Notes under the pieces: model-generated
What the model saw: the letters and a program-made list of their open reading frames with translations, nothing else
Told to the model about the DNA's origin: nothing
The model's database searches: none
Assembly: GCA_964579825.1 (NCBI GenBank)
Contig: CAZOHT010000010.1
Span: 36,624 to 100,623, forward strand
DNA: 64,000 nt
Direction: 5' to 3'
From: an uncultured Anaerolineaceae bacterium
GTDB lineage: Bacteria > Chloroflexota > Limnocylindria > Limnocylindrales > CSP1-4
Shown: positions 1 through 64,000 of the stretch, one piece after another
Layout of the letters: each line of letters opens with the position of its first letter
How positions within the stretch are numbered: the first letter of the stretch is position 1
Made by a program: the position numbers and the translations under genes

Positions 1-264
1 GGCATGCCCGGCCCGCACCCGACGTTCCTGCAATTCCCGGCCGATCCGTTGCTGCGCGGCCAGCGGGTCCTGATCGTCGACGAGGTCTGGGACAGCGGCA
101 CGACGATCGCCGCCGTGACCGAGCGGGTCCGCCAGGCCGGCGGGCTCCCGACGACCGCGGTCCTCCACTACAAGCCGGCCCGGTCCACGGTGCCCGGTCG
201 TCCGGACGTCTACGCGGTCGAGACCGATCGCTGGGTGGTCTACCCGTTCAAGGCGGGCGGCTGA
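1..264 (+). CDS. phosphoribosyltransferase, C-terminal fragment (5' end lies left of the window)
   Basis: Frame is open from base 1. PRPP-binding loop VLIVDEVWDSGTT is typical of type I purine/xanthine-guanine PRTases. Stop at 262-264. Confidence 0.75.
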   Translation, partial: GMPGPHPTFLQFPADPLLRGQRVLIVDEVWDSGTTIAAVTERVRQAGGLPTTAVLHYKPARSTVPGRPDVYAVETDRWVVYPFKAGG

Positions 265-585
265 CCGACCGCGCACGGGGCGAGAAGCGGCGGTAACGCC
301 CCCCTGCCCGTCCCCGAGGTCCGATCTCTCTGGCCCTCTCGTCAGATGCTGTCCAGGCCAGCACGTGCCGTGCGGTTCTCGTCAGCTGAAGGCCCAGCCC
401 GTCATGTGACTGGCACAGGGCGGTCGGGAACCTTGTCGGGGCACGCACAGGCCATCCCTGGGTCGTCGGGTGGTGGCCCCACCAGCATCTGACCGAAAAC
501 CGCGCGGGCGAGGAGCCGCGGGCCACCGCCCCCGCCGCAGCTGACCGGAACCGCGTGTCGCGAGGACGCAGGCCGGCGATCAAGC

Positions 586-2196
586 TCAGGTTCGGCGGCC
601 CAGGGCCGCTTCGAACGGATCGAACGCCTCGGTGCGATCGGCGACCGCGTCCGCCCCGAGGGGCCCGCGTGGCGCCGCCGCTGCCGGCTCGCCCCCGAGC
701 GCGGACCAGCCCCGATCCGCCAGGCGCTCCAGCGTCGCCTCCGCGACCGCCAGCATCCCTTGGGCATGTGCCAGCGCGAGCCCCTCGAGCGGGGCGGACG
801 CGATGGCCTCGCGGACCTCGGCCGCGACCAGGATCCCGGCGCGCGTCTGACGGGCCAGGGCACCCGGGTCGCGACTCGCGAGCCGCAAGACGATCGCCAT
901 GTCGCCGCCATGTGCGAGGACGGCGGCCAGGATGTGCGGCCAGCGGGCGAGCGCGCCCGGTTCATCGGCATGCGGTCCGGATGGTTCGGCGATGCCGAGG
1001 GCCAGGTCCGGGAAGAGCGCCCGGCGGACGACGACCTCGGCGATCGATCGGGCGGCCGGAGACGGCTCATCGGTGATCCAGGCGGGCATGGCGCCCGCGA
1101 CGATCTGGCTCGCCGGCACGCCGGCCGCCCGGGCCAGGGCCACGGAGATCGCCTGGAGCGCCAGTGCGCGGCCAGAGCGCGTGGCGGCATCCGAGGGCAC
1201 GCCCGCTCGGAGGTCCGGGCCGACCACCAGCGGCCCCGCCCCGATCGTGACCATCGTGCCGGCGCGGCCGTGCAGCCGATGAGCGAACGCGTGGTCGGCG
1301 AGCGCGCGGTCCGGGTCCACGCCGTCCACGACGATCTCCCCCATCGGGTCGGACTCGACGAGATCGATCCGCTCGAAGGCCGCCACGACGGCGCTCTCAG
1401 GCGCCCACAGGGCCGGCGCACCCGTCGCCAGGCGGACGTAGGCGCGGCGTTCGGCGGCAGCCTGGTCCACGGCGCGGCGGAGCTCGGACAGGGCGCGCTG
1501 ACTGCCGGTCGGGGCAGCCTCGACGGGCTCCCCGCGACCCGCGACCCCCGCACGGTCCGCTCGAGCACTGGGTCGCCATTCGGGCACCTCGACGCCCGCG
1601 TCGGTCAGCCGGTCCGCCAGTTCGCGGCCGATCGGCACCTCGACCCGCAGCAGGTCCATCCCGGCGGCGATCAGGTCGGGCGCCACCTCGAGGGCGTCCG
1701 CGACATCCGATTCCAGGACCGTCGTCCCGACCCACGGCCTCGCCGCGTCGCCAAGGACGCCGATCGTCTCGAGTCGGACGGTGCGCTCGGCATCGATGCG
1801 CTCCACGGCGGCGCTGGCGAGCCGCGTGGCCTCCGCCTCGGCGACGGCGCGCCGGTCGGGGCGCCGCAGGAGCTCAGCTTCGAGAGCCAGGTCGACCGCC
1901 CCGGAGCTGATGTCCTGCGCGAGCTGGACCGGATCGAGGTCGTACTCGAGGAGCGCCATCGCGAACGGCAGCGCGATCCCCCCACCGAGCCCCCCGGGCA
2001 GGGTCGCCAGCCAGCGGTCGACGGTCGAACCCGCGAGCGGTCGGCCGGCGCGGTCCAGGCCGCTCACCCCGAAGAGCCGAAGGATCGCCCGCTCCTGGCC
2101 GGCACTCGTGGTCGCCCGGGCGCGGGCGCCCCACGAGCCGGCGAGGGTCTCGGCCAGGCCCAGCAGTCGATCGGTCTCGCCAAGCGGGGTCGTCAC
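586..2196 (-). CDS. lysine 5,6-aminomutase alpha-subunit-like (KamD-like) TIM-barrel family protein; function uncertain
   Basis: Long ORF with normal residue composition. The N-terminal segment ERAILRLFGVSGLD...LAQDISSGAVDL resembles the KamD N-terminus as I recall it. The track start (2283) would overlap dppA by 65 nt, so GTG at 2196 is preferred (TTG at 2205 is an alternative). Confidence 0.5.
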   Translation of the reverse strand: MTTPLGETDRLLGLAETLAGSWGARARATTSAGQERAILRLFGVSGLDRAGRPLAGSTVDRWLATLPGGLGGGIALPFAMALLEYDLDPVQLAQDISSGAVDLALEAELLRRPDRRAVAEAEATRLASAAVERIDAERTVRLETIGVLGDAARPWVGTTVLESDVADALEVAPDLIAAGMDLLRVEVPIGRELADRLTDAGVEVPEWRPSARADRAGVAGRGEPVEAAPTGSQRALSELRRAVDQAAAERRAYVRLATGAPALWAPESAVVAAFERIDLVESDPMGEIVVDGVDPDRALADHAFAHRLHGRAGTMVTIGAGPLVVGPDLRAGVPSDAATRSGRALALQAISVALARAAGVPASQIVAGAMPAWITDEPSPAARSIAEVVVRRALFPDLALGIAEPSGPHADEPGALARWPHILAAVLAHGGDMAIVLRLASRDPGALARQTRAGILVAAEVREAIASAPLEGLALAHAQGMLAVAEATLERLADRGWSALGGEPAAAAPRGPLGADAVADRTEAFDPFEAALGRRT

Positions 2197-2218
2197 GGGG
2201 GCCAAGTATGGACCGCCC

Positions 2219-3046
2219 TCAGTCCACCGTTCCAGCCAGACGATTGCCGGCCAGGAACGCCCGATAGGCCAGGACCGGGTCATCGAAGGAGAACCGGACG
2301 GTCCGCTCCCCCACTCGCTCCGAGCCCGGGACGAGCGCCGCGTAGTCGGCGTGGATCCCGACGGCGTAGTCGACCTCGATGACGGCCGGCGGCCCGACGC
2401 GCAGGACGTCCAGCTCGCCCGCAGCCGCTCGACGGACGGCGCGCTCCGATGCCGCCCGGATCAGATCGCCGGCGACCGTCGGGTGGAGCGAGGCCGCGCC
2501 GTGGTTGCCGGCGGCGTCCTTGACGACGACCCGTTCCGCCCATGGCAGCCAGCCGGCGACCTCCTCGGCCAGGGCGTCGTCCCCCGCGACCAGGCCGACC
2601 GGCACGCCCCAGCCACCCAGCACGAGCGCATTGAGGCCGTACTCGCCGGTCGGGCGCCCGTCCAGGCGCGTCTCGACGGGCCGGCCTGAGTAGGTGTGGG
2701 CGATCGTCCCGGTCGGATGGCCGGCCCGGGCGTGGTAGCCGATGAACAGGGCGACGTCCACGCCGGCGTCCGGGCCGGCGCCCTGGACCATCGACCAGAC
2801 CTTCTGGCCCTGGATGACCCGCGCCGCCGGGTGGAGCGCAGCCGGCAGCAGGTTGAACATCGAGCCGTGGCTGTCGTTGACGACGACCTCGGTGGCGCCG
2901 CCGGCCAACACGCCCTCGATGGCCGCGTTCGTCTCGCCGACCATCAGGTCCACCATCGCCGGGTAGCGGGCGTGGCCGGAGCCGGTGGGACCCGGGTGGT
3001 TGACGCCGGCGATGCCCTCCATGTCGACGCTGATCCAGGCTTTCAT
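2219..3046 (-). CDS. dppA: D-aminopeptidase, peptidase family M55 (DppA-like)
   Basis: N-terminus MKAWISVDMEGIAGV and the later NDSHGSM segment are hallmark M55/DppA motifs. Length 275 aa fits the family. Confidence 0.8.
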   Translation of the reverse strand: MKAWISVDMEGIAGVNHPGPTGSGHARYPAMVDLMVGETNAAIEGVLAGGATEVVVNDSHGSMFNLLPAALHPAARVIQGQKVWSMVQGAGPDAGVDVALFIGYHARAGHPTGTIAHTYSGRPVETRLDGRPTGEYGLNALVLGGWGVPVGLVAGDDALAEEVAGWLPWAERVVVKDAAGNHGAASLHPTVAGDLIRAASERAVRRAAAGELDVLRVGPPAVIEVDYAVGIHADYAALVPGSERVGERTVRFSFDDPVLAYRAFLAGNRLAGTVD

Positions 3047-3879
3047 GCGTCCCCCTCGGTGGAGCTGGAGGTGGTGGTGGCACCCGATGGGTCGGCCGGG
3101 TCGGGGCCCGTCCGCGCCTGGTGGCCGATCCAGACATGGCCGTCGGCGAACCGCTCGGCCTTCCAGATCGGCGCTCGCGCCTTGGTCTCATCGATCGCGT
3201 ACCGGGCGGCGCGGAACGCGTCGTCCCGATGCGCGGCGACCGCGACCACCGCGATGGACGCCGCCCCGAGCGGAACGTCGCCGGTCCGATGGACGATCGC
3301 CAGGCGGGTCACCCCGAACCGGTCGGCGATCTCGGTCGCGATGTCGTCGAGGACGCGGATCGCCATCGTGTCGTGCGCCTCGTATTCGAGGGCATCCACC
3401 GAGCGCCCGGCATGGCGGGCGGCCTCCGCTTCCTGGCCTGGAGCCGGCGTCCCGGGGCTCGAGCGGGTCCGCCCGAGGAAGCCGACGATCGCGCCGTCGC
3501 CGTCGGTGGCGAGGCGGTCGCCCAGCTCCCCGAGGATCCCGGCACCGAACGGGGCCTCGCGCAGTTCGAGGATCCGGAGCGGGCTGGTCCCGTCGGGCGC
3601 ATCGGCCGTGGCGTCCCCCGCAGGATCCGTGCCCGAGCCGCCGGACACCGGCGGGATCACGGCCAGTTCGTCGCCGTCGGCGAGCGCGTCGGCGGGGTCG
3701 GCGTAGTCCCCGTTCCGGGCGAACCGGACCGAGTCGCGACCGGGTGCCAGGACCGGGAATCGAGCCACGAGCCCCGACCAGCCATCGGCGACGGTCGCGT
3801 CATCGGCCAGCTCCAGGTCGACATGACGCTCCCCCACTTGCTCACGTTGGATGGCGAACAGACGGACGCGGACGTGCAC
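3043..3879 (-). CDS. fused molybdopterin synthase: MoaD-like sulfur carrier plus MoaE catalytic subunit
   Basis: The N-terminal part VHVRVRLFA...DELAVIPPVSGG has MoaD/ThiS shape with a Gly-Gly end. A linker follows, then a MoaE-like part (GAIVGFLGRTR...YEAH...ETKARAPIWKAE). GTG at 3879 is chosen because the track start lies inside the upstream OMT gene; ATG at 3909 is an alternative. The stop overlaps the dppA start (ATGA). Confidence 0.8.
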   Translation of the reverse strand: MHVRVRLFAIQREQVGERHVDLELADDATVADGWSGLVARFPVLAPGRDSVRFARNGDYADPADALADGDELAVIPPVSGGSGTDPAGDATADAPDGTSPLRILELREAPFGAGILGELGDRLATDGDGAIVGFLGRTRSSPGTPAPGQEAEAARHAGRSVDALEYEAHDTMAIRVLDDIATEIADRFGVTRLAIVHRTGDVPLGAASIAVVAVAAHRDDAFRAARYAIDETKARAPIWKAERFADGHVWIGHQARTGPDPADPSGATTTSSSTEGDA

Positions 3880-3896
3880 GACGGCTTCCCTCGGGC

Positions 3897-4562
3897 TCAG
3901 CCGCGCCATACGGCGACGAGCAGCCCGTCCCCGACCGGCAGGATCGTGGCGGTCATCCGCGGGTCGTTCAGCATCCCCGCATCGAACACCCGCAGCGCGT
4001 TGGTGTCCACGTCGTCCGGTGACGTGGGACTCACACCCGACACGCGACCGCTCCACAGGACGTTGTCCGCGACGATCAACGCGCCGGGGACCAGCCGATC
4101 CGCGACCGCCTCGACGTAGGCGCCGTACTCGTGCTTGAGGGCATCGATGAAGACGAGGTCGAACGGCCCGGCGAGCGCGGGGTCGTCGGCCTCGAAGGCG
4201 GCCAGGGCCCGCTGGTTGACGACGACGATCCGCTCGTCGGCGATGCCGGCTTCCCGCCACCAGCCCCGAGCGAGGTCGGTTCGCGCGCGATCCGGGTCCA
4301 GCGTCACGATCGTCCCGTCCGCTGGCTGCCCGAGCGCCATCCATAGCGTCGAATAGCCGTAGGCCGTCCCGAACTCCAGGACGCGCCGTCGGCCGGATGC
4401 CAGGACGGTCAGGGCGCGACCCGCGTCGCGGTCCACGATCGGCACGCCGAGCGGCTCGGCCGCGGCTTCGATGGCCGCCAGGGCGGGGATGACGGGCGGG
4501 GAGATCGACTCGATCCAGTCGAGATCGGCCGGTGTCGGGTACCAGGCTCGGTCGGTCCTCAT
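3897..4562 (-). CDS. class I SAM-dependent O-methyltransferase (family 3, caffeoyl-CoA OMT-like)
   Basis: VLEFGTAYGYS (SAM motif I), FDLVFIDALK and ADNVLW are typical of the family. ATG at 4562 leaves a 7-nt gap to the upstream stop at 4570. Confidence 0.8.
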   Translation of the reverse strand: MRTDRAWYPTPADLDWIESISPPVIPALAAIEAAAEPLGVPIVDRDAGRALTVLASGRRRVLEFGTAYGYSTLWMALGQPADGTIVTLDPDRARTDLARGWWREAGIADERIVVVNQRALAAFEADDPALAGPFDLVFIDALKHEYGAYVEAVADRLVPGALIVADNVLWSGRVSGVSPTSPDDVDTNALRVFDAGMLNDPRMTATILPVGDGLLVAVWRG

Positions 4563-4569
4563 CGCTCCC

Positions 4570-5412
4570 TCATACCAGCAGGCCGGCACCGAAGTAGAGA
4601 CCGGCGGCCACGATCGTCCCGGCGAGGATCGTGCCGACGTTGATGTAGTGGAGGCCCGTCGCGGACTCCATCGAACGGGTCTTGGCCGTCTGGATGGCCG
4701 CCCACGACACGATCACCGGGAAGATGAGGCCGACGATCAGGCGCAGCCAGACGAACAACGCGTAGGGGCCGGTCAGCGCCGAGAACGGGGCGACGTCGGC
4801 CGGGCCCGCACCAGTCCCGACCCACACCCAGAACAGGACGATCTGGGCGGCCACGACCGCGAACAGGGCCCGCGACAACAGGATGAGCGGCGCCTCCGGC
4901 AGCTTGGGCGTGACCAGGTACCAGTGGCCGAGGATCATCGCAACGAACACGCCGCCGGCGGAGGCCGTCACGACCGCGAGCTGGACGAGCAGGCCGCCGA
5001 TGCCGATCAGCGTCGTACCACCCCACGACAGGGCCCCGAACACGAGGGCGAGCAGTCCCGTCGCCAGGGCCACGAGCTCCACCCAGGCGCCGGCGGCCGG
5101 GCGCGCGCGTCGGACCACCAGCGCGAGCGCGACCAGACCGCAGAACGCCAGTAGCGCCGCGGCTCTCGGGCCGGCCCAGGCCGGATCACTCGTGACCGGA
5201 GAGTCGACCACGGCGACCGGCAGCGCGCCGTCCGACAGCCACGCCAGCAGGCCGAAGACCAGGGCGCTGGTCGCCGTGAAGGCGAGGAAGCCGCTCGTCG
5301 CCGATGTCCGTCGTCGAAGGAGCACGACGGCCGCGTAACTGCCGACGGCAAGGCCCGTGAGCACCGTCCAGTTGACGAACGGCAGGTTCTGGGCGATCTG
5401 CGTGGAGGGCAC
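4570..5412 (-). CDS. polytopic integral membrane protein, unknown function
   Basis: About 8 hydrophobic segments (e.g. LVALATGLLALVFGAL, LFVWLRLIVGLIFPVIV). Coding-like composition. No recognisable family motif. Confidence 0.65.
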   Translation of the reverse strand: MPSTQIAQNLPFVNWTVLTGLAVGSYAAVVLLRRRTSATSGFLAFTATSALVFGLLAWLSDGALPVAVVDSPVTSDPAWAGPRAAALLAFCGLVALALVVRRARPAAGAWVELVALATGLLALVFGALSWGGTTLIGIGGLLVQLAVVTASAGGVFVAMILGHWYLVTPKLPEAPLILLSRALFAVVAAQIVLFWVWVGTGAGPADVAPFSALTGPYALFVWLRLIVGLIFPVIVSWAAIQTAKTRSMESATGLHYINVGTILAGTIVAAGLYFGAGLLV

Positions 5413-5462
5413 GTCCCGAGTGTACCGGCGTCGGACTACGATGAGCCGGAGGAGGTGCCGAG

Positions 5463-6194
5463 TTGGCCATCGATCGCGACACGACGTTCACCTGGTACGG
5501 CCACGCCTGCGTGGAGGCCCGCACACCGGGCGGCAAGATCGTGCTGATGGACCCTTGGTTCGGCAACCCCCTGAGCCCGCGGTCGGCGGACGCCGTGGAC
5601 CGCTGCGATGTCCTCCTCGTCACCCACGGTCATGGCGACCACATGGGCGACGCCGTCGCTCTGGCCAGTCGCCTCCGACCCGCCTGGCCGTGTATCCACG
5701 AGATGAGCCTGTGGCTGGGACGGACCCTGCCCGGCGGCGGCGACGCGACGATCGGCATGAACAAGGGCGGGACGGTCGACGTCGCCGGCCTGAAGGTCAC
5801 GATGGTGAGCGCGGACCACTCGGCCGGCGACTGGAACGCCGACGGCGGCGTGCCGCTCTACCTGGGTGAGCCGGCGGGCTTCGTGGTCGAAGTCGAGAAC
5901 GGCTTCCGCTTCTATCACGCGGGCGACACCGGGGCCTTCGGCGACATGCGCCTCATCGCGGACCTGTACGCCCCGGACCTGGCGATCCTGCCGATCGGCG
6001 GCCACTACACGATGGGACCGCGCGAGGCGGCGTATGCCGTGGGTCTCCTGGGCGTGAGCCACGTGATGCCGATCCACTACGGGACGTTCCCGGCGCTGGC
6101 CGGGACACCTGACCAACTGCGGTCCGAACTGGCCGCCAGCGGCCTGGGTCACGTGGAGGTCCACGCGCCCCCGCCGGGTGGGACGTTCGGCTGA
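5463..6194 (+). CDS. metal-dependent hydrolase, MBL fold (UPF0173-like)
   Basis: VLLVTHGHGDHMGD (HxHxDH motif), FYHAGDTG and PIHYGTF. TTG start preceded by GGAGGAGG. Confidence 0.85.
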   Translation: MAIDRDTTFTWYGHACVEARTPGGKIVLMDPWFGNPLSPRSADAVDRCDVLLVTHGHGDHMGDAVALASRLRPAWPCIHEMSLWLGRTLPGGGDATIGMNKGGTVDVAGLKVTMVSADHSAGDWNADGGVPLYLGEPAGFVVEVENGFRFYHAGDTGAFGDMRLIADLYAPDLAILPIGGHYTMGPREAAYAVGLLGVSHVMPIHYGTFPALAGTPDQLRSELAASGLGHVEVHAPPPGGTFG

Positions 6195-6461
6195 TCTCCC
6201 AGCTCCCCACCTGAGCCTTCCATACCCCTCCGGTCCCCACCCCGGACTGGTGCGCCTCCGCACCATCTGTCGCGGATCGGACTGGCGCGAATGACCCGGA
6301 AGTACTACCGTCTAGCTCTCGGCACGTAGTACCGATGGACCACCGGTGGACACGCTTATTTGTGCCCCACCGACCGGTCACGTTCATCCATTCCAGGTCT
6401 TATCTCGCAGCAGGACTATCCCTCGCTGCAGGCGACCCAGGGGGCACCATTGCGCGATCTG

Positions 6462-7646
6462 TTGGCATCGTCCACACATCTCGCCGGCATCGACTCGTCC
6501 AGCGCGATCGGCCCGGCGGGACGCCCGAGCGGGCGCGAATCGACCGTCCTCGTGGTCGGTGGCGCCGGGTATGTCGGGTCCATCCTCGTGGCCCGACTGC
6601 TGGACTCCGGGTACGACGTCCTCGTGCTCGATCCACTGCTGTACAGCGGCGACTCGTTGGCGGCGGTCCTGGGCCGACCGGGCTTCGAACTCCATGTCGG
6701 CGACAGCCGCGACGAGGCGATCGTCCGGTCGCTGCTGAGTCGAGCCGGATCCGTGGTTCACCTGGGGGAGATCGTCGGCGATCCGGCGTGCGAACTCGAC
6801 CCGACGGTGACCGTGGCGGTCAACTACACCGCGTCGATCCGCCTGGCGGAGCTGGCCCAGCAGGCGGGCGTCGAGCGCTTCATCTACCCATCGTCCTGCA
6901 GCGTCTACGGCGCCACCGACGTGGTCGTCGATGAGCTCGGCGCACACAACCCGGTCTCGCTCTATGGTCGAGTCAAGTCCGCCTCCGAGGAACACATCCT
7001 CGACCTCAGGACGGACCGCTTCCACCCGACCGTCTTCCGCCTGGCCACCGTCTACGGCCTGTCTCCGCGCCCGCGCTTCGATCTCGTGGTGAACGTCCTC
7101 GCCGGGCGCGCCGCCGCGGATCGACGGATCGTGGTCCAGGGCGGCGGGCAGTGGCGACCGTTCGTCCACGTCGCCGATGCGGCATCGGTCCTGGCCGCGA
7201 CCCTCACCATGCCGCTCGAGCAGGTCTCAGGCGAGATCTTCAACCTCGGCTCCAATCTCCAGAACCACACGATCGCCGGCGTCGCAGAGCTCGTCCGCAA
7301 GCACGTCCCGGATGTCGCGATCGAAGTCACCGAGAGTGTCGATCCGCGCAACTACCGGGTCGATTTCGACAAGCTTGCGACGGTCTTCGGCTTCCAGCCC
7401 TCCCGTACCGTCGATGACGGGATCGCGGAGATCGTGCGAGCCGTCGACGACCGGCACATCGTGGACATCCGGGATGCCTTCCACAGCAACGTCCGGGCCC
7501 TGGTGGAGACCGACGCCCGTCACCGCCTCTGGCGAGAGGACCTGGCGGGACGCCCCGCTGACGCCTTCCGACCGCGCGATGTCGAGGTGCTGCAGCGGGT
7601 GATGCCGACGCGTCGTCTTCCGCTCCTCGAGGACGCCGTCACCTAG
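6462..7646 (+). CDS. NAD-dependent epimerase/dehydratase (extended SDR)
   Basis: Rossmann motif VLVVGGAGYVGS and catalytic SSCSVYG...YGRVK (YxxxK). Start is uncertain: in-frame candidates are TTG 6360, TTG 6462 and GTG 6552. 6462 keeps the Rossmann beta1 strand without a long non-family N-extension. Confidence 0.75.
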   Translation: MASSTHLAGIDSSSAIGPAGRPSGRESTVLVVGGAGYVGSILVARLLDSGYDVLVLDPLLYSGDSLAAVLGRPGFELHVGDSRDEAIVRSLLSRAGSVVHLGEIVGDPACELDPTVTVAVNYTASIRLAELAQQAGVERFIYPSSCSVYGATDVVVDELGAHNPVSLYGRVKSASEEHILDLRTDRFHPTVFRLATVYGLSPRPRFDLVVNVLAGRAAADRRIVVQGGGQWRPFVHVADAASVLAATLTMPLEQVSGEIFNLGSNLQNHTIAGVAELVRKHVPDVAIEVTESVDPRNYRVDFDKLATVFGFQPSRTVDDGIAEIVRAVDDRHIVDIRDAFHSNVRALVETDARHRLWREDLAGRPADAFRPRDVEVLQRVMPTRRLPLLEDAVT

Positions 7647-7817
7647 GATGCCCGTCCGCGAGTCGGCGCGGACCGGCACGCACCTCGGGATGGCCGTTCG
7701 AACCGTCGAGATCACGGTTCCACCTGCCCGGGTGGACCCATGACCTCTGGCTGACTGGAGCGCACCCTCCGCTATCGTATGCTGCAAGACGCCTCGACCA
7801 CCGCACAAGGGACTGGG

Positions 7818-8087
7818 ATGACATCAGAGACCGCATCTACCACTCGTGATCGGATCCGGGGGGTCATCACGGCCCATGGGCATCTGCCCGTGGATGTGAC
7901 GACCCTGGCCGATGACGCCGACCTGTTCCAGGCCGGCATGACCTCGCACGCGAGCGTCAATCTCATGCTCGGACTCGAGGCGGAGTTCGACATCGAGTTC
8001 CCGGATGCGATGCTCAAGCGAAGCGTCTTCCAGAGCGTGTCGGCCATCGCCGCCGCACTCGCTGAGCTTGGTGTCGACGCCGCATGA
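7818..8087 (+). CDS. acyl/peptidyl carrier protein (cognate carrier of the adjacent aa:CP ligase)
   Basis: 89 aa. DLFQAGMTSHASVNLM matches the carrier-protein phosphopantetheine-Ser helix II region. ATG at 7818 is preceded by AAGGGA. The stop overlaps the next start (ATGA). Confidence 0.8.
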   Translation: MTSETASTTRDRIRGVITAHGHLPVDVTTLADDADLFQAGMTSHASVNLMLGLEAEFDIEFPDAMLKRSVFQSVSAIAAALAELGVDAA

Positions 8088-9259
8088 GCGCCGCCCTCGA
8101 TCGCGAGCAGGCGTTCCTGGCGACCATCCGTCGGATCGCGGACGAGGTCGCGGCACCCAACGCGGACGACGTGGACCGCAACGCCCGCTTCCCGCAGGAG
8201 ACGATCGACGCGCTGAAGGCCGAACGGGCCCTGTCGGCCTGCATCCCCGAGGCGTATGACGGGGGTGGGATCTCGCTCGAGACGATCGCCGCGGCCTGCT
8301 TCGAGCTTGGTCGCCGGTGCGGCGCGAGCGCCATGGTCTTCGCCATGCACAACATCAAGGTGGCGTCCATCGTGCGACACGTGGACGACTCACCAGCCTT
8401 CCAGGCGTACCTGCGCGACGTCTCGCGCGAGCAGCGCCTCGTGGCGTCGGTGACGTCGGAGATCGGGACGGGCGGCGACATGGGTCGCTCCATCGCGGCC
8501 GTCACGCCCGATGTCGAGGGGCGGGCCACGTTCGAGAAACAGGCCCCGACCGTTTCCTATGCGGCCTACGCGGACGACCTCCTGACGACCCTTCGCCGAG
8601 CGCCGGATGCCGAGCCCGGCGACCAGGTCCTCGTGCTGACCCGGCGCGGCGAGTTCACCCTCGAGCAGACCGGCACGTGGGATCCGATGGGCATGCGCGG
8701 CACCTGCTCACCCGGCTATATCGTCCGCGGCGACATCCCCGTGGAGAACGTCATGCCCGTGCCGTTCTCGACCATCGGCCCGGAGTCGATGGTGCCCATC
8801 TCGCACATCCTCTGGTCGCATCTCTGGCTGGGCATCGCGACCGACGCGTTCGATCGTGCCCGCGCGTTCGTCCGGGCCAGTGCGCGGAACCGGCCGGACG
8901 TGATCCCGCCGACCGCCGCGCGGCTGTCGCAGCTCATGAGCGAGTTGTCGCTCCTGCGCGCCGAGGTCTCGACCGGGCTCCGCGACTGGACGGACGCCAA
9001 CGCCGGCGGCGATCGGGAGTCGCTGACGACGATGGCGATGATCCTGCGCTTCAACAACCTGAAGATCGCGGCATCGGACCAGGCGCCGCGGGTGTGCCAG
9101 GGGGCGATGAGCGTGTGCGGCATCGTCGGCTACAAGAACGACACGCCATACAGCGTGGGCCGGCACCTGCGCGACAGCATGTCGGCGTGCCTCATGGTCG
9201 CCAACGAGCGGATCCACCAGACGAACGCCAGCCTGCTGTTGATCGCCAAGGACGTCTAA
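8084..9259 (+). CDS. acyl-CoA dehydrogenase family flavoprotein (probably acts on carrier-protein-bound substrate)
   Basis: ACAD-like layout over 391 aa (TSEIGTGGDM, WDPMGMRGT, C-terminal helical domain). Translationally coupled on both sides. Confidence 0.75.
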   Translation: MSAALDREQAFLATIRRIADEVAAPNADDVDRNARFPQETIDALKAERALSACIPEAYDGGGISLETIAAACFELGRRCGASAMVFAMHNIKVASIVRHVDDSPAFQAYLRDVSREQRLVASVTSEIGTGGDMGRSIAAVTPDVEGRATFEKQAPTVSYAAYADDLLTTLRRAPDAEPGDQVLVLTRRGEFTLEQTGTWDPMGMRGTCSPGYIVRGDIPVENVMPVPFSTIGPESMVPISHILWSHLWLGIATDAFDRARAFVRASARNRPDVIPPTAARLSQLMSELSLLRAEVSTGLRDWTDANAGGDRESLTTMAMILRFNNLKIAASDQAPRVCQGAMSVCGIVGYKNDTPYSVGRHLRDSMSACLMVANERIHQTNASLLLIAKDV

Positions 9260-10188
9260 TGACCGCGTACCGCGCGGCCACCGCCGAGCAGGCGGCCTTC
9301 CTCGCCGACCTGGTGGAGCACGGCCATCTCGTGGCGACCGGCGTCGACGGCATCTACGGCCACGGTCCCGACTTCGATCGCGTGAGGCTGGCCTTCAGCG
9401 AGGTGATCTGGCGCCTCTCGGCCCCAGACGCCCCGGAACAGATGCGCTTCCCTCCGCTGCTGCCGCGGCACGAGATCGAGACGAACGGCTACCTGGCCTC
9501 CTTCCCGCACCTCGCGGGCACGGTGTTCTCGTTCGACGGCGACGAGGCGGACGCGCTCGAGTTGGAGGCCGTCGCCGCCCGGCACGAGGACTGGAGCCGA
9601 TTCCAGTCGATGACCGACCTGGTCGTCCTCCCGGCCGCCTGCTATCCGGTCTACCCCCAGGTCGCCAAGCGCGGACCGCTCACGCTCGAGGGCGTGACCG
9701 TGGATACGGGTCCGGCCTGGGTCTTCCGCCGAGAGCCGTCGGGCGATCCGGCGCGCCTGCAGATGTTCCACATGCACGAGCTCGTCCGGATCGGCGATCC
9801 CGATGTGGTGGCGGCGTGGCGGGACACGTGGCTCGGCCGGGTCACGGACCTGTTCGCGCGCCTGGGCCTGCAGGCCTGGTCGGAGATCGCGAACGACCCC
9901 TTCTTCGGGCGAGCCGGACGGATGCTCGCCGCGAACCAGCGAGCCCAGGAGTTGAAGTTCGAGCTCGTCGCGCTCGTCGGCGGCCCGGAGCCGACGGCGA
10001 TCGCCTCGTTCAACTACCACCAGGACCACTTCACGGCCGCCTACGGGATCGGCCTGGAGGGGGGCGGCGTCGCCCACACCGGCTGCCTCGGGTTCGGGGT
10101 GGAACGGATCGCCCTCGCGATGTTCCGCGCGAACGGGCTGGACGTGGCCACGTGGCCGGCCGAGGTGCGCTCGGAGCTGTGGCCATGA
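9259..10188 (+). CDS. amino acid--[carrier protein] ligase, truncated seryl-tRNA-synthetase-like class II enzyme
   Basis: 309 aa with class II aaRS motif 2 (VFRREPSGDPARLQMFHMHE) and motif 3 (GCLGFGVERIALAM). There is no N-terminal tRNA-binding arm. TAATG overlap with the upstream gene. Confidence 0.8.
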   Translation: MTAYRAATAEQAAFLADLVEHGHLVATGVDGIYGHGPDFDRVRLAFSEVIWRLSAPDAPEQMRFPPLLPRHEIETNGYLASFPHLAGTVFSFDGDEADALELEAVAARHEDWSRFQSMTDLVVLPAACYPVYPQVAKRGPLTLEGVTVDTGPAWVFRREPSGDPARLQMFHMHELVRIGDPDVVAAWRDTWLGRVTDLFARLGLQAWSEIANDPFFGRAGRMLAANQRAQELKFELVALVGGPEPTAIASFNYHQDHFTAAYGIGLEGGGVAHTGCLGFGVERIALAMFRANGLDVATWPAEVRSELWP

Positions 10189-11150
10189 CCCGGGGCATGG
10201 TCAGCCTGTTCGGCCACGACCCGGCGACCTACACGCCGCACTGGCTGCATGGCGGCGACCGGACCTATCTCGAGACCGATTGCTTCACGGACATCGTCAT
10301 CGAGTTGCTGCACGCGCGCGGCGACGAGCCAGTAGCCGCCCTGGGGTCGTTCGTCCGGATGGACTTCGAGAACGACCAGTGGACGTTCTTCAAGCCACAC
10401 GCCGTGGACCTCGAGGTCCTGTACGGGATGGACATCCACGAGATGCAGCCCTTCCGCCCGATCCCGCAGCAGATCGAGGAACTGCTCGGGCTGGGACGGA
10501 CGATGACCGTCGAGCTCGACGCGTGGTACCTGCCGGACACGGCCGCGACGAGCTATGGCAACGCGCACGTCAAGACCGGCGTCATCGCCGAGTCGATCGA
10601 TCTCGCGGGCGAGCGGTTCCGCTACTTCCACAACGCCTCGCTGTACGAACTGGGCGGCGACGACTTCCGTGGGATCTTCCGCCAGGGGCCCGGCTGGTCC
10701 GAGGACGTACTGCCGCCCTATCTCGAACTGATCCGGTTCGACGCGGGTCCATCCCTTCACGGCGAGGACCTGCGGGCGGCGGCGCGTGGGCTGCTCCGCG
10801 GGCACCTGGACCGGATCGTGCCGGGCAACCCGTTCGAACGGTTCGACGATCGCCTCCAGGCCGACCTCCCGACGATCCTGGCCGGTGACGACAAGCTGTA
10901 CCACGCGTACACGTTCGCCACGTTCCGGATGGCCGGATCCGGGTTCGAACTCCTGGGATCGCACGTGGACTGGCTCCTCGGCGAGGCCGGCGCACCGGCC
11001 TCGGCCGCGATGGCGCGCATCGTCGATGGCTGCAAGCTGCTGGGCTTCAAGTTGGCGCGGCGCCGCCCGTTCGACCCGAGCGAGGCCATGGCCGGCCTGC
11101 GCGATTCGTGGACCGAGGCGATAGGGTCGCTCGACGACGCCGTACGCTAG
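10185..11150 (+). CDS. DUF1839-family protein (conserved partner of aa:CP ligases, function unknown)
   Basis: 321-aa ORF starting MTRGMVSLFGHDP at an ATGA overlap. Family assignment is from recollection of the cassette (TYLETDCFTD..., WYLPDTA...). Coding-like composition. Confidence 0.6.
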   Translation: MTRGMVSLFGHDPATYTPHWLHGGDRTYLETDCFTDIVIELLHARGDEPVAALGSFVRMDFENDQWTFFKPHAVDLEVLYGMDIHEMQPFRPIPQQIEELLGLGRTMTVELDAWYLPDTAATSYGNAHVKTGVIAESIDLAGERFRYFHNASLYELGGDDFRGIFRQGPGWSEDVLPPYLELIRFDAGPSLHGEDLRAAARGLLRGHLDRIVPGNPFERFDDRLQADLPTILAGDDKLYHAYTFATFRMAGSGFELLGSHVDWLLGEAGAPASAAMARIVDGCKLLGFKLARRRPFDPSEAMAGLRDSWTEAIGSLDDAVR

Positions 11151-11154
11151 GGGC

Positions 11155-13740
11155 ATGCGCGCCGCCATGACACCTGCCCGGACCCGGATCGACGGGCACG
11201 AGCACATCCCGATCGACTCTGGCTGGCAGGCCGCGTCCGCCACACCCGACACCCGACCCGACCCCGGGAGTCTCGAGGGCCTCGAGTGGCTGGAGACCCG
11301 TGTCCCCGGTACGGCGGCCGGCGCGATGCGCGAGGCGGGGCGCACGCTGGGCGACCTGGACGCCGCGGACTGGTGGTTCCGGGTGACGTTCGAGGCGATG
11401 CCGGCGACCAGCGCAGAGGAGGTCGTCCTGTGCTTCGGCGGGATCGCCACGCTGGCCGAGGTCTTCCTGAACGGCGAGTCCCTGCTGACGAGCGAGTCGA
11501 TGTTCGCGGACCACGCCGTGGACGTCGGGTCGCGCCTGCGCGGGACGAATGAGCTCCTCATCCGATGCCGGGCGCTGACCCCACAGGTGGCCGTCCAGCG
11601 CAAGCCTCGGGCCCGCTGGCGGACGCGGCTCGTGGCGGACAACAACCTGCGCTGGTTCCGGACGATGCTGCTCGGGCGGATCCCCGGTTTCGCCGCCGGA
11701 CCCGCGGCTGTCGGGCCGTGGCGACCGGTCTGGCTGGAGCGACGGCGCCGTGTCCAGATCGACGACCTGGCGTTGCGGCCCCGGCTCGACGGCGACGATG
11801 GGCTCCTCGTCATCGATGCCGCCGTGCGTGGGATCGGCGGTTTCGCGCCGGACGCCGTCGGCGTCGAGGTCTCGGGGCCGACCGGTGTCGTCCACGCGTC
11901 CCTCACCGTCTCCTCGAACGGGGACGCCGTCACCGCCCGGGGCACGGTCCGCGTGCCAGCGGTCCAGCGTTGGTGGCCGCACACCCACGGCGACCCCGTC
12001 ACCTACGCCGTCCGGCTCTTCGTCGAGTCTGGCGGGACGGCCACGTCCGTCGACGCCGGCCGGGTCGGCTTCCGCGACATCGCGCCTGGCCCCACGGCGG
12101 ATCACGACATCGATCGGGACGGACTGGACCTGCAGGTCAACGGGATCCCGATCTTCGTCCGTGGGGCGCTGTGGACCCCGCTCGATATCGTCGGGCTCGC
12201 GCCGTCGGTCGACGACCTGCGGACCGCCATCCTCGCGGTCCGTGACGCGGGCATGAACATGCTGCGGGTCCCGGGCGTCGGTGCCTACGAGCAGGCGGCG
12301 TTCCACGACCTGTGCGACGAACAGGGGATCCTCGTCTGGCAGGACCTGATGTACGCGAGCATGGATTACCCGTTCGTCGACGACCGGTTCCGGGCCGTCG
12401 CGGAAGCCGAGGCACGGGCGGTCGTCGCGCGGATCGGGGGCCGTCCCAGCACGGCCGTCGTCTGTGGAAGCAGCGAGATCGAACAGCAGGTGGCGATGCT
12501 CGGCCTGGACCTGGGCCTCGCCCGGATCCCGTTCTTCGACACAACCGTACCCGCGATCCTGGCCGCCGCCGACGTCGACGCCGTGTTCGTGCCGTCCACC
12601 CCGTTCGGCGGCGACCTCCCGATGCGCCCGGACCGCGGCGTGACCAACTACTACGGCGTCGGTGGGTACCGCGGTCCGCTCTCGGACGCCCGGACGAGCG
12701 GCCTCCGCTTCGCCGGGGAGTGCCTCGCGTTCGCCAACGTGCCCACGGAGGCGTCGCTCGCCGAGCTCATCGATGGCCTGCCCGACCAGGGCTACGTCAA
12801 CCACCCGATCTGGAAGCTCGGTGTCGCCAGGGATCCCGGTGCGGGCTGGGACTTCGACGACATGCGCGACCACTATCTGCGGACGGTGTTCGGGCTGGAT
12901 CCGATCCCGATCCGACGCGGCGACGGGGACCGCTATCTCGAACTCTCGCGTGCGGTGACGGGCGAGATCATGGCCTACGCCTTCGGCGAATGGCGGCGCA
13001 CCGGCTCGCCATGCCGTGGCGGGCTGATCCTGTGGCTGCGCGATCTCGTCGGAGGGGCCGGCTGGGGCGTCGTGGACCACCGTGGCGCCCCGAAGACGGC
13101 CTACCACCACCTCCGGCGGATCCTGGCCCCCACGGCCGTCTGGCTGACGGATGAAATGACGGGCGGTGTCGTCGCGCACGTCGCCAACGACGGACCGACG
13201 CCCCTGTCGGCCAGGCTGCGCGTCGGGCTCTACTCGGACCTCGAACTGCCGGTCGGCCGGGGAGAGACCGCCATCGAGCTGCCCGCCCACGGCGCGGTCC
13301 ACCACGACGTCGAGGCGGTCATCGGTCGATTCGTGGATGCCGCCTGGGCGTTCCGGTTCGGGCCCCCCGCCCAGGACGCCATCGTCGTCAGCCTGGAACG
13401 CGACGGTGCGCACGGCGTCGAGCTGCTGTCGCAGGCCTTCCACTTCCCGGCCGGTCGACCACTGACCCCGGAACGCGGTGACCGGCTCGGTCTGTCGGCC
13501 AGCGCGGAACGGCACGGCGACGGGACGATCCGGCTCACGGTCGCGAGCCGGCGCCTGGCGTACGGGGTGCGGATCCATGTGCCCGGCTTCGCGACCTCCG
13601 ACGATGCGTTCTCCGTGGAGCCGGGTGGGACCCGGACGGTCGCGCTGACGCCGCTGACCCCGGACGCCGCCTTCCCTGGTGGCAACGTGTCCGCCCTGAA
13701 CCTGCGGGGTCGCGTCACGATCGGCGAGCGCAGCCCGTGA
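11155..13740 (+). CDS. glycoside hydrolase family 2-like protein (beta-mannosidase-like architecture)
   Basis: 861 aa. WWFRVTF, LCFGGIATLAEVFLNG, VNGIPIFVRGALW and NMLRV...DEQGILVWQDLMYA resemble GH2 sugar-binding and TIM-barrel segments. Confidence 0.7.
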   Translation: MRAAMTPARTRIDGHEHIPIDSGWQAASATPDTRPDPGSLEGLEWLETRVPGTAAGAMREAGRTLGDLDAADWWFRVTFEAMPATSAEEVVLCFGGIATLAEVFLNGESLLTSESMFADHAVDVGSRLRGTNELLIRCRALTPQVAVQRKPRARWRTRLVADNNLRWFRTMLLGRIPGFAAGPAAVGPWRPVWLERRRRVQIDDLALRPRLDGDDGLLVIDAAVRGIGGFAPDAVGVEVSGPTGVVHASLTVSSNGDAVTARGTVRVPAVQRWWPHTHGDPVTYAVRLFVESGGTATSVDAGRVGFRDIAPGPTADHDIDRDGLDLQVNGIPIFVRGALWTPLDIVGLAPSVDDLRTAILAVRDAGMNMLRVPGVGAYEQAAFHDLCDEQGILVWQDLMYASMDYPFVDDRFRAVAEAEARAVVARIGGRPSTAVVCGSSEIEQQVAMLGLDLGLARIPFFDTTVPAILAAADVDAVFVPSTPFGGDLPMRPDRGVTNYYGVGGYRGPLSDARTSGLRFAGECLAFANVPTEASLAELIDGLPDQGYVNHPIWKLGVARDPGAGWDFDDMRDHYLRTVFGLDPIPIRRGDGDRYLELSRAVTGEIMAYAFGEWRRTGSPCRGGLILWLRDLVGGAGWGVVDHRGAPKTAYHHLRRILAPTAVWLTDEMTGGVVAHVANDGPTPLSARLRVGLYSDLELPVGRGETAIELPAHGAVHHDVEAVIGRFVDAAWAFRFGPPAQDAIVVSLERDGAHGVELLSQAFHFPAGRPLTPERGDRLGLSASAERHGDGTIRLTVASRRLAYGVRIHVPGFATSDDAFSVEPGGTRTVALTPLTPDAAFPGGNVSALNLRGRVTIGERSP

Positions 13741-15545
13741 CGAGCGCATCGGCGATCGCCGGCGTGCCGTCGTCCCGCCCGCTCTGGCTGGACGTCGCAC
13801 CGGACCCCGTGTTCGGTACCCACCATGCGCCCCGCCCGGAGACGGCCCAGCGGACGGCGGTCCTCATCCTGCCGCCCTGGGGCTGGGATGAGGTGACCTC
13901 GTATGCCGCTCGACGCGCGTGGGCCGAACGGCTCGCCGCCGACGGCCATCACGCGCTCAGGATCGACCTGCCCGGGACGGGGGACAGCGGTGGCTCGCCA
14001 TCCGACCCGGACCGCGTCCAGGCCTGGACGGATGCCGTCTCGTCGGCGGCCGCCTGGCTCCGCTCGCAACCCGGCGTCACGCGCGTGGCGGCCATCGGGC
14101 TCGGGCTCGGTGGCCTCGTCGCAAGCCGCTCGATCGCCCAGGGCGCCGCCATCGACGATCTCGTGCTGTGGAGCGCGCCCGTCCGCGGCCGCTCGTTCCT
14201 GCGAGAACTGCGGGCCTTCGCCGCGATGCAGAGCTCTCGGTACAGCCTGACCGGGGAGCCGGAACCCGAGCTGCTGCCGGAAGGCTGGCTGGAAGTGGGC
14301 GGATTCGTCCTGTCCGCGGAGACGGTGGCGGACCTCGGGCCGCTCGAGATGACCGACATCCCTCCGGGCCGCGTGCAGCGAGCGCTGCTTCTCGAGCGCG
14401 ACGGGATGGGCCACGACGCGGCCCTCGAGGCCGCCCTGGTCGACCGGGGCGTCACGGTCGACGCGGCGAAGGGCGACGGATGGACCGCGATGGTCTTCCA
14501 TCCGGAGCGGTACGCCCCGCCACTGGACGTCTTCGATCGAGTGGTCGCGTGGCTGGCCGACGCGCCGGCAGGTGGGGCACCGGCTCTTGCCCAGCCGACC
14601 CCGACAGCGCTCGACACCGTGACGCTCCAGCTCGAGGGCCGGTCAGTCCAGGAATCCGCCGTCCGGATCGACCAGCCGTTCGGTCGGCTGTTCGGGATCC
14701 TCGGCCGCCCCGTGGACGTGCCCGCCACGGACCTGTGCGCCGTGTTCCTGAATGCCGGCGCCGTCCGGCGGATCGGCCCGAACCGGCTTTGGGTGGAAGG
14801 CGCCCGGCGCTGGAATGCGCGGGGCATCCCGACCATCCGGATGGACCTCGAGGGCATCGGCGATGCCGACGGCGATCCGCGACGGTACCTGGATGTCGGC
14901 AACTACTACACACCGGAGTACGGCGCCGAGGTCGGCGCCACCCTCGACGAGCTGGGTCGACGCGGGTTCGGCCCGCGCTTCGTCGTCATCGGCCTGTGCG
15001 CCGGGGGCTATTGGGCCTTCCAGACAGCTGCCGACGATCGCCGGATCGTGGAGGCCATCATCCTGAACCCGCGGGCCATGATGTGGGATCCCGACCTCCT
15101 CACGCGTCGTGAGGCCCGTAAGGTCGAGCGCCTCCTGGAGCCAGGACTCTGGAACAGCATCATCCACGGCGAGATCCCTGCGTCGAGGATGCTGAGCGTA
15201 TCCAGGGCGGTCGCGCGGCGGTCCGCAGCGACGGCCTTCGGGGCCGTACGGAGACTCGGTGCGGGGCGACGTGACACCTCGACGCCGGGGGGCACGGTCG
15301 AGACACGCCTCGACGCCCTGCGCGAGCACGGGACGCGGACCATCCTGGCGTTCTCGGGCGATGAGCCGGTGTACGGAGAGCTCGAGGACGAGGGGCTCTT
15401 CACGCAGCTCGGACGCTGGCCGAACCTGAGCGTCGAACGACTCCCCGGGGTCGATCATACGGTCCGTCCGATCGCCGCCCAGCGTGCCGTCCACGAACTG
15501 CTCGGTCGCGAAGTCGAGCGCCTCCTTGGCGCCGGCCCGGGCTGA
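13737..15545 (+). CDS. tandem alpha/beta-hydrolase-fold protein (two fused domains)
   Basis: Two repeats of the pattern 'A(V/L)(I/F)L(P/N)...DLxGxGDSxG...nucleophile elbow'. The first elbow is AIGLGLGG (no Ser/Cys) and the second is VIGLCAGG (Cys). GTGA overlap with the GH2-like gene. Confidence 0.7.
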   Translation: MTSASAIAGVPSSRPLWLDVAPDPVFGTHHAPRPETAQRTAVLILPPWGWDEVTSYAARRAWAERLAADGHHALRIDLPGTGDSGGSPSDPDRVQAWTDAVSSAAAWLRSQPGVTRVAAIGLGLGGLVASRSIAQGAAIDDLVLWSAPVRGRSFLRELRAFAAMQSSRYSLTGEPEPELLPEGWLEVGGFVLSAETVADLGPLEMTDIPPGRVQRALLLERDGMGHDAALEAALVDRGVTVDAAKGDGWTAMVFHPERYAPPLDVFDRVVAWLADAPAGGAPALAQPTPTALDTVTLQLEGRSVQESAVRIDQPFGRLFGILGRPVDVPATDLCAVFLNAGAVRRIGPNRLWVEGARRWNARGIPTIRMDLEGIGDADGDPRRYLDVGNYYTPEYGAEVGATLDELGRRGFGPRFVVIGLCAGGYWAFQTAADDRRIVEAIILNPRAMMWDPDLLTRREARKVERLLEPGLWNSIIHGEIPASRMLSVSRAVARRSAATAFGAVRRLGAGRRDTSTPGGTVETRLDALREHGTRTILAFSGDEPVYGELEDEGLFTQLGRWPNLSVERLPGVDHTVRPIAAQRAVHELLGREVERLLGAGPG

Positions 15546-15585
15546 AGGTCGTGCTGGTGCCGGGGCCGATGGCGCGACCGTGCCC

Positions 15586-16386
15586 ATGACCGACCCTGGG
15601 CTCGACGCGCAGCAGCGTCGGGCGAACGACCGACTGTGGCGCCGTGGCCGGGATCTCGTGTCGGCCTACGCGACGCGTCTTCTGCGACCGGTCGAGGTGT
15701 TGCTGCTCGTCCGATATCGCGAGGCGCTGTCGGCGCGGACCCTGGAACTCGGCAGCGGGGCTGGAAGGCTGACCGGATACCTGATCGAGGTGGGATCCGA
15801 CGTCCACGGCATCGACATCTCGCCGGCGATGATCGCCTACTGCCGCAACCGCTATCCTCGCGGCACCTTCACCAGGGCGGATCTGCGGGCGGTCGACACG
15901 ATCCCAGGTGGACCGTTCGATGCGGTCTTCGCGCCCTTCAACGTCCTCGATGTACTGACCGACGGCGAACGCGGCGCGCTCCTCGACCGGATCGGCGCGG
16001 TCCTCGCCGACGACGGGCTGTTCATCATGTCGACGCACAATCGCGGATACGCGCCGCGCCTGGCCGACCCATTCGCCCTTCGTGGCAAGACCTTGCGCCG
16101 GATCGTCGAAACGGCGATCCATCTCCCAACCTGGTACCGGAACCGTAAGCGCGTCCTGCCGTTCGAGCACGAGGAGCCGGGCTACGCCGTCCTGAACGAC
16201 GTTTCGCACGACTTCAAGGCCCTGCATTACTACATCTCACGGGACGCGCAGGAGCAGCAGCTCGAGGCTCATGGGTTCGCATTCATCGAGTGCCTTGACC
16301 TCGACGGTCGCGAGGTGCCGCCCGGAGCCTTGGCCGAGGACTGCCCGGAACTCCACTACGTGGCACGACGAGCCCGGACGACCTGA
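15586..16386 (+). CDS. class I SAM-dependent methyltransferase
   Basis: Motif I LELGSGAGRLTGYL, then HGIDISPAMI and DAVFAPFNVL. ATG at 15586 lies 40 nt after the upstream stop. Confidence 0.8.
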   Translation: MTDPGLDAQQRRANDRLWRRGRDLVSAYATRLLRPVEVLLLVRYREALSARTLELGSGAGRLTGYLIEVGSDVHGIDISPAMIAYCRNRYPRGTFTRADLRAVDTIPGGPFDAVFAPFNVLDVLTDGERGALLDRIGAVLADDGLFIMSTHNRGYAPRLADPFALRGKTLRRIVETAIHLPTWYRNRKRVLPFEHEEPGYAVLNDVSHDFKALHYYISRDAQEQQLEAHGFAFIECLDLDGREVPPGALAEDCPELHYVARRARTT

Positions 16387-16388
16387 CC

Positions 16389-17819
16389 TCAGTCGTACGA
16401 CTCCAGACAGCGGCGGACATGGTCGCGTCCGACGTTCCAGTCGTAGGCGCGGAAGACGTGCAGATCTGCGATGTGCTGCGCGGCCGAGTAGAACATCTCG
16501 TACTGGAGCTGCCGTCCCGCGAACTCCGTGCCGACCAGGTCCCACATGAGCTTCAGGAGCTTGACCCGCTCGCGCGCCGACATCGTGGCGGAGCCGTAGT
16601 AGCGCTCGACGTCCTCGGCGGTCTCGGGGGCCTCGAAGCTCTCCTCGGACGGCATCGCGATGAAGCCGCCGCCGCCCAGTTCGCGCAGTGCCCGCATGAG
16701 GTCCACGACCCAGCGGCGCTGCAGGCTGATGCCGGCGTGGACGAATCGGGGCGCCGGGAGGGCCATGGCACCGCGCATCTCCGGCTTGGCCTCGGCCGCC
16801 AGGATGATCGCCTCGAGGGCCGAACAGAACGCTGCGATGTCGCCGCCCAGCTGCGCCTGGACCGGCGGGATCGCCGACAGGCCATGCGCATCCGCGAGCT
16901 CGATCGCCAGCCCGGACGCGAACTCCATCTTGACCAGGAACCGGATCAGACCCTGGTAGTTCGCCAGGAGGTGCGCGCCGGTCTCGTAGAACTGGGCGTT
17001 GACGAGCTTGATGTCGCGATGGACGAACACGTGCTCCCAGGGCACGAACACGTCGCGCATGACGACCAGGCTGTCCGACTCGTCGAAGCGGGAGGAGAGC
17101 GGGTAGTCGAACGTGCTGGTCGCGAGTGAGGCATACGGCCGTCGCGGGTAGACGCGCAGGCCCTCGCTGGCGAGGGGCATGACCACGGAGATCGCGTAGT
17201 CCTCGTCGCCCGGCTGCAGCGGTGTGATGTAGCTGAGGAACAGGTAGTCCGCGATGGCTGCGGACGTGCCGATCATCTGGGCGCCGCGGATGACGATCCC
17301 ATCGTCACGCTCCTCGACGATGCCCGGGTACAGGAATGGCTCCGGCTGGAGGTGGGCGGGCTTGGACCGGTCGACCTGGGGCGGTGTGATGGCGTAGGCC
17401 ACGTACCAGTCGTTGTCGCGGGCCTTTCGGTAGAAGTCGGCCACGTTGTCACCGAATCGCTTCCCACCGCGGTCGAACACCCCGCGCATCCCGAAGAAGG
17501 CGGTGATCATCGCGGCGGCGTGGTCCGGCGTCCGGCCCATCAACCCGAATCCGCCTTCGGCCCAGTGCCGATGCATGCGACGGCGCATCGTGAGGTCGGC
17601 CGCATCGCGTGGCGGAAGCCACATCGCGTCGTGTGTCGCACCATCCGCCTCGAAGCCGATGTCGCCGCGCTCGATCGCGCCGTCGTACAGGGACGCGGTC
17701 ACGCGCGCCGGACCGGCAAAGCCCGGGTGGGTCGTGACGTCGTCGACCAGCTCACCGTCCAGCAGGATGGTCCGGCCGTCGTGAGCGATCCCGGCGAGAT
17801 AGTCAGATCCGCGACGCAT
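16389..17819 (-). CDS. hpaB: 4-hydroxyphenylacetate 3-monooxygenase-family oxygenase component (HpaB/TC-FDM)
   Basis: 476 aa with HpaB-family segments (ITPPQVDRSK, IRGAQMIGT, FDYPLSSRFDE, YSAAQ). Substrate unknown. Confidence 0.75.
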   Translation of the reverse strand: MRRGSDYLAGIAHDGRTILLDGELVDDVTTHPGFAGPARVTASLYDGAIERGDIGFEADGATHDAMWLPPRDAADLTMRRRMHRHWAEGGFGLMGRTPDHAAAMITAFFGMRGVFDRGGKRFGDNVADFYRKARDNDWYVAYAITPPQVDRSKPAHLQPEPFLYPGIVEERDDGIVIRGAQMIGTSAAIADYLFLSYITPLQPGDEDYAISVVMPLASEGLRVYPRRPYASLATSTFDYPLSSRFDESDSLVVMRDVFVPWEHVFVHRDIKLVNAQFYETGAHLLANYQGLIRFLVKMEFASGLAIELADAHGLSAIPPVQAQLGGDIAAFCSALEAIILAAEAKPEMRGAMALPAPRFVHAGISLQRRWVVDLMRALRELGGGGFIAMPSEESFEAPETAEDVERYYGSATMSARERVKLLKLMWDLVGTEFAGRQLQYEMFYSAAQHIADLHVFRAYDWNVGRDHVRRCLESYD

Positions 17820-17955
17820 GCAGGGGTTGCCTCATCGTTCGATCGATCGAGCCCGGCGGTCCGGGGACGACGAGAGTATGGGATGGACGGCTCGGCCGAC
17901 CACAGGACGTTCGTCGGGGTGCGTGAACGCACCAGACGGCGCACGATACCGCGTG

Positions 17956-18489
17956 ATGAGCGACGCCGAACTCTTCCGCCAGGCTTTCAGGCGCTATGCG
18001 ACGACCGTCGCGGTCCTGACCTACCAGGATTCCTCTGACATCGCGTGCGGGATGACCGCCACGTCGATCTGCTCACTGTCGGCGTCGCCGCCGTCCTTGC
18101 TGGTGTGCATCAACAAGGAGGCGCGGGCCCACGCCGAGATCATCGGGCGGGGCTCGTTCGGGGTGAACCTCCTGTCGGTCGAGCAGCGGCCGATCGCCCT
18201 GCACTGCAGTCGCACCGGCGGGGACAAGCACCTCCGCACGGACTGGCTTTCGGAGGATGCGGCGGCCGGCGCGACGCCGCGGCTCATCGGTGCGCTGGCC
18301 CACCTCGAGCTGCAGATCGACCGGACGTACGAGGCGTACTCCCACACGATGTTCCTGGGCCTGATCCAGTCAGTCTGGCTCAACCCCGTGGACGCCCCGC
18401 CCCTGCTCTACCACGGCGGGACGTACGGTCAGCTGGAGACGGCGGCGGAACGGACCGAGCGATTCCACTGGGAACTGCACGCCGACTGA
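17956..18489 (+). CDS. NAD(P)H-flavin reductase (flavin reductase-like domain)
   Basis: FRQAFRRYATTVAVLT...GMTATSICSLSASPPSLLVCINK is the classic HpaC/Fre-type flavin reductase domain. Divergent from hpaB. Confidence 0.8.
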   Translation: MSDAELFRQAFRRYATTVAVLTYQDSSDIACGMTATSICSLSASPPSLLVCINKEARAHAEIIGRGSFGVNLLSVEQRPIALHCSRTGGDKHLRTDWLSEDAAAGATPRLIGALAHLELQIDRTYEAYSHTMFLGLIQSVWLNPVDAPPLLYHGGTYGQLETAAERTERFHWELHAD

Positions 18490-18492
18490 ACC

Positions 18493-19416
18493 TCAGCTCG
18501 CGACGCCCAACGCGCGAGTGATCCGGGCGGCGTCCGAGACCGCTCGGATCACCTGGTCGTCAGTGATGTCCTCGAGGCCGGCCCACCCGAGGACCGTCTG
18601 GGCTGCGACCGCGGAACGGATCCCGGTCGTCTCGATGAGGCCCTCGATGGTCAGGGCCTGTACGACGTCGGGCCCAGATCCGTCGGCGAAGGGATGCACC
18701 AGGGGTGCGCGTGGCGTCGGGACCACCAGCGTGTGGCCCCCCGGATCCCCGGCCGCTGCCGGCCCCATCTGCCATCGCTGCCCGGGCGAACGGTTCGTCT
18801 GTCCGGATGCCGGCGCTTCGACCACGAACCACCGGCCTTCGATCAGGACGTGGCGCTCAGGATGGAGGTAGATCGCCCGAACGGCTCTCGCGGCCGCGTC
18901 CGCGTCGGGTGAATCGGGATCCGGATCCATCGCGATGACGATCGGGCGGGCCAACGCCAGGAACGAGGCGACGACCGACTCGATCCACGTCGGATCGGGG
19001 GTCGCCGGGGCCGCGTCCAGCCAGGATGCCGACCACGCCCTCCAGCCGGCCATCGCGGGCCGGGCGTACCGGCTGGCCAACTGATGGTCCACCTTGCGCG
19101 GCGAAGCCGGGACAGCCGGGGCGGGCGCGATGAGCGTCGCCAAGGTGGGAGCAGCCACTGGCCTGGCAGCTTCAGCGCCTTGCCACGGGCCGATCGTCGC
19201 CGGGGCCTGGAGCGGCGCGACGACGACGACGGAGTCGGACTCCGTCGCCGCCGAGCGGACGGCCGGTTCCGGCACCGTCTGCCCGCGCGTCTGGCGTTCC
19301 GAGCGACGGATGAGCAGGATCCGGACGCCGAGGAAGAGCACCATGAACAGCAACGGCACCAGGGCCGCGAGGGCGATCGGCGCGAGTTGTGTCGGCATCG
19401 GCGTTGAGAGCCCCAT
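18493..19416 (-). CDS. membrane-anchored hypothetical protein
   Basis: One N-terminal TM segment (LAPIALAALVPLLFMVLFLGVRILLI), then an Ala/Pro-rich linker and a globular C-terminal part. No family recognised. Confidence 0.55.
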   Translation of the reverse strand: MGLSTPMPTQLAPIALAALVPLLFMVLFLGVRILLIRRSERQTRGQTVPEPAVRSAATESDSVVVVAPLQAPATIGPWQGAEAARPVAAPTLATLIAPAPAVPASPRKVDHQLASRYARPAMAGWRAWSASWLDAAPATPDPTWIESVVASFLALARPIVIAMDPDPDSPDADAAARAVRAIYLHPERHVLIEGRWFVVEAPASGQTNRSPGQRWQMGPAAAGDPGGHTLVVPTPRAPLVHPFADGSGPDVVQALTIEGLIETTGIRSAVAAQTVLGWAGLEDITDDQVIRAVSDAARITRALGVAS

Positions 19417-19578
19417 CGTGCGTGGCGGCTGCGACGCGACGACCTATGGTCGGGCGTCCCGTCATGGTAGGCACCAACCCGTCGGAATGCATCTTGGAGC
19501 CCATCGCGGTGCCGGAGGTCAACGGGTCAAGATGCGTCCCGGGCCGACATCCTGCCTGTACCCGATACCATTGGACCG

Positions 19579-20619
19579 GTGAACACCTCCTCCCGGACCG
19601 TGGCACGTCGAGCTGCGGGTTTGGCGCTCCTCGTGATCGTCATCGTCGGCGTCTCGGCAGCACCCGCCGCGATCACCCCCGTGCCCACGCCGCCCCCGAC
19701 GACCGTGCCGATCGCGGGCACCGCCGCGACCCGGGCCCCGACCGTACCGGAGGCCAAGACCGTCCGCGTCACGTCCATCAAAGCGCTGCTCAACGCGCTC
19801 GAGGACGACACGGTCGACGCGATCGTCGTCAAAGACGGCACCTACCGCATCAGCCCGTCGAATGAGCTCGCTGAAGACTCGCTGTGGATCGGTGCCCGCT
19901 TCGCTGACCGGACGAGGCCAGTCCTTGTCCGCGCGGAGACGCGCGGCGGTGTGACCTTCGAGGGGGATGGGCGGGGCGACTACGGGGCATTGAGCTTCGA
20001 GGACGGCGCTCACCATCAGACGTGGGACGGTTTCAACTTCACGAACATGGTCGCCGATCAGACCGGGGTCATCGAGGTCGGAGGATATGTCCCGAGGCGT
20101 ACGCCGCATCACATCACGGTGACGAACATCCGCATCGAGTCGAGTGTCAAGGGCCGCGCCACGACGATGGTTGGCCGCTCCTGGGACCATGGCATCTACA
20201 TCGCGCACGCGAAAGGCACCGGTCCCCATGACCTGGTCTTCGAAGACATCTACGTCGATGGTCGTGGCGGCCTCGCGAGCGCCGTCCACTTCGATCACGG
20301 CGACGAAGCGAATCCTGCCGCTCGTGACGTCACGGTCCGCCGACTCACCGTGGTCGGGACACAACAAGCCATCATCCTCTGGGAACCTACCCTGCACGAC
20401 ATCACATTCGACTCGGTCACGATCCGGGACGTGCTCCGATTCGGGATCCGTTTCGAATCGATCGGCGCCACAGGCATCACGTTCGCCAATATCACATCGA
20501 TCCGATCAGGCTGCCAGGGGTTCTTCAGCTCGGAGGGCGACGCGCCACCCGGGGTCACGTTCGTGAACGCCGACCTCGACCCCGCGCGAGACCCCGCAGC
20601 GGACGGTTGCCCCGACTGA
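19579..20619 (+). CDS. secreted right-handed beta-helix protein (pectate-lyase-fold, polysaccharide lyase/hydrolase-like); paralog A
   Basis: GTG start. Signal/anchor RRAAGLALLVIVIVGVSAAPA followed by a Pro/Thr linker. Repeating N-I-x-I/V turns (ITVTNIRI, DVTVRRLTV, ITFDSVTI, ITFANIT). Well over half of positions match 24086-25534 by eye. Confidence 0.7.
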   Translation: MNTSSRTVARRAAGLALLVIVIVGVSAAPAAITPVPTPPPTTVPIAGTAATRAPTVPEAKTVRVTSIKALLNALEDDTVDAIVVKDGTYRISPSNELAEDSLWIGARFADRTRPVLVRAETRGGVTFEGDGRGDYGALSFEDGAHHQTWDGFNFTNMVADQTGVIEVGGYVPRRTPHHITVTNIRIESSVKGRATTMVGRSWDHGIYIAHAKGTGPHDLVFEDIYVDGRGGLASAVHFDHGDEANPAARDVTVRRLTVVGTQQAIILWEPTLHDITFDSVTIRDVLRFGIRFESIGATGITFANITSIRSGCQGFFSSEGDAPPGVTFVNADLDPARDPAADGCPD

Positions 20620-20734
20620 CGGTCTCGGAGATCGCGTGGCGGGGGTGGTGGCGAAGCGCAACAGCCCGCGCCGGCATCGATTGACCGTCCAGACCGGACC
20701 ATCCATCATGGTGCACCCCGTTGGAGGACGATTC

Positions 20735-21418
20735 GTGGCTGAAACTCGTCGGTTCGCGACGACCCGGACCTGGTTGTGGTTCATCGCGCTCGCGACGATC
20801 GTCGGTGCGACCGTCGCGATCCTTGCAAGTCAACTCGTCGCCCCCACCTACGCGGGTCGCGCGACGATCCTCGTCTCGCCGATGCCGCGCGAGGCCCAGA
20901 TCACGAATGGCGATCTCGAGGTCACTCGGGTCGCGGCTGCCACGCTCGGCGAGCTGGCGACGACAGGCCCCGTCCTCGATCGAGCGATCGATTCCACAGA
21001 TGTCGCCACGAATGCGACGGCCCTCGCAAAGGTGGTCACGACGCGCGTGCCAGTCGGGACGAGCCTGCTCGAGATCACGGTCACTCAGTCCAACAAGGAC
21101 GCGGCTGCAGAGCTGGCCAACGCGATCGCCGCCGAACTGATCGACTATGCCGACCCGAACCGCTCCAACGGAGGGTCCGCCTGGCAGGTCGACGCGGCCG
21201 TGGTCGACCCCGCGATCCCGCCTACCCAGGCCGAGGGCTTCGGGACCGGGATGACCGTCGTCCTTGCTGCTCTTATCGCCATGGTCATCGCGGCGAGCCT
21301 CGCGTTCCTCGTTGAGAACATGCGGGCCAACCAACCCTTCTCCGACAAGGATCGGAGCGAAGGTCGACGCAGCGACTCGAACTTGGACCGTGGAGACTCC
21401 CGCCAGCCGATCGGCTAA
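20735..21418 (+). CDS. wzz: polysaccharide chain-length determinant (Wzz/PCP-like), no kinase domain
   Basis: TM1 (WLWFIALATIVGATVAILA), a periplasmic-type segment (PVLDRAI...TSLLEITVTQSNKDAAAELANAIA) and a C-terminal TM (MTVVLAALIAMVIAASLAFLV). GTG at 20735 lies 6 nt after GGAGGA. Confidence 0.7.
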   Translation: MAETRRFATTRTWLWFIALATIVGATVAILASQLVAPTYAGRATILVSPMPREAQITNGDLEVTRVAAATLGELATTGPVLDRAIDSTDVATNATALAKVVTTRVPVGTSLLEITVTQSNKDAAAELANAIAAELIDYADPNRSNGGSAWQVDAAVVDPAIPPTQAEGFGTGMTVVLAALIAMVIAASLAFLVENMRANQPFSDKDRSEGRRSDSNLDRGDSRQPIG

Positions 21419-21445
21419 CCGCTCGACCGCGATGGTGACCAACCC

Positions 21446-22813
21446 ATGAGAGCGGCTGCCCTCCGGATCTCGACCGTGACCGGCGTTGACGAGCGGGTCG
21501 CGCTTCGTCTTGCGATCCTCGGGATCCTCGCGTCGGGTGCGATCGTCGGAGCGGCCGTTCTGACACGTGGCCTGCTGCCCGCCGCGGGTCTGGCGGGGGC
21601 CCTGCTCGTCATCGTGGCGAGCCTCCGGTGGCCGCTGATGCTGCTCTACGTCTATGTGTTCCTGATCCCGCTCGAGGAACTCATCGTCCTGGGCCCGTTC
21701 GGGACCGTCACGCGCATCGCGGGCGTCCTGTTCATCGTGGCCTACGCACTGCCGCGGATCGGGCGCCTTCGACTGACGGCGATGCCGTCTGCTGCGTGGG
21801 CCTACCTCGGTTGGGCCATCCTGAGCATCGTGTGGGCGTTGGATCCGACCGTGGCCATGGCGGAGGCCGCCGTCCTCATCCTCCTGTTCGCCATCGGGAC
21901 CGTCATCGCCATCGTGGTCGTCGAGCGCCCGTCCGTCGTGGGCCCCCTCATGTGGACGTATAGCGTCTCCGCCACGATCATCGCCCTCTACGGGCTATTG
22001 CTGTTCCTGATGGGCCAGACGATCGATGGCAACCGGATCGCCGCGCTCCCCGGACAGGACCCGGCCTACTACGCGGCCCTGCTGCTCCCAGCCCTGGCCT
22101 TCAGCCTCGACCGTCTCGTCCAGGGCCGGGATCTCGCACCCAGCGCAGCGGTGGCCATCATCACGCTGACCGGCGTCGTGGTGTCCGGCACACGCGGCGC
22201 CTGGGTCAGCGCCGGCATCGTCATCCTGTTCTTCGTCCTGCCGCGGATCAGCACGCCGAAGCGGATCATCGCCGTCCTTGGGATGCTCATCGTGCTGCTT
22301 GGGAGCCTCCAGGTCCCGGCTGTCTCGTCGCTGCTCACCGAACGGACCGAGATCGCCGTGTCGAGCGGAGGCGCCGGACGGACGGACATCTGGACCGTCG
22401 GCATCGGGATCATCAAGCAGGCCCCGATCGTGGGCGTGGGTCTGGCGAACTTCCCGACCGCCTATACGGCCGAACTCGTGCGCGACTCCGACGTCGGTGT
22501 CTACTCGGCGGAAAACCCCGCCCACCGCAACTCGCACAGCATCATCATCGGGACGATGGGTGAGTTGGGCATCATCGGTTTCGCATTCCTGTGCCTCCTG
22601 ATCCTGCCGCTGGTGTTCCGACCCGGTTGGGGAGTCGATGCCGTGGCGATCCAGTCCGCCCTCGTGGCGCTCGTCATGAGCGCCCTGTTCCTCGACATCA
22701 TCAATCGCAAGCAGTTCTGGCTCATCGTCGGGCTTGCGTGTGGCCTGGCCTACGTCGCTCGTTCGGAACGTCTGCGCACGTTGGTCCGACCGTCGGCGCC
22801 CACGCCGAGCTGA
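21446..22813 (+). CDS. wzy: O-antigen ligase/polymerase-family membrane protein (Wzy-like)
   Basis: More than 10 TM segments and the Wzy_C-type loop (TRGAWVSAGIVILFF ... HRNSHSIIIGTMGELGIIG). Confidence 0.75.
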   Translation: MRAAALRISTVTGVDERVALRLAILGILASGAIVGAAVLTRGLLPAAGLAGALLVIVASLRWPLMLLYVYVFLIPLEELIVLGPFGTVTRIAGVLFIVAYALPRIGRLRLTAMPSAAWAYLGWAILSIVWALDPTVAMAEAAVLILLFAIGTVIAIVVVERPSVVGPLMWTYSVSATIIALYGLLLFLMGQTIDGNRIAALPGQDPAYYAALLLPALAFSLDRLVQGRDLAPSAAVAIITLTGVVVSGTRGAWVSAGIVILFFVLPRISTPKRIIAVLGMLIVLLGSLQVPAVSSLLTERTEIAVSSGGAGRTDIWTVGIGIIKQAPIVGVGLANFPTAYTAELVRDSDVGVYSAENPAHRNSHSIIIGTMGELGIIGFAFLCLLILPLVFRPGWGVDAVAIQSALVALVMSALFLDIINRKQFWLIVGLACGLAYVARSERLRTLVRPSAPTPS

Positions 22814-22814
22814 G

Positions 22815-23744
22815 GTGGCGCATCGTCCACCCCTCGCGGCGCCGGTCGCTCGTGCCGTCGTGACGGGCGGGGCCGGGTTCGTCGGAAGTCACCTCGTCGA
22901 TCGACTGACCCGCGACGGCGTTGCCGTCCTCGTCGTCGATGACCTGTCGACCGGGCGGATGGACAACCTGCCGTCCAGCGTGACCCTCGAGGAGGTCGAC
23001 ATCGCGACCGACGAACTCGAGGCCATGTTCCGCCGCTGGCGTCCGGACGTCGTCTTCCACCTGGCGGCGCAAGCCAGTGTCCCGCTCTCGCTGAAGGACC
23101 CGATGCGTGACCTGGCCGTCAACGTCGTCGGGACCCATCGCGTCGCCTCGTCGGCACGCCTGGCTGGCGCCGAACGACTCGTGTTCGTGTCGTCTGGTGG
23201 TGCCATCTACGGCGAGACGTCGCGACCAGCGACGGAACGAACGACCCCGAAGCCGTCCTCCTACTACGGGGTCCACAAGCTCGCCGCCGAGGGCCATGTC
23301 AGCCTGTGTGGGATCCCGTTCGCGATCGCGCGGCCGTCGAATATCTATGGGCCTATCCAGACCGGAGGTCTCGACGGGGCGGTCGTCGCAGCGTTCGTGG
23401 AGGCTGCGAGCTCCACGGGCTCGATCCGGATCGACGGCGATGGGTCGCAGACGCGCGACTTCGTCGACGCCCGCGATGCGGTCGAGGCATTACTCCTGCT
23501 CGCCGACCAGGACACGCCTGTCGGGACCTGGAACATCGCCTCCGGGCGGCGTGTCTCGATCACCGAGCTAGCCGACTTGGTGGAAGCGGCACTTGGCCGT
23601 CCGCTCATTCGCACGTCCTCGTCGAGCCGGCCCGGCGACGTCCAGCACTCGTCCGTCTCGAGTACGAAGCTTCGGCGGCTCGGCTGGCGGCCGCGGCGCG
23701 ACCTGGCCACCGGCGTGCGCGAACTGATCGCCCTTCGCGCCTGA
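22815..23744 (+). CDS. NAD-dependent sugar epimerase (UDP-glucose 4-epimerase-like SDR)
   Basis: VVTGGAGFVGSHLV, VFVSSGGAIYG and YYGVHK (YxxxK). GTG at 22815 follows the wzy stop directly. Confidence 0.8.
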   Translation: MAHRPPLAAPVARAVVTGGAGFVGSHLVDRLTRDGVAVLVVDDLSTGRMDNLPSSVTLEEVDIATDELEAMFRRWRPDVVFHLAAQASVPLSLKDPMRDLAVNVVGTHRVASSARLAGAERLVFVSSGGAIYGETSRPATERTTPKPSSYYGVHKLAAEGHVSLCGIPFAIARPSNIYGPIQTGGLDGAVVAAFVEAASSTGSIRIDGDGSQTRDFVDARDAVEALLLLADQDTPVGTWNIASGRRVSITELADLVEAALGRPLIRTSSSSRPGDVQHSSVSSTKLRRLGWRPRRDLATGVRELIALRA

Positions 23745-23993
23745 CCGATCCACACGGGACTGCCGCGTCCGCGACGTGATCCGCAGAGGCAGGCTACACT
23801 GGTGCCCGCAGGCATCACATTTGCCTCGCAGGGACCGGCCCCATCGGGACCCCACCCGATCGACGTCCCACGACCCCCAAGCCCCGCGTAGGTCCTGGCT
23901 CCGGCGAGGCTGCGACCTGCCCGAGGATCCTCGCACCCTGGCGCTCACCGCCACGGTCAAGACTCTGGGACCGGGCGTCGCCATGCGACACCA

Positions 23994-24085
23994 CCCGGCC
24001 CTCGAAGCACACCCGTCGCGAGGCGGGGCCGCAAAGCCACGGGACCCCCAGGGTCAGCCGGGCTGCCGGAAGGAGTACCGATCGC
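23994..24085 (+). promoter_or_regulatory. candidate c-di-GMP-I (GEMM-I)-like riboswitch leader, copy 1
   Basis: A-GCACA-[CCCGUC-GCGA-GGCGGG]-GCCGCAAAGCC...GGUCAGCCGGGCUGCCGGAAGGAG runs into the SD and the ATG at 24086. It aligns block-for-block with the Vc2 GEMM-I core as I recall it (GCAAA / GNRA hairpin / GACGCAAAGCC / AGCGGGGUUACCGA). A second copy lies at 38657-38750 (-). Confidence 0.6.
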
Positions 24086-25534
24086 ATGCATCGGGACACG
24101 TTCAACCGGGTCGACGAGACCCCCACGCCGCTCCCCACCCAGTCCGTTCGACGGCCCCGGCCGGTGCGTCGGCGGGCGATCGGCGTCGTCGCACTCGTGT
24201 TGCTGGCCCTCGTCGGATCGACCGTCGAAGTGTTCGCCGGTGCCGCCTCGGGCGGCCTGGTGAACCCGGAGACCACGACCCAGGAGGCTACGACGTCCGT
24301 CACGTCGTACCAGGAAGGCAGCGCCAGGATCACCTACAACGGTCGCTGGGCGAACGCGTCATACAGTGGCTACTCGGGCGGACTTGCCCGCGGTTCGATC
24401 CAGCGCAACGCCGGAGCGACGTTCGCGTTCACCGGCAAGAGCGTCTCCTGGGTCGGGCCGGTCGGTCCGACGCGAGGCGCGGCAAAGGTCTATGTCGACG
24501 GGACCTACGTCAAGACCGTCAGCACATACGCCAGCCGATTCGTCGCATCAAAGACCCTCTTCAGCAAGGCCTTCACGACGTCCGGGGCCCACACCCTGCG
24601 CATCGTCGTCGTGGCGACGACCGGTCACCCCCTGGTCGCCATCGACAAGTTCACCGTGAGCTCGACGAGCACCACAACGGCGCCGGTGGCTCCGACCACG
24701 ACCGGAACCACGGTCACGGTGACCTCGATCCCGGCCCTGCTGACCGCCCTGGATAACAACAACGTGGGCCAGATCATCGTGAAGAACGGGACCTATCGCA
24801 TCAGTCCGTCCAACCAGACCGCCTCGAACTCGCTATGGATCGGCGGGCGCTTCGCGGACCGGACCAGGCCGATCGTCGTTCGAGCGGAGACGCGCGGTGG
24901 CGTGATCTTCGATGGCGGGGGCGGATCGAGCTTCGGCGGTCTGAGCTTCGAGGATGGGGCCCATCATCAGACCTGGGATGGCTTCACATTCGCGAACATG
25001 GCGGCGACGGAGACCGGGATCATCGAGGTCGGCGGGTACGTGCCGCGCCGAGCGCCCCACAACATCATCGTGCGCAACATCGTGATCAAGAGCTCATGCA
25101 CGGGCCGGGCAACGACCTCGAGTGGGCGGAGCTGGGATCATGGGATCTACATCGCCCATGCGCTCAAGACAGGTCCGTATACCCTCCGATTCGAGAACAT
25201 CACGGTGGACGGGCGCGGCGGCCTCGCCAGTGCGGTCCACTTCTACCACAGCACGTCGGAGGCCCCGAACGCCTCCAGCGTCGTCGTCCGAGGACTGCAC
25301 GTGACGGGCACCCAGCAGGCCGTCATCCTGTGGGATTCGACCCTGCGGAACATCACGATCGACGACGTGGATGTCAACGGGGCCCTCGGCTACGCCATCC
25401 GCTACGAGGGGGCCGGATCATCCGGCATCATCCTGTCTAACATCACCACGAGGAACTCCGGCTACCAGGGGTTCTACAGCACGCAGGGCTCGAAGCCGGC
25501 CGGCGTCACGTTCATCAACAACAGCTTCAACTGA
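24086..25534 (+). CDS. membrane-anchored CBM-like beta-sandwich plus beta-helix protein; paralog B
   Basis: N-terminal tail with VDETP motif and a TM segment (AIGVVALVLLALVG). A carbohydrate-binding-module-like domain follows (YNGRW...GATFAFTGKSVSWVGPVGPTRGAAKVYVDG...HTLRIVV), then a Thr-rich linker and a beta-helix domain paralogous to 19579-20619. Confidence 0.7.
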   Translation: MHRDTFNRVDETPTPLPTQSVRRPRPVRRRAIGVVALVLLALVGSTVEVFAGAASGGLVNPETTTQEATTSVTSYQEGSARITYNGRWANASYSGYSGGLARGSIQRNAGATFAFTGKSVSWVGPVGPTRGAAKVYVDGTYVKTVSTYASRFVASKTLFSKAFTTSGAHTLRIVVVATTGHPLVAIDKFTVSSTSTTTAPVAPTTTGTTVTVTSIPALLTALDNNNVGQIIVKNGTYRISPSNQTASNSLWIGGRFADRTRPIVVRAETRGGVIFDGGGGSSFGGLSFEDGAHHQTWDGFTFANMAATETGIIEVGGYVPRRAPHNIIVRNIVIKSSCTGRATTSSGRSWDHGIYIAHALKTGPYTLRFENITVDGRGGLASAVHFYHSTSEAPNASSVVVRGLHVTGTQQAVILWDSTLRNITIDDVDVNGALGYAIRYEGAGSSGIILSNITTRNSGYQGFYSTQGSKPAGVTFINNSFN

Positions 25535-25628
25535 GAGTCGCCCAGGACTCTCAGCCAATATGCCCCGATGTGCCTTGCAGGCACGCCGGGGCAGGACTGG
25601 GGTCGGATTGGGTTCGCGCTCTGGACCG

Positions 25629-26873
25629 TTGATCGCCGATACGGAGCGGCCACGCCTCCGCATCGCCATGGCCCTCTATTCCACCCTCGACCATGACAGT
25701 CGGGTCCTGCGGGAGGCTGGCAGTCTGGCTGCGGCCGGCCACGACGTCACCGTCTACTGCCTCGCCTGGGCCGGCACCACCGAGGTCTCCTTCCGCGTCG
25801 TCACGCATCGACCGGATCGCTCAAGCGTCCTGCCGGATGCCAGCAGCTCGTTCCACCGTGGTGGTCGTGTCGGTCCGCTCCGCCGACTGACACGCCTGGC
25901 CGGATGGATGAGCGGCTACATCCGGAACATCCGGGCGTGGGGCAGCTGGATCGTCGAGGACGCCGGAGCCGTCGACGCCTGGCACGCGCATGACCTTCCA
26001 GGGCTGATCGCCATCGGACCTCGCGTCCGCTCCGGTGCGGCCCTCGTGTACGACAGCCACGAGATCTTCCTCGAGGCGGGCACGGCGACCCGCCTTCCGG
26101 GTCCGGTGCGTCGACTCCTGGCCGCGTACGAGCGACGACTCGTCCGCCGCGTCGATGCGATGGTGACTGTCAACGAGGCCTACGCCGGCGTCCTCGAGAA
26201 GCGGCTCGCCCCACGCCGCATGGTGATCGTTCGGAACTGCCCGCCGCGCTGGCAGCCGACGGCCGATGGCGCTCCTCGGCTGCGGGCATCGGCCGGGCTC
26301 GCCGACGATGTCCCGCTCATCCTGTACCACGGGTCCCTCGCGGCCGATCGCGGCATCGAGCAGTCGGTCGCCGCCCTGTCCGGACCTGGCATGGAGGATG
26401 TCCATCTGGCGTTACTGGGCTTTGGGAACGTCGACCGACTCGGCATCGATGGTGCTCCGGCGTCGGCTCGCGTCCATCGGGTCGAGGCCGTGTCGCCGGC
26501 GGAGTTGCTGGGGTGGGTCTCGGAAGCCGACGTCGATGTCATGCCCCTCCAGCGGTCCAGCCTCAATCATTGGCTATGCACGCCGAACAAGCTGTGGGAG
26601 AGCCTCGCAGCTGGAGTCCCCGTGGTGGTGAGCGACTTCCCCGTGATGCGCAGGATCGTCATGGACGACCCGGGGGGACCTCTGGGCGCCGTCTGCGATC
26701 CGGCCGACCCGGCGTCGCTCGCGGTCGCTGTCCGTTCGCTCCTCGACAGGCCGCCATCTGACCGTGCGGTGCTGCGGGCCCGGTGTCGCGCCGCTGCAGC
26801 CGAGCGCTGGAACTGGGAGACGGAGTCCGCTCGCCTGATCGACCTCTATGGCGACCTGGGCCGCACAGGGTAG
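25629..26873 (+). CDS. glycosyltransferase family 4
   Basis: LRIAMALYS N-terminus, a GT-B fold and the C-terminal EX7E-type region (CTPNKLWESLAAGVPVVVSD). Start is uncertain (TTG 25629, ATG 25560 or ATG 25668). Confidence 0.75.
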   Translation: MIADTERPRLRIAMALYSTLDHDSRVLREAGSLAAAGHDVTVYCLAWAGTTEVSFRVVTHRPDRSSVLPDASSSFHRGGRVGPLRRLTRLAGWMSGYIRNIRAWGSWIVEDAGAVDAWHAHDLPGLIAIGPRVRSGAALVYDSHEIFLEAGTATRLPGPVRRLLAAYERRLVRRVDAMVTVNEAYAGVLEKRLAPRRMVIVRNCPPRWQPTADGAPRLRASAGLADDVPLILYHGSLAADRGIEQSVAALSGPGMEDVHLALLGFGNVDRLGIDGAPASARVHRVEAVSPAELLGWVSEADVDVMPLQRSSLNHWLCTPNKLWESLAAGVPVVVSDFPVMRRIVMDDPGGPLGAVCDPADPASLAVAVRSLLDRPPSDRAVLRARCRAAAAERWNWETESARLIDLYGDLGRTG

Positions 26874-26915
26874 CGCCGTGCGTTCCGCCCATCGACGCGG
26901 TCCGCGCCTCCCGAG

Positions 26916-27722
26916 TCAGCCGCGCTTCGACATCCGATAGGCCACATCCTCACGGATCCGTGCGACGTCGTCGCGCAGATTGCCCATGCGATCCGCCTGC
27001 CACGACCGAGGGTGGATGAGGAGATAGACGACACGCTCCCCGCGATCGATGGCCGAGTACGGATCGCCATGCATCCACTGGTCGGGGTAGAGCAGGTCGC
27101 GATGGTAGCTGGTCACGGTCTGGAGGAACGACTCGTCATAGGTTTCGAGCCGCACGCCCATGCTGCCACGGAAGGCGGGGTCCGCCAGGATCTCGGTGTT
27201 CTTCACTTCGAGTCGCCGGTTCAGGAAGTCGCCGTGTGAGGCGACGACCGACATCGGGAGCCCGGTCACGCGCCTGAGCCGCGCGATGTTCACGGCGAAC
27301 CGTTCGCGCGCCTCCGGGATCAGGGCTCGGGCGGCCGCGGTGGTCCGCGGACGCCGGTCCTTGGCGACGGTGGCCAACTCCTCGTAGTGATAGCTCGCCT
27401 CTCCCCCTCGGGCGTCGATCGCCTGCATCAGACCCACATCCAGCGTGGAGAGCCGGAAGAAGAACGAGCCGCGGACACCGAGACGCGCCTCGATCTCCCA
27501 CATCGACCGCGCGGTCCCTGGGTCCGTATCGATGTCGTGGCGAAGCAGGAGGTAGCGCTGCCCAGGAACCCCGTCGCCCCGCGCGAGCTCCCAATACCGC
27601 CCGATCGGAACGATGGCGTACCCGTGATCGATCGCGTGTCGCAGCAGCGCCTCGTAGGCCTCGAGGCGGGACGCCATGAAGAAATCGGCCACGACCCGGT
27701 CACGCACCGTCCGGAGGTCCAT
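26916..27722 (-). CDS. polysaccharide deacetylase-like / carbohydrate esterase-like protein (tentative)
   Basis: 268 aa. LLLRHDIDTD and ASHGDF look like a metal-binding Asp/His pattern of deacetylase-type folds. Family assignment is weak. Confidence 0.45.
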   Translation of the reverse strand: MDLRTVRDRVVADFFMASRLEAYEALLRHAIDHGYAIVPIGRYWELARGDGVPGQRYLLLRHDIDTDPGTARSMWEIEARLGVRGSFFFRLSTLDVGLMQAIDARGGEASYHYEELATVAKDRRPRTTAAARALIPEARERFAVNIARLRRVTGLPMSVVASHGDFLNRRLEVKNTEILADPAFRGSMGVRLETYDESFLQTVTSYHRDLLYPDQWMHGDPYSAIDRGERVVYLLIHPRSWQADRMGNLRDDVARIREDVAYRMSKRG

Positions 27723-27728
27723 CGGTCC

Positions 27729-29291
27729 TCAGCCCCGACCGATCCGGCGCGTCACTGGTCGCGCTCGTCGTTCGATGCTTCGCTGGAGGGCTCCGGGTAC
27801 CAGGTGGCGTCGCTTTCCGTCGACGAGCGTGCGGGGGCCGGCGGCCGAGAGCGTGTGGAACCCGTCGGGTTGCGGGGACCCGGGCGGCGGCGGGATCGTC
27901 GCCACCGGTGTCTCCGAGAAGGATCGTGTCGTCAACGTGTCGACGCGGCAGATCGTCAACTGCGCGCCGTATCCACCGACGCAGTACTGGCTCGGACGGT
28001 ACAGGGTCCCATCGACGACGAATGGCGTACCGCCCGGACGCGCGGATCGAGCGTCCGTCTTGACCGGATTGAGTTCGTGGGGCTCCCAGGGCCCCGTGAG
28101 CGCGGGCGCGTGCCAGATGAACAGGTTGTGCGTCGGCCCGAGGTCGGCGCTCGTCGCGAACATCCACCAACGGTCGCCGACGCGCGTCACGGAGGCATCG
28201 ACCGCCGGGAAGTCCGGCAGCAGCGTGACCTCCGCCCGCCACCCGCGTGGCCAGTCACGGGCCCGGTAGAGGATGAGCTCGCGAGCGGCAGACGTCTCCG
28301 GGAGCATGAACGTCTCGCCCTGGTCCTCGATGAGGTAGGGATACGAGGCGTGGACGCCGACGTCGAGGACGGTCTCCGGCTCGGTCGACGTCCCATCGGG
28401 GCCGAACGCGACATGCGCGATGGTGCCTCGGCCCTCGCGCTGGTCGTAATCCTCGAAGAAGACGTGGAGGTCGTCGCCGACGTGCGCTCCGAACGGATCC
28501 GCTGCGAATCGGCCAGGGCGCAGTGGCAACCATGCGGTCGGCAATTCGGCGCGAGCGCGGACCACCGTCTCGATCGGCGCATCGATGACGCCCACGTTCC
28601 AGTCGTCATGCTCCAGGACAGCGCGGGGCATGTTCCAGAGACGTCGACCCACAGAGGCGATGCGCAGGACCGGCTCTGGGAGCGCATCAGCCCGCCCTGC
28701 GGGCTTCCCGTCACGCGATGACTCCGCAGGTGGCTGGCTCCCGTCGAGTCGTTTGAGCAGCTCACCGGCGGGCCAGCCGGCGGTGTCCAGGAGGAGTCGA
28801 TCGAGCTGGCTGCCACGGTGCCACGCAAGGAGTCCCTCGCGCAGCACGCGATCACCGGGAGCGGCGATGAGCGCGACGCGCATCGGCCGGTCCTGGACAT
28901 AGGCGACGCGGGCCACCCGCTCGGGCGCGCGTGACATCGCGTTCCCGAAGACGAAGGTCCAGGTCTCGCCGGCGGATCCGACCTCCTGGAGGTCCGAGCC
29001 CAGGCGCAGGTCCAGGGCGACATCCACCGGCACACCGGCGCGATCGCGGACCGCTGACAGCGAGTCAGGAACGGGCACCACCGCCATGGGTCCGGAGCCA
29101 CCGAGACCCGGGTCCGTCGCCGGACCGGGCAGCATCCGGTCCCATCGAGCGATCGCGACACCCTCGAGCGCTTCGACGGCGTCGATGACGGCGGTCTGCC
29201 AGGCCAGGATCGGCCCATCGGTGACGATGGCGGCCGACAGCTTCGCCGTCAGCAAGTGGTCAGTCACGGCCGGGTTCACGCTTGCGCCCAC
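27729..29291 (-). CDS. hypothetical EPS-locus protein; C-terminal half resembles the GH43-like beta-propeller 'glucosamine inositolphosphorylceramide transferase-family' bacterial proteins
   Basis: FAADPFGAHVGDDLHVFFEDYDQREGRGTIAHV...YPYLIEDQGETFMLPET...WWMFAT matches my recollection of that family. The N-terminal ~230 aa are unassigned. GTG start. Confidence 0.45.
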   Translation of the reverse strand: MGASVNPAVTDHLLTAKLSAAIVTDGPILAWQTAVIDAVEALEGVAIARWDRMLPGPATDPGLGGSGPMAVVPVPDSLSAVRDRAGVPVDVALDLRLGSDLQEVGSAGETWTFVFGNAMSRAPERVARVAYVQDRPMRVALIAAPGDRVLREGLLAWHRGSQLDRLLLDTAGWPAGELLKRLDGSQPPAESSRDGKPAGRADALPEPVLRIASVGRRLWNMPRAVLEHDDWNVGVIDAPIETVVRARAELPTAWLPLRPGRFAADPFGAHVGDDLHVFFEDYDQREGRGTIAHVAFGPDGTSTEPETVLDVGVHASYPYLIEDQGETFMLPETSAARELILYRARDWPRGWRAEVTLLPDFPAVDASVTRVGDRWWMFATSADLGPTHNLFIWHAPALTGPWEPHELNPVKTDARSARPGGTPFVVDGTLYRPSQYCVGGYGAQLTICRVDTLTTRSFSETPVATIPPPPGSPQPDGFHTLSAAGPRTLVDGKRRHLVPGALQRSIERRARPVTRRIGRG

Positions 29292-29408
29292 ACTATCCGA
29301 CTATATCCGACCGGACGAACCGCACCCGGACCGGGCCGCCCGCGCACGCTACGATCGGGGCCTGATGACACCGCTTTCGCCGACGCAGGCCGAAGTCGAC
29401 CACCCTGG

Positions 29409-30602
29409 ATGAGTGACATCCTCTGGGTCACGCCGACCTATCCGTGGCCCCAGGAGCCCTCGTTCGGCACCTTCTACCAGACCCAGGCGCAGGCGGTCCA
29501 CCGTCAGGGCGTGGAGCTCACGGTGGTCTGCCCGACGCCGTGGGCGCCGTGGCCGCTGCCCTACGCCAGCGCTCGCTGGCGCCGCTACGCGGATGCCCCG
29601 CGGACGGACCGTGACGGCTCCGTTCCGGTCATCCGGCCACCATATGTGAATGTGCCGGGTGAGCCAGGGTGGGCGCGTCCCGACCAGCGCATCGCGGGCG
29701 CGGTCTGGAGGGCACGTGCAGCGTGGTTCGGCGCCAAGGTGATCCACGGTCACTACGCGATCACCGGGCTGGCCGCCTGGCGCCTCGCCCGACGGACCGG
29801 CCTGCCGTTCGTGTTGACCTTCCACGGCAGCGACATGAACACCTGGCCCGACGAGCATCCCGATCGACTGCCCGACCTTCGCCGCGCGCTGCACGACGCC
29901 AGTGCCGTCTTCGCGGTCAGCCAGGCACTCGCCGATCGGGCGGCGTTCTTGACCGGCGTCGAGACCCAGCATCTGCCGCTCGGCTGTGACCACCGGGCGC
30001 TGGCGGCCGGGGCGCTCCCCAGGGACGTCGCGCGGACGGCCCTCGACCTCCCGAATGACCGCATCATCGTGTTGTTCGTCGGGCACCTCAAGCGCACGAA
30101 GGGCGTCCGTGAACTCGTGGAGGCCGTCCTCGAGGTCGGCGATCCATTCATGGCCGTGCTCGTTGGCGACGGCCCGGAGCGCGGGTACGGCACGTCGGAT
30201 CCGTTGGCGGATGGCCATGTCCTGTACCGCGGGGCGCTCCCCCACGATGACGTGACGGCGTACATGTGCGCCGCCGACGTGCTGGTCCTGCCGTCGTATG
30301 GTGAGGGACTTCCGACGGTCTTCGTGGAAGCCGGGTCCCTGCGGCTCCCGGTCATCGGCAGCCGAGTCGGCGGGATCCCGGAACTGCTCGAGCCTGACCG
30401 CGGCACGATCCTGGGCGATATCCAGCCCGCGACGATCGGGGCGGCCCTGCGGGCATTCCGTCAGGATCGTCCGGCTGCGGAGGCGGCGGCCGAACGCCTG
30501 CACGATCATGTCCTTCGCGAGTACGACATCGATCGCAACGCGGCGCGACTGGTCGACACCTACCGTCGGATCGCACCAACTGTCGGGAGCGGTCGGACGT
30601 GA
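29409..30602 (+). CDS. glycosyltransferase family 4
   Basis: ILWVTPTYPW N-terminus, FHGSDMN, and the C-terminal VLVLPSYGEGLPTVFVEAGSLRLPVIGSRVGGIPE (EX7E region). Confidence 0.85.
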   Translation: MSDILWVTPTYPWPQEPSFGTFYQTQAQAVHRQGVELTVVCPTPWAPWPLPYASARWRRYADAPRTDRDGSVPVIRPPYVNVPGEPGWARPDQRIAGAVWRARAAWFGAKVIHGHYAITGLAAWRLARRTGLPFVLTFHGSDMNTWPDEHPDRLPDLRRALHDASAVFAVSQALADRAAFLTGVETQHLPLGCDHRALAAGALPRDVARTALDLPNDRIIVLFVGHLKRTKGVRELVEAVLEVGDPFMAVLVGDGPERGYGTSDPLADGHVLYRGALPHDDVTAYMCAADVLVLPSYGEGLPTVFVEAGSLRLPVIGSRVGGIPELLEPDRGTILGDIQPATIGAALRAFRQDRPAAEAAAERLHDHVLREYDIDRNAARLVDTYRRIAPTVGSGRT

Positions 30603-31195
30603 CGGGATCGAAGCGCGCGATGGACTTGCTGCTTGGGTCGGTCGGTCTGATCGTCGCGATCCCGATGATGGGCCTCATCGCGTTGCTGATGCGACTGTCG
30701 GGCGACGATGGGCCGTTCCTGTACCGGGCGCCACGGATCGGCGAGGGCGGTCGGGTCATCACGGTCCTCAAGATCCGCACCATGCGCGAGGGAGCGACGG
30801 GATCTCGCCTGACCTCGACCAGTGACGCGCGGATCACCCGCGTCGGACGGCTGTTGCGACGGGTCCGCATCGATGAGCTGCCACAACTCATCAACGTCGT
30901 GCGGGGCGAGATGTCGCTGGTGGGTCCTCGCCCAGAGGACCCGATGTTCGTCGACTTCACCGACCCTCTCCACCGCAAGGTCTTCACGGCTCGGCCCGGC
31001 ATCACCGGCCTGGCGCAACTCGAGTTCCACGACGAGGCGAGGATCCTGGCCGGCGAGGATTCCGAGCGGCGGTATCGGGAGGTCGTCCTGCCGGCCAAGT
31101 TGCGGCTCGACGCCAAGTACCTTGACGAGCGGACGACGATGCTCGATCTCAAGATCCTGGCCAGGACCGTCGGAGCGGTCCTGGGAAGCGACTAG
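30599..31195 (+). CDS. undecaprenyl-phosphate sugar phosphotransferase (small monotopic 'bacterial sugar transferase', PglC/WbaP C-terminal type)
   Basis: KRAMDLLLGSVGLIVAIPMM re-entrant helix, then RIDELPQLINVVRGEMSLVGPRP and RPGITGLAQ. GTG start overlaps the upstream stop. Confidence 0.9.
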   Translation: MTGSKRAMDLLLGSVGLIVAIPMMGLIALLMRLSGDDGPFLYRAPRIGEGGRVITVLKIRTMREGATGSRLTSTSDARITRVGRLLRRVRIDELPQLINVVRGEMSLVGPRPEDPMFVDFTDPLHRKVFTARPGITGLAQLEFHDEARILAGEDSERRYREVVLPAKLRLDAKYLDERTTMLDLKILARTVGAVLGSD

Positions 31196-31233
31196 GTCGC
31201 TGAGCGCGGGGCGGGTCAGGTCACCCCGTCACG

Positions 31234-31776
31234 TCACGCGACCGGGGTCCCGTCGGTGCCACGAGAGTGGACATGGCCGGTCGCAACATGGATCACGGTA
31301 CCGATGGCCAGCCCGATGGTGAATCCGGTCAAGTTGTCGATCACATCGGCGCTCTGGCACTGCCGATCGAGGACGGTGACCACCAGTTGGACGGCTTCGA
31401 TCGCGAACGGGAACGCGATCCCCGCCAGGATCAAGCCCACCTTGGCCTTCGATCCGGGCATCAGTCCGATCGCCACGCCGAGTGGCATGAACAGCAGCAC
31501 GTTGAGCCCCGTCTCCCCGAACCGGAGGACCTCGCGGATCGGGGCCATGGAGAGACGGCTGAGATCGCAGGCGCCGCTGCCCTCCGCACCGGACCGGAAC
31601 ACGCCGCCACCTGGCGTCAGCGTCGCGGCGACGATGATCCCGACGCCGAAGACGAGCCCCCAGGCGATCACGTTCGACACGCGCAGCGTCCGACCGAGGC
31701 GCCCGGCGAGGGCGAACGCCAGGATCGCCGAGATCACGAGGCCCGGCAGGAACCCCGGATACTCTCGGAGCCTCAT
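31234..31776 (-). CDS. VanZ-like family membrane protein
   Basis: 180 aa with 4-5 TM segments. NVLLFMPLG and the C-terminal DVIDNLTGFTIG are VanZ-like. Confidence 0.65.
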   Translation of the reverse strand: MRLREYPGFLPGLVISAILAFALAGRLGRTLRVSNVIAWGLVFGVGIIVAATLTPGGGVFRSGAEGSGACDLSRLSMAPIREVLRFGETGLNVLLFMPLGVAIGLMPGSKAKVGLILAGIAFPFAIEAVQLVVTVLDRQCQSADVIDNLTGFTIGLAIGTVIHVATGHVHSRGTDGTPVA

Positions 31777-31828
31777 CGGTCGGCCAGCGCGTCAGGTGAG
31801 GGAGGCCGTCGAGCCCGGTCCGATCCGA

Positions 31829-33082
31829 TCAGCGTCGTGCCGATCCCAGGATCGCTTCGAGCCCGCCCACGACCCGATCGACATCCGTCGCCCGCAGGCC
31901 TGGCCAGATCGGCAGGGAGACGACCCGCTCGTACTCCCGCGTCGCGACCGGACAATCGGTCGCGACGTAGCCGCGCTCCGCGTAGTACGGGTGCAGGTGC
32001 AGCGGGATGAAGTGCACGCTGGTCCCGATCCCGAGGGCCTTGAGCCCGTCGATGACCCCGGCACGGTCGATCGTCAGCCTGTCGAGGTGCAACCGCACGA
32101 TGAACAGATGCCACGCATGCGATCCGTCCGGCGTATCGGCCGGGAGTTCCAGGAGGTCGGCCACGGGTCCGCCGCCGAGCCGCTCCGCGTACCCCGAGGC
32201 GAGCGCCCGGCGTGCGGCGAGCAGCTCCTCGGCCCGATCGAGCTGGACGAGGCCCAAGGCTGAGGCCATGTCGGTCATGTTGTACTTGTACCCGACGTCC
32301 TCGATCTCGTAGTACCAGGAGCCGGCCGCGGTATAGCGATTCCAGGCGTTGCGGCTGATCCCGTGGAGCGACATCAGGCGCGCCCGATCGGCCACGTCCG
32401 GGTCATCCGTGACGAGCATCCCGCCTTCGCCGGTCGTGATGGTCTTCGTCGCGTAGAACGAGTAGGCACCCGCCTTGCCGAAGGTCCCCGCGTACCGTCC
32501 CTGGGCGGATCCGACGCGCGACGGGAACGAGTGGGCGGCGTCCTCGAGAACCGGGATCCCGAGCGGGTCCAGCACCTCGAGGAGGCGAGCCATGTCCGCG
32601 GGATAGCCCGCCAGGTGGACGATCACGACGGCTCGCGTCCGCTCCGTGACCGCGGCGAGGATGGTCTCAGGCGTCGCATTCAGCGTGACCGGGTCGACAT
32701 CGACCAGGACGGCGCGGGCTCCCAGGTAGGCCACGACCTCCGCGCTGGACGCGAAGGTCCAGGTCGGCACGATGACCTCGTCGCCTGGGCCGACGCCGAA
32801 CGCCTCCAGGGCGAGGTGCAACGCGGCCGTGGCCGAATTCAGGGCGATCGCGAAGCGCCCACCGACCTTGGTCGCGAATGCCTCCTCGAACCGCTTGGTC
32901 CGGGCGCCGGTCGTCAGCCACCCTGAATCCAGGACCTCCATGACCGCATCCTTCTCGCGATCCGTGATCGACGGGAAGGCGAAGGGCAGGAACGGCTCGG
33001 TCACGGCCGTCCGGCCTGCCACTGACGGTGGATCGGACGGCGGAGTCGAGAGCCCAAGGTCGGATGGTGTGCTGGCTTCCAT
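31829..33082 (-). CDS. DegT/DnrJ/EryC1/StrS-family sugar aminotransferase (PLP)
   Basis: NSATAALHLAL, EVIVPTWTFASSA and SFYATKTITTGEGGML (PLP-Lys). ATG at 33082 is chosen; the rest of the 582-aa track ORF is Arg-rich shadow. Confidence 0.85.
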   Translation of the reverse strand: MEASTPSDLGLSTPPSDPPSVAGRTAVTEPFLPFAFPSITDREKDAVMEVLDSGWLTTGARTKRFEEAFATKVGGRFAIALNSATAALHLALEAFGVGPGDEVIVPTWTFASSAEVVAYLGARAVLVDVDPVTLNATPETILAAVTERTRAVVIVHLAGYPADMARLLEVLDPLGIPVLEDAAHSFPSRVGSAQGRYAGTFGKAGAYSFYATKTITTGEGGMLVTDDPDVADRARLMSLHGISRNAWNRYTAAGSWYYEIEDVGYKYNMTDMASALGLVQLDRAEELLAARRALASGYAERLGGGPVADLLELPADTPDGSHAWHLFIVRLHLDRLTIDRAGVIDGLKALGIGTSVHFIPLHLHPYYAERGYVATDCPVATREYERVVSLPIWPGLRATDVDRVVGGLEAILGSARR

Positions 33083-33162
33083 GCGCCCATGATAGGTGGC
33101 CGAGCCGTTCGGGAGCCGCTTCCATGTCAGGCACTGGTGCGGCCCGGCCACACCAGAGACGA

Positions 33163-34326
33163 TCAGTCGATCGACTCGAGGTGATCGGACAGGAACCCGA
33201 TGACGCGGTCGACCTCGGTGTCGCGCAGGGCCGGCGTGATCGGCAGGTTGACGATCCGGTGGCAGATCCCCTCGGCGATCGGGGCCTGTCCTGCGGCATA
33301 GCCCCACCGCTCGAGTCGGTCGACGACCGGATGGATCGGCGATACGAACCAGTCGCCGAGATCCACGCCGGCTTTCTCGCTTGCCGCGACGACGGTCGGG
33401 CGATCGGAGACGAGCAGCGGGTACCGAAGGAATGCGTGGACGATCCCTTCCGGTTCGGCTGGGACGGTTCGACCTCGATCGCGCAGCCAGGCGGAATACC
33501 GCCCCGCGATCGCTCGGCGCCGAGCCACCTCGGCGGCAAGATGCGGGACACGGTCCGCGCCGTATCCCGCCTGCCACGACGACAGGCCGGTGAGGAACCC
33601 GGCAGGCATCGTCGCCGTTTCGAGTTCATCCTGGCTCGACGAGCTGGGGACGAGTCCTCGCCGGCTGAGCGCTCGGTACGCGGAGCGACCGGTCCGGAAC
33701 AGGCGTCCGTGGCCGCCATGCCGCATCCCGAACACCAGGGTCCGCAACAGCGCGATCGAGGCCGACGAGGGAGCGGGCGCCTCCGCTTCGATCACCGCGA
33801 GGCGGGCCGCGATCGCCGGATCGGTGGCGACCGCGAACCCCCCGAGGCCGGTCGAGATCGTCTTGCTCCACTGGGTCGAGAAGAACGATGCCGGTGTGGA
33901 CGCGCCATTCGGACGATCACGGTAGGTGCCGCCCAGGCCATGCGTGCAATCGTCGATGACCCTGATATCGCGTGCCGCACCCAGGGACGTGAGGCTTGCG
34001 AGGTCGGCCGATAGCCCGAAGGTGTTCTGGGCGATGATCGCGCGGGTCCTCGGCCCGATGGCTGCCTCGACCGCGGCCGGATCGATCGTCAGGGTGGCCG
34101 GATCGATGTCGACATAGATCGGTGTCGCGCCGGTGTACAGGATCGCGTTGGGTACCGCGACACAGGTGAACGCCGGGAGGATGACCTCATCCCCGGGGCC
34201 GATGTCGCAGGCACGCAGGATCGCGTAAAGGGCCACGCGGCCCTTGGCGAACAGGAAGATCGATCCGGGCGGTACCCCGGTGACCTCGCCGACCCGCTCC
34301 CGGAACAGCGCCCGGCTATCGCTCAT
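33163..34326 (-). CDS. DegT-family aminotransferase-like protein (divergent second copy)
   Basis: GRVALYAILRA, EVILPAFTCVAV and FSTQWSKTISTGLGG (Lys in the PLP position). ATGA overlap with the upstream GT4. Confidence 0.7.
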   Translation of the reverse strand: MSDSRALFRERVGEVTGVPPGSIFLFAKGRVALYAILRACDIGPGDEVILPAFTCVAVPNAILYTGATPIYVDIDPATLTIDPAAVEAAIGPRTRAIIAQNTFGLSADLASLTSLGAARDIRVIDDCTHGLGGTYRDRPNGASTPASFFSTQWSKTISTGLGGFAVATDPAIAARLAVIEAEAPAPSSASIALLRTLVFGMRHGGHGRLFRTGRSAYRALSRRGLVPSSSSQDELETATMPAGFLTGLSSWQAGYGADRVPHLAAEVARRRAIAGRYSAWLRDRGRTVPAEPEGIVHAFLRYPLLVSDRPTVVAASEKAGVDLGDWFVSPIHPVVDRLERWGYAAGQAPIAEGICHRIVNLPITPALRDTEVDRVIGFLSDHLESID

Positions 34327-35612
34327 CGGCCGGCACCGAACAGCAGTGGGTCGTACTGACGGGCCAGCGTGGCATAGGACCGCTCACGCGCCACCCAGGT
34401 TCGCCCGTTCGACCCCATCGCCTGTCGCCGGTCTGTCGGTAGATCGCGCATCGACCGGATCGCGGCCGCCAGTGCAACAGCATCGTCCGGCGGGATCGTC
34501 AGCCCGCAGTCGGCCTCCTGGACCAGGTCGTTCGCTCCGTCCGCGGCGAGGATGATCGGGCGGGCGGCCGCCATGTAGTCATAGACCTTGTTCGGTGAGA
34601 TCCCGAATCGATACAGCGGACTCTTGTGATACCCGACGTAACAGACGTCGAATCCGCTCAGGGTAGACGGCACGTCGGCCTTCGGGATCGCGCCGACGAA
34701 CCGCACGGCCGGCAGGTCCGCCGCCAGCGACCGAAGGCGATCGCCCTCGGACCCCTGGCCGACGATGACGATCTCGATCCGCTCACCGTCGAGCAGCCGC
34801 GCCGCCTCGAGCAGGTTGTCGATCGCATTGGCGAGCGCCAGCGTCCCGACGAAGCCGACCCTGAAGGGCCGGTCCCCGTCTCCCGTCGTCGAAGGCGGCA
34901 CCGTTGCCGTCGTCGGCTCTGCCAGCACATCGGCACTGACACCGTTGGGGATGACGGTCAACTTGCCTGGATCGGCCCCGCGGTCGGCCAGGTGCGAGGC
35001 CAGAGCCGGCAAGACCGAGACGATCCGATCGGCGACCCGGTAGGCTCGATCCTCGAACCACTGCATCGTGAACACCAGCGGGTGCCGGGGCGACAGGCCA
35101 CCAAGCTCACGCAGGGTCAGCGGCCAGACGTCGCGGACCTCGAACAGCAGGCGACTGCCGAACCGTCGGGCCCAACGCGCTGCCGGGAGGATCGGGTACA
35201 AGGACGGCGACGACACGACGATCGCGTCAGGCTCCGGCAAGCGGCCCGTCGGCAGCCGGTACAGGCGCAACATGAACACGATCATGTTCCAGACTCGACC
35301 GATGCTGATCGCGCGCCGGTACGTCGGCACACGCACCCAGCAGTACGTGAGGCCATCCAGGGGCTCGACAGTGTAGGCTCCCGCAACGGCCGGTTGGCGG
35401 GCGAACAGATGGGAGTAGGACCCGGAGATGATGACGACGGTCGCGCCGAGCCGCACGAGCTCCCGCCCCAACTCGTAGTGGCGGAACTCCATCCCGTGGT
35501 CGGCGGACCCGGCGTACTGATTCACGAACCAGACCACACGCGGTCGCGGGTCATCTGGACCCGATGGGCGGACGTCGATCATCGGCGGGTCGCGAGCACC
35601 TCGGCGAGACAT
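34323..35612 (-). CDS. glycosyltransferase family 4 (WbuB-like)
   Basis: VVWFVNQYAG, FEVRDVWP, and the C-terminal GISPNKVYDYMAAARPIIL. ATG at 35582 is an alternative start. Confidence 0.8.
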   Translation of the reverse strand: MSRRGARDPPMIDVRPSGPDDPRPRVVWFVNQYAGSADHGMEFRHYELGRELVRLGATVVIISGSYSHLFARQPAVAGAYTVEPLDGLTYCWVRVPTYRRAISIGRVWNMIVFMLRLYRLPTGRLPEPDAIVVSSPSLYPILPAARWARRFGSRLLFEVRDVWPLTLRELGGLSPRHPLVFTMQWFEDRAYRVADRIVSVLPALASHLADRGADPGKLTVIPNGVSADVLAEPTTATVPPSTTGDGDRPFRVGFVGTLALANAIDNLLEAARLLDGERIEIVIVGQGSEGDRLRSLAADLPAVRFVGAIPKADVPSTLSGFDVCYVGYHKSPLYRFGISPNKVYDYMAAARPIILAADGANDLVQEADCGLTIPPDDAVALAAAIRSMRDLPTDRRQAMGSNGRTWVARERSYATLARQYDPLLFGAGR

Positions 35613-35712
35613 GGCAGCCTGGCGCTCAGGCGTACGCCAGCATGAAATGGTCGTCTCCGACTATACAGTCGGCCGATCGGATCGTTGACATGCTCCTTGA
35701 GGGGATCGATCT

Positions 35713-37086
35713 GTGACCGACGTCCGGACCGAGACCGAGGAACCGAACTCGGGTCAGGCCTTCTCCAACCGCGTCCTGATGTTGTTCGCCACCCAGGTCT
35801 TCACCGCGGGAATGGCCATCTTCAACGGCTTCCTCCTGGCCCGAGCCCTGGGTCCAAGCGCCAAGGGCGACTACTACCTGGTGACGCTGCTTCCTGCCAC
35901 CATCATGGTCTTCATCCAATTCGGTTTGCCGTCCGCCCTGAGCTTCTTCTCAGCACGGGGCCTCGTTGACCGGATCGTGTCCCGAACGCTGATCCTGACG
36001 GTCGCCCTCACGGGACCTGCCTTCGTGATCGTCATCGCGATCCTTCCGTTCCTCCAACAGACGATCGTCCAAGGACCCGACAGGTCGTTGATCCTGTTCT
36101 GTCTGCTGGCCCTGCCCTTGCTCCTGAACGCGACGTTCACGACCGCGGTGGTGATCGGGCGCCAAGCGGTGGGCTGGGCATCTGCTGTCTACGTCATCGT
36201 TGCCGCGAGTACGACAGCGCTGTTGGTCATCCTTGTCGTCATCTTGGATCTCGGACTGATGGGAGCCCTTGTGGCCTACCTACTCAACGCCGTGATCCTT
36301 GCAACCGGCTTCATCATCGGAGCCAAGCGGACGTCGGACCTTCCGCCTCGTACCGGCGTCGTCCGATACCGGGCGCTCTTCGGGTTCGGCCTGCGCCTGT
36401 ACCCCGGGAACCTCAGCCAGTTCCTGACGAATCGGGCCGACGTCTACCTCATCGCCTGGCTCATGGTGGCTCCATCCGCCCCGCTCGGCTACTACAGCAT
36501 GGGCGTCTCGATGGCAGAACTCGTCTTGTTCTTTCCGCGCGTCGTTTCGACCATCTTCTTCCCACACGTCTCACGCGCGACCAGGGAAGATGCCGATCGC
36601 CAAGTCCCTCGCGTCACACGGGTGACGTTGCTCCTGACGGCGTGCGTCGCGATCGCCATGGTTCCGACCGCGACGACCCTCATCCTGTGGCTGATCCCAG
36701 CGTTCACTCCCGCGCTCTCGGCCCTATATGTCCTCCTGCCCGGCGTCGCCGCCCTGAGCGTCTCCGAGGTGCTGAGTGGGTATGCGGCCGGCCTCGGACG
36801 AACCACCTTGACGTCCATGGTCAGCATCTCGGTGCTGATCGCGAACGTCGCCCTCAACATCGTGCTGATCCCGATCTACGGGATCGTCGGAGCGGCACTC
36901 GCGTCGCTGTTGACCTACACCTTCGCGGCCGTGACGTTCTCGGTGATCGCGTCTCGCCTAGCCGATACCCCGCTTCGGCGCTTCTGGATCCCACACATGG
37001 ACGACGTCCGATTCGTCGTGTCGACCTTGACGGCGCTGGGGCGACGGATAGCGGCTTCGCGGACCGGCGCCACCCGCACTGGGTGA
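35713..37086 (+). CDS. wzx: polysaccharide flippase, MOP superfamily (Wzx-like)
   Basis: 457 aa with about 12-14 TM segments and a typical Wzx N-terminus (NRVLMLFATQVFTAGMAIFNGFLLARALG). GTG start. GC content is visibly lower than in neighbouring genes. Confidence 0.8.
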   Translation: MTDVRTETEEPNSGQAFSNRVLMLFATQVFTAGMAIFNGFLLARALGPSAKGDYYLVTLLPATIMVFIQFGLPSALSFFSARGLVDRIVSRTLILTVALTGPAFVIVIAILPFLQQTIVQGPDRSLILFCLLALPLLLNATFTTAVVIGRQAVGWASAVYVIVAASTTALLVILVVILDLGLMGALVAYLLNAVILATGFIIGAKRTSDLPPRTGVVRYRALFGFGLRLYPGNLSQFLTNRADVYLIAWLMVAPSAPLGYYSMGVSMAELVLFFPRVVSTIFFPHVSRATREDADRQVPRVTRVTLLLTACVAIAMVPTATTLILWLIPAFTPALSALYVLLPGVAALSVSEVLSGYAAGLGRTTLTSMVSISVLIANVALNIVLIPIYGIVGAALASLLTYTFAAVTFSVIASRLADTPLRRFWIPHMDDVRFVVSTLTALGRRIAASRTGATRTG

Positions 37087-37120
37087 CGCCGGCGCCGCGT
37101 CTGGGATCGACCGGACAGCC

Positions 37121-38656
37121 CTACAGCCCCGAGTTTCCGCCCCCGTCGACCATGTTGCCGGTGTCGTACGGCAATCCCTCGGAGCCCGTGGCCTTGAGGT
37201 TCCGATACACCCCACTCGCCTGATGGAAGTTGACCGAGACGTCGCCCTGACCGCAGTTGGTGATCGTCCATCCATCGAGGATCAGATCCGTGGTCGGGAC
37301 ATCCTCGTAGAACGCGTAGGCCAGGTTGGACGCGACGATGTCGGTGATGTGGATGGACGTCTCCTTGACCGTGCTGGAGTCGATCTGGATCCCGGACCAC
37401 GTGCGACCGGATCCCGTGATGTTCCATCGACTCAAGGTCAGGTTCGTATTGCCGCGGCCGCCGGCCATCGAGATGTAGGCGCCGTAGGTCTTGTACGCCT
37501 TGTCGGACGTCGGACCACGGGTGATGTTCCGGATCTTGATGTCCGTGATCGTCACGTTCTTGCTGCTGCGGATCTCGAAGATGCCGGCCTGGTCCAGGAC
37601 GTAGCCGTCGAACGTGAAGCCCTGCATCGTGATATTGCTGGCCAGGCTGTTCAGACCGAAGTAGAACTGCCCCCATCGGGTGGAGTCGCCGTTCCCGGTG
37701 AAGGTGACCGTAGCCCCAGCTTCTGGCCTGATGACCAGTCGGCTGGACCGGGCGACGTCGATGTAGATGGCGGGCAGCTTGTAGGTCCCGGCCCTGAACT
37801 CGATGACATCGACGTTCTCGTCGGCGATCAGGGCCTTCAACTGCGACGCGGTGCCCGACGTCGTGAATGTCTTGACACCCGCAGATGGAGCGACGGTGGG
37901 GGCGGCGGTCGGGGCGGCGGTCGGTGCCGTCGTCGGAGCGCTCGTGGGGGCTGCGGTCGGGGCTGCGGTGGGCGCGCTCGTGGGGGCTGCGGTGGGGGCT
38001 GCGGTGGGCGCACTCGTCGTAGCGGCGGTCGGTGTCGCCGTCGGCGCGGGCACCTCAGCGGCCACTGGCTCGACCGCGACCTTGTTGTTCCCGCGGATGA
38101 TGAACTTGTCGACCGCCACCGTCGGGTGGCCGTTCGTCGCCAGGGAGACCATCTGGAAGGTGTGGGTGCCGTAGCCGCTGAACAGCTGCTGGAAGACCAC
38201 GGTCGAAGCCACATAGCGGCTGGCATACATGTCGACCGTGTTCACGTATGCGCCGTCGATGTAGATCTTGGCCTCACCACGCGTCGGCCCGACCGGGCCG
38301 ACCCAGGCGAACCCGGTGCCCTTGAACGTGACCGTGGCGCCCGCCCCGCGCTGGTCGGTGGAGCGCACTCGGCCACCGCTGTAGCTGCGGTAGGAAACGC
38401 GCGTCCAGTGCCCGTTCCAGTCCACGGACGCGCTGTTCTCCTGGTAGGTCGTGACCTTGTAGTTGGTCGACCAGGCGGCGACGGAGCCGCCTGAACCGGA
38501 ACCTGCGAACACACCGACGGTCGGGATGATCAATCCGACGAGGACAAGGCCCATGAGTCCGGTGGCCGCCCAATCGCGCGCACCGCGCTTGCGTGGGGCC
38601 AGGCTTGGGGTTGGCTTGGGGGTCTCGTCGACCCAGTTCGATCCATCCCAATACAT
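37121..38656 (-). CDS. membrane-anchored CBM-like beta-sandwich plus Pro/Thr repeat linker plus beta-helix protein; paralog C
   Basis: Same architecture as 24086-25534: an N-terminal tail with WVDETP, a TM segment, a CBM-like domain (WNGHW...GATVTFKGTGFAWVGPVGPTRGEAKIYIDG), an (APTAAPTAAPTS)n linker and a divergent beta-helix (ITMQGFTF, VTITDIKIRNIT). Confidence 0.7.
   Translation of the reverse strand: MYWDGSNWVDETPKPTPSLAPRKRGARDWAATGLMGLVLVGLIIPTVGVFAGSGSGGSVAAWSTNYKVTTYQENSASVDWNGHWTRVSYRSYSGGRVRSTDQRGAGATVTFKGTGFAWVGPVGPTRGEAKIYIDGAYVNTVDMYASRYVASTVVFQQLFSGYGTHTFQMVSLATNGHPTVAVDKFIIRGNNKVAVEPVAAEVPAPTATPTAATTSAPTAAPTAAPTSAPTAAPTAAPTSAPTTAPTAAPTAAPTVAPSAGVKTFTTSGTASQLKALIADENVDVIEFRAGTYKLPAIYIDVARSSRLVIRPEAGATVTFTGNGDSTRWGQFYFGLNSLASNITMQGFTFDGYVLDQAGIFEIRSSKNVTITDIKIRNITRGPTSDKAYKTYGAYISMAGGRGNTNLTLSRWNITGSGRTWSGIQIDSSTVKETSIHITDIVASNLAYAFYEDVPTTDLILDGWTITNCGQGDVSVNFHQASGVYRNLKATGSEGLPYDTGNMVDGGGNSGL
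37883..38050 (-). repeat. in-frame Pro/Thr/Ala tandem repeat (about 36-nt period) encoding the interdomain linker
   Basis: The protein reads PAPTATPTAATTSAPTAAPTAAPTSAPTAAPTAAPTSAPTTAPTAAPTAAPTVAPS. On the plus strand this appears as repeated gggctgcggtsgg units. Confidence 0.85.
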
Positions 38657-38750
38657 CCGATCGGTGCTCCCTTCGGCAACCCGGCTGACCTCGTGGGCCC
38701 CGTGGCTTTGCGGCCCCGCCTCGCGACGGGTGTGCTATTTCGTGGGTTCG
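38657..38750 (-). promoter_or_regulatory. candidate c-di-GMP-I (GEMM-I)-like riboswitch leader, copy 2
   Basis: The reverse complement reads AUAGCACACCCGUCGCGAGGCGGGGCCGCAAAGCCACGGGGCCCACGAGGUCAGCCGGGUUGCCGAAGGGAGCACCGAUCGGAUG. In a hand alignment 73 of 82 nt are identical to copy 1. Differences fall in a loop or keep pairing (A-U to G-U). Confidence 0.6.
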
Positions 38751-39046
38751 ATCCCCGGGGTGAGCCCGGGACCGGTCCGCTAGTCTCCCCGCTGAGCCCG
38801 CCGAGCGCCATGGCGGGATGGTCCCGAGCGACCGGCAGCGAGCACGACCGAGAGGCTCGGACACCGATGTCCGCTCTGGTGCGGTCCGGACGGGTCCGGA
38901 CGCCGCAGTCACGGTCAGTAGTCCTACGCGCCGGCGGCACGGCTGACCGCTGTGGTCCGGTGCGTGTGCGCACACCGACTGCCATGCCGCCTCGCGAGCG
39001 TGGCCCGGGGCTCGCCGGCGTGGGCGCGGCCAGGCATCGGTGAGCG

Positions 39047-40324
39047 ATGATTGGCGGCGTGACCACCCTCCATGCGAACGCTGGGTCCAGCCCGGACCTC
39101 CCGCCCGCCCTCTCGCTGCCCGCGCGTGCCGACATCGCGATCATCGGGGCCGGGATCCTCGGACTCGCGGTCGCGCGCGAGTTGCTCGCGAGGCATCCGG
39201 ATGCACGGATCGCCGTCCTCGAACGCGAACGCAGGCTGGCCGCCCACCAGACCGGGCGCAACAGCGGCGTGCTGCATGCCGGCCTGTACTACACGCCCGG
39301 ATCGCTCAAGGCCCGCCTCACCCGCCAGGGTCAGGTCGCGCTCGAGCGATATGCCACCGAGCGCGGGATCGCCTTCGAGCGCTGCGGCAAGCTGGTGGTG
39401 GCGCTGGACGCGTCGGAGCTCGGCGCACTCGACGCCCTGCGACGGCGCGCAGAGGCGAACCAGGTCCCCGGGCTGGAGTCCGTCGATCGGGATCGGATCC
39501 GCGAGATCGAGCCGCACGCCGAAGGCATCCGCGGCCTGTGGAGCCCGGGCACGGGGATCATCGACTATGCCGCGGTGGCCGCGGCATTCGCCGACGACGT
39601 GCGCGCCGCGGGCGGCACGATCCACCTGGACCATGAGGTCACCACGATCACGCAGTCGCCCGAGGGCCTGCTGCTGGCAACCAGGCAGGGCGAGATCCTT
39701 GCCGGCCGGGTCATCGCGTGCGCCGGGCTGTGGTCGGATCGCGTCGCGGCGATGAGCGGGACGGGCGGGCAGGAACGGATCATCCCGTTCCGCGGCGACT
39801 ACTACACGCTCACGCCGACCGCCCGATCGCTCGTTCGCGGCCTGATCTACCCGGTCCCCGATCCACGCTTTCCGTTCCTCGGGGTCCACTTCACCCGGCG
39901 GATCGACGGCGAGGTCTGGGCCGGCCCGAACGCCGTCCTGGCGTTCGCTCGAACCGGGTATCGACGCCGCGACGTCGACCTGCGCGACCTGGCGGGCATC
40001 GCGTCCAGTCGCGGGTTCCTGCGCCTGGCGCGACGCTTCTGGCGCATGGGAGCCGCGGAGATGTGGCGCGACTGGTCCAGGACGGCGTTCCTGCGTGAAC
40101 TGCAGCGCTTCGTCCCGGCCATCCAGGCCGAAGACCTCACGTTCGGCCCGTCCGGCATCCGCGCCCAGGCCGTGGACCTGGACGGCACGCTGGTCGACGA
40201 CTTCCGGTTCCGAGGCACGGACCGGATCCTGCACGTCGTCAACGCCCCATCACCCGCCGCCACCGCCTCGATGGCCATCGCCGAGGAGATCGCCGACCGC
40301 GCCGACGACCGCTTCGGCCTCTGA
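39047..40324 (+). CDS. lhgO: L-2-hydroxyglutarate oxidase/dehydrogenase (LhgO family FAD enzyme)
   Basis: DIAIIGAGILGLAVAREL, AHQTGRNSGVLHAGLYY, IIPFRGDYY and NAPSPAATAS match LhgO-family hallmarks. The N-terminal 27 aa may be over-extended. Confidence 0.8.
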   Translation: MIGGVTTLHANAGSSPDLPPALSLPARADIAIIGAGILGLAVARELLARHPDARIAVLERERRLAAHQTGRNSGVLHAGLYYTPGSLKARLTRQGQVALERYATERGIAFERCGKLVVALDASELGALDALRRRAEANQVPGLESVDRDRIREIEPHAEGIRGLWSPGTGIIDYAAVAAAFADDVRAAGGTIHLDHEVTTITQSPEGLLLATRQGEILAGRVIACAGLWSDRVAAMSGTGGQERIIPFRGDYYTLTPTARSLVRGLIYPVPDPRFPFLGVHFTRRIDGEVWAGPNAVLAFARTGYRRRDVDLRDLAGIASSRGFLRLARRFWRMGAAEMWRDWSRTAFLRELQRFVPAIQAEDLTFGPSGIRAQAVDLDGTLVDDFRFRGTDRILHVVNAPSPAATASMAIAEEIADRADDRFGL

Positions 40325-40338
40325 TCGGGACCCACAGG

Positions 40339-41067
40339 TCAGCCGGCGGAGACCGTCCTGACCTCGTTGCCGACGATCACGCACACCTCGTCGACGTCGT
40401 CCAGACGCGCCGTGATGAAGTCGTAGTCGCGCATCTGGTCCGTTCGACGCAGGTAGGCCACGCTGTTGCCGCCGGCGATGGCGCCGACCGGCTGGTGCTC
40501 CCAGCGCGCCGCGATCTCTGCCGACGCCGCGTCCGCCGCACGGAATCCGGACTGCATGAGCCGGGCCGCGAGCCACGCACAGCCGAGCTGATCCTCCTCC
40601 CGGAACTCTCCGCGGCTGCCGGCACCGATGATGGCGACGCGATCGTGGCGCGCAGCGACGTGGCGCGCTGTCGCCGACACGTTCCTCAGGCACGCGGCGT
40701 AGGCCGCTTCGGCCGGCGCCGACGCCAGCATCAGCTCCGTCCCCGAGGTCGACAGCATCACCAGCGGGCGCTCGACGTCCTGGCGCTCGGTCAGGTCCGC
40801 CGGGCTGTTGTTCATGTCGAACCCGTACGGCATGTGACCACCCAGCTCGCCGGCGAGGATCGAGTCCGGATGGGCGTCACGCAGTCGCACGGCGTCGTCG
40901 AGATCGGCCGCGATCAGGCAGCGACGCCCGGACACCGCGGCCGTCACGGCCAGGGTCGTCGCCCGGATCACATCGATCGCCACGATGGCGTGGTCGTCCC
41001 GGTAGCGAGTCGCCGATGCCGGGAAGCAGTCGATGACGAAGATCCGATCCCGTGCCGAGGCCGCCAC
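40339..41067 (-). CDS. comB: 2-phosphosulfolactate phosphatase (ComB family)
   Basis: VAIDVIRATT...AGELGG...GFDMNNSP...ST(S)GT are ComB-family motifs. GTG at 41067 lies 11 nt after the comA stop. Confidence 0.75.
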   Translation of the reverse strand: MAASARDRIFVIDCFPASATRYRDDHAIVAIDVIRATTLAVTAAVSGRRCLIAADLDDAVRLRDAHPDSILAGELGGHMPYGFDMNNSPADLTERQDVERPLVMLSTSGTELMLASAPAEAAYAACLRNVSATARHVAARHDRVAIIGAGSRGEFREEDQLGCAWLAARLMQSGFRAADAASAEIAARWEHQPVGAIAGGNSVAYLRRTDQMRDYDFITARLDDVDEVCVIVGNEVRTVSAG

Positions 41068-41078
41068 GTCGTTCGGCC

Positions 41079-41915
41079 TCAACCCGGCCGGCGGGGCCGG
41101 AGGTTGTCGTGCGCGAAGGCGTCGGAGTGGAGACCACGTCGATAGATCTCCACGCGGAGGATCTCCTCGAGCCGGATATTGCACAGGTGCACGTCCGGCC
41201 CGAAGTGGTTCAACAGGGCGAACTGGCTGGCCTTGTTGGGGGCCTCGAAGAGCGCGGTGTCGAGTCCGAAGGCCTCCGCGAAACGATCGGCCGTCGCCGG
41301 AACGAAGTCGCCACGCTCATCAAAGCAGCCGATGCCGACCGCGCTCTCCCGGGCTTCGATGATGACCTGGCGGGCACCGGCGTCGAGCCACTGGCGCCCC
41401 TGGGCGATCAGGCCCGACACGACGTCCGAGCTGAAGGCACCGTCGTGCTTCTTCCCGAGCTCGAACTGCACCTGCAGGCCCCGGTCCCGCGCCAGGCGCA
41501 TCACGTCGGCGGGTGCGAGCGGCATGTCGGTGAACCCCTCACCGGCCTCGATGCCGGTGAACCCGATGTCGGCGACGAGGTCGAGGTAGAACGGGAGCTC
41601 GCCTTGCTGGACCGCGATCTCGAACGGTCCGCCGCCGGTGACCGTCGGCACGCCGAACGCCCGGCACGCGGCGACCTTCCAGCGGGTGACCCGCTCGTCG
41701 CCGATCTGCCAACCGGCCATGGAGATCTTCATGGTCTCCATCAGGTGACGGCTCTGCACCAGGTGACCGTGGAACGTGTACGGGTCGTAGCCGGGATCGA
41801 ACGGGCACGTCGCCGGGCGCAGGTCCGGCACGCCGATACGCTCGAGATAGTCCCGGGTGTGGACGGTCCCGACCGGGACATCCATGGGAGGCAGTGCGTC
41901 GATCCGGTCATCCAT
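41079..41915 (-). CDS. comA: phosphosulfolactate synthase (ComA family)
   Basis: 278 aa. MKISMAGWQI, PTVTGGGPFE, GFTGIEAGEGF and IIEARES resemble (2R)-phospho-3-sulfolactate synthase. The start shares 1 nt with the upstream stop. Confidence 0.75.
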   Translation of the reverse strand: MDDRIDALPPMDVPVGTVHTRDYLERIGVPDLRPATCPFDPGYDPYTFHGHLVQSRHLMETMKISMAGWQIGDERVTRWKVAACRAFGVPTVTGGGPFEIAVQQGELPFYLDLVADIGFTGIEAGEGFTDMPLAPADVMRLARDRGLQVQFELGKKHDGAFSSDVVSGLIAQGRQWLDAGARQVIIEARESAVGIGCFDERGDFVPATADRFAEAFGLDTALFEAPNKASQFALLNHFGPDVHLCNIRLEEILRVEIYRRGLHSDAFAHDNLRPRRPG

Positions 41916-43117
41916 CAGGCGATCCCTCCGCTGGACTTTCGCTGCACGAAGCCACGCATGGCGACCCGGAACGGCGCGAGGTCGTCGCGGGCGAAGTAGG
42001 CGGTCTCACGGACACCGAGGAGCGACGTGGCCCAGTCGCGGATCGTCAGCTTGCCATCCCGCCGGTACTGCAGCGCCGAGTCGACGTCCGCACCCTCCAC
42101 CATCCACCGTCGTCCCTCCATCGGCTCGGCCTCCGGCACGGGCTGGCCGGTCAGGTCCAGGTACATGGCGCGCGCGACGTCGAGGCCACCCTTCGAGACG
42201 AACAGGCGGAAGGTCGCACCGATCCTGGGGTTGGCATCGAGGACCTTGTACTGACCGTCACGGGCATCGAACCGGTATCCGATGTCCAGGATCCCTCGAT
42301 AGCCGATCGCCTTCATCCACTTGACCGTCGTGTCGCGGACCGCGTCGTTCGCCTGGCACACCCCTAGGCTCGTCACGCCGGTGTAGACCGGCGACTGCCG
42401 CAGCTTCCGACCTGTGAAGCCCATGCGCGCATCCGACGCCTCGTCGAAGTAGCCGTTGAACATCCAGACATCGTGTTCTCCGCCCGGGATGAACTCCTGC
42501 AGCATCAGATTCGGCTCGTCGGGATCCTCCATGGCCACGTAGCGTCGGACGAGTTCGTCCGGGTCGTCGACGATGACCATCTTGAGTCCGGTCCGAAGCT
42601 TGAGCCGGTTGCCGTCGATCCCCTTCAACATGACCGGAAACTCGGCGGTGGCCGCGAATCGGGTCACGTCGTCAACGTCCTTGGGGAAGACGACATCGGG
42701 CGTCGGTACGCCATGCTCACGCGCCAGGAAGTGCATCGAACGCTTGTCGGCCAGGGCCGCGGCCAGTCCGGCTGGCTGTCTCGGAAAGAGGTACCACTCC
42801 CCCAACACATCGGCGTACGCCGACACCAGGAGGGAGGTCTGGTCCCACGTCGGGATCAGGATGGTCCCTCCACCGAGCTGGCGACCCAGGTCGAGGAGGT
42901 AGTCGACGGTGGCCTCAGGTGCGGCCGCAGCCAGGTCGAACACGTGACGTCGCGCGAGGTAGCGCGAGCGCGCAGCCGCACGGGGCGGGTTCGCATCGAC
43001 GGCGTGGACGGGGATCCCAAGCCGTCCCAGGCTGCGGATGATCCCGAGGCAGCCGTAGTTCTGCGCGCTGAGCACCAGCACGGGCGTGGTGGTATCGAGA
43101 GGCGGATATGGAGGCAT
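41915..43117 (-). CDS. ATP-grasp carboxylate-amine/thiol ligase (COG3919-like)
   Basis: VLVLSAQNYGCLGIIRSLG N-terminus, FPVMLKG, LMLQEFIPGG and KVLDANPRIG are ATP-grasp P-loop and Mg-site-like segments. ATG at 43117. Confidence 0.75.
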   Translation of the reverse strand: MPPYPPLDTTTPVLVLSAQNYGCLGIIRSLGRLGIPVHAVDANPPRAAARSRYLARRHVFDLAAAAPEATVDYLLDLGRQLGGGTILIPTWDQTSLLVSAYADVLGEWYLFPRQPAGLAAALADKRSMHFLAREHGVPTPDVVFPKDVDDVTRFAATAEFPVMLKGIDGNRLKLRTGLKMVIVDDPDELVRRYVAMEDPDEPNLMLQEFIPGGEHDVWMFNGYFDEASDARMGFTGRKLRQSPVYTGVTSLGVCQANDAVRDTTVKWMKAIGYRGILDIGYRFDARDGQYKVLDANPRIGATFRLFVSKGGLDVARAMYLDLTGQPVPEAEPMEGRRWMVEGADVDSALQYRRDGKLTIRDWATSLLGVRETAYFARDDLAPFRVAMRGFVQRKSSGGIA

Positions 43118-43181
43118 CGCTAGTACGGTAACGGTTGGTTCGCTGTGTGGTGATGGACCACGGTGTCTGCACGCAACGACA

Positions 43182-44522
43182 TCACTCGAAGACCTGGAGC
43201 GGAGCGCACGGGTAGACGACCACCGACAGGTCGTCGCGCCCGTCCTGTTGCCTCCGAACGAGGTCGACGACCTCGGCCCAGTTGGGCACGATCTGCATGC
43301 CCGGGAGGCCATCCGGGAGGGGGCGTTCCAGGTGGACGGTCTGGTACATGAGGATCGGCAGTGCGGGCCCCGACGCAACGGCACGACGTCGGCGAGGCCG
43401 GAGGCGCCTGAGACCGGACGCCCCAAGGCCCACCAGTCCGACCTGACCCTGCGCCCACGCGACCTCGATCCGGCGACGGACCCGTGCGATCCCGGTGAGC
43501 GGTGCGAGCGGATACAGGCCGTGGTGACCGATCCCCTCTGGACACGCGGCGATGAGGATCCGCGACGCGGATCGACTGGCGTGCTGGAGGGGGATGATCC
43601 CCTTGCTACGCATGAACGTGGCTGAGATGTCCATGGGATACGCATTCGCGATCACGACATCTGCGTTCGCCGGCATCGCGGCCGCGTACGCCGACCTCGA
43701 GTAGGCGGATGCCTCCGCGTAGGCGACAGCCGGATCACCAGCCACGATCCGGACGATCCGGCGCTGGCCGTCGACGTGCGCCATGACCATCCAGCGCAGA
43801 CCGACCAAACGGGCGATCTCATCCAGGTCGGCGCGAAAGTCGTTGGCTACGTCGTACCGACCGCCGGCGCCGGCACGGCCGAAATGCAGCCGAGCGATCG
43901 ACCGCCGGCCGAGGATCCCAAGGGCGAGCTTGCTTCCACCGCCGAAGCCGGCCGTGTGCTGGGGATACACGCCGCCGATGCCGATGACCAGGTCGGCAGC
44001 CGCGGCCGCGCGGTTGACGACCACGGGCGTCCCCATCCGGCTGACCCCGATCTTCACGCAATCGCCCTGGTCGTCATGCGAGATGACTCGACAGCCGACG
44101 TCAGCGCCCACCTTGCGCGTGAGTCGCTCCCGGGACAACGGGCCGTGGGTGCCTGTCGCGACGAGGACGGTCACCTGGGATCGTGCGACGCCCGCTGCGT
44201 CCAACTCAGCGAGCAGGGCCCCGAGGATCGTCTCGACCGGTGTCGGACGGGTCAGATCGTCGACCACGATGACGACGGTTCGCGCTCCGTGGGCGATGGC
44301 GGCGAGCGGCTCGGCACCGACGGGGGCACGCACGGCGGCGACGATCTCGTCGAGCTCGAGCGGGCGCGGGAGCTCCGGGGCATGGACGGTCACCTGCCAG
44401 CCCGCCGGAAACGGAAGGTCGACCATGTCATCGCCGTACCAGGCGGCCGTCCTGATCGCGACCGACGACCCCGGGCGCGCCGGACCGACCGGCGTCAGGA
44501 GCGCGGTGTCCTTCAGGTTCAT
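43182..44522 (-). CDS. LarA-like (lactate racemase N-terminal domain/DUF2088) nickel-pincer-dependent 2-hydroxyacid racemase/epimerase homolog
   Basis: VVIVVDDLTRPTP, VLVATGTHG and VYPQHTAGFGGGSKLALG match LarA-family segments carrying the catalytic His and cofactor-tethering Lys, as I recall them. ATGA overlap with the upstream ATP-grasp. Confidence 0.7.
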   Translation of the reverse strand: MNLKDTALLTPVGPARPGSSVAIRTAAWYGDDMVDLPFPAGWQVTVHAPELPRPLELDEIVAAVRAPVGAEPLAAIAHGARTVVIVVDDLTRPTPVETILGALLAELDAAGVARSQVTVLVATGTHGPLSRERLTRKVGADVGCRVISHDDQGDCVKIGVSRMGTPVVVNRAAAAADLVIGIGGVYPQHTAGFGGGSKLALGILGRRSIARLHFGRAGAGGRYDVANDFRADLDEIARLVGLRWMVMAHVDGQRRIVRIVAGDPAVAYAEASAYSRSAYAAAMPANADVVIANAYPMDISATFMRSKGIIPLQHASRSASRILIAACPEGIGHHGLYPLAPLTGIARVRRRIEVAWAQGQVGLVGLGASGLRRLRPRRRRAVASGPALPILMYQTVHLERPLPDGLPGMQIVPNWAEVVDLVRRQQDGRDDLSVVVYPCAPLQVFE

Positions 44523-45628
44523 GCCTTCTGGACGCCGAGGAGCGCTCGCAGGACAGTCTCTGCCACGGCGCATGATCCACCATTCGCTGGCCGGCAATGG
44601 TGGTGCAGGCCGGGCGTGGTGTTGACCTCGAGAAAGACCCCGCCCGATCCCGCAAGGGATCGTGTCGGATCATTCGTCAGCACGTCGACGCCGGCGAAGC
44701 GCGTCCCGATCGCGGTCACGAGCGGCGCGACCTCATCGATCAGATCCCGTCCGACGAGCGCGGTGACGTCCTCGTCGTAGATCGTGCGCTGTTCGTGGCT
44801 CGAGACGGTGTCCGGGCGGACCCACCTGGCCACGATCGAGTCACCGGCTGGCACGATGTCCTCAGTCGACAGCCCCTGACCAGCGAGGGTCTGCTCGATG
44901 CGCCGATCCACCGACACGCCCTTGGCGGTCAGTAGCTCGATGATCGAGGAGGTCCCGTCCCCGACGATCCGGATCCCGGAGCGCCGGACGGCATGGATCA
45001 TCTGCCCATCGAGGAACAGCAATCGGACCGATTCCGCGGGGACCATCCGCTCCACGACGACCCGGTTCGCGAACAGGGAGGCGAGGGCCAGCGCGTCTGC
45101 GAGCGCGTAGCGCGAGCGGACATCGATGGAGACCCCGATGCCCGATCCCGTGCCCTCGGCCGGCTTGACGACCAGCGGGGCTTCGTCGACGGATAGGGTG
45201 CGCCAGATCCGACCCAGGTCCGCCCGATCGAACGTTCGCGGCCCAGGGATCGGGATCCCGAGGCGGCTGGCCACGTCGTAGCAGAACGACTTGTCCCCGG
45301 CCAGACCCAGCACGACCGGGTCATCGAACTGGACCAGGTAGGTCATGACGCGAGTCTTCCGGCCCCCGAGCGTGATCTCGCAGACCTCCTGCGACAGCGG
45401 ACCGCACGTGGCACCGATCGCGGTGGCGGCACCCTGCCACATGGCCATGTACTCCTCGCGTCGGTCCTGCACGTAGATCGTCCGGCTGCGACCGGTCGCG
45501 ATGGCGAGGCTGCGGCGGACGCGCGCTGACCAGCGCAGACCCCTGAAGATCATGCCCGACGCGATCGAATGTGGGGCCTTGACTCGGATCCGACGAACGC
45601 GATGGTCTGGGGACATGGGCTCGAGCAT
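44519..45628 (-). CDS. ATP-grasp ligase (cyanophycin-synthetase/RimK-like stand-alone domain)
   Basis: LVVKPAEGTGSGIGV and GVFLEVNTTPGLHHH are ATP-grasp signatures. The start is taken at ATG 45628 (or 45616), downstream of the stop at 45652. GAGGG lies 5 nt upstream. Confidence 0.7.
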   Translation of the reverse strand: MLEPMSPDHRVRRIRVKAPHSIASGMIFRGLRWSARVRRSLAIATGRSRTIYVQDRREEYMAMWQGAATAIGATCGPLSQEVCEITLGGRKTRVMTYLVQFDDPVVLGLAGDKSFCYDVASRLGIPIPGPRTFDRADLGRIWRTLSVDEAPLVVKPAEGTGSGIGVSIDVRSRYALADALALASLFANRVVVERMVPAESVRLLFLDGQMIHAVRRSGIRIVGDGTSSIIELLTAKGVSVDRRIEQTLAGQGLSTEDIVPAGDSIVARWVRPDTVSSHEQRTIYDEDVTALVGRDLIDEVAPLVTAIGTRFAGVDVLTNDPTRSLAGSGGVFLEVNTTPGLHHHCRPANGGSCAVAETVLRALLGVQKA

Positions 45629-45651
45629 ACCGACCCTCGCCCCCAGGCGTG

Positions 45652-46632
45652 CTACGGGGCGTACGTGACGCTGACCGCCAGGTAGTCGAGCGAGAAGTCG
45701 CGGTTGGCGTTCGTGGACGCATCGATGATCCGGACTCGGAAGTTGGTCGTGCTCAACTCGGAGAGCGTCCAGGATCGGCCCCAGGTGTCGTTCGTGGCGC
45801 CGAACACGTAGCTGACCTCGTTGGCGACCGTGATCGCCTGCGTCTTGATCGTCGTCCACGTGGCGCCGCCGTCCCACGACAGCTGGGCACACAACGTGTT
45901 CGTGCTGCTCGCGACCGAGTCGAGCTTGAGGTCCGCCTGGACGCGGATGCCGTCGACGTCCGCGATCGTTCCCGGCAGACCGAAGGCGAAGCCCCAGAAG
46001 CGGTGGCGATCCTTGGTCGTTCCCGGGACCGCGCCCGTGCCGCAGGCTGCCAACGTGCCGGTGCCCGTATTCGTGTCCACGGCGAACCGGTTGTCGCTGA
46101 CGCAGGCACGGGTCGGATTCGTCTGGTAGCCGTTGTTGTCGCCGGCGCCGGTCGTATCCGCTGCCTGGTTGACGCACGGCGCGAAGGTCGTCGACGTGGC
46201 CGTGACCACGGCCGTCGCCTGGTTGCTGACCGCGCTGGTCCAGCTGGCGTAGGTCGTGCGCACCACGTAATACCAGGTGCCCGCACCAGGGCTGTCGGTG
46301 GCGGTCGTGGCCGAACCGGGGGTGACGGTCGAGACGAGCGTGTAGCCGCTGCCGCTGGTCGCGGATCGATAGATGCCGTAGCCGGTGGCATAGGCATCCG
46401 CACTCGGCGTCCAGGTCAAGGTCACGGTCGCACCGCCCGTCGCGGCGACGCCGGTCGGCGGCGCGAGGGTGTCGGCGGCGAATGAGGCGGTGGACGTCGC
46501 GGTGTCCGTGAAGCGCGCAAGGGTCCTGGTCGCCGGGATCCCGACGACCAGGAGGAGCGCGACAGCGATCAGGAACGGGCCGCGACGGCGCACGCGTTCA
46601 GGCCCCCAGCCGAGGGGGCCGCGACGGCGCAC
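45652..46632 (-). CDS. secreted protein with SipW-type signal peptide, FN3-like domain and unknown C-terminal domain
   Basis: The N-terminus ...FLIAVALLLVVGIPATRTLARFTDTATSTASFAADTL has the A-x-F-(T/N)-D...F..(G/D)T(L/V) pattern of TasA/camelysin-type signals. An FN3-like segment follows (TVTLTWTPSADAYATGYGIYRS). The 39-bp duplication creates an equivalent alternative start at GTG 46593. Confidence 0.7.
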   Translation of the reverse strand: MRRRGPLGWGPERVRRRGPFLIAVALLLVVGIPATRTLARFTDTATSTASFAADTLAPPTGVAATGGATVTLTWTPSADAYATGYGIYRSATSGSGYTLVSTVTPGSATTATDSPGAGTWYYVVRTTYASWTSAVSNQATAVVTATSTTFAPCVNQAADTTGAGDNNGYQTNPTRACVSDNRFAVDTNTGTGTLAACGTGAVPGTTKDRHRFWGFAFGLPGTIADVDGIRVQADLKLDSVASSTNTLCAQLSWDGGATWTTIKTQAITVANEVSYVFGATNDTWGRSWTLSELSTTNFRVRIIDASTNANRDFSLDYLAVSVTYAP

Positions 46633-46662
46633 GCGTTCAGGCCCCCAGCCGAGGGGGCCGCG
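46577..46662. repeat. perfect 39-bp tandem duplication (about 2.2 copies) across the sipW stop / downstream start junction
   Basis: Positions 46577-46623 are identical to 46616-46662 (offset 39, hand-checked base by base). The unit contains the last sipW codons, TGA, a 4-nt spacer and GTG CGC CGT CGC. Confidence 0.9.
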
Positions 46663-47338
46663 GATCCTCGGTCGCCCAGCGACGCTGGCGCATCCGCCGT
46701 TCGCGCGAGGCGCGCACGACCTCCCGGGCCGTGGCGCGTTCGTAGACGTACGCGATCGTCGGCGCGGGCGGCACGTCCGGCGGTCGGTCGGCCGGCACGG
46801 GCGTCGCGACGAGCGAGGCCCGCGGCTCCAGCAGGACGCCGAGCAGCAACAACACGAGGCCGAACGAGATGACGAACAGGATGCCGCTCGGCGCGGAGTA
46901 CAGGGTCAGGAGGTAGCCGGCGAACGGGATGCCGACGGCCACCCGACCGATGACGGCCACGGCCGGCGTCAGCGATGGATCCGGGGTCGCGTTGGCGTCA
47001 CCCTGCGTCTCGAGCCAGAGCCCGCCGTCGCGTTCGGCGAGCCGGATGATCCGGTGCGTGAAGACGGCGCGGTCGGGCCCGCTGCGCAGGCTGACCACGT
47101 CACCGACGGCCAGGTCCGCCGGGGCGACCTGGTCGAGGACCACAGCCGCGCCGATGGGGATCGACGGCTCCATGGACGGCCCCGCGACCACGAGGGTCGG
47201 GTGGCCGGTCAGGGGCAGGACGCGACCAAGCACGAGGACCCCCAGCGACACCACGACGAGCGCCAGCAGGAGCCCATCGAGGAGTCGCCGGAGGACGGTG
47301 ACCGAGCGGTCGCGGACCGCGCGGTTCGCGCTCGTCAT
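46637..47338 (-). CDS. sipW: signal peptidase I, SipW (archaeal/ER) type
   Basis: VVAGPSMEPSIPIGA (catalytic Ser box), FTHRII (His box) and TQGDANATPD (GDxN box). An N-terminal TM segment and a C-terminal TM segment are present. Confidence 0.85.
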   Translation of the reverse strand: MTSANRAVRDRSVTVLRRLLDGLLLALVVVSLGVLVLGRVLPLTGHPTLVVAGPSMEPSIPIGAAVVLDQVAPADLAVGDVVSLRSGPDRAVFTHRIIRLAERDGGLWLETQGDANATPDPSLTPAVAVIGRVAVGIPFAGYLLTLYSAPSGILFVISFGLVLLLLGVLLEPRASLVATPVPADRPPDVPPAPTIAYVYERATAREVVRASRERRMRQRRWATEDPRPPRLGA

Positions 47339-47350
47339 CGTGATCCCGGG

Positions 47351-47941
47351 TTACGGGTTGTTGGCGGTCTGCTCGGCAGCGAAGGTGAACGTCACCGCGG
47401 AGGTGATCCCCTGCAGGGCGTCCCCGGTGGCCAGCGGCAGATCGACCCGGAAGCACAGGACCTCGTTGGCCAGTCCGGCCAGCGTGCGGTCGCCCGCCTG
47501 GGCACCCTGGGTCGCACTGCCGATGGCCGCACCGTTCAACGCGGTCGTGGCGACCACGATCGTGCCGTCGAACGTCGCGCAGCTCGTGCCGAGCGTTCGG
47601 ACCGTCAGGGTCAGGGCGGTCCCGAGGGTGTTGGTCGCCGTCGTGCTCATGGCATACCGGAACGTCGCCGTTCCCGCGTTCGCGATCGTCATCGCCTGGG
47701 TGTTCGTGTCGCCGGGCATCATGCCGGTCACCGTGAACGCGACGGTCGGGCTGGACGTGATGTCGACGGTGCCAGCGGCGAACGTCCCCGTGGACGCGGC
47801 GGTATCGGTGAAGATGGCCAGCGACATGGCCCCCGCTCCGGCGCTGAGCACGGAGAGGCCGAGGATCGCGGCGAGGATCCGCCGTCGATGGGCCCCGGGC
47901 CGGGCAGGCTGAACCAGATGCGCGCGCTCGGTTTCGGACAA
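47351..47941 (-). CDS. TasA/camelysin-family (peptidase M73-like) secreted fibre protein
   Basis: The signal ...LSAGAGAMSLAIFTDTAASTGTFAAGTVDI parallels B. subtilis TasA (GGTWAAFNDIKSKDATFASGTLDL). The mature part is beta-rich and Thr/Ala-rich. TTG start follows GAAGGAGA. Confidence 0.75.
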   Translation of the reverse strand: MSETERAHLVQPARPGAHRRRILAAILGLSVLSAGAGAMSLAIFTDTAASTGTFAAGTVDITSSPTVAFTVTGMMPGDTNTQAMTIANAGTATFRYAMSTTATNTLGTALTLTVRTLGTSCATFDGTIVVATTALNGAAIGSATQGAQAGDRTLAGLANEVLCFRVDLPLATGDALQGITSAVTFTFAAEQTANNP

Positions 47942-48183
47942 CGGAGACTCTCCTTCGACATGCAGCGGGACGCTGGATCCCCCGACGCCGATCGATGGGT
48001 TCGTGGTTCTCGCCAGCCCGGTCTCGTGCGTCTGCCGCCAGTGAACCGGACGGGAGCCCTCGTCGTCAGGGGACGCAGGGACTACCGGGGGCGGTACCTT
48101 GGTCCCGCGAATCGGCTCGCCTGATGCGACACCGGCGCGACCCTGGCCGGATCGGTGCGTCGGCGCGCTGGGCCATTGGTCCT

Positions 48184-48203
48184 GCCCGCCTCGACGGGCG
48201 GGC
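48184..48203 (-). terminator. possible GC hairpin terminator after the enoyl-CoA hydratase gene
   Basis: GCCCGCC-tcgacg-GGCGGGC lies 8 nt downstream of the stop at 48212. No U-tract. Confidence 0.3.
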
Positions 48204-48211
48204 CCCCGCGG

Positions 48212-49063
48212 TCACGCGGTCGGCGTTTCTCCGAGCCCGCTCTCGGCGAGGCGCTCGTCGTAGCGTCGGTCGCGCCAGGCGAGGGCCGCCTTCAGCCCGT
48301 CGCGCTTGACGATGGTGTCCCATTCGCGCTGCTCGGGCGTGTCGGCGGCATTGATGATCGCGCCGAGGTCCAGCCCGGCCTGGACGGCCAGCCGGAACCC
48401 GGCCGCGTCCATCGCCCGGTTGAGCATCGCCTTCGTCGGGCCCATGACCTCGGGCGGCGTCCGTGCCAGGCGATCGGCCAGGGCGTCCACCTCGGCGTCG
48501 AGCCGATCGGCCGGCACGACCCGGTTGATGAGGCCGATCCGCTCGGCTTCGACGGCGTCGATGAGGTCCCCCGTCAGCAGCAGCTCGCGGGTCTTCTTCT
48601 GGCCGATGAGATAGGGCATCAGCAGGGTCACCGGCGCGGAGCCGTAGCGGATCTCCGGCTCGCCGAGCTTCGTGCCCTCGGCCGCGACCACCAGGTCGCA
48701 CGCCATGGCCAGTTCGAGCCCCCCGGCGAGGGCGTAGCCGTGGATCTGGGCGATGACCGGCTTCGGCGAATCGAGGATGCGGAGCGTCGCCGCGACATCC
48801 ACGGCCAGCGCCGAGCGCCAGCCGACCGGGCCGCCCATCCCCCCGTCGACCTCCTCGGCGAGGTCGTAGCCCGCCGAGAAGGCCCGGCCCGCACCGGCGA
48901 TGACGATGACCCGGACCTCCGGATCGGCATCGGCCGCCTCCACCGCGGCGACGAGCTGCTCGACGAGCTCCCCGGACAGGGCGTTGAGCTTGGCCGGCCG
49001 GTTCAGCGTGAGCCGGACGCCCCACGGGGTCGACGCCGACAGGACCAGCGCGTCGTCAATCAT
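48212..49063 (-). CDS. enoyl-CoA hydratase/isomerase (crotonase family)
   Basis: LNRPAKLNAL, AGAGRAFSAGYDL and IHGYALAGGLELAMACD (oxyanion-hole motifs). ATG at 49063. Confidence 0.85.
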   Translation of the reverse strand: MIDDALVLSASTPWGVRLTLNRPAKLNALSGELVEQLVAAVEAADADPEVRVIVIAGAGRAFSAGYDLAEEVDGGMGGPVGWRSALAVDVAATLRILDSPKPVIAQIHGYALAGGLELAMACDLVVAAEGTKLGEPEIRYGSAPVTLLMPYLIGQKKTRELLLTGDLIDAVEAERIGLINRVVPADRLDAEVDALADRLARTPPEVMGPTKAMLNRAMDAAGFRLAVQAGLDLGAIINAADTPEQREWDTIVKRDGLKAALAWRDRRYDERLAESGLGETPTA

Positions 49064-51269
49064 CGAACGCCTCCAGGACGACCAGGGCATCGACCGCGAC
49101 GGCACCGGCGGCCGTCGCGATGACCGGGTTGAGGTCCACCTCCACGATGTCGGAGCGCTCGCTGGCCAGGCGCGACAGCCCGACGATGAGGTCCGCGACC
49201 GCCGCACGGTCGACGGCGGCGCCGCCGCGGATCCCCTCCAGGAGCCGACGCCCACGGAGCTCGTCCAGCATCGTCAGCGCCGTCGCGTGACCGACCGGCG
49301 CGAGCCGGATCGCGACGTCGTCGAGGACCTCGGTGAAGATGCCGCCGAGCCCGACGACGACGGCCAGCCCGAACTGGGCATCCCGGCGCAGCCCGACGAT
49401 GAGCTCGACGCCGTCGGCGGCCATCGGTTCGACGAGGAGGCCACGCACGCCAAGGTCGTGCTGGCGCGCGATCTCGAACAGGCGCGCCGCCGCCGCGCGG
49501 ATGGACTCGGCATCGGCGAGCCCCAGGCTGACGAGCCCGAGATCGCTCTTGTGAGCCAGGTCCTCGGCGTCGACCTTGAGGGCGATCGGTCCGGCCAGTG
49601 CCCGAGCGGCCTCGACAGCCGCTTCGGCATCGGCGACCGGGATCGCCCGCGTCACCGATAGACCGGCCCCAGCCAGGAACGCCAGGCTCTCGCGCTCGGA
49701 CAGCGTCCGCGTGACCACGCTGGTCGCGGTGGCGTGCCCCTGGGCCGCCTCGTCCTGTCCGAACGACGTCCGATCGGCCGCGAGTGCGGGCCACTCCGCG
49801 CGCCAGGGTCGACCATCCGGCGCGCCGCGAGCCTCGCGTCGACCCTGCCAGCGCGCGACCGACGCGATGGCGCTGAAGGCCTCGACCGCACCGCGCAGCA
49901 ATGGGGCGCCGTCGCCGTGCTCGTCGAGCAGGGCCTTGATCTCTGGCGGATGCTCGCCCGAGGTGAGCGAGACGTAGACCGGCAGGATCGCGGGCCGGTC
50001 GCGGGTCGCCGCCAGCAACGGCCGCGTCACGTCGAGGGCCGTCTCCACCTCCGCCGGCATGGACCGGTAGGGGAAGTCGTGCACGAGCACCAGCACGTCA
50101 TAGGCGCCCGAGGCGGCCATCGCCTCGAAGCAGGCGCCGTACGCCGCCGTCGGCTCGTCGGCGCCCCAGGGATCGAGCGGGTTGCCGATGTAGCCCATGG
50201 TCGGGAGGCGCTCGAGGATGGCCGCCCGGGCCGGCTCGGGGATCGGCGGCAGGTCCAGCCCGGTCGTCGGCACCAGATCGGCGACGAGCGAGGCCTCGCC
50301 GGTCGACACGGTCACGACCCCCGTCCGGCCGCGACCGACACCGCGGCCACTGCGGCGGACTCCCTCCACGAGCTCGGCGGTCTCGAGCAGCTCATCCAGG
50401 TCGCGGCAGCGGATCACGCCCGCCGCGTCGAGCGCGGCGTCGGTGACGCGAGTCTCGCCCGCGAGCGAGCCCGAGTGCGCGACCGCGGCGGCCTGGGCCT
50501 GGTCGCTCCGGCCGACCTTGACAACCATGATCGGCTTGCCGAGCTGGAGCGCCCGGTCGGCCAGCGCCAGGAACCGCTCCGGACGCTTGAACCCCTCGAC
50601 GAACAGGATGACCGAGTGCGTCTCGGGGTCGTCCAGGCAGTACGCGAGGTAGTCGCAGACGTCGAGGACCACTTCCGAGCCGCAGCTGATGATCCGGCTG
50701 AACCCGACCCTCGATCCGGCCTGGATGAACGCGTCCGTGACCGATCCGGACTGGGCGATCCCGGCCACGCCACCCAGCGGCTGGTACGGCGACACGTCGC
50801 CGATGTACGAGGCGCTGTTGGCGGTGAGGTCCACGACGCCCATGCAGTTGGGACCGACCAGGGCGATCCCGTGCCGACGGGCGATCTCGGCGACCTCGTC
50901 CTGCATCGCGGCGGCCGCGGCACCCCCCTCCACGACACCGCCGCCCGGGATGATGACCGCGGGCACCCCGGCGGCGGCCGCATCGCGGGTGACCATCGCG
51001 GCCCGGAGCGGGTTGAGCGCGACGACCGCGACGTCCGGCCGTTCGGGCAGGTCGGCGAGGCTGGAGTAGCAGGGCTGGCCGAGCAGCTCGGTGTAGTTCG
51101 GGTTCACGAAGTGGCAGCGGGTCGCGCTGCCCATCACGCGGAGGTTGTCGCGCACGGTCTCCGCGATCCCCGTCCGCGGCGACGCCCCCACGACCGCCAC
51201 GGACCTGGGCGCGAAGAGCGGCCGCAGGTCGATGGCGCCCGTGGTCGTGCTCGCGTCGGGGGCCGTCAT
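49056..51269 (-). CDS. acyl-CoA synthetase (NDP-forming), fused CoA-binding/ligase plus ATP-grasp domains
   Basis: SVAVVGAS, GPNCMG and the phosphohistidine region AVAHSGSLAG, with a C-terminal ATP-grasp (IALKV...LVEPM). ATGA overlap with the upstream ACAD. Confidence 0.85.
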   Translation of the reverse strand: MTAPDASTTTGAIDLRPLFAPRSVAVVGASPRTGIAETVRDNLRVMGSATRCHFVNPNYTELLGQPCYSSLADLPERPDVAVVALNPLRAAMVTRDAAAAGVPAVIIPGGGVVEGGAAAAAMQDEVAEIARRHGIALVGPNCMGVVDLTANSASYIGDVSPYQPLGGVAGIAQSGSVTDAFIQAGSRVGFSRIISCGSEVVLDVCDYLAYCLDDPETHSVILFVEGFKRPERFLALADRALQLGKPIMVVKVGRSDQAQAAAVAHSGSLAGETRVTDAALDAAGVIRCRDLDELLETAELVEGVRRSGRGVGRGRTGVVTVSTGEASLVADLVPTTGLDLPPIPEPARAAILERLPTMGYIGNPLDPWGADEPTAAYGACFEAMAASGAYDVLVLVHDFPYRSMPAEVETALDVTRPLLAATRDRPAILPVYVSLTSGEHPPEIKALLDEHGDGAPLLRGAVEAFSAIASVARWQGRREARGAPDGRPWRAEWPALAADRTSFGQDEAAQGHATATSVVTRTLSERESLAFLAGAGLSVTRAIPVADAEAAVEAARALAGPIALKVDAEDLAHKSDLGLVSLGLADAESIRAAAARLFEIARQHDLGVRGLLVEPMAADGVELIVGLRRDAQFGLAVVVGLGGIFTEVLDDVAIRLAPVGHATALTMLDELRGRRLLEGIRGGAAVDRAAVADLIVGLSRLASERSDIVEVDLNPVIATAAGAVAVDALVVLEAFDD

Positions 51270-52441
51270 CCCACGACGCGGCTGACGCCGCGCTTCTCGA
51301 GGGCGCGTGCCACCACGAGTCGCTGGATCTCGGACGTGCCCTCCCAGATGCGATCCACGCGCAGTTCGCGGAAGAACCGCTCGGCCGGGAACTCGCGCAT
51401 GTAGCCCCGACCACCGAACACCTGGACGACCCGGTCCGCGCAGCGGAAGGCCGCCTCGGACGCGAACAGCTTGGCGAGGGACGCCTTGGCGTGGATGACC
51501 TTCGGGTCCGCGCCGGTGTCGACGAGCCACGCGCACTCGCGGGTCAGCAGGCGGGCCGCCGAGGCATCGGCCGCGGAGTCCGCCAGCGGGAACGACACGC
51601 CCTGGAAGTCGTAGATCCGTTCGCCGAACTGGATCCGTTCCGTGGCCCACTCGACGGCCAGCGTCAGCAGGCGTTCCATCGCCCCGCTGCAACGCGCGCC
51701 GATGTGGATGCGCTCCTCGACGAACCACTCGTTGGTCATCTCGTCGGCGGCACCGATCTCGCCCAGGATGGCCGACGCCGGGACTCGCACGTCGTCCAGC
51801 ACGAACTGCGGGTGTCGGTCGGCGAACGTGTGCATGTAGTCCGGGTCGTGCTTGATCCGGACGCCGGGCGTGTCGTAATCCACGAGGAACAGGGTCGGCA
51901 GGCGGCGTTCGCCATCGATGACGTTCGCGTGGAAGATCATGAAGTCGGTGTCGTCCGGGCCGGTCACGAACCACTTCTCGCCGTTCAGCCGGTAGTCGCC
52001 GGTCGCCGCGTCACGGACCGCGGTCGCCTGGAGGGTCCGGGGATCGGACCCCGCGCCGTCCTCGGTGATCGCGTAGCTGCCGGATCGCTCACCCCGGTTG
52101 CACGGGTCCAGGTAGCGGACGCGCTGCTCCGGATCGCAGTGGATCAGGACGTTGTAGGCGCCCGGGATGTAGGACCAGAGGCCGCCGGTGACCTGCCCGA
52201 GTTGCTCGTGGACCAGGACCTGCTCCATGGCCGTCCAGCCCTGGCCGCCGAACTCGACCGGCAGCGAGCCCCCGTTCAGGCGAGCTTCGATGGCCGCCGT
52301 GCGAGCCGCGTTGCCGAAGTCGCGCGGGACGCGCCCGCCGAGACGCTCGAATTCGGCCTCGAGCGGCTGCAGGACGTCGGTGACGTAGGCGCGGGCGCGG
52401 GCCTGGAGCTCGAGCTGGGCCGGCGTGAGGGTCAGGTCCAT
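51266..52441 (-). CDS. acyl-CoA dehydrogenase
   Basis: YAITEDGAGSD, KWFVTG and the C-terminal RIWEGTSEIQ are canonical ACAD motifs. Confidence 0.85.
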   Translation of the reverse strand: MDLTLTPAQLELQARARAYVTDVLQPLEAEFERLGGRVPRDFGNAARTAAIEARLNGGSLPVEFGGQGWTAMEQVLVHEQLGQVTGGLWSYIPGAYNVLIHCDPEQRVRYLDPCNRGERSGSYAITEDGAGSDPRTLQATAVRDAATGDYRLNGEKWFVTGPDDTDFMIFHANVIDGERRLPTLFLVDYDTPGVRIKHDPDYMHTFADRHPQFVLDDVRVPASAILGEIGAADEMTNEWFVEERIHIGARCSGAMERLLTLAVEWATERIQFGERIYDFQGVSFPLADSAADASAARLLTRECAWLVDTGADPKVIHAKASLAKLFASEAAFRCADRVVQVFGGRGYMREFPAERFFRELRVDRIWEGTSEIQRLVVARALEKRGVSRVVG

Positions 52442-52546
52442 GGCGCCAAGGATGCGGCACCCGGTGGGACGCCTCGTCCGTCGTCGCGGGCGGCGGGACG
52501 GGCGGGAACGGGACGGACCGCCGGAGCCGCCACGCGACTCGCCCGA

Positions 52547-53992
52547 CTACTGGGGCTGGGCCAGCACCATGATCCGGAGCTCGGTCATGTCGTCGATCGC
52601 CCAGCGCAGGCCCTCGCGTCCCAACCCCGAATCCTTCACACCGCCGTAGGGCATGTGGTCGATCCGGTAGGTCGGGATGTCGTTGACGATGACGCCGCCG
52701 ACCTCCAGCTCCCCGAACGCCCGCCAGGCGCCGGCGAGGTCGTTCGTGAAGACGCCGGTCTGCAGGCCGAACATGCTGTCGTTGACCTGCGCGATCGCCT
52801 CGTCCAGGTCGCGGAACGGGAACGCCACGACGAGTGGCGCGAAGGCTTCGTTGGAGCACACCTGGGCGGTCGTCGGGACGCCGGTGAGGATCGTCGGCGG
52901 GAAGAAGTTGCCGTCAGCCTGGCCGCCGGCGAGGAGCGTGCCGCCGAGCGCGACCGCCTCGTCGACCCAGCGCTGGGTTCGGCTGGCCTGGTTCGCGTCC
53001 ACCATCGGACCGACGTCCGTCGTGGGGTCGAGCGGGTCGCCGACCTTGAGCGCCGCGGCGCCCGCGACGAACCTGGCCATGAACTCGTCCCACACGGACT
53101 CGTGGACGAACATCCGCTGGACGCTGATGCAGACCTGGCCGGCATAGGCGAACGCCCCGATCAGGCAGCGCTTGACCGCCCAGTCGAGGTTCGCGGACGC
53201 ATCGACGATGACCCCGGCGTTGCCACCGAGTTCGAGCACGACCTTCTTCTTGCCCGCCCGCTCCTTCATGCGCCAGCCGACGCTCGGGCTGCCGGTGAAG
53301 GTGAGGAGCTTGAAGCGCTCGTCGGCGACCATCCGGTCACCGACCTCGCGCGTCATCGGCAGGATCGACACGGAGCCTGCTGGCGGCCCGGCGGCCTCGA
53401 TGATCTCGGCGATCGTGAGCATCGTCAGCGGATCCGCCGACGGTGGCTTGAGCACGATCGGGTTGCCACTGGCGATCGCCGGCGCGACCTTGTGGGCGGC
53501 CAGGTTCAGCGGGAAGTTGAAGGGGCTGATCCCGGCGATCGGGCCGATCGGGAAGCGGCGGGTGATGCCGATGCGGTCCTTCGACGACGGCAGCAGGTCC
53601 AGCGGGATGACCTCGCCGACCATCCGTTCGGCTTCCTCGGCACCGAGTCGGAAGGTCAACGAGGCACGATCCACCTCGACGAGCGCGTCACGGATCGGCT
53701 TGCCCGCCTCGAGGGCGATGAGCCGACCGAGTTCCTCGCGCCGCTCACGGATCCCGGCGCTGATCTCGCGCAGGATGCGGCCGCGCTCGTAGGCGGGCAG
53801 GGTCCGAGTGACCTCGAACGCGGCGACCGCGGCCTGGACGGCTTCCTCGTACTGCTCGGGGGTGGCGTTGAACGTCGAGCCGGCCGGCGCCGTCGGATCG
53901 GCCGGGTTGAGGACGGTCAGGACGTCCGGCGACTCCACCCAGCGGCCGGCCAGGAAGATCGGATGCGGTTTCGTGGCGGCGGCGACGGCCAT
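52547..53992 (-). CDS. NAD(P)-dependent aldehyde dehydrogenase
   Basis: FNFPLNL, VVLELGGNA (catalytic Glu) and AGQVCISVQR (catalytic Cys). ATG at 53992. Confidence 0.85.
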   Translation of the reverse strand: MAVAAATKPHPIFLAGRWVESPDVLTVLNPADPTAPAGSTFNATPEQYEEAVQAAVAAFEVTRTLPAYERGRILREISAGIRERREELGRLIALEAGKPIRDALVEVDRASLTFRLGAEEAERMVGEVIPLDLLPSSKDRIGITRRFPIGPIAGISPFNFPLNLAAHKVAPAIASGNPIVLKPPSADPLTMLTIAEIIEAAGPPAGSVSILPMTREVGDRMVADERFKLLTFTGSPSVGWRMKERAGKKKVVLELGGNAGVIVDASANLDWAVKRCLIGAFAYAGQVCISVQRMFVHESVWDEFMARFVAGAAALKVGDPLDPTTDVGPMVDANQASRTQRWVDEAVALGGTLLAGGQADGNFFPPTILTGVPTTAQVCSNEAFAPLVVAFPFRDLDEAIAQVNDSMFGLQTGVFTNDLAGAWRAFGELEVGGVIVNDIPTYRIDHMPYGGVKDSGLGREGLRWAIDDMTELRIMVLAQPQ

Positions 53993-54113
53993 GTGGTCTG
54001 TTCTCCTGCTCGTGCGGTACGGTGCATCATACGACCGCCCTCCCGGGACCTCGTCGCCTCGACGTTCGCGGCGACCTCCCAGCCGCTCACGCCAGAATCG
54101 AAAGGATCCCGCC

Positions 54114-54932
54114 ATGGCGAACCCCAGGGACCTCCGCGACGCGCTCCTGGTCAAGCCCGGCCACTCGGTCCGGCTGAGCAAGCTGGACCCAGGTGCCACC
54201 CATGGCTTCGACAAGGAATCGGCGGCGCCGGTCCTCGAGCGCCAGATGGCCCGCCTCACGGAGCTCCAGGATCGGCTGTGGGCGGAGTCGAAGCGATCCG
54301 TGCTGGTCGTGCTGCAGGGCATCGACGCGGCCGGCAAGGACGGGACGATCCAGAAGGTCATGGAAGCGTTCAATCCCCAGGGCTGCGTCGTGTCGAGCTT
54401 CAAGGTCCCATCCGTCGAGGAGCTGGCCCACGACTACCTGTGGCGCGTCCACAAGCGCGTTCCCGGCAAGGGCGAGATCGGCATCTTCAACCGGTCCCAC
54501 TACGAGGAGGTCCTCATCGTGCGGGTCCACGAGCTCGTGCCGAAGGCGGTCTGGAAGACGCGCTACGACCAGATCAACGCCTTCGAGGCGCATCTCGCCG
54601 CGAACGGGACCACGATCGTCAAGTTCTTCCTGTCCATCGATCGGGATGAGCAGCGCCAGCGGTTCCAGGCGCGCTACGACGACCCGACCCGCCGCTGGAA
54701 GTTCTCGATGGGCGATCTCGAGGAGCGCAAGCGCTGGGACGATTACCAGGCCGCGTTCGACGAAGCCCTCACGCGCACGTCCACGAAGCACGCCCCGTGG
54801 TACGTCATCCCCGCCAACAAGAAGTGGTTCCGCAACGTCGCCGTCGCCAGCATCCTGGCCGACACGCTGGCCGCGATGCGCCCGCAGTACCCCGCCGCCG
54901 AGGAGCTCCCCCCGAACCTCGTCATCGAGTAG
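54114..54932 (+). CDS. ppk2: polyphosphate kinase 2 family (single-domain PPK2)
   Basis: VVLQGIDAAGKDG (Walker A), NRSHYEEV, and WKFSMGDLEERKRW...APWYVIPANKKW. Confidence 0.9.
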   Translation: MANPRDLRDALLVKPGHSVRLSKLDPGATHGFDKESAAPVLERQMARLTELQDRLWAESKRSVLVVLQGIDAAGKDGTIQKVMEAFNPQGCVVSSFKVPSVEELAHDYLWRVHKRVPGKGEIGIFNRSHYEEVLIVRVHELVPKAVWKTRYDQINAFEAHLAANGTTIVKFFLSIDRDEQRQRFQARYDDPTRRWKFSMGDLEERKRWDDYQAAFDEALTRTSTKHAPWYVIPANKKWFRNVAVASILADTLAAMRPQYPAAEELPPNLVIE

Positions 54933-55176
54933 CGGGCGGGCGAGGTGGCCTGATTTGCCGGCCGGGGGTACGATCGACACACCTTCGCATCGCCGTCGGA
55001 CATCGCCCGTTCCCCGAACTGTCCGGTGATTCCCCGCCGATCGGCCGCGAACGTCGTCTGCCGGCCGAACCGGTCGCGCTGTATCCCCGGTCCGCTCGAA
55101 GGCCGCAGGTGGGTGTCCACGATCGACATCGGACCCGGCAGTCGGCGACGTGGATCTCGAGTAGGAGGCAGGACTC

Positions 55177-56199
55177 TTGTCGGTCTTGAACGGCGTCCAA
55201 CGGACGCCTCGTCACATCCCATCCCACCGAAGGACCCGGATCGCGGCGATCGCGCTCCTGGTCGGTGTCGCACTCGCAGGGTCGCTACCCGCCGCGACAC
55301 CAGCAGCCGCTTCGACCTCTGTCGAAGCCGGACCCTCGATCGTGATCGGTCGGGGTGTGCGCACATCGACCACGATCGGCGTGCCGCCATCCATCGACCC
55401 CACCCAGCCCGCCGCCAAGACGATCTCGGTCGGCCGCGGCAAGGTCGGCGTGACCGTCCGCACCAGCAACGTGACGTTGGACGGCTACCGCATCACCGGC
55501 CCCCAGTACAGCCGATACGACAGCCGCGAGATCGGCATCCTCGTCGCCGGGACCGCGTCGGCACCCTTGCGCAACGTCACGATCCGGAACTGCACGATCA
55601 CGCGGTTCGGGTACGCCGCGATCGTGATCCGGTACGTCGAGAACTTCCGGATCGAGAACTGCCACATCCGGAACGCCGTGTACGCGGGGATCATGGTCAT
55701 CTCGGGAACGACCGGGCTGATCCAGGACAACCTCGTCCAGCGCATCGGCGTGGTCGGGTATCAGACGATGAACATGAACTCGTACGGCATCGCCCTCACC
55801 GATGCGGGCGGAACGGTGTCCCGCAACATCTCCGTCATCTCCAACACCGTCGAAGACGTCCCGCAGTGGCACGGCATCGACACCCATGGCGGACGAGACA
55901 TCGAGATCGTGGCCAACACGATCCGGCGAACGAATCGGGCCATCTTCATCACGACGACGACCGGCGGCCGTCGGGCTGCCGACATCGTGGTGAGCAGGAA
56001 CTGGATGAGTCAGCCGACCCGCCGCGTGGATGTCCGCTACCGATACCCGTACAACCAGTTCGGGATCACCGTGTACCGGGCGGATCGGGTCACGGGGACG
56101 CTCAACGGGTTCGACGGGTGGCCTCGAGGGAACCACCTGAATGTCTCCGGCAGCACCGGCGTGTCGATCACGTCGCACCGGTTGTATCGCCCGACCTGA
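55177..56199 (+). CDS. secreted right-handed beta-helix repeat protein (PbH1-type); paralog D (distant)
   Basis: TTG start 8 nt after AGGAGG. Signal RIAAIALLVGVALAGSLPAATPAAAS. Repeats NVTLDGYRI, NVTIRNCTI, FRIENCHI and ISVISNTV. Confidence 0.7.
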   Translation: MSVLNGVQRTPRHIPSHRRTRIAAIALLVGVALAGSLPAATPAAASTSVEAGPSIVIGRGVRTSTTIGVPPSIDPTQPAAKTISVGRGKVGVTVRTSNVTLDGYRITGPQYSRYDSREIGILVAGTASAPLRNVTIRNCTITRFGYAAIVIRYVENFRIENCHIRNAVYAGIMVISGTTGLIQDNLVQRIGVVGYQTMNMNSYGIALTDAGGTVSRNISVISNTVEDVPQWHGIDTHGGRDIEIVANTIRRTNRAIFITTTTGGRRAADIVVSRNWMSQPTRRVDVRYRYPYNQFGITVYRADRVTGTLNGFDGWPRGNHLNVSGSTGVSITSHRLYRPT

Positions 56200-56206
56200 C
56201 GTTAGG

Positions 56207-57871
56207 TCACCTGCCCCTGCCGCCCCCGAACAAGGTCCCGAAGATGCCGCGGATGAGGTCCTGACCCGCGCGCGAGCTGACCACCTTGCCGCCGGTCCGG
56301 ATGGCCGAGTCGATCGATCGCTGCCGGGCGCGGTCGGCGTCCGCCTGGGCCTTGGCCTGGGCCTTTCGCTCGCGTTCGGCGGCCTTCTGCGCGGCGGCGA
56401 TGTCCCTGGCCTGGCGCGCGATCTCGCGCTGCTGCTGGGCCGGTGTCATCGTGTTCATGCCGGTCGCGGTCGTCGGGTCCACGCCGGCCCGCATCGCGGC
56501 ATCGGCCGCCGCCGCCCGGGCGGCGGCGATCCGGCCGTTGATGATCTCGTAGGCGCTCGAGCGGTCCACGGTCGCGCCGTACTTCGATGAGAACATGCTG
56601 CCGACGAGGGCCGCCTGGAATGCCTCCGGCGCGATCGGCGCCATCAGCGAGTCCGGCGCCAGCAGCCGGGTGGCAGCCAACGGTGTGGGGACGCCCCGGG
56701 GCGACAGGACCGTCACCAGCGCCTCGCCCGTCCCGAGTGAGGTGATCGTCTTCTCGACGTCGTAGAACTCGGTCGTCGGGAAGGTCCGGGCCGTCTTGCG
56801 CAGGGCATCGGCGTCGTCCGGCGTGAAGGCGCGGAGGGCGTGCTGGACGCGATTGCCCAGCTGGGCGAGGACCGCGGACGGCACGTCGGTGGGCGCCTGG
56901 GTCACGAAGTAGATCCCGACACCCTTGGATCGGATGAGCCGGGCGGTCCGCTCGACCTGGTCCATCAGCGCCTCGGACGCATCGTCGAACAGCAGGTGCG
57001 CCTCATCGAAGAAGAAGCACAGCTTCGGCTTGGGCAGGTCGCCGGCCTCGGGCAGGCTCTCGTACAGCTGGGCCAGCATCCACAACATGAAGGTGCTGAA
57101 CAGCCGGGGCTGGTCCATCACGTCCGACAGCTCCAGGACGCTGATGATCCCATGCCCATCCGCCGTGGTCCGCAGCAGGTCGTCGACATCGAACTCGGGC
57201 TCCCCGAAGAAGACGTCCGCGCCCTCCTGTTCGAGCACGACGATCGAGCGGAGGAGCACGCCGACCGACGCGCTGGACATCCCGCCGTAGTCGGCCAGGA
57301 TCGGCTTGCCCTCGTCGGACGAGAGGAACTTGAGCGTCGCGGCGAGGTCCTTCAGGTCAAGGAGCGGCAGGTCGTTGTCGTCGCAGTACTTGAAGATCAG
57401 GGCCAGGATGGACGTCTGCGTGTCGTTGAGGTCCAGGACCTTGCCCATCAACAGCGGCCCGAATGAGTGGACGGTCGCGCGGACCTGCGCGCCGAGCTTG
57501 CCCGACAGGGACAGGAACTCGACGGGATGCCCCGAGGCCTGGTAGTCCCAGGCCAGCGACGTGACGCGCTCCTGGAGCTTCGCGTTCGTCGCATCGCCGG
57601 GAGCGGCGAGGCCGGTCAGGTCGCCCTTGATGTCGGCCACGAACACGGGTACGCCCGCCTTCGACAGCTGCCCGGCCAGGAGCTGCAGGGTCTTCGTCTT
57701 GCCGGTCCCGGTGGCTCCGGCGATGAGGCCGTGGCGGTTCAGCATGGACAGGGCGACCTGGACCCTCGCGTCGTTGAAGACCTCACCCGCATGCATCGGA
57801 CTGCCGATGACGAGGCCCGGTTCGGACAGGGCGTAGCCGGTGGTCATCGCCTCGCGAAATGCCTGGTCCAT
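56207..57871 (-). CDS. HerA-like helicase-domain ATPase (DUF853/YjgR family)
   Basis: LNRHGLIAGATGTGKT (Walker A), CFFFDEAHLLF (Walker B), YFVTQ, and a C-terminal Ala/Lys/Arg low-complexity tail. Confidence 0.8.
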   Translation of the reverse strand: MDQAFREAMTTGYALSEPGLVIGSPMHAGEVFNDARVQVALSMLNRHGLIAGATGTGKTKTLQLLAGQLSKAGVPVFVADIKGDLTGLAAPGDATNAKLQERVTSLAWDYQASGHPVEFLSLSGKLGAQVRATVHSFGPLLMGKVLDLNDTQTSILALIFKYCDDNDLPLLDLKDLAATLKFLSSDEGKPILADYGGMSSASVGVLLRSIVVLEQEGADVFFGEPEFDVDDLLRTTADGHGIISVLELSDVMDQPRLFSTFMLWMLAQLYESLPEAGDLPKPKLCFFFDEAHLLFDDASEALMDQVERTARLIRSKGVGIYFVTQAPTDVPSAVLAQLGNRVQHALRAFTPDDADALRKTARTFPTTEFYDVEKTITSLGTGEALVTVLSPRGVPTPLAATRLLAPDSLMAPIAPEAFQAALVGSMFSSKYGATVDRSSAYEIINGRIAAARAAAADAAMRAGVDPTTATGMNTMTPAQQQREIARQARDIAAAQKAAERERKAQAKAQADADRARQRSIDSAIRTGGKVVSSRAGQDLIRGIFGTLFGGGRGR

Positions 57872-57973
57872 GTGCCCTCCGGGGACGCGGGGTGGGTGAT
57901 CCGACGGGGAGTCGCAAGGGTATCATCGGCTTGACCCACGACAGGTACCCACAGGACACCGCAGGAGGCTGGG

Positions 57974-58378
57974 ATGAAGCTGGAAGAGGTCGAAGGCATC
58001 GGTCCGATCGAGGCCGAGAAGTTCACCCTGGCGGGTGTCGCGACGGGCGACGCCCTGCTGGAGCAGGGCGCGACACCGGGCGGCCGAGCGGCGCTCGAAA
58101 AGGCCACCGGGATCAGCGGCACACTCATCCTCAAGTGGGTGAACCGCCTCGATCTCATGCGCGTCAAGGGCGTCGGTTCCGAGTACTCGGACCTGCTCGA
58201 AGTCGCCGGCGTGGACTCGCCGGCCGAGCTGGCCCAGCGGAACGCCGCCAACCTCGCGACGACGTTCGAGGAGGTCGTGGCCGCCCGTCCGGGCACGGTC
58301 CGTCGGATCCCGACCGAGGCCGAGGTCGCCGGCTGGATCGCCGAGGCCAAGGACCTGCCGAAGGTGGTCGAGCACTGA
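57974..58378 (+). CDS. DUF4332 domain protein (helix-hairpin-helix)
   Basis: Two HhH-like units (VEGIGPIEAEKF; VKGVGSEYSDLLEVAGV). ATG follows AGGAGG. Confidence 0.65.
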   Translation: MKLEEVEGIGPIEAEKFTLAGVATGDALLEQGATPGGRAALEKATGISGTLILKWVNRLDLMRVKGVGSEYSDLLEVAGVDSPAELAQRNAANLATTFEEVVAARPGTVRRIPTEAEVAGWIAEAKDLPKVVEH

Positions 58379-58392
58379 CGCAGGGGGCCAGC

Positions 58393-58767
58393 ATGGGCGG
58401 CTTCAAGGCCTTCCTGACCAAGTCCAATGCGCTGGCGCTAGCCGTCGGCGTCATCGTCGGCGTGGCGCTCGGCGCGGTGGTCAACTCGCTCGTCAACGAC
58501 GTGATCATGCCGCCGATCGGCTACGTCCTTGGCGACGTCGACTTCGCGGCGATGAAGACCGTCCTCAAGCCCGCGACCGACAGCACCGAGGAGATCTCGA
58601 TCGGGTGGGGCCTGTTCATCAACTCCGTGATCGTGTTCGTCATCGTGATGCTGGTCGTCTACGTCATCAGCAAGCTCTTCATCAAGGAGGCGCCGCCCCC
58701 CGGCCCGTCCGCCGAGGAGATGCTCCTGACCGAGATCCGCGACGAACTACGGAAGCGCTCGGCCTGA
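58393..58767 (+). CDS. mscL: large-conductance mechanosensitive channel
   Basis: GFKAFLTKSNALALAVGVIVGVALGAVVNSLVNDVIMPPIG is the canonical MscL TM1 and periplasmic-loop start. Confidence 0.9.
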   Translation: MGGFKAFLTKSNALALAVGVIVGVALGAVVNSLVNDVIMPPIGYVLGDVDFAAMKTVLKPATDSTEEISIGWGLFINSVIVFVIVMLVVYVISKLFIKEAPPPGPSAEEMLLTEIRDELRKRSA

Positions 58768-58791
58768 CGGCCCGACCGACACCGCGCCAAG

Positions 58792-58819
58792 GAAGACCCG
58801 CCGGGAACGGCGGGTCTTC
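58792..58819. terminator. bidirectional hairpin terminator between convergent mscL and pheA
   Basis: Perfect 12-bp stem GAAGACCCGCCG-ggaa-CGGCGGGTCTTC. It lies 24 nt after the mscL stop and 3 nt before the pheA stop. Confidence 0.7.
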
Positions 58820-58822
58820 GCA

Positions 58823-59725
58823 TCAGGGGGCGGGTTCGTCCCTGGCTCGCGGATAGCTGCCGAGCACGCGGACCATCGTCGTCACCGCCCGGAGCCCGTC
58901 GAGCGCACGCTGCGTGGCGGGTGCGTCCAGATCGGCGTCGAGTTCCACCCAGAACACGTACTCCCAGGCCCGCTCACGGCTGGGTCGTGACTCGAGTTCA
59001 CTCATGTTCAGTCCGTGCTCGGCGAAGACGCGGAGCGCGGCGAGGAGCGTGCCGGGTTCGTTCTTGACCGCCATCACCAGGGTGGTCCGCATGGGAGCGT
59101 CCGCCGCCTCCTCGACCGACGGCGGGACGGGCGCACCGACCGCACCGGGCGCCCCGGACGCACCGATGACCAGGAAGCGCGTCCGATTGCCCGGCAGGTC
59201 CCCCACCTCGTCGACCAGGATCTCGAGGCCGAACAGGGCCGCCGCCCGCGGCGAGAGCACGGCGGCCGCTCCCCGCTCACCGCGGTCCGCGATCGCCTTG
59301 CCCGCACCGGCCGTGTTGTAGGTCGACAGCAGCTGCCACGGCCGAGTCCGCAGGAAGGCCTCCGCCTGCCCAAGGGCCTGGAGATGCGAGTAGACCCGCT
59401 CGATGTCTGCGAGGCGCTGTCCGGGCAGCGCGGCGAGGCAGAGCCGAACGGGGACGACGACCTCGCCGTGGATCCCCAGGTCGTATTCGAGCAACAGGTC
59501 GTAGTTCTCGCGGACGGTGCCGTGGACGACGTTCTCGATGGGCAGGACCCCGGCGCTCGACTCGCCGGCGCCGACGGCCTCGAAGACCCGACGGAACGAG
59601 GGATGACCCACGCGCTCCGGACCGGGGCCGAAGTACGCCAGGACGGCATCCTCGGCAAAGGCGCCCGGCTCGCCGGCGTAGGCGACGGTCGGCTGGTTGG
59701 TCACGCTCGCGAGTCTAGCGGGCAT
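58823..59725 (-). CDS. pheA: prephenate dehydratase
   Basis: VAYAGEPGAFAE, LPIENVVHGTV, NRTRFLVI and ESRPS (ACT domain) motifs. GTG at 59704 is an alternative start. Confidence 0.85.
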   Translation of the reverse strand: MPARLASVTNQPTVAYAGEPGAFAEDAVLAYFGPGPERVGHPSFRRVFEAVGAGESSAGVLPIENVVHGTVRENYDLLLEYDLGIHGEVVVPVRLCLAALPGQRLADIERVYSHLQALGQAEAFLRTRPWQLLSTYNTAGAGKAIADRGERGAAAVLSPRAAALFGLEILVDEVGDLPGNRTRFLVIGASGAPGAVGAPVPPSVEEAADAPMRTTLVMAVKNEPGTLLAALRVFAEHGLNMSELESRPSRERAWEYVFWVELDADLDAPATQRALDGLRAVTTMVRVLGSYPRARDEPAP

Positions 59726-59745
59726 GGCGCGAGGCAGCCGGCACG

Positions 59746-60903
59746 ATGCGGTACCGTGCCCGCATGTCGTCGACGAACCGGCCGAACTCCATCTGGGACG
59801 TGGTCTCCCGACGCGAGGCAAGGCTGATCTTCTGGCTGGCGCTGATCGCGCTGTTCGGCCTCGTCATGAGCCTCCTGCGCGACCTGTTCACCGCCCTGGC
59901 CGGCCCCGCGATCATCCTCTTCGTGGCCTGGCTGATGTCGTACGTCCTGGAGCCGCCCGTCTCCTGGCTCAGGCGTCACCTGCCGACCAAGGGTCGCGGC
60001 GTCCCGGTCGCCATCACCTACGTCATCACCGGCGTGACCGCGTTCGTCGTCATCGGCGCGGCGATCGTGGCCGTGGTCAACGCCGCCGTGGCCTTCGTGG
60101 ATGCCCTCCCGACGCTCATCCCGAAGATCGGCGACGCCCTCGAGCCACTGTTCACCCTGCTCGGGATCTCGATGCCGAGCGGTGGGTCCGTGGTCACGGC
60201 GCTGCAGACGTGGCTGGCCGAGAACGCGGCTGGACTGACCGAGACGCTCAGGTCGATCGTCCTGGGTGGGGTGACGATCGTGATCGGCCTCATCACCGCG
60301 GTCTTCATCTCGATGGGCCTCGCGGTCGGCCAGGTCTCGCTGCTGGGATGGCTGCGTCGGTTCCTGCCGTCGAGCACCTATCGGGACCTGACCGAGCTCG
60401 AATCGGCCATCGCCGTGTCATTCGGTGGGTTCGTTCGCGGGCGACTCGTCATCGGCGCGATCTTCGGCGGGATCATCGGTGTCGCCGCGTTCGTGTTCGA
60501 CGTCCCGTTCGCGCCACTCATCGCGTTCGTTGCCGGTCTGATCGTGTTCATCCCGTGGATCGGCCCGCTGATCGGCTGGGCGGTCCTGCCGGCGTTCGCG
60601 TTCATCCTCCAGCCGACGGTCGTGCTCCAGTGCGCCATCGTGAGCATCGTCGCGGCGGTCGCGGTCCAGCTGCTCGTCACCCAGTTCGTCATGGGCGCGG
60701 CCGTGAAGATGAGCCCGGTGGCGGTGTTCGTCGTGGTGATCATCGGCACGGCGTTGGCCGGCGTCCTCGGGGCCATCTTCGCGATCCCGACCGCGGCGGC
60801 GATCCTGGCCGTGACCGACTACCTCAAGGAGCGGGACGTCCTCCTGCGCGCCGCGGATGTCTCCGATGCGCCGACAACAGCCGTCGGAGACGCGACGGCC
60901 TGA
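59746..60903 (+). CDS. AI-2E family transporter (UPF0118/PerM-like)
   Basis: About 8 TM segments. The characteristic IPWIGPLIG and C-terminal VFVVVIIGTALAGVLGAIFAIP are present. ATG at 59764 is an alternative start. Confidence 0.8.
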   Translation: MRYRARMSSTNRPNSIWDVVSRREARLIFWLALIALFGLVMSLLRDLFTALAGPAIILFVAWLMSYVLEPPVSWLRRHLPTKGRGVPVAITYVITGVTAFVVIGAAIVAVVNAAVAFVDALPTLIPKIGDALEPLFTLLGISMPSGGSVVTALQTWLAENAAGLTETLRSIVLGGVTIVIGLITAVFISMGLAVGQVSLLGWLRRFLPSSTYRDLTELESAIAVSFGGFVRGRLVIGAIFGGIIGVAAFVFDVPFAPLIAFVAGLIVFIPWIGPLIGWAVLPAFAFILQPTVVLQCAIVSIVAAVAVQLLVTQFVMGAAVKMSPVAVFVVVIIGTALAGVLGAIFAIPTAAAILAVTDYLKERDVLLRAADVSDAPTTAVGDATA

Positions 60904-61179
60904 TCGCCGCTCGCGGCGTGCGTGGCGGTCGCGGGCGCGGTGCGGCCGACCTTCTCATCCAGCCACCGGGTGACTCGTAACCACGAACTTGCGCCTCGCC
61001 GGACGAGCGATCTGGAGCGTTCGAGCATGACTCACGCTCAACGAGTGCCCGACCGACCGCCGTCCAGAACCGATCGCGGCCGTACCAGCCGTGTGGTGGC
61101 TGGACGCGAGGGTGGCGGGCCTGCCAGGCGACTACCAGCCATGTGGTGGATTGATGCGACGGCCGCGATCGAGCCCCGG

Positions 61180-61211
61180 CCGGCCGCGGTCGAGCCCCGA
61201 CCCGCGGCCGG
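61180..61211 (-). terminator. possible GC hairpin terminator after the leuB-cimA operon
   Basis: CCGGCCGCGG-12 nt-CCGCGGCCGG (10-bp perfect stem) begins 7 nt downstream of the stop at 61218. No U-tract. Confidence 0.35.
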
Positions 61212-61217
61212 GACCCG

Positions 61218-61759
61218 CTACCGCTCGAACCAGGCCGTCGTGTCGTGCTCGCCCTCGCCCTCGTCGAGGTCGGCGCGCCGCTCGCGGGCGGCCCCGGCCG
61301 ACACCGGGGCGACCGCTCCGGCTGGGCTGGACGCCACCTTCGTCGCGGCATCCGCGGCCGCACCGGACCAGTGGGCTTCACCGAGCATCGCGTCGAGCGC
61401 CCCGATGTACGCCTCGATGCTGGCGGCGATGATGTTCGTGCTGCTCGCCTCGCCCAGGTACTCGCCGGCCCCGCGGTCCCCCTCGCCGGCCGGTGGCGCG
61501 ATCCGCACAGTCACCGCCCCGACCGCATCCGGACCTTCGCCCAGCGCGTGGATGTCGTACGCCAGCAGGCGCGGGTGCCCGCCCAGCACGGCGACCAGCG
61601 CCTTGTCGACCGCGGCGTAGAGGGCGTCGATCGGGCCGTTTCCCTGGGCGGACGCGCGCCAGTGCCGCTCCCCCGCTGCCAGCACGACCGCGCCGCGGCT
61701 CTGGCTGTTGCTGCCGGAGGTGACGGTCCAGCGGTCCAGGTGCAGGGCGGTCCCCTCGG

Positions 61760-61763
<4 letters not shown>
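61218..61763 (-). CDS. stand-alone LeuA/CimA C-terminal regulatory (LeuA_dimer-like) domain protein
   Basis: GNGPIDALYAAVDKAL and SSTNIIAASIEAYIGAL parallel CimA's own C-terminal GNGPVNALDAALRKAL and DTNIIAASAGALADSL. ATGA overlap with the cimA stop. The rest of the 746-aa track ORF is shadow. Confidence 0.65.

Positions 61764-64000
<2,237 letters not shown>

Follow-up and report, generated by a model that had tools for sequence, protein, structure and literature searches.

The first two steps of coenzyme M (CoM) synthesis in methanogens are those of ComA and ComB, and in Bacillus spores the end product is free sulfolactate. Sulfolactate is the sulfonate isostere of malate, and in bacteria that degrade it the "racemase" consists of two opposing dehydrogenases (SlcC/ComC), which work via sulfopyruvate. 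In Enterococcus faecium, an aspartate racemase and a D-aspartate ligase (Aslfm) put D-Asp on the peptidoglycan precursor. The C-terminal part of Campylobacter jejuni Cj1438 (Cj1438C) is an ATP-grasp amidoligase of capsule synthesis (PMC11800379). We found no paper in the literature describing the module reported below; sulfolactate is not mentioned in either of two published surveys of LarA homologs (LarAH), and no indexed paper joins sulfolactate with nickel-pincer enzymes.

The locus compared with these systems lies in a window of 64 kb from an uncultured member of the Chloroflexota, the whole stretch of DNA analyzed, where five tightly packed genes fill positions 40339-45628 of the minus strand. 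They encode an accessory second ATP-grasp ligase of the cyanophycin-synthetase G domain/RimK/GshB-like type (AG2; 44519..45628, 369 aa), a LarA homolog predicted to be a nickel-pincer-nucleotide (NPN)-dependent 2-hydroxy-acid racemase with 3-sulfolactate as its proposed substrate (LarAH; 43182..44522, 446 aa), a predicted carboxylate-amine ligase of ATP-grasp type (AG1; 41915..43117, 400 aa), a ComA-like (2R)-phospho-3-sulfolactate synthase family protein (41079..41915, 278 aa) and a ComB-like 2-phosphosulfolactate phosphatase family protein (40339..41067, 242 aa). AG2 runs 4 nt into the start of LarAH, a gap of 64 nt separates LarAH from AG1, the AG1 stop and ComA start share 1 nt, and 11 nt lie between ComA and ComB. 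Identical gene calls for the operon were found on identical or independent metagenome contigs, and all five proteins are present as exact matches in a public collection. The cluster had been proposed in a preliminary description of this DNA, and gene calls, family matches and motifs confirm that it is real. On balance, we lean toward reading the block as a single biosynthetic operon for producing 3-sulfolactate and conjugating it, the acceptor probably being an amino sugar of a surface glycan.

ComA matched PF02679 at 140.5 bits and ComB matched PF04029 at 122.9 bits (profile positions 14-222 of 226), both, like the Lar_N domain of LarAH (146.3 bits), far above the Pfam gathering scores. The ComA of M. 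jannaschii (1qwg) aligned near full-length with window ComA at 104.6 bits, nearer than B. subtilis YitD (47.7 bits), and ComB matched PDB 1vr0 at 59 bits. In contrast, ComA reached only 147.8 bits against TIGR03849 (cut-off 280), and ComB fell short of every NCBIfam equivalog cut-off (79 vs 330). Since LarAH also falls below such cut-offs, the substrates of all three enzymes are extrapolated from family membership and context. From family membership, ComA would join PEP and sulfite, and ComB would then remove the phosphate to give (R)-sulfolactate. The same two families occur as adjacent genes, with sulfolactate as the expected product, in the methanogen CoM route and in the YitD/YitC spore route of Bacillus subtilis. 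The window operon differs from both in lacking the downstream CoM enzymes, in having an ATP-grasp ligase as partner, and in scoring under the equivalog cut-offs. Unlike the methanogen route, moreover, its ComA clade (62-95% identity), found across bacterial phyla and Bathyarchaeia, spans non-methanogenic soil phyla.

Two ATP-grasp ligases had also been described, and both were recovered, AG1 by its fold and AG2 by its cyanophycin-synthetase ATP-grasp domain. By sequence, AG1 is weakly ATP-grasp (CPSase_L_D2, 25.6 bits, Pfam). Its AF2 model (pLDDT 92.7) is a canonical ATP-grasp by Foldseek, with matches to biotin carboxylase, PurK, L-amino-acid ligases and PylC, and its orthologs carry the source labels "D-aspartate ligase" (JGI) or "carboxylate--amine ligase". 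This fold, together with a near-obligate linkage to ComA-ComB, suggests that AG1 may convert the sulfolactate carboxylate to an acyl phosphate and pass it to an amine. AG2 scored 120.7 bits against NF010623 (the cyanophycin-synthetase ATP-grasp domain) and 85.7 bits against TIGR03103, both far under cut-off, and matched CphA1 (7lgm) at 81 bits over residues 191-472 only; it could form a second amide bond that brings in an amino acid or a further unit.

To follow the module across genomes, we surveyed 64 species-level genomes found via ComA. ComB adjoined ComA in 64/64 and AG1 in 62/64, always on the same strand, the AG1 orthologs having 44-79% identity. These genomes belong to at least seven phyla (Chloroflexota, Acidobacteriota, Gemmatimonadota, Bacteroidota/Ignavibacteria, Nitrospirota, Deltaproteobacteria and Bathyarchaeia). 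LarAH was present in 11 of the 64 ComA loci, AG2 in 6 and a SAM methyltransferase in 30. The reverse survey, starting from the LarAH clade, found ComA and ComB in 16/17 well-flanked metagenome loci (at least 4 kb on each side) and AG1 in 14/17. Because these gene associations are repeated in 160 independent loci, they are not due to chance. ComA-ComB-AG1 is a conserved core over many phyla, with LarAH, AG2 and the SAM methyltransferase as optional tailoring parts. AG2 adjoins LarAH in 20 of 80 LarAH-clade loci and never occurs there together with the methyltransferase, which is an accessory alternative to AG2; in some genomes the methyltransferase is fused to AG1, tying a tailoring enzyme to that ligase. 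The pathway outlined in the preliminary description, in which sulfolactate is made, possibly inverted at C2 and then ligated once or twice, is supported by this gene context in both directions rather than by biochemistry.

What, then, would the ligase decorate? A surface-glycan biosynthesis cluster (21446..37086, no strand assigned) lies 3 kb from the operon, with Pfam matches to Wzy, an epimerase, three GT4 proteins, GINT1_N-like, Bac_transf, VanZ, two DegT aminotransferases and Wzx. We propose from gene context that this cluster supplies the acceptor, most likely an amino sugar of the neighboring glycan made by the DegT aminotransferases. If so, the product would be a glycan with a permanently anionic C-sulfonate acyl group. 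The logic resembles that of the E. faecium racemase and Aslfm, where a racemase and an ATP-grasp ligase likewise bring a C4-type acid onto an envelope-precursor amine, the likeness lying in this logic and in the JGI label. In contrast to that system, the racemase here would be a nickel-pincer hydroxy-acid enzyme instead of a PLP-independent amino-acid racemase, and the acid, a sulfonated hydroxy acid, would be synthesized de novo. Cj1438C is a precedent for an ATP-grasp amide bond decorating a surface polysaccharide; there the sugar (GlcA) carries the carboxylate to which a small amine is attached (PMC11800379), whereas here the carboxylate would come from a small acid and the amine from the sugar.

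The same enzymes could instead form a soluble product, a sulfolactyl-amino-acid or dipeptide-like anionic solute serving as an osmolyte or excreted metabolite, which we consider unlikely though worth weighing. AG2 looks like amino-acid-linking enzymes (the cyanophycin synthetase G domain, N-acetylglutaminylglutamine synthetase and GshAB), L-amino-acid ligases and PylC are among the structural neighbors of AG1, and the five-gene operon contains no glycosyltransferase. At least two glycan gene families were present in 31 of 64 long loci, and roughly half of the long ComA loci showed none. However, many Acidobacteriota embed the trio in single-strand glycan operons; in Bryobacterales and Terriglobia, ComA-ComB-AG1 closes operons of the type Wzy-GT4-GNAT-Bac_transf-DegT-CapD... 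In Chloroflexota relatives, glycan genes orthologous to those of the window are immediate neighbors of either half of the operon: in L005 and L094 they lie just upstream of AG2-LarAH, and in L015 just downstream of ComA-ComB. Furthermore, no exporter or transporter was consistently linked to the module in the related loci, which also argues against a soluble product.

The place of LarAH in the pathway was judged from its residues and its neighbors. Its AF2 model (pLDDT 87.7) has the LarA fold (TM 0.72-0.76 to LarA), and its top PDB match was Mar2 (6d6z), with an identity of about 22-23% in structural alignments. The malate racemase LarAH6 was the top NCBIfam match (204 bits; cut-off 500), and LarAH reached the cut-off of no curated LarA/NPN subfamily. 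The motif LVATGTHG, noticed before, aligns to H108 of LarA, and QHTAGFGGGSKLALG to the catalytic/cofactor positions H174/K184; with the counterparts of R75 and H200, every NPN-binding and catalytic residue is retained. Within the clade, R92, H126, K198 and H213 occur in 50/50 members and H189 in 46/50. In contrast to LarA, F175/F176 after the catalytic His are replaced by S/T and T/A/V, which no characterized LarA specificity group has, and a near-invariant extra arginine (Arg305) lies in the substrate loop; no clear counterparts of W358/T359 emerged from the comparison. No larB, larC or larE was found in the window (tblastn with the LarBCE of L007 as queries, best E-value 0.02), as had been stated earlier; these genes adjoin LarAH-clade genes in four relatives (L007, L095, L137, L166), which adds to the support for the racemase step. 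From context and conserved catalytic residues, LarAH is predicted to be an NPN-dependent 2-hydroxy-acid racemase from a subfamily not assigned before. It would interconvert the C2 enantiomers of sulfolactate, like malate a C4-like 2-hydroxy diacid. The net (R)-/(S)-sulfolactate interconversion would equal that of SlcC/ComC. That pair, however, is catabolic, NAD(P)-dependent and made of two enzymes, whereas the present proposal has a single NPN enzyme shuttle the hydride internally, in a biosynthetic setting.

A different view of LarAH is that two independent modules stand side by side, AG2-LarAH acting on malate, glycerate, lactate or 2-hydroxyglutarate, and ComA-ComB-AG1 separately on sulfolactate. 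The closest LarAH relatives (60-62% identity; L005, L006, L093-L095) pair with AG2, and ComA/ComB were not found near them, with 7-10 kb downstream covered in L005, L006 and L095 and contigs of only 2-4 kb in L093 and L094, so the substrate of LarAH could be a different hydroxy acid. LarAH is also missing from most ComA loci, and its best characterized match is a malate racemase. Set against this, LarAH scores far under the malate racemase cut-offs, the wider clade has ComA and ComB in nearly all well-flanked loci, two loci (L010, L011) have the order methyltransferase-LarAH-ComA-ComB with overlapping genes, and window LarAH is sandwiched by AG2 and AG1 in one operon. We thus regard two separate modules as rather improbable.

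The preliminary description also offered a partner for LarAH, the convergent L-2-hydroxyglutarate oxidase, with 2-hydroxyglutarate as the shared substrate. The oxidase itself is correctly named (39047-40324; NF008726, 524.5 bits vs cut-off 299), 14 nt separate the end of its gene from the stop codon of ComB, and the LarA superfamily includes 2-hydroxyglutarate racemases (PMC7583248). The oxidase is, however, on the strand opposite to the operon, and its adjacency is confined to the window's own lineage (L002, identical; L004/L013, 89% at the protein level), occurring in 0 of 159 other related loci. In addition, the two positions that follow the catalytic His are S/T and T/A/V in LarAH, where Y and F are reported as usual for 2-hydroxyglutarate racemases, and this pairing appears very improbable. 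That the operon begins a CoM pathway, as ComA and ComB do in methanogens, can practically be dismissed, since the operon belongs to a Chloroflexota MAG, the partner conserved beside ComA-ComB is an ATP-grasp ligase and no CoM enzyme, and, as the preliminary description had held for the later CoM enzymes, neither Ldh_2/ComC nor TPP-type ComDE was found among the window ORFs, most of which were scanned directly and three upstream genes through precomputed Pfam calls on an identical contig.

Upstream of AG2, three further minus-strand genes of the PF12389/TIGR02228 set encode a secreted TasA-like protein of 326 aa (45652-46632), a SipW-type signal peptidase (46637-47338) and a camelysin/TasA-like protein (47351-47941). 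This linkage turned up in no lineage but that of the window itself (L001, L004/L013), so that it represents lineage-specific context outside the conserved module. The gaps along 45652..47941 are 12, 4 and 23 nt, the last one to AG2, and the three genes are possibly co-transcribed with the operon.

The five genes lie on the minus strand in the order AG2 (44519–45628, 369 aa), LarAH (43182–44522, 446 aa), AG1 (41915–43117, 400 aa), ComA-like (41079–41915, 278 aa), and ComB-like (40339–41067, 242 aa), where LarAH is the LarA homolog and AG1 and AG2 are the two ATP-grasp ligases. In the window, which has a G+C content of about 70%, real genes were chosen by third-position GC. The block at 40339–45628 that had been described from the sequence was recovered unchanged. 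Gene callers made the same calls on identical metagenome contigs, and all five products were exact entries in a public protein collection. The block is operon-like, with overlaps of 4 nt between AG2 and LarAH and of 1 nt between AG1 and ComA, and remaining gaps of 64 and 11 nt. A promoter and terminator scan of 38600–48400 gave nothing informative. Directly upstream of AG2, at 45652–47941 on the minus strand, three genes encode a camelysin/TasA-like protein, a signal peptidase of the SipW type, and a secreted protein of 326 aa whose N-terminus is TasA-like. Since the gaps in this stretch and up to AG2 are only 12, 4, and 23 nt, these genes and the operon may form one 8-gene transcript. This linkage was found in the window's own lineage only; the 326-aa protein carries a 13-aa insertion relative to the copy in the related locus L001, and is otherwise 99% identical to it.

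In order to establish the family membership of ComA and ComB, profile searches were employed. ComA matched PF02679 over the full length of the profile (140.5 bits, gathering score 25.2, positions 16–243 of 243), and aligned with ComA of M. jannaschii (1qwg) at 104.6 bits, with the conserved blocks kept between residues 35–268 of the query and 15–249 of the chain. ComB matched PF04029 at 122.9 bits (gathering score 26.4) and 1vr0 at 59 bits. Both assignments made earlier were therefore upheld at the level of Pfam families. The NCBIfam equivalog scores were lower than the cut-offs, at 147.8 bits for ComA against TIGR03849 (cut-off 280) and at best 79.4 bits for ComB (cut-off 330). As the same was true of LarAH, we regard all three as family members whose exact substrates we infer. 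ComA is predicted from homology to convert PEP and sulfite to (2R)-phosphosulfolactate.

We then used ComA to scan one genome per species. This gave 240 relatives, and 80 loci were retained for analysis. Among these, the nearest relative was found in a Chloroflexia MAG (95% identity). Others, 62–78% identical, came from Chloroflexota, Acidobacteriota, Gemmatimonadota, Bacteroidota/Ignavibacteria, Nitrospirota, Deltaproteobacteria, and Bathyarchaeia, and one further relative from a MAG labelled Methanomicrobiales. Such identity between bacterial phyla and Bathyarchaeia (loci L013–L092) is unusually high, and points to strong constraint, to horizontal spread, or to a combination of the two. Neighbours were counted over the 64 ComA loci flanked by 3 kb or more on each side. 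ComB was adjacent and on the same strand in all 64, and an AG1 ortholog (at least 40% identity) was on the same strand in 62 of them, whereas a SAM methyltransferase was present in 30, LarAH in 11, and AG2 in 6. These counts define ComA-ComB-AG1 as the conserved core, with the other three genes as accessories. Proteins in which the methyltransferase is fused to AG1 were common (P0257, P0262, P0265, P0266, P0269, and P0328). In one long-read MAG with many split genes (MFD04651.bin.2.158, contig_575; L004/L013), AG1 and ComA were called as a single 679-aa protein, P0366. Neighbouring genes are fragmented in this assembly, so that the fusion probably reflects an indel of 1 nt where the two genes overlap (ATGA), and we set it aside as Rosetta-stone evidence.

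AG1 was barely detectable as an ATP-grasp enzyme by sequence. Its AF2 model (pLDDT 92.7) showed the canonical three-domain ATP-grasp fold, with biotin carboxylase, PurK, L-amino-acid ligases, and PylC as Foldseek neighbours (E down to 3e-17), and K165, D294, N296, and R298, which correspond to Mg/ATP-binding residues, were invariant in 50 orthologs. Judged from the model and these residues, AG1 is a member of the ATP-grasp superfamily. As to its substrate, a PDB sequence search and Foldseek gave generic ATP-grasp neighbours only. AG2 aligned only with residues 191–472, in the G domain, of cyanophycin synthetase 7lgm, and scored 120.7 bits against a cyanophycin-synthetase cut-off of 877. Cyanophycin synthetase consists of an N domain, an ATP-grasp G domain, and a Mur-ligase-like M domain, in total about 870–930 aa. 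With 369 aa and a match to the G domain alone, AG2 was rejected as a cyanophycin synthetase.

LarAH matched Lar_N in Pfam at 146.3 bits, and its AF2 model (pLDDT 87.7; Foldseek E 2e-30, TM 0.72–0.76 to LarA structures) has the full two-domain fold of LarA. In LarA, H108 and H174 are the catalytic histidines, K184 tethers the nickel-pincer nucleotide (NPN), and H200 is the Ni-ligand histidine. The two motifs pointed out in the preliminary description were confirmed, and aligned to H108 and to H174/K184. In all, R92, H126, H189, K198, and H213 of LarAH align with R75, H108, H174, K184, and H200 of LarA; H189 was conserved in 46 of 50 members of the LarAH clade and the other four residues in all 50. 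LarAH nevertheless reached no equivalog cut-off, whether for lactate racemase (LarA, 153.5 bits, cut-off 460), malate racemase LarAH5/6, LarAH10, LarAH14–16, or hexonate epimerase. Its best curated-subfamily match was the LarAH6 malate racemase (204.2 bits, cut-off 500), and among characterised enzymes the malate racemase Mar2 is nearest to it. After the catalytic histidine, the clade has S/T followed by T/A/V, whereas LarA has F175/F176; the published signatures of lactate, malate, 2-hydroxyglutarate, and gluconate enzymes at these two positions all differ from that of the clade (PMC11770544). There is an extra, near-invariant Arg305 in the substrate loop. Malate racemases carry H/Q and K at the positions of W358/T359 of LarA1 (PMC11770544). 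The sequence and profile alignments of LarAH end before these positions, near LarA residue 337, and the candidate counterparts of W358 are the invariant W415 or a non-conserved W in 'EVAWAQ'. The genes for NPN synthesis, larB, larC, and larE, had been reported as missing from the window, and tblastn with LarB, LarC, and LarE of a related locus likewise found none in the 64 kb. They adjoin LarAH-clade members in four related loci (L007, L095, L137, and L166); in L095, larC, larB, and larE lie just downstream of an AG2-LarAH pair.

In a metagenome scan with a profile of the LarAH clade we obtained 80 loci (38–62% identity). Among the 17 flanked by 4 kb or more on each side, ComA and ComB were found in 16 and AG1 in 14; two pairs looked redundant, so that about 14 of 15 independent LarAH loci had ComA. 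LarAH was next to a SAM methyltransferase in 27 loci or to AG2 in 20, and never to both together (L093–L172), which suggests two alternative tailoring routes. These results bear on a rival reading in which LarAH and AG2 act on a different hydroxy acid. In its favour, the closest relatives of LarAH (60–62% identical; L005, L006, and L093–L095) are AG2-LarAH pairs, with ComA and ComB not seen in the available sequence, which is the chief reservation about assigning sulfolactate as the substrate.

To characterize the genes around the operon, the ORFs of the 80 ComA loci were clustered and representatives were scanned with Pfam. The commonest neighbours of ComA were GT4, Bac_transf, CapD-type dehydratase, DegT, GNAT, polysaccharide deacetylase, Wzy, Wza, and Wzc, and at least two glycan families were present in 31 of the 64 long loci. 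About 12 Bryobacterales/Terriglobia genomes had, on one strand, Wzy-GT4-GNAT-Bac_transf-DegT-CapD-x-DegT-like-x-ComA-ComB-AG1. The window itself contains a surface-glycan cluster at about 21.4–37.1 kb (Wzy, an epimerase, three GT4, a GINT1_N-like protein, Bac_transf, VanZ, two DegT, and Wzx by Pfam), of which DegT1 and DegT2 correspond to both aminotransferase types of these operons. In L005 and L094, orthologs of its genes lie immediately upstream of AG2-LarAH; in L015, such orthologs directly follow ComA-ComB on the downstream side. In Bryobacterales/Terriglobia, two clusters of conserved proteins with no Pfam match, c10 (about 314 aa) and c7 (about 355 aa), lie between the amino-sugar genes and ComA (L041, L047, L052, L058, L065, L067–L069, L074, L076, and L090, at about 6.4–10 kb). 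The proteins of both may act in additional steps of this decoration.

Sulfolactate formation, possible inversion at C2, and one or two ligations had been proposed as the function of the operon. In the mechanism we favour, ComA would join PEP and sulfite to a 2-phospho acid, ComB would dephosphorylate this to a 2-hydroxy acid, LarAH would act on it as an NPN racemase, and the ATP-grasp enzymes would join it to an amine, most likely that of an amino sugar in the neighbouring glycan. An ATP-grasp amidoligase that decorates the capsule is known in C. jejuni (PMC11800379). These steps are chemically self-consistent, and the conserved linkage supports them. We consider the mechanism as a whole to be somewhat probable; our confidence in the functional linkage of the genes is higher, and that in the identity of the acceptor is lower. 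A rival reading of the product is a soluble sulfolactyl-amino-acid, as opposed to a glycan carrying the sulfolactyl group. The partnership of LarAH with the convergent gene at 39047–40324, which had been offered as an alternative, was rejected: the gene encodes a bona fide L-2-hydroxyglutarate oxidase as described, and its adjacency to the operon does not extend beyond the window's own lineage. The coenzyme M pathway was excluded, as ComC and ComDE, as previously noted, and also Xcb enzymes were absent among the window ORFs in Pfam scans and in precomputed calls for three upstream genes on an identical contig, and no ComC, ComDE, or Xcb families occurred among the frequent neighbour clusters of the 80 related ComA loci.

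Three roles are known for sulfolactate, as an intermediate of coenzyme M synthesis, as a free solute in spores, and as an intermediate of catabolism. The presence of a conserved ligase partner would add a fourth, in which it serves as a building block that is attached to other molecules. A full-text literature search for sulfolactate with nickel-pincer, or for phosphosulfolactate synthase with ATP-grasp, found no paper pairing them; searches for sulfolactyl, sulfolactoyl, and sulfolactamide found mentions of free sulfolactic acid only, and sulfolactate was unmentioned in two surveys of the LarA superfamily. The enzyme families are known, and the module and its proposed product appear to be undescribed. 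We put forward, as a tentative and rather doubtful extension, that ComA-ComB-AG1 may be a widespread unrecognised pathway that places a carbon-bonded sulfonate, as a 3-sulfolactyl amide, on cell-surface glycans in major uncultured lineages of soil and sediment, namely Acidobacteriota, Chloroflexota, Gemmatimonadota, Bacteroidota/Ignavibacteria, Nitrospirota, and Bathyarchaeia; that the LarAH clade would represent the first sulfolactate racemase to depend on the nickel-pincer cofactor, and would determine the stereochemistry of the decoration; and that the methyltransferase or AG2 would provide alternative tailoring. If true, a sulfonated substrate would join the nickel-pincer LarA superfamily, a large subfamily that is so far unassigned would acquire a function, and the module would account for a set of genes that is highly conserved across abundant soil and sediment phyla, most of them uncultured. 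If the acceptor is a surface glycan, the cells would carry a sulfonate whose charge is permanent and which sulfatases cannot remove, and this would bear on matrix chemistry, metal binding, recognition by phages and predators, and organosulfur cycling. Every step is testable with existing methods, including ComA assays and NPN loading of LarA homologs.

Several other features of the window were observed. A cassette at 6360–11150 on the plus strand encodes an NAD-dependent epimerase/dehydratase, a small carrier protein (PP-binding), an acyl-CoA-dehydrogenase-like protein, and a DUF1839 protein, and may constitute a further module for acyl decoration close to the glycan genes. A divergent pair at 16389–18489 encodes a 4-hydroxyphenylacetate 3-hydroxylase-like oxygenase (HpaB) and a flavin reductase. 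A 511-aa low-complexity PT-repeat protein, with only weak matches (PT repeat, GltJ-like), is encoded on the minus strand at 37121–38656, in the stretch that separates the glycan cluster from the L-2-hydroxyglutarate oxidase gene. Finally, Lys-AminoMut_A-like, O-methyltransferase (Methyltransf_3), and metallo-beta-lactamase-fold genes are common to 586–6194 of the window and 14462–19211 of L005, so that these two Chloroflexota loci are broadly syntenic around the glycan cluster.
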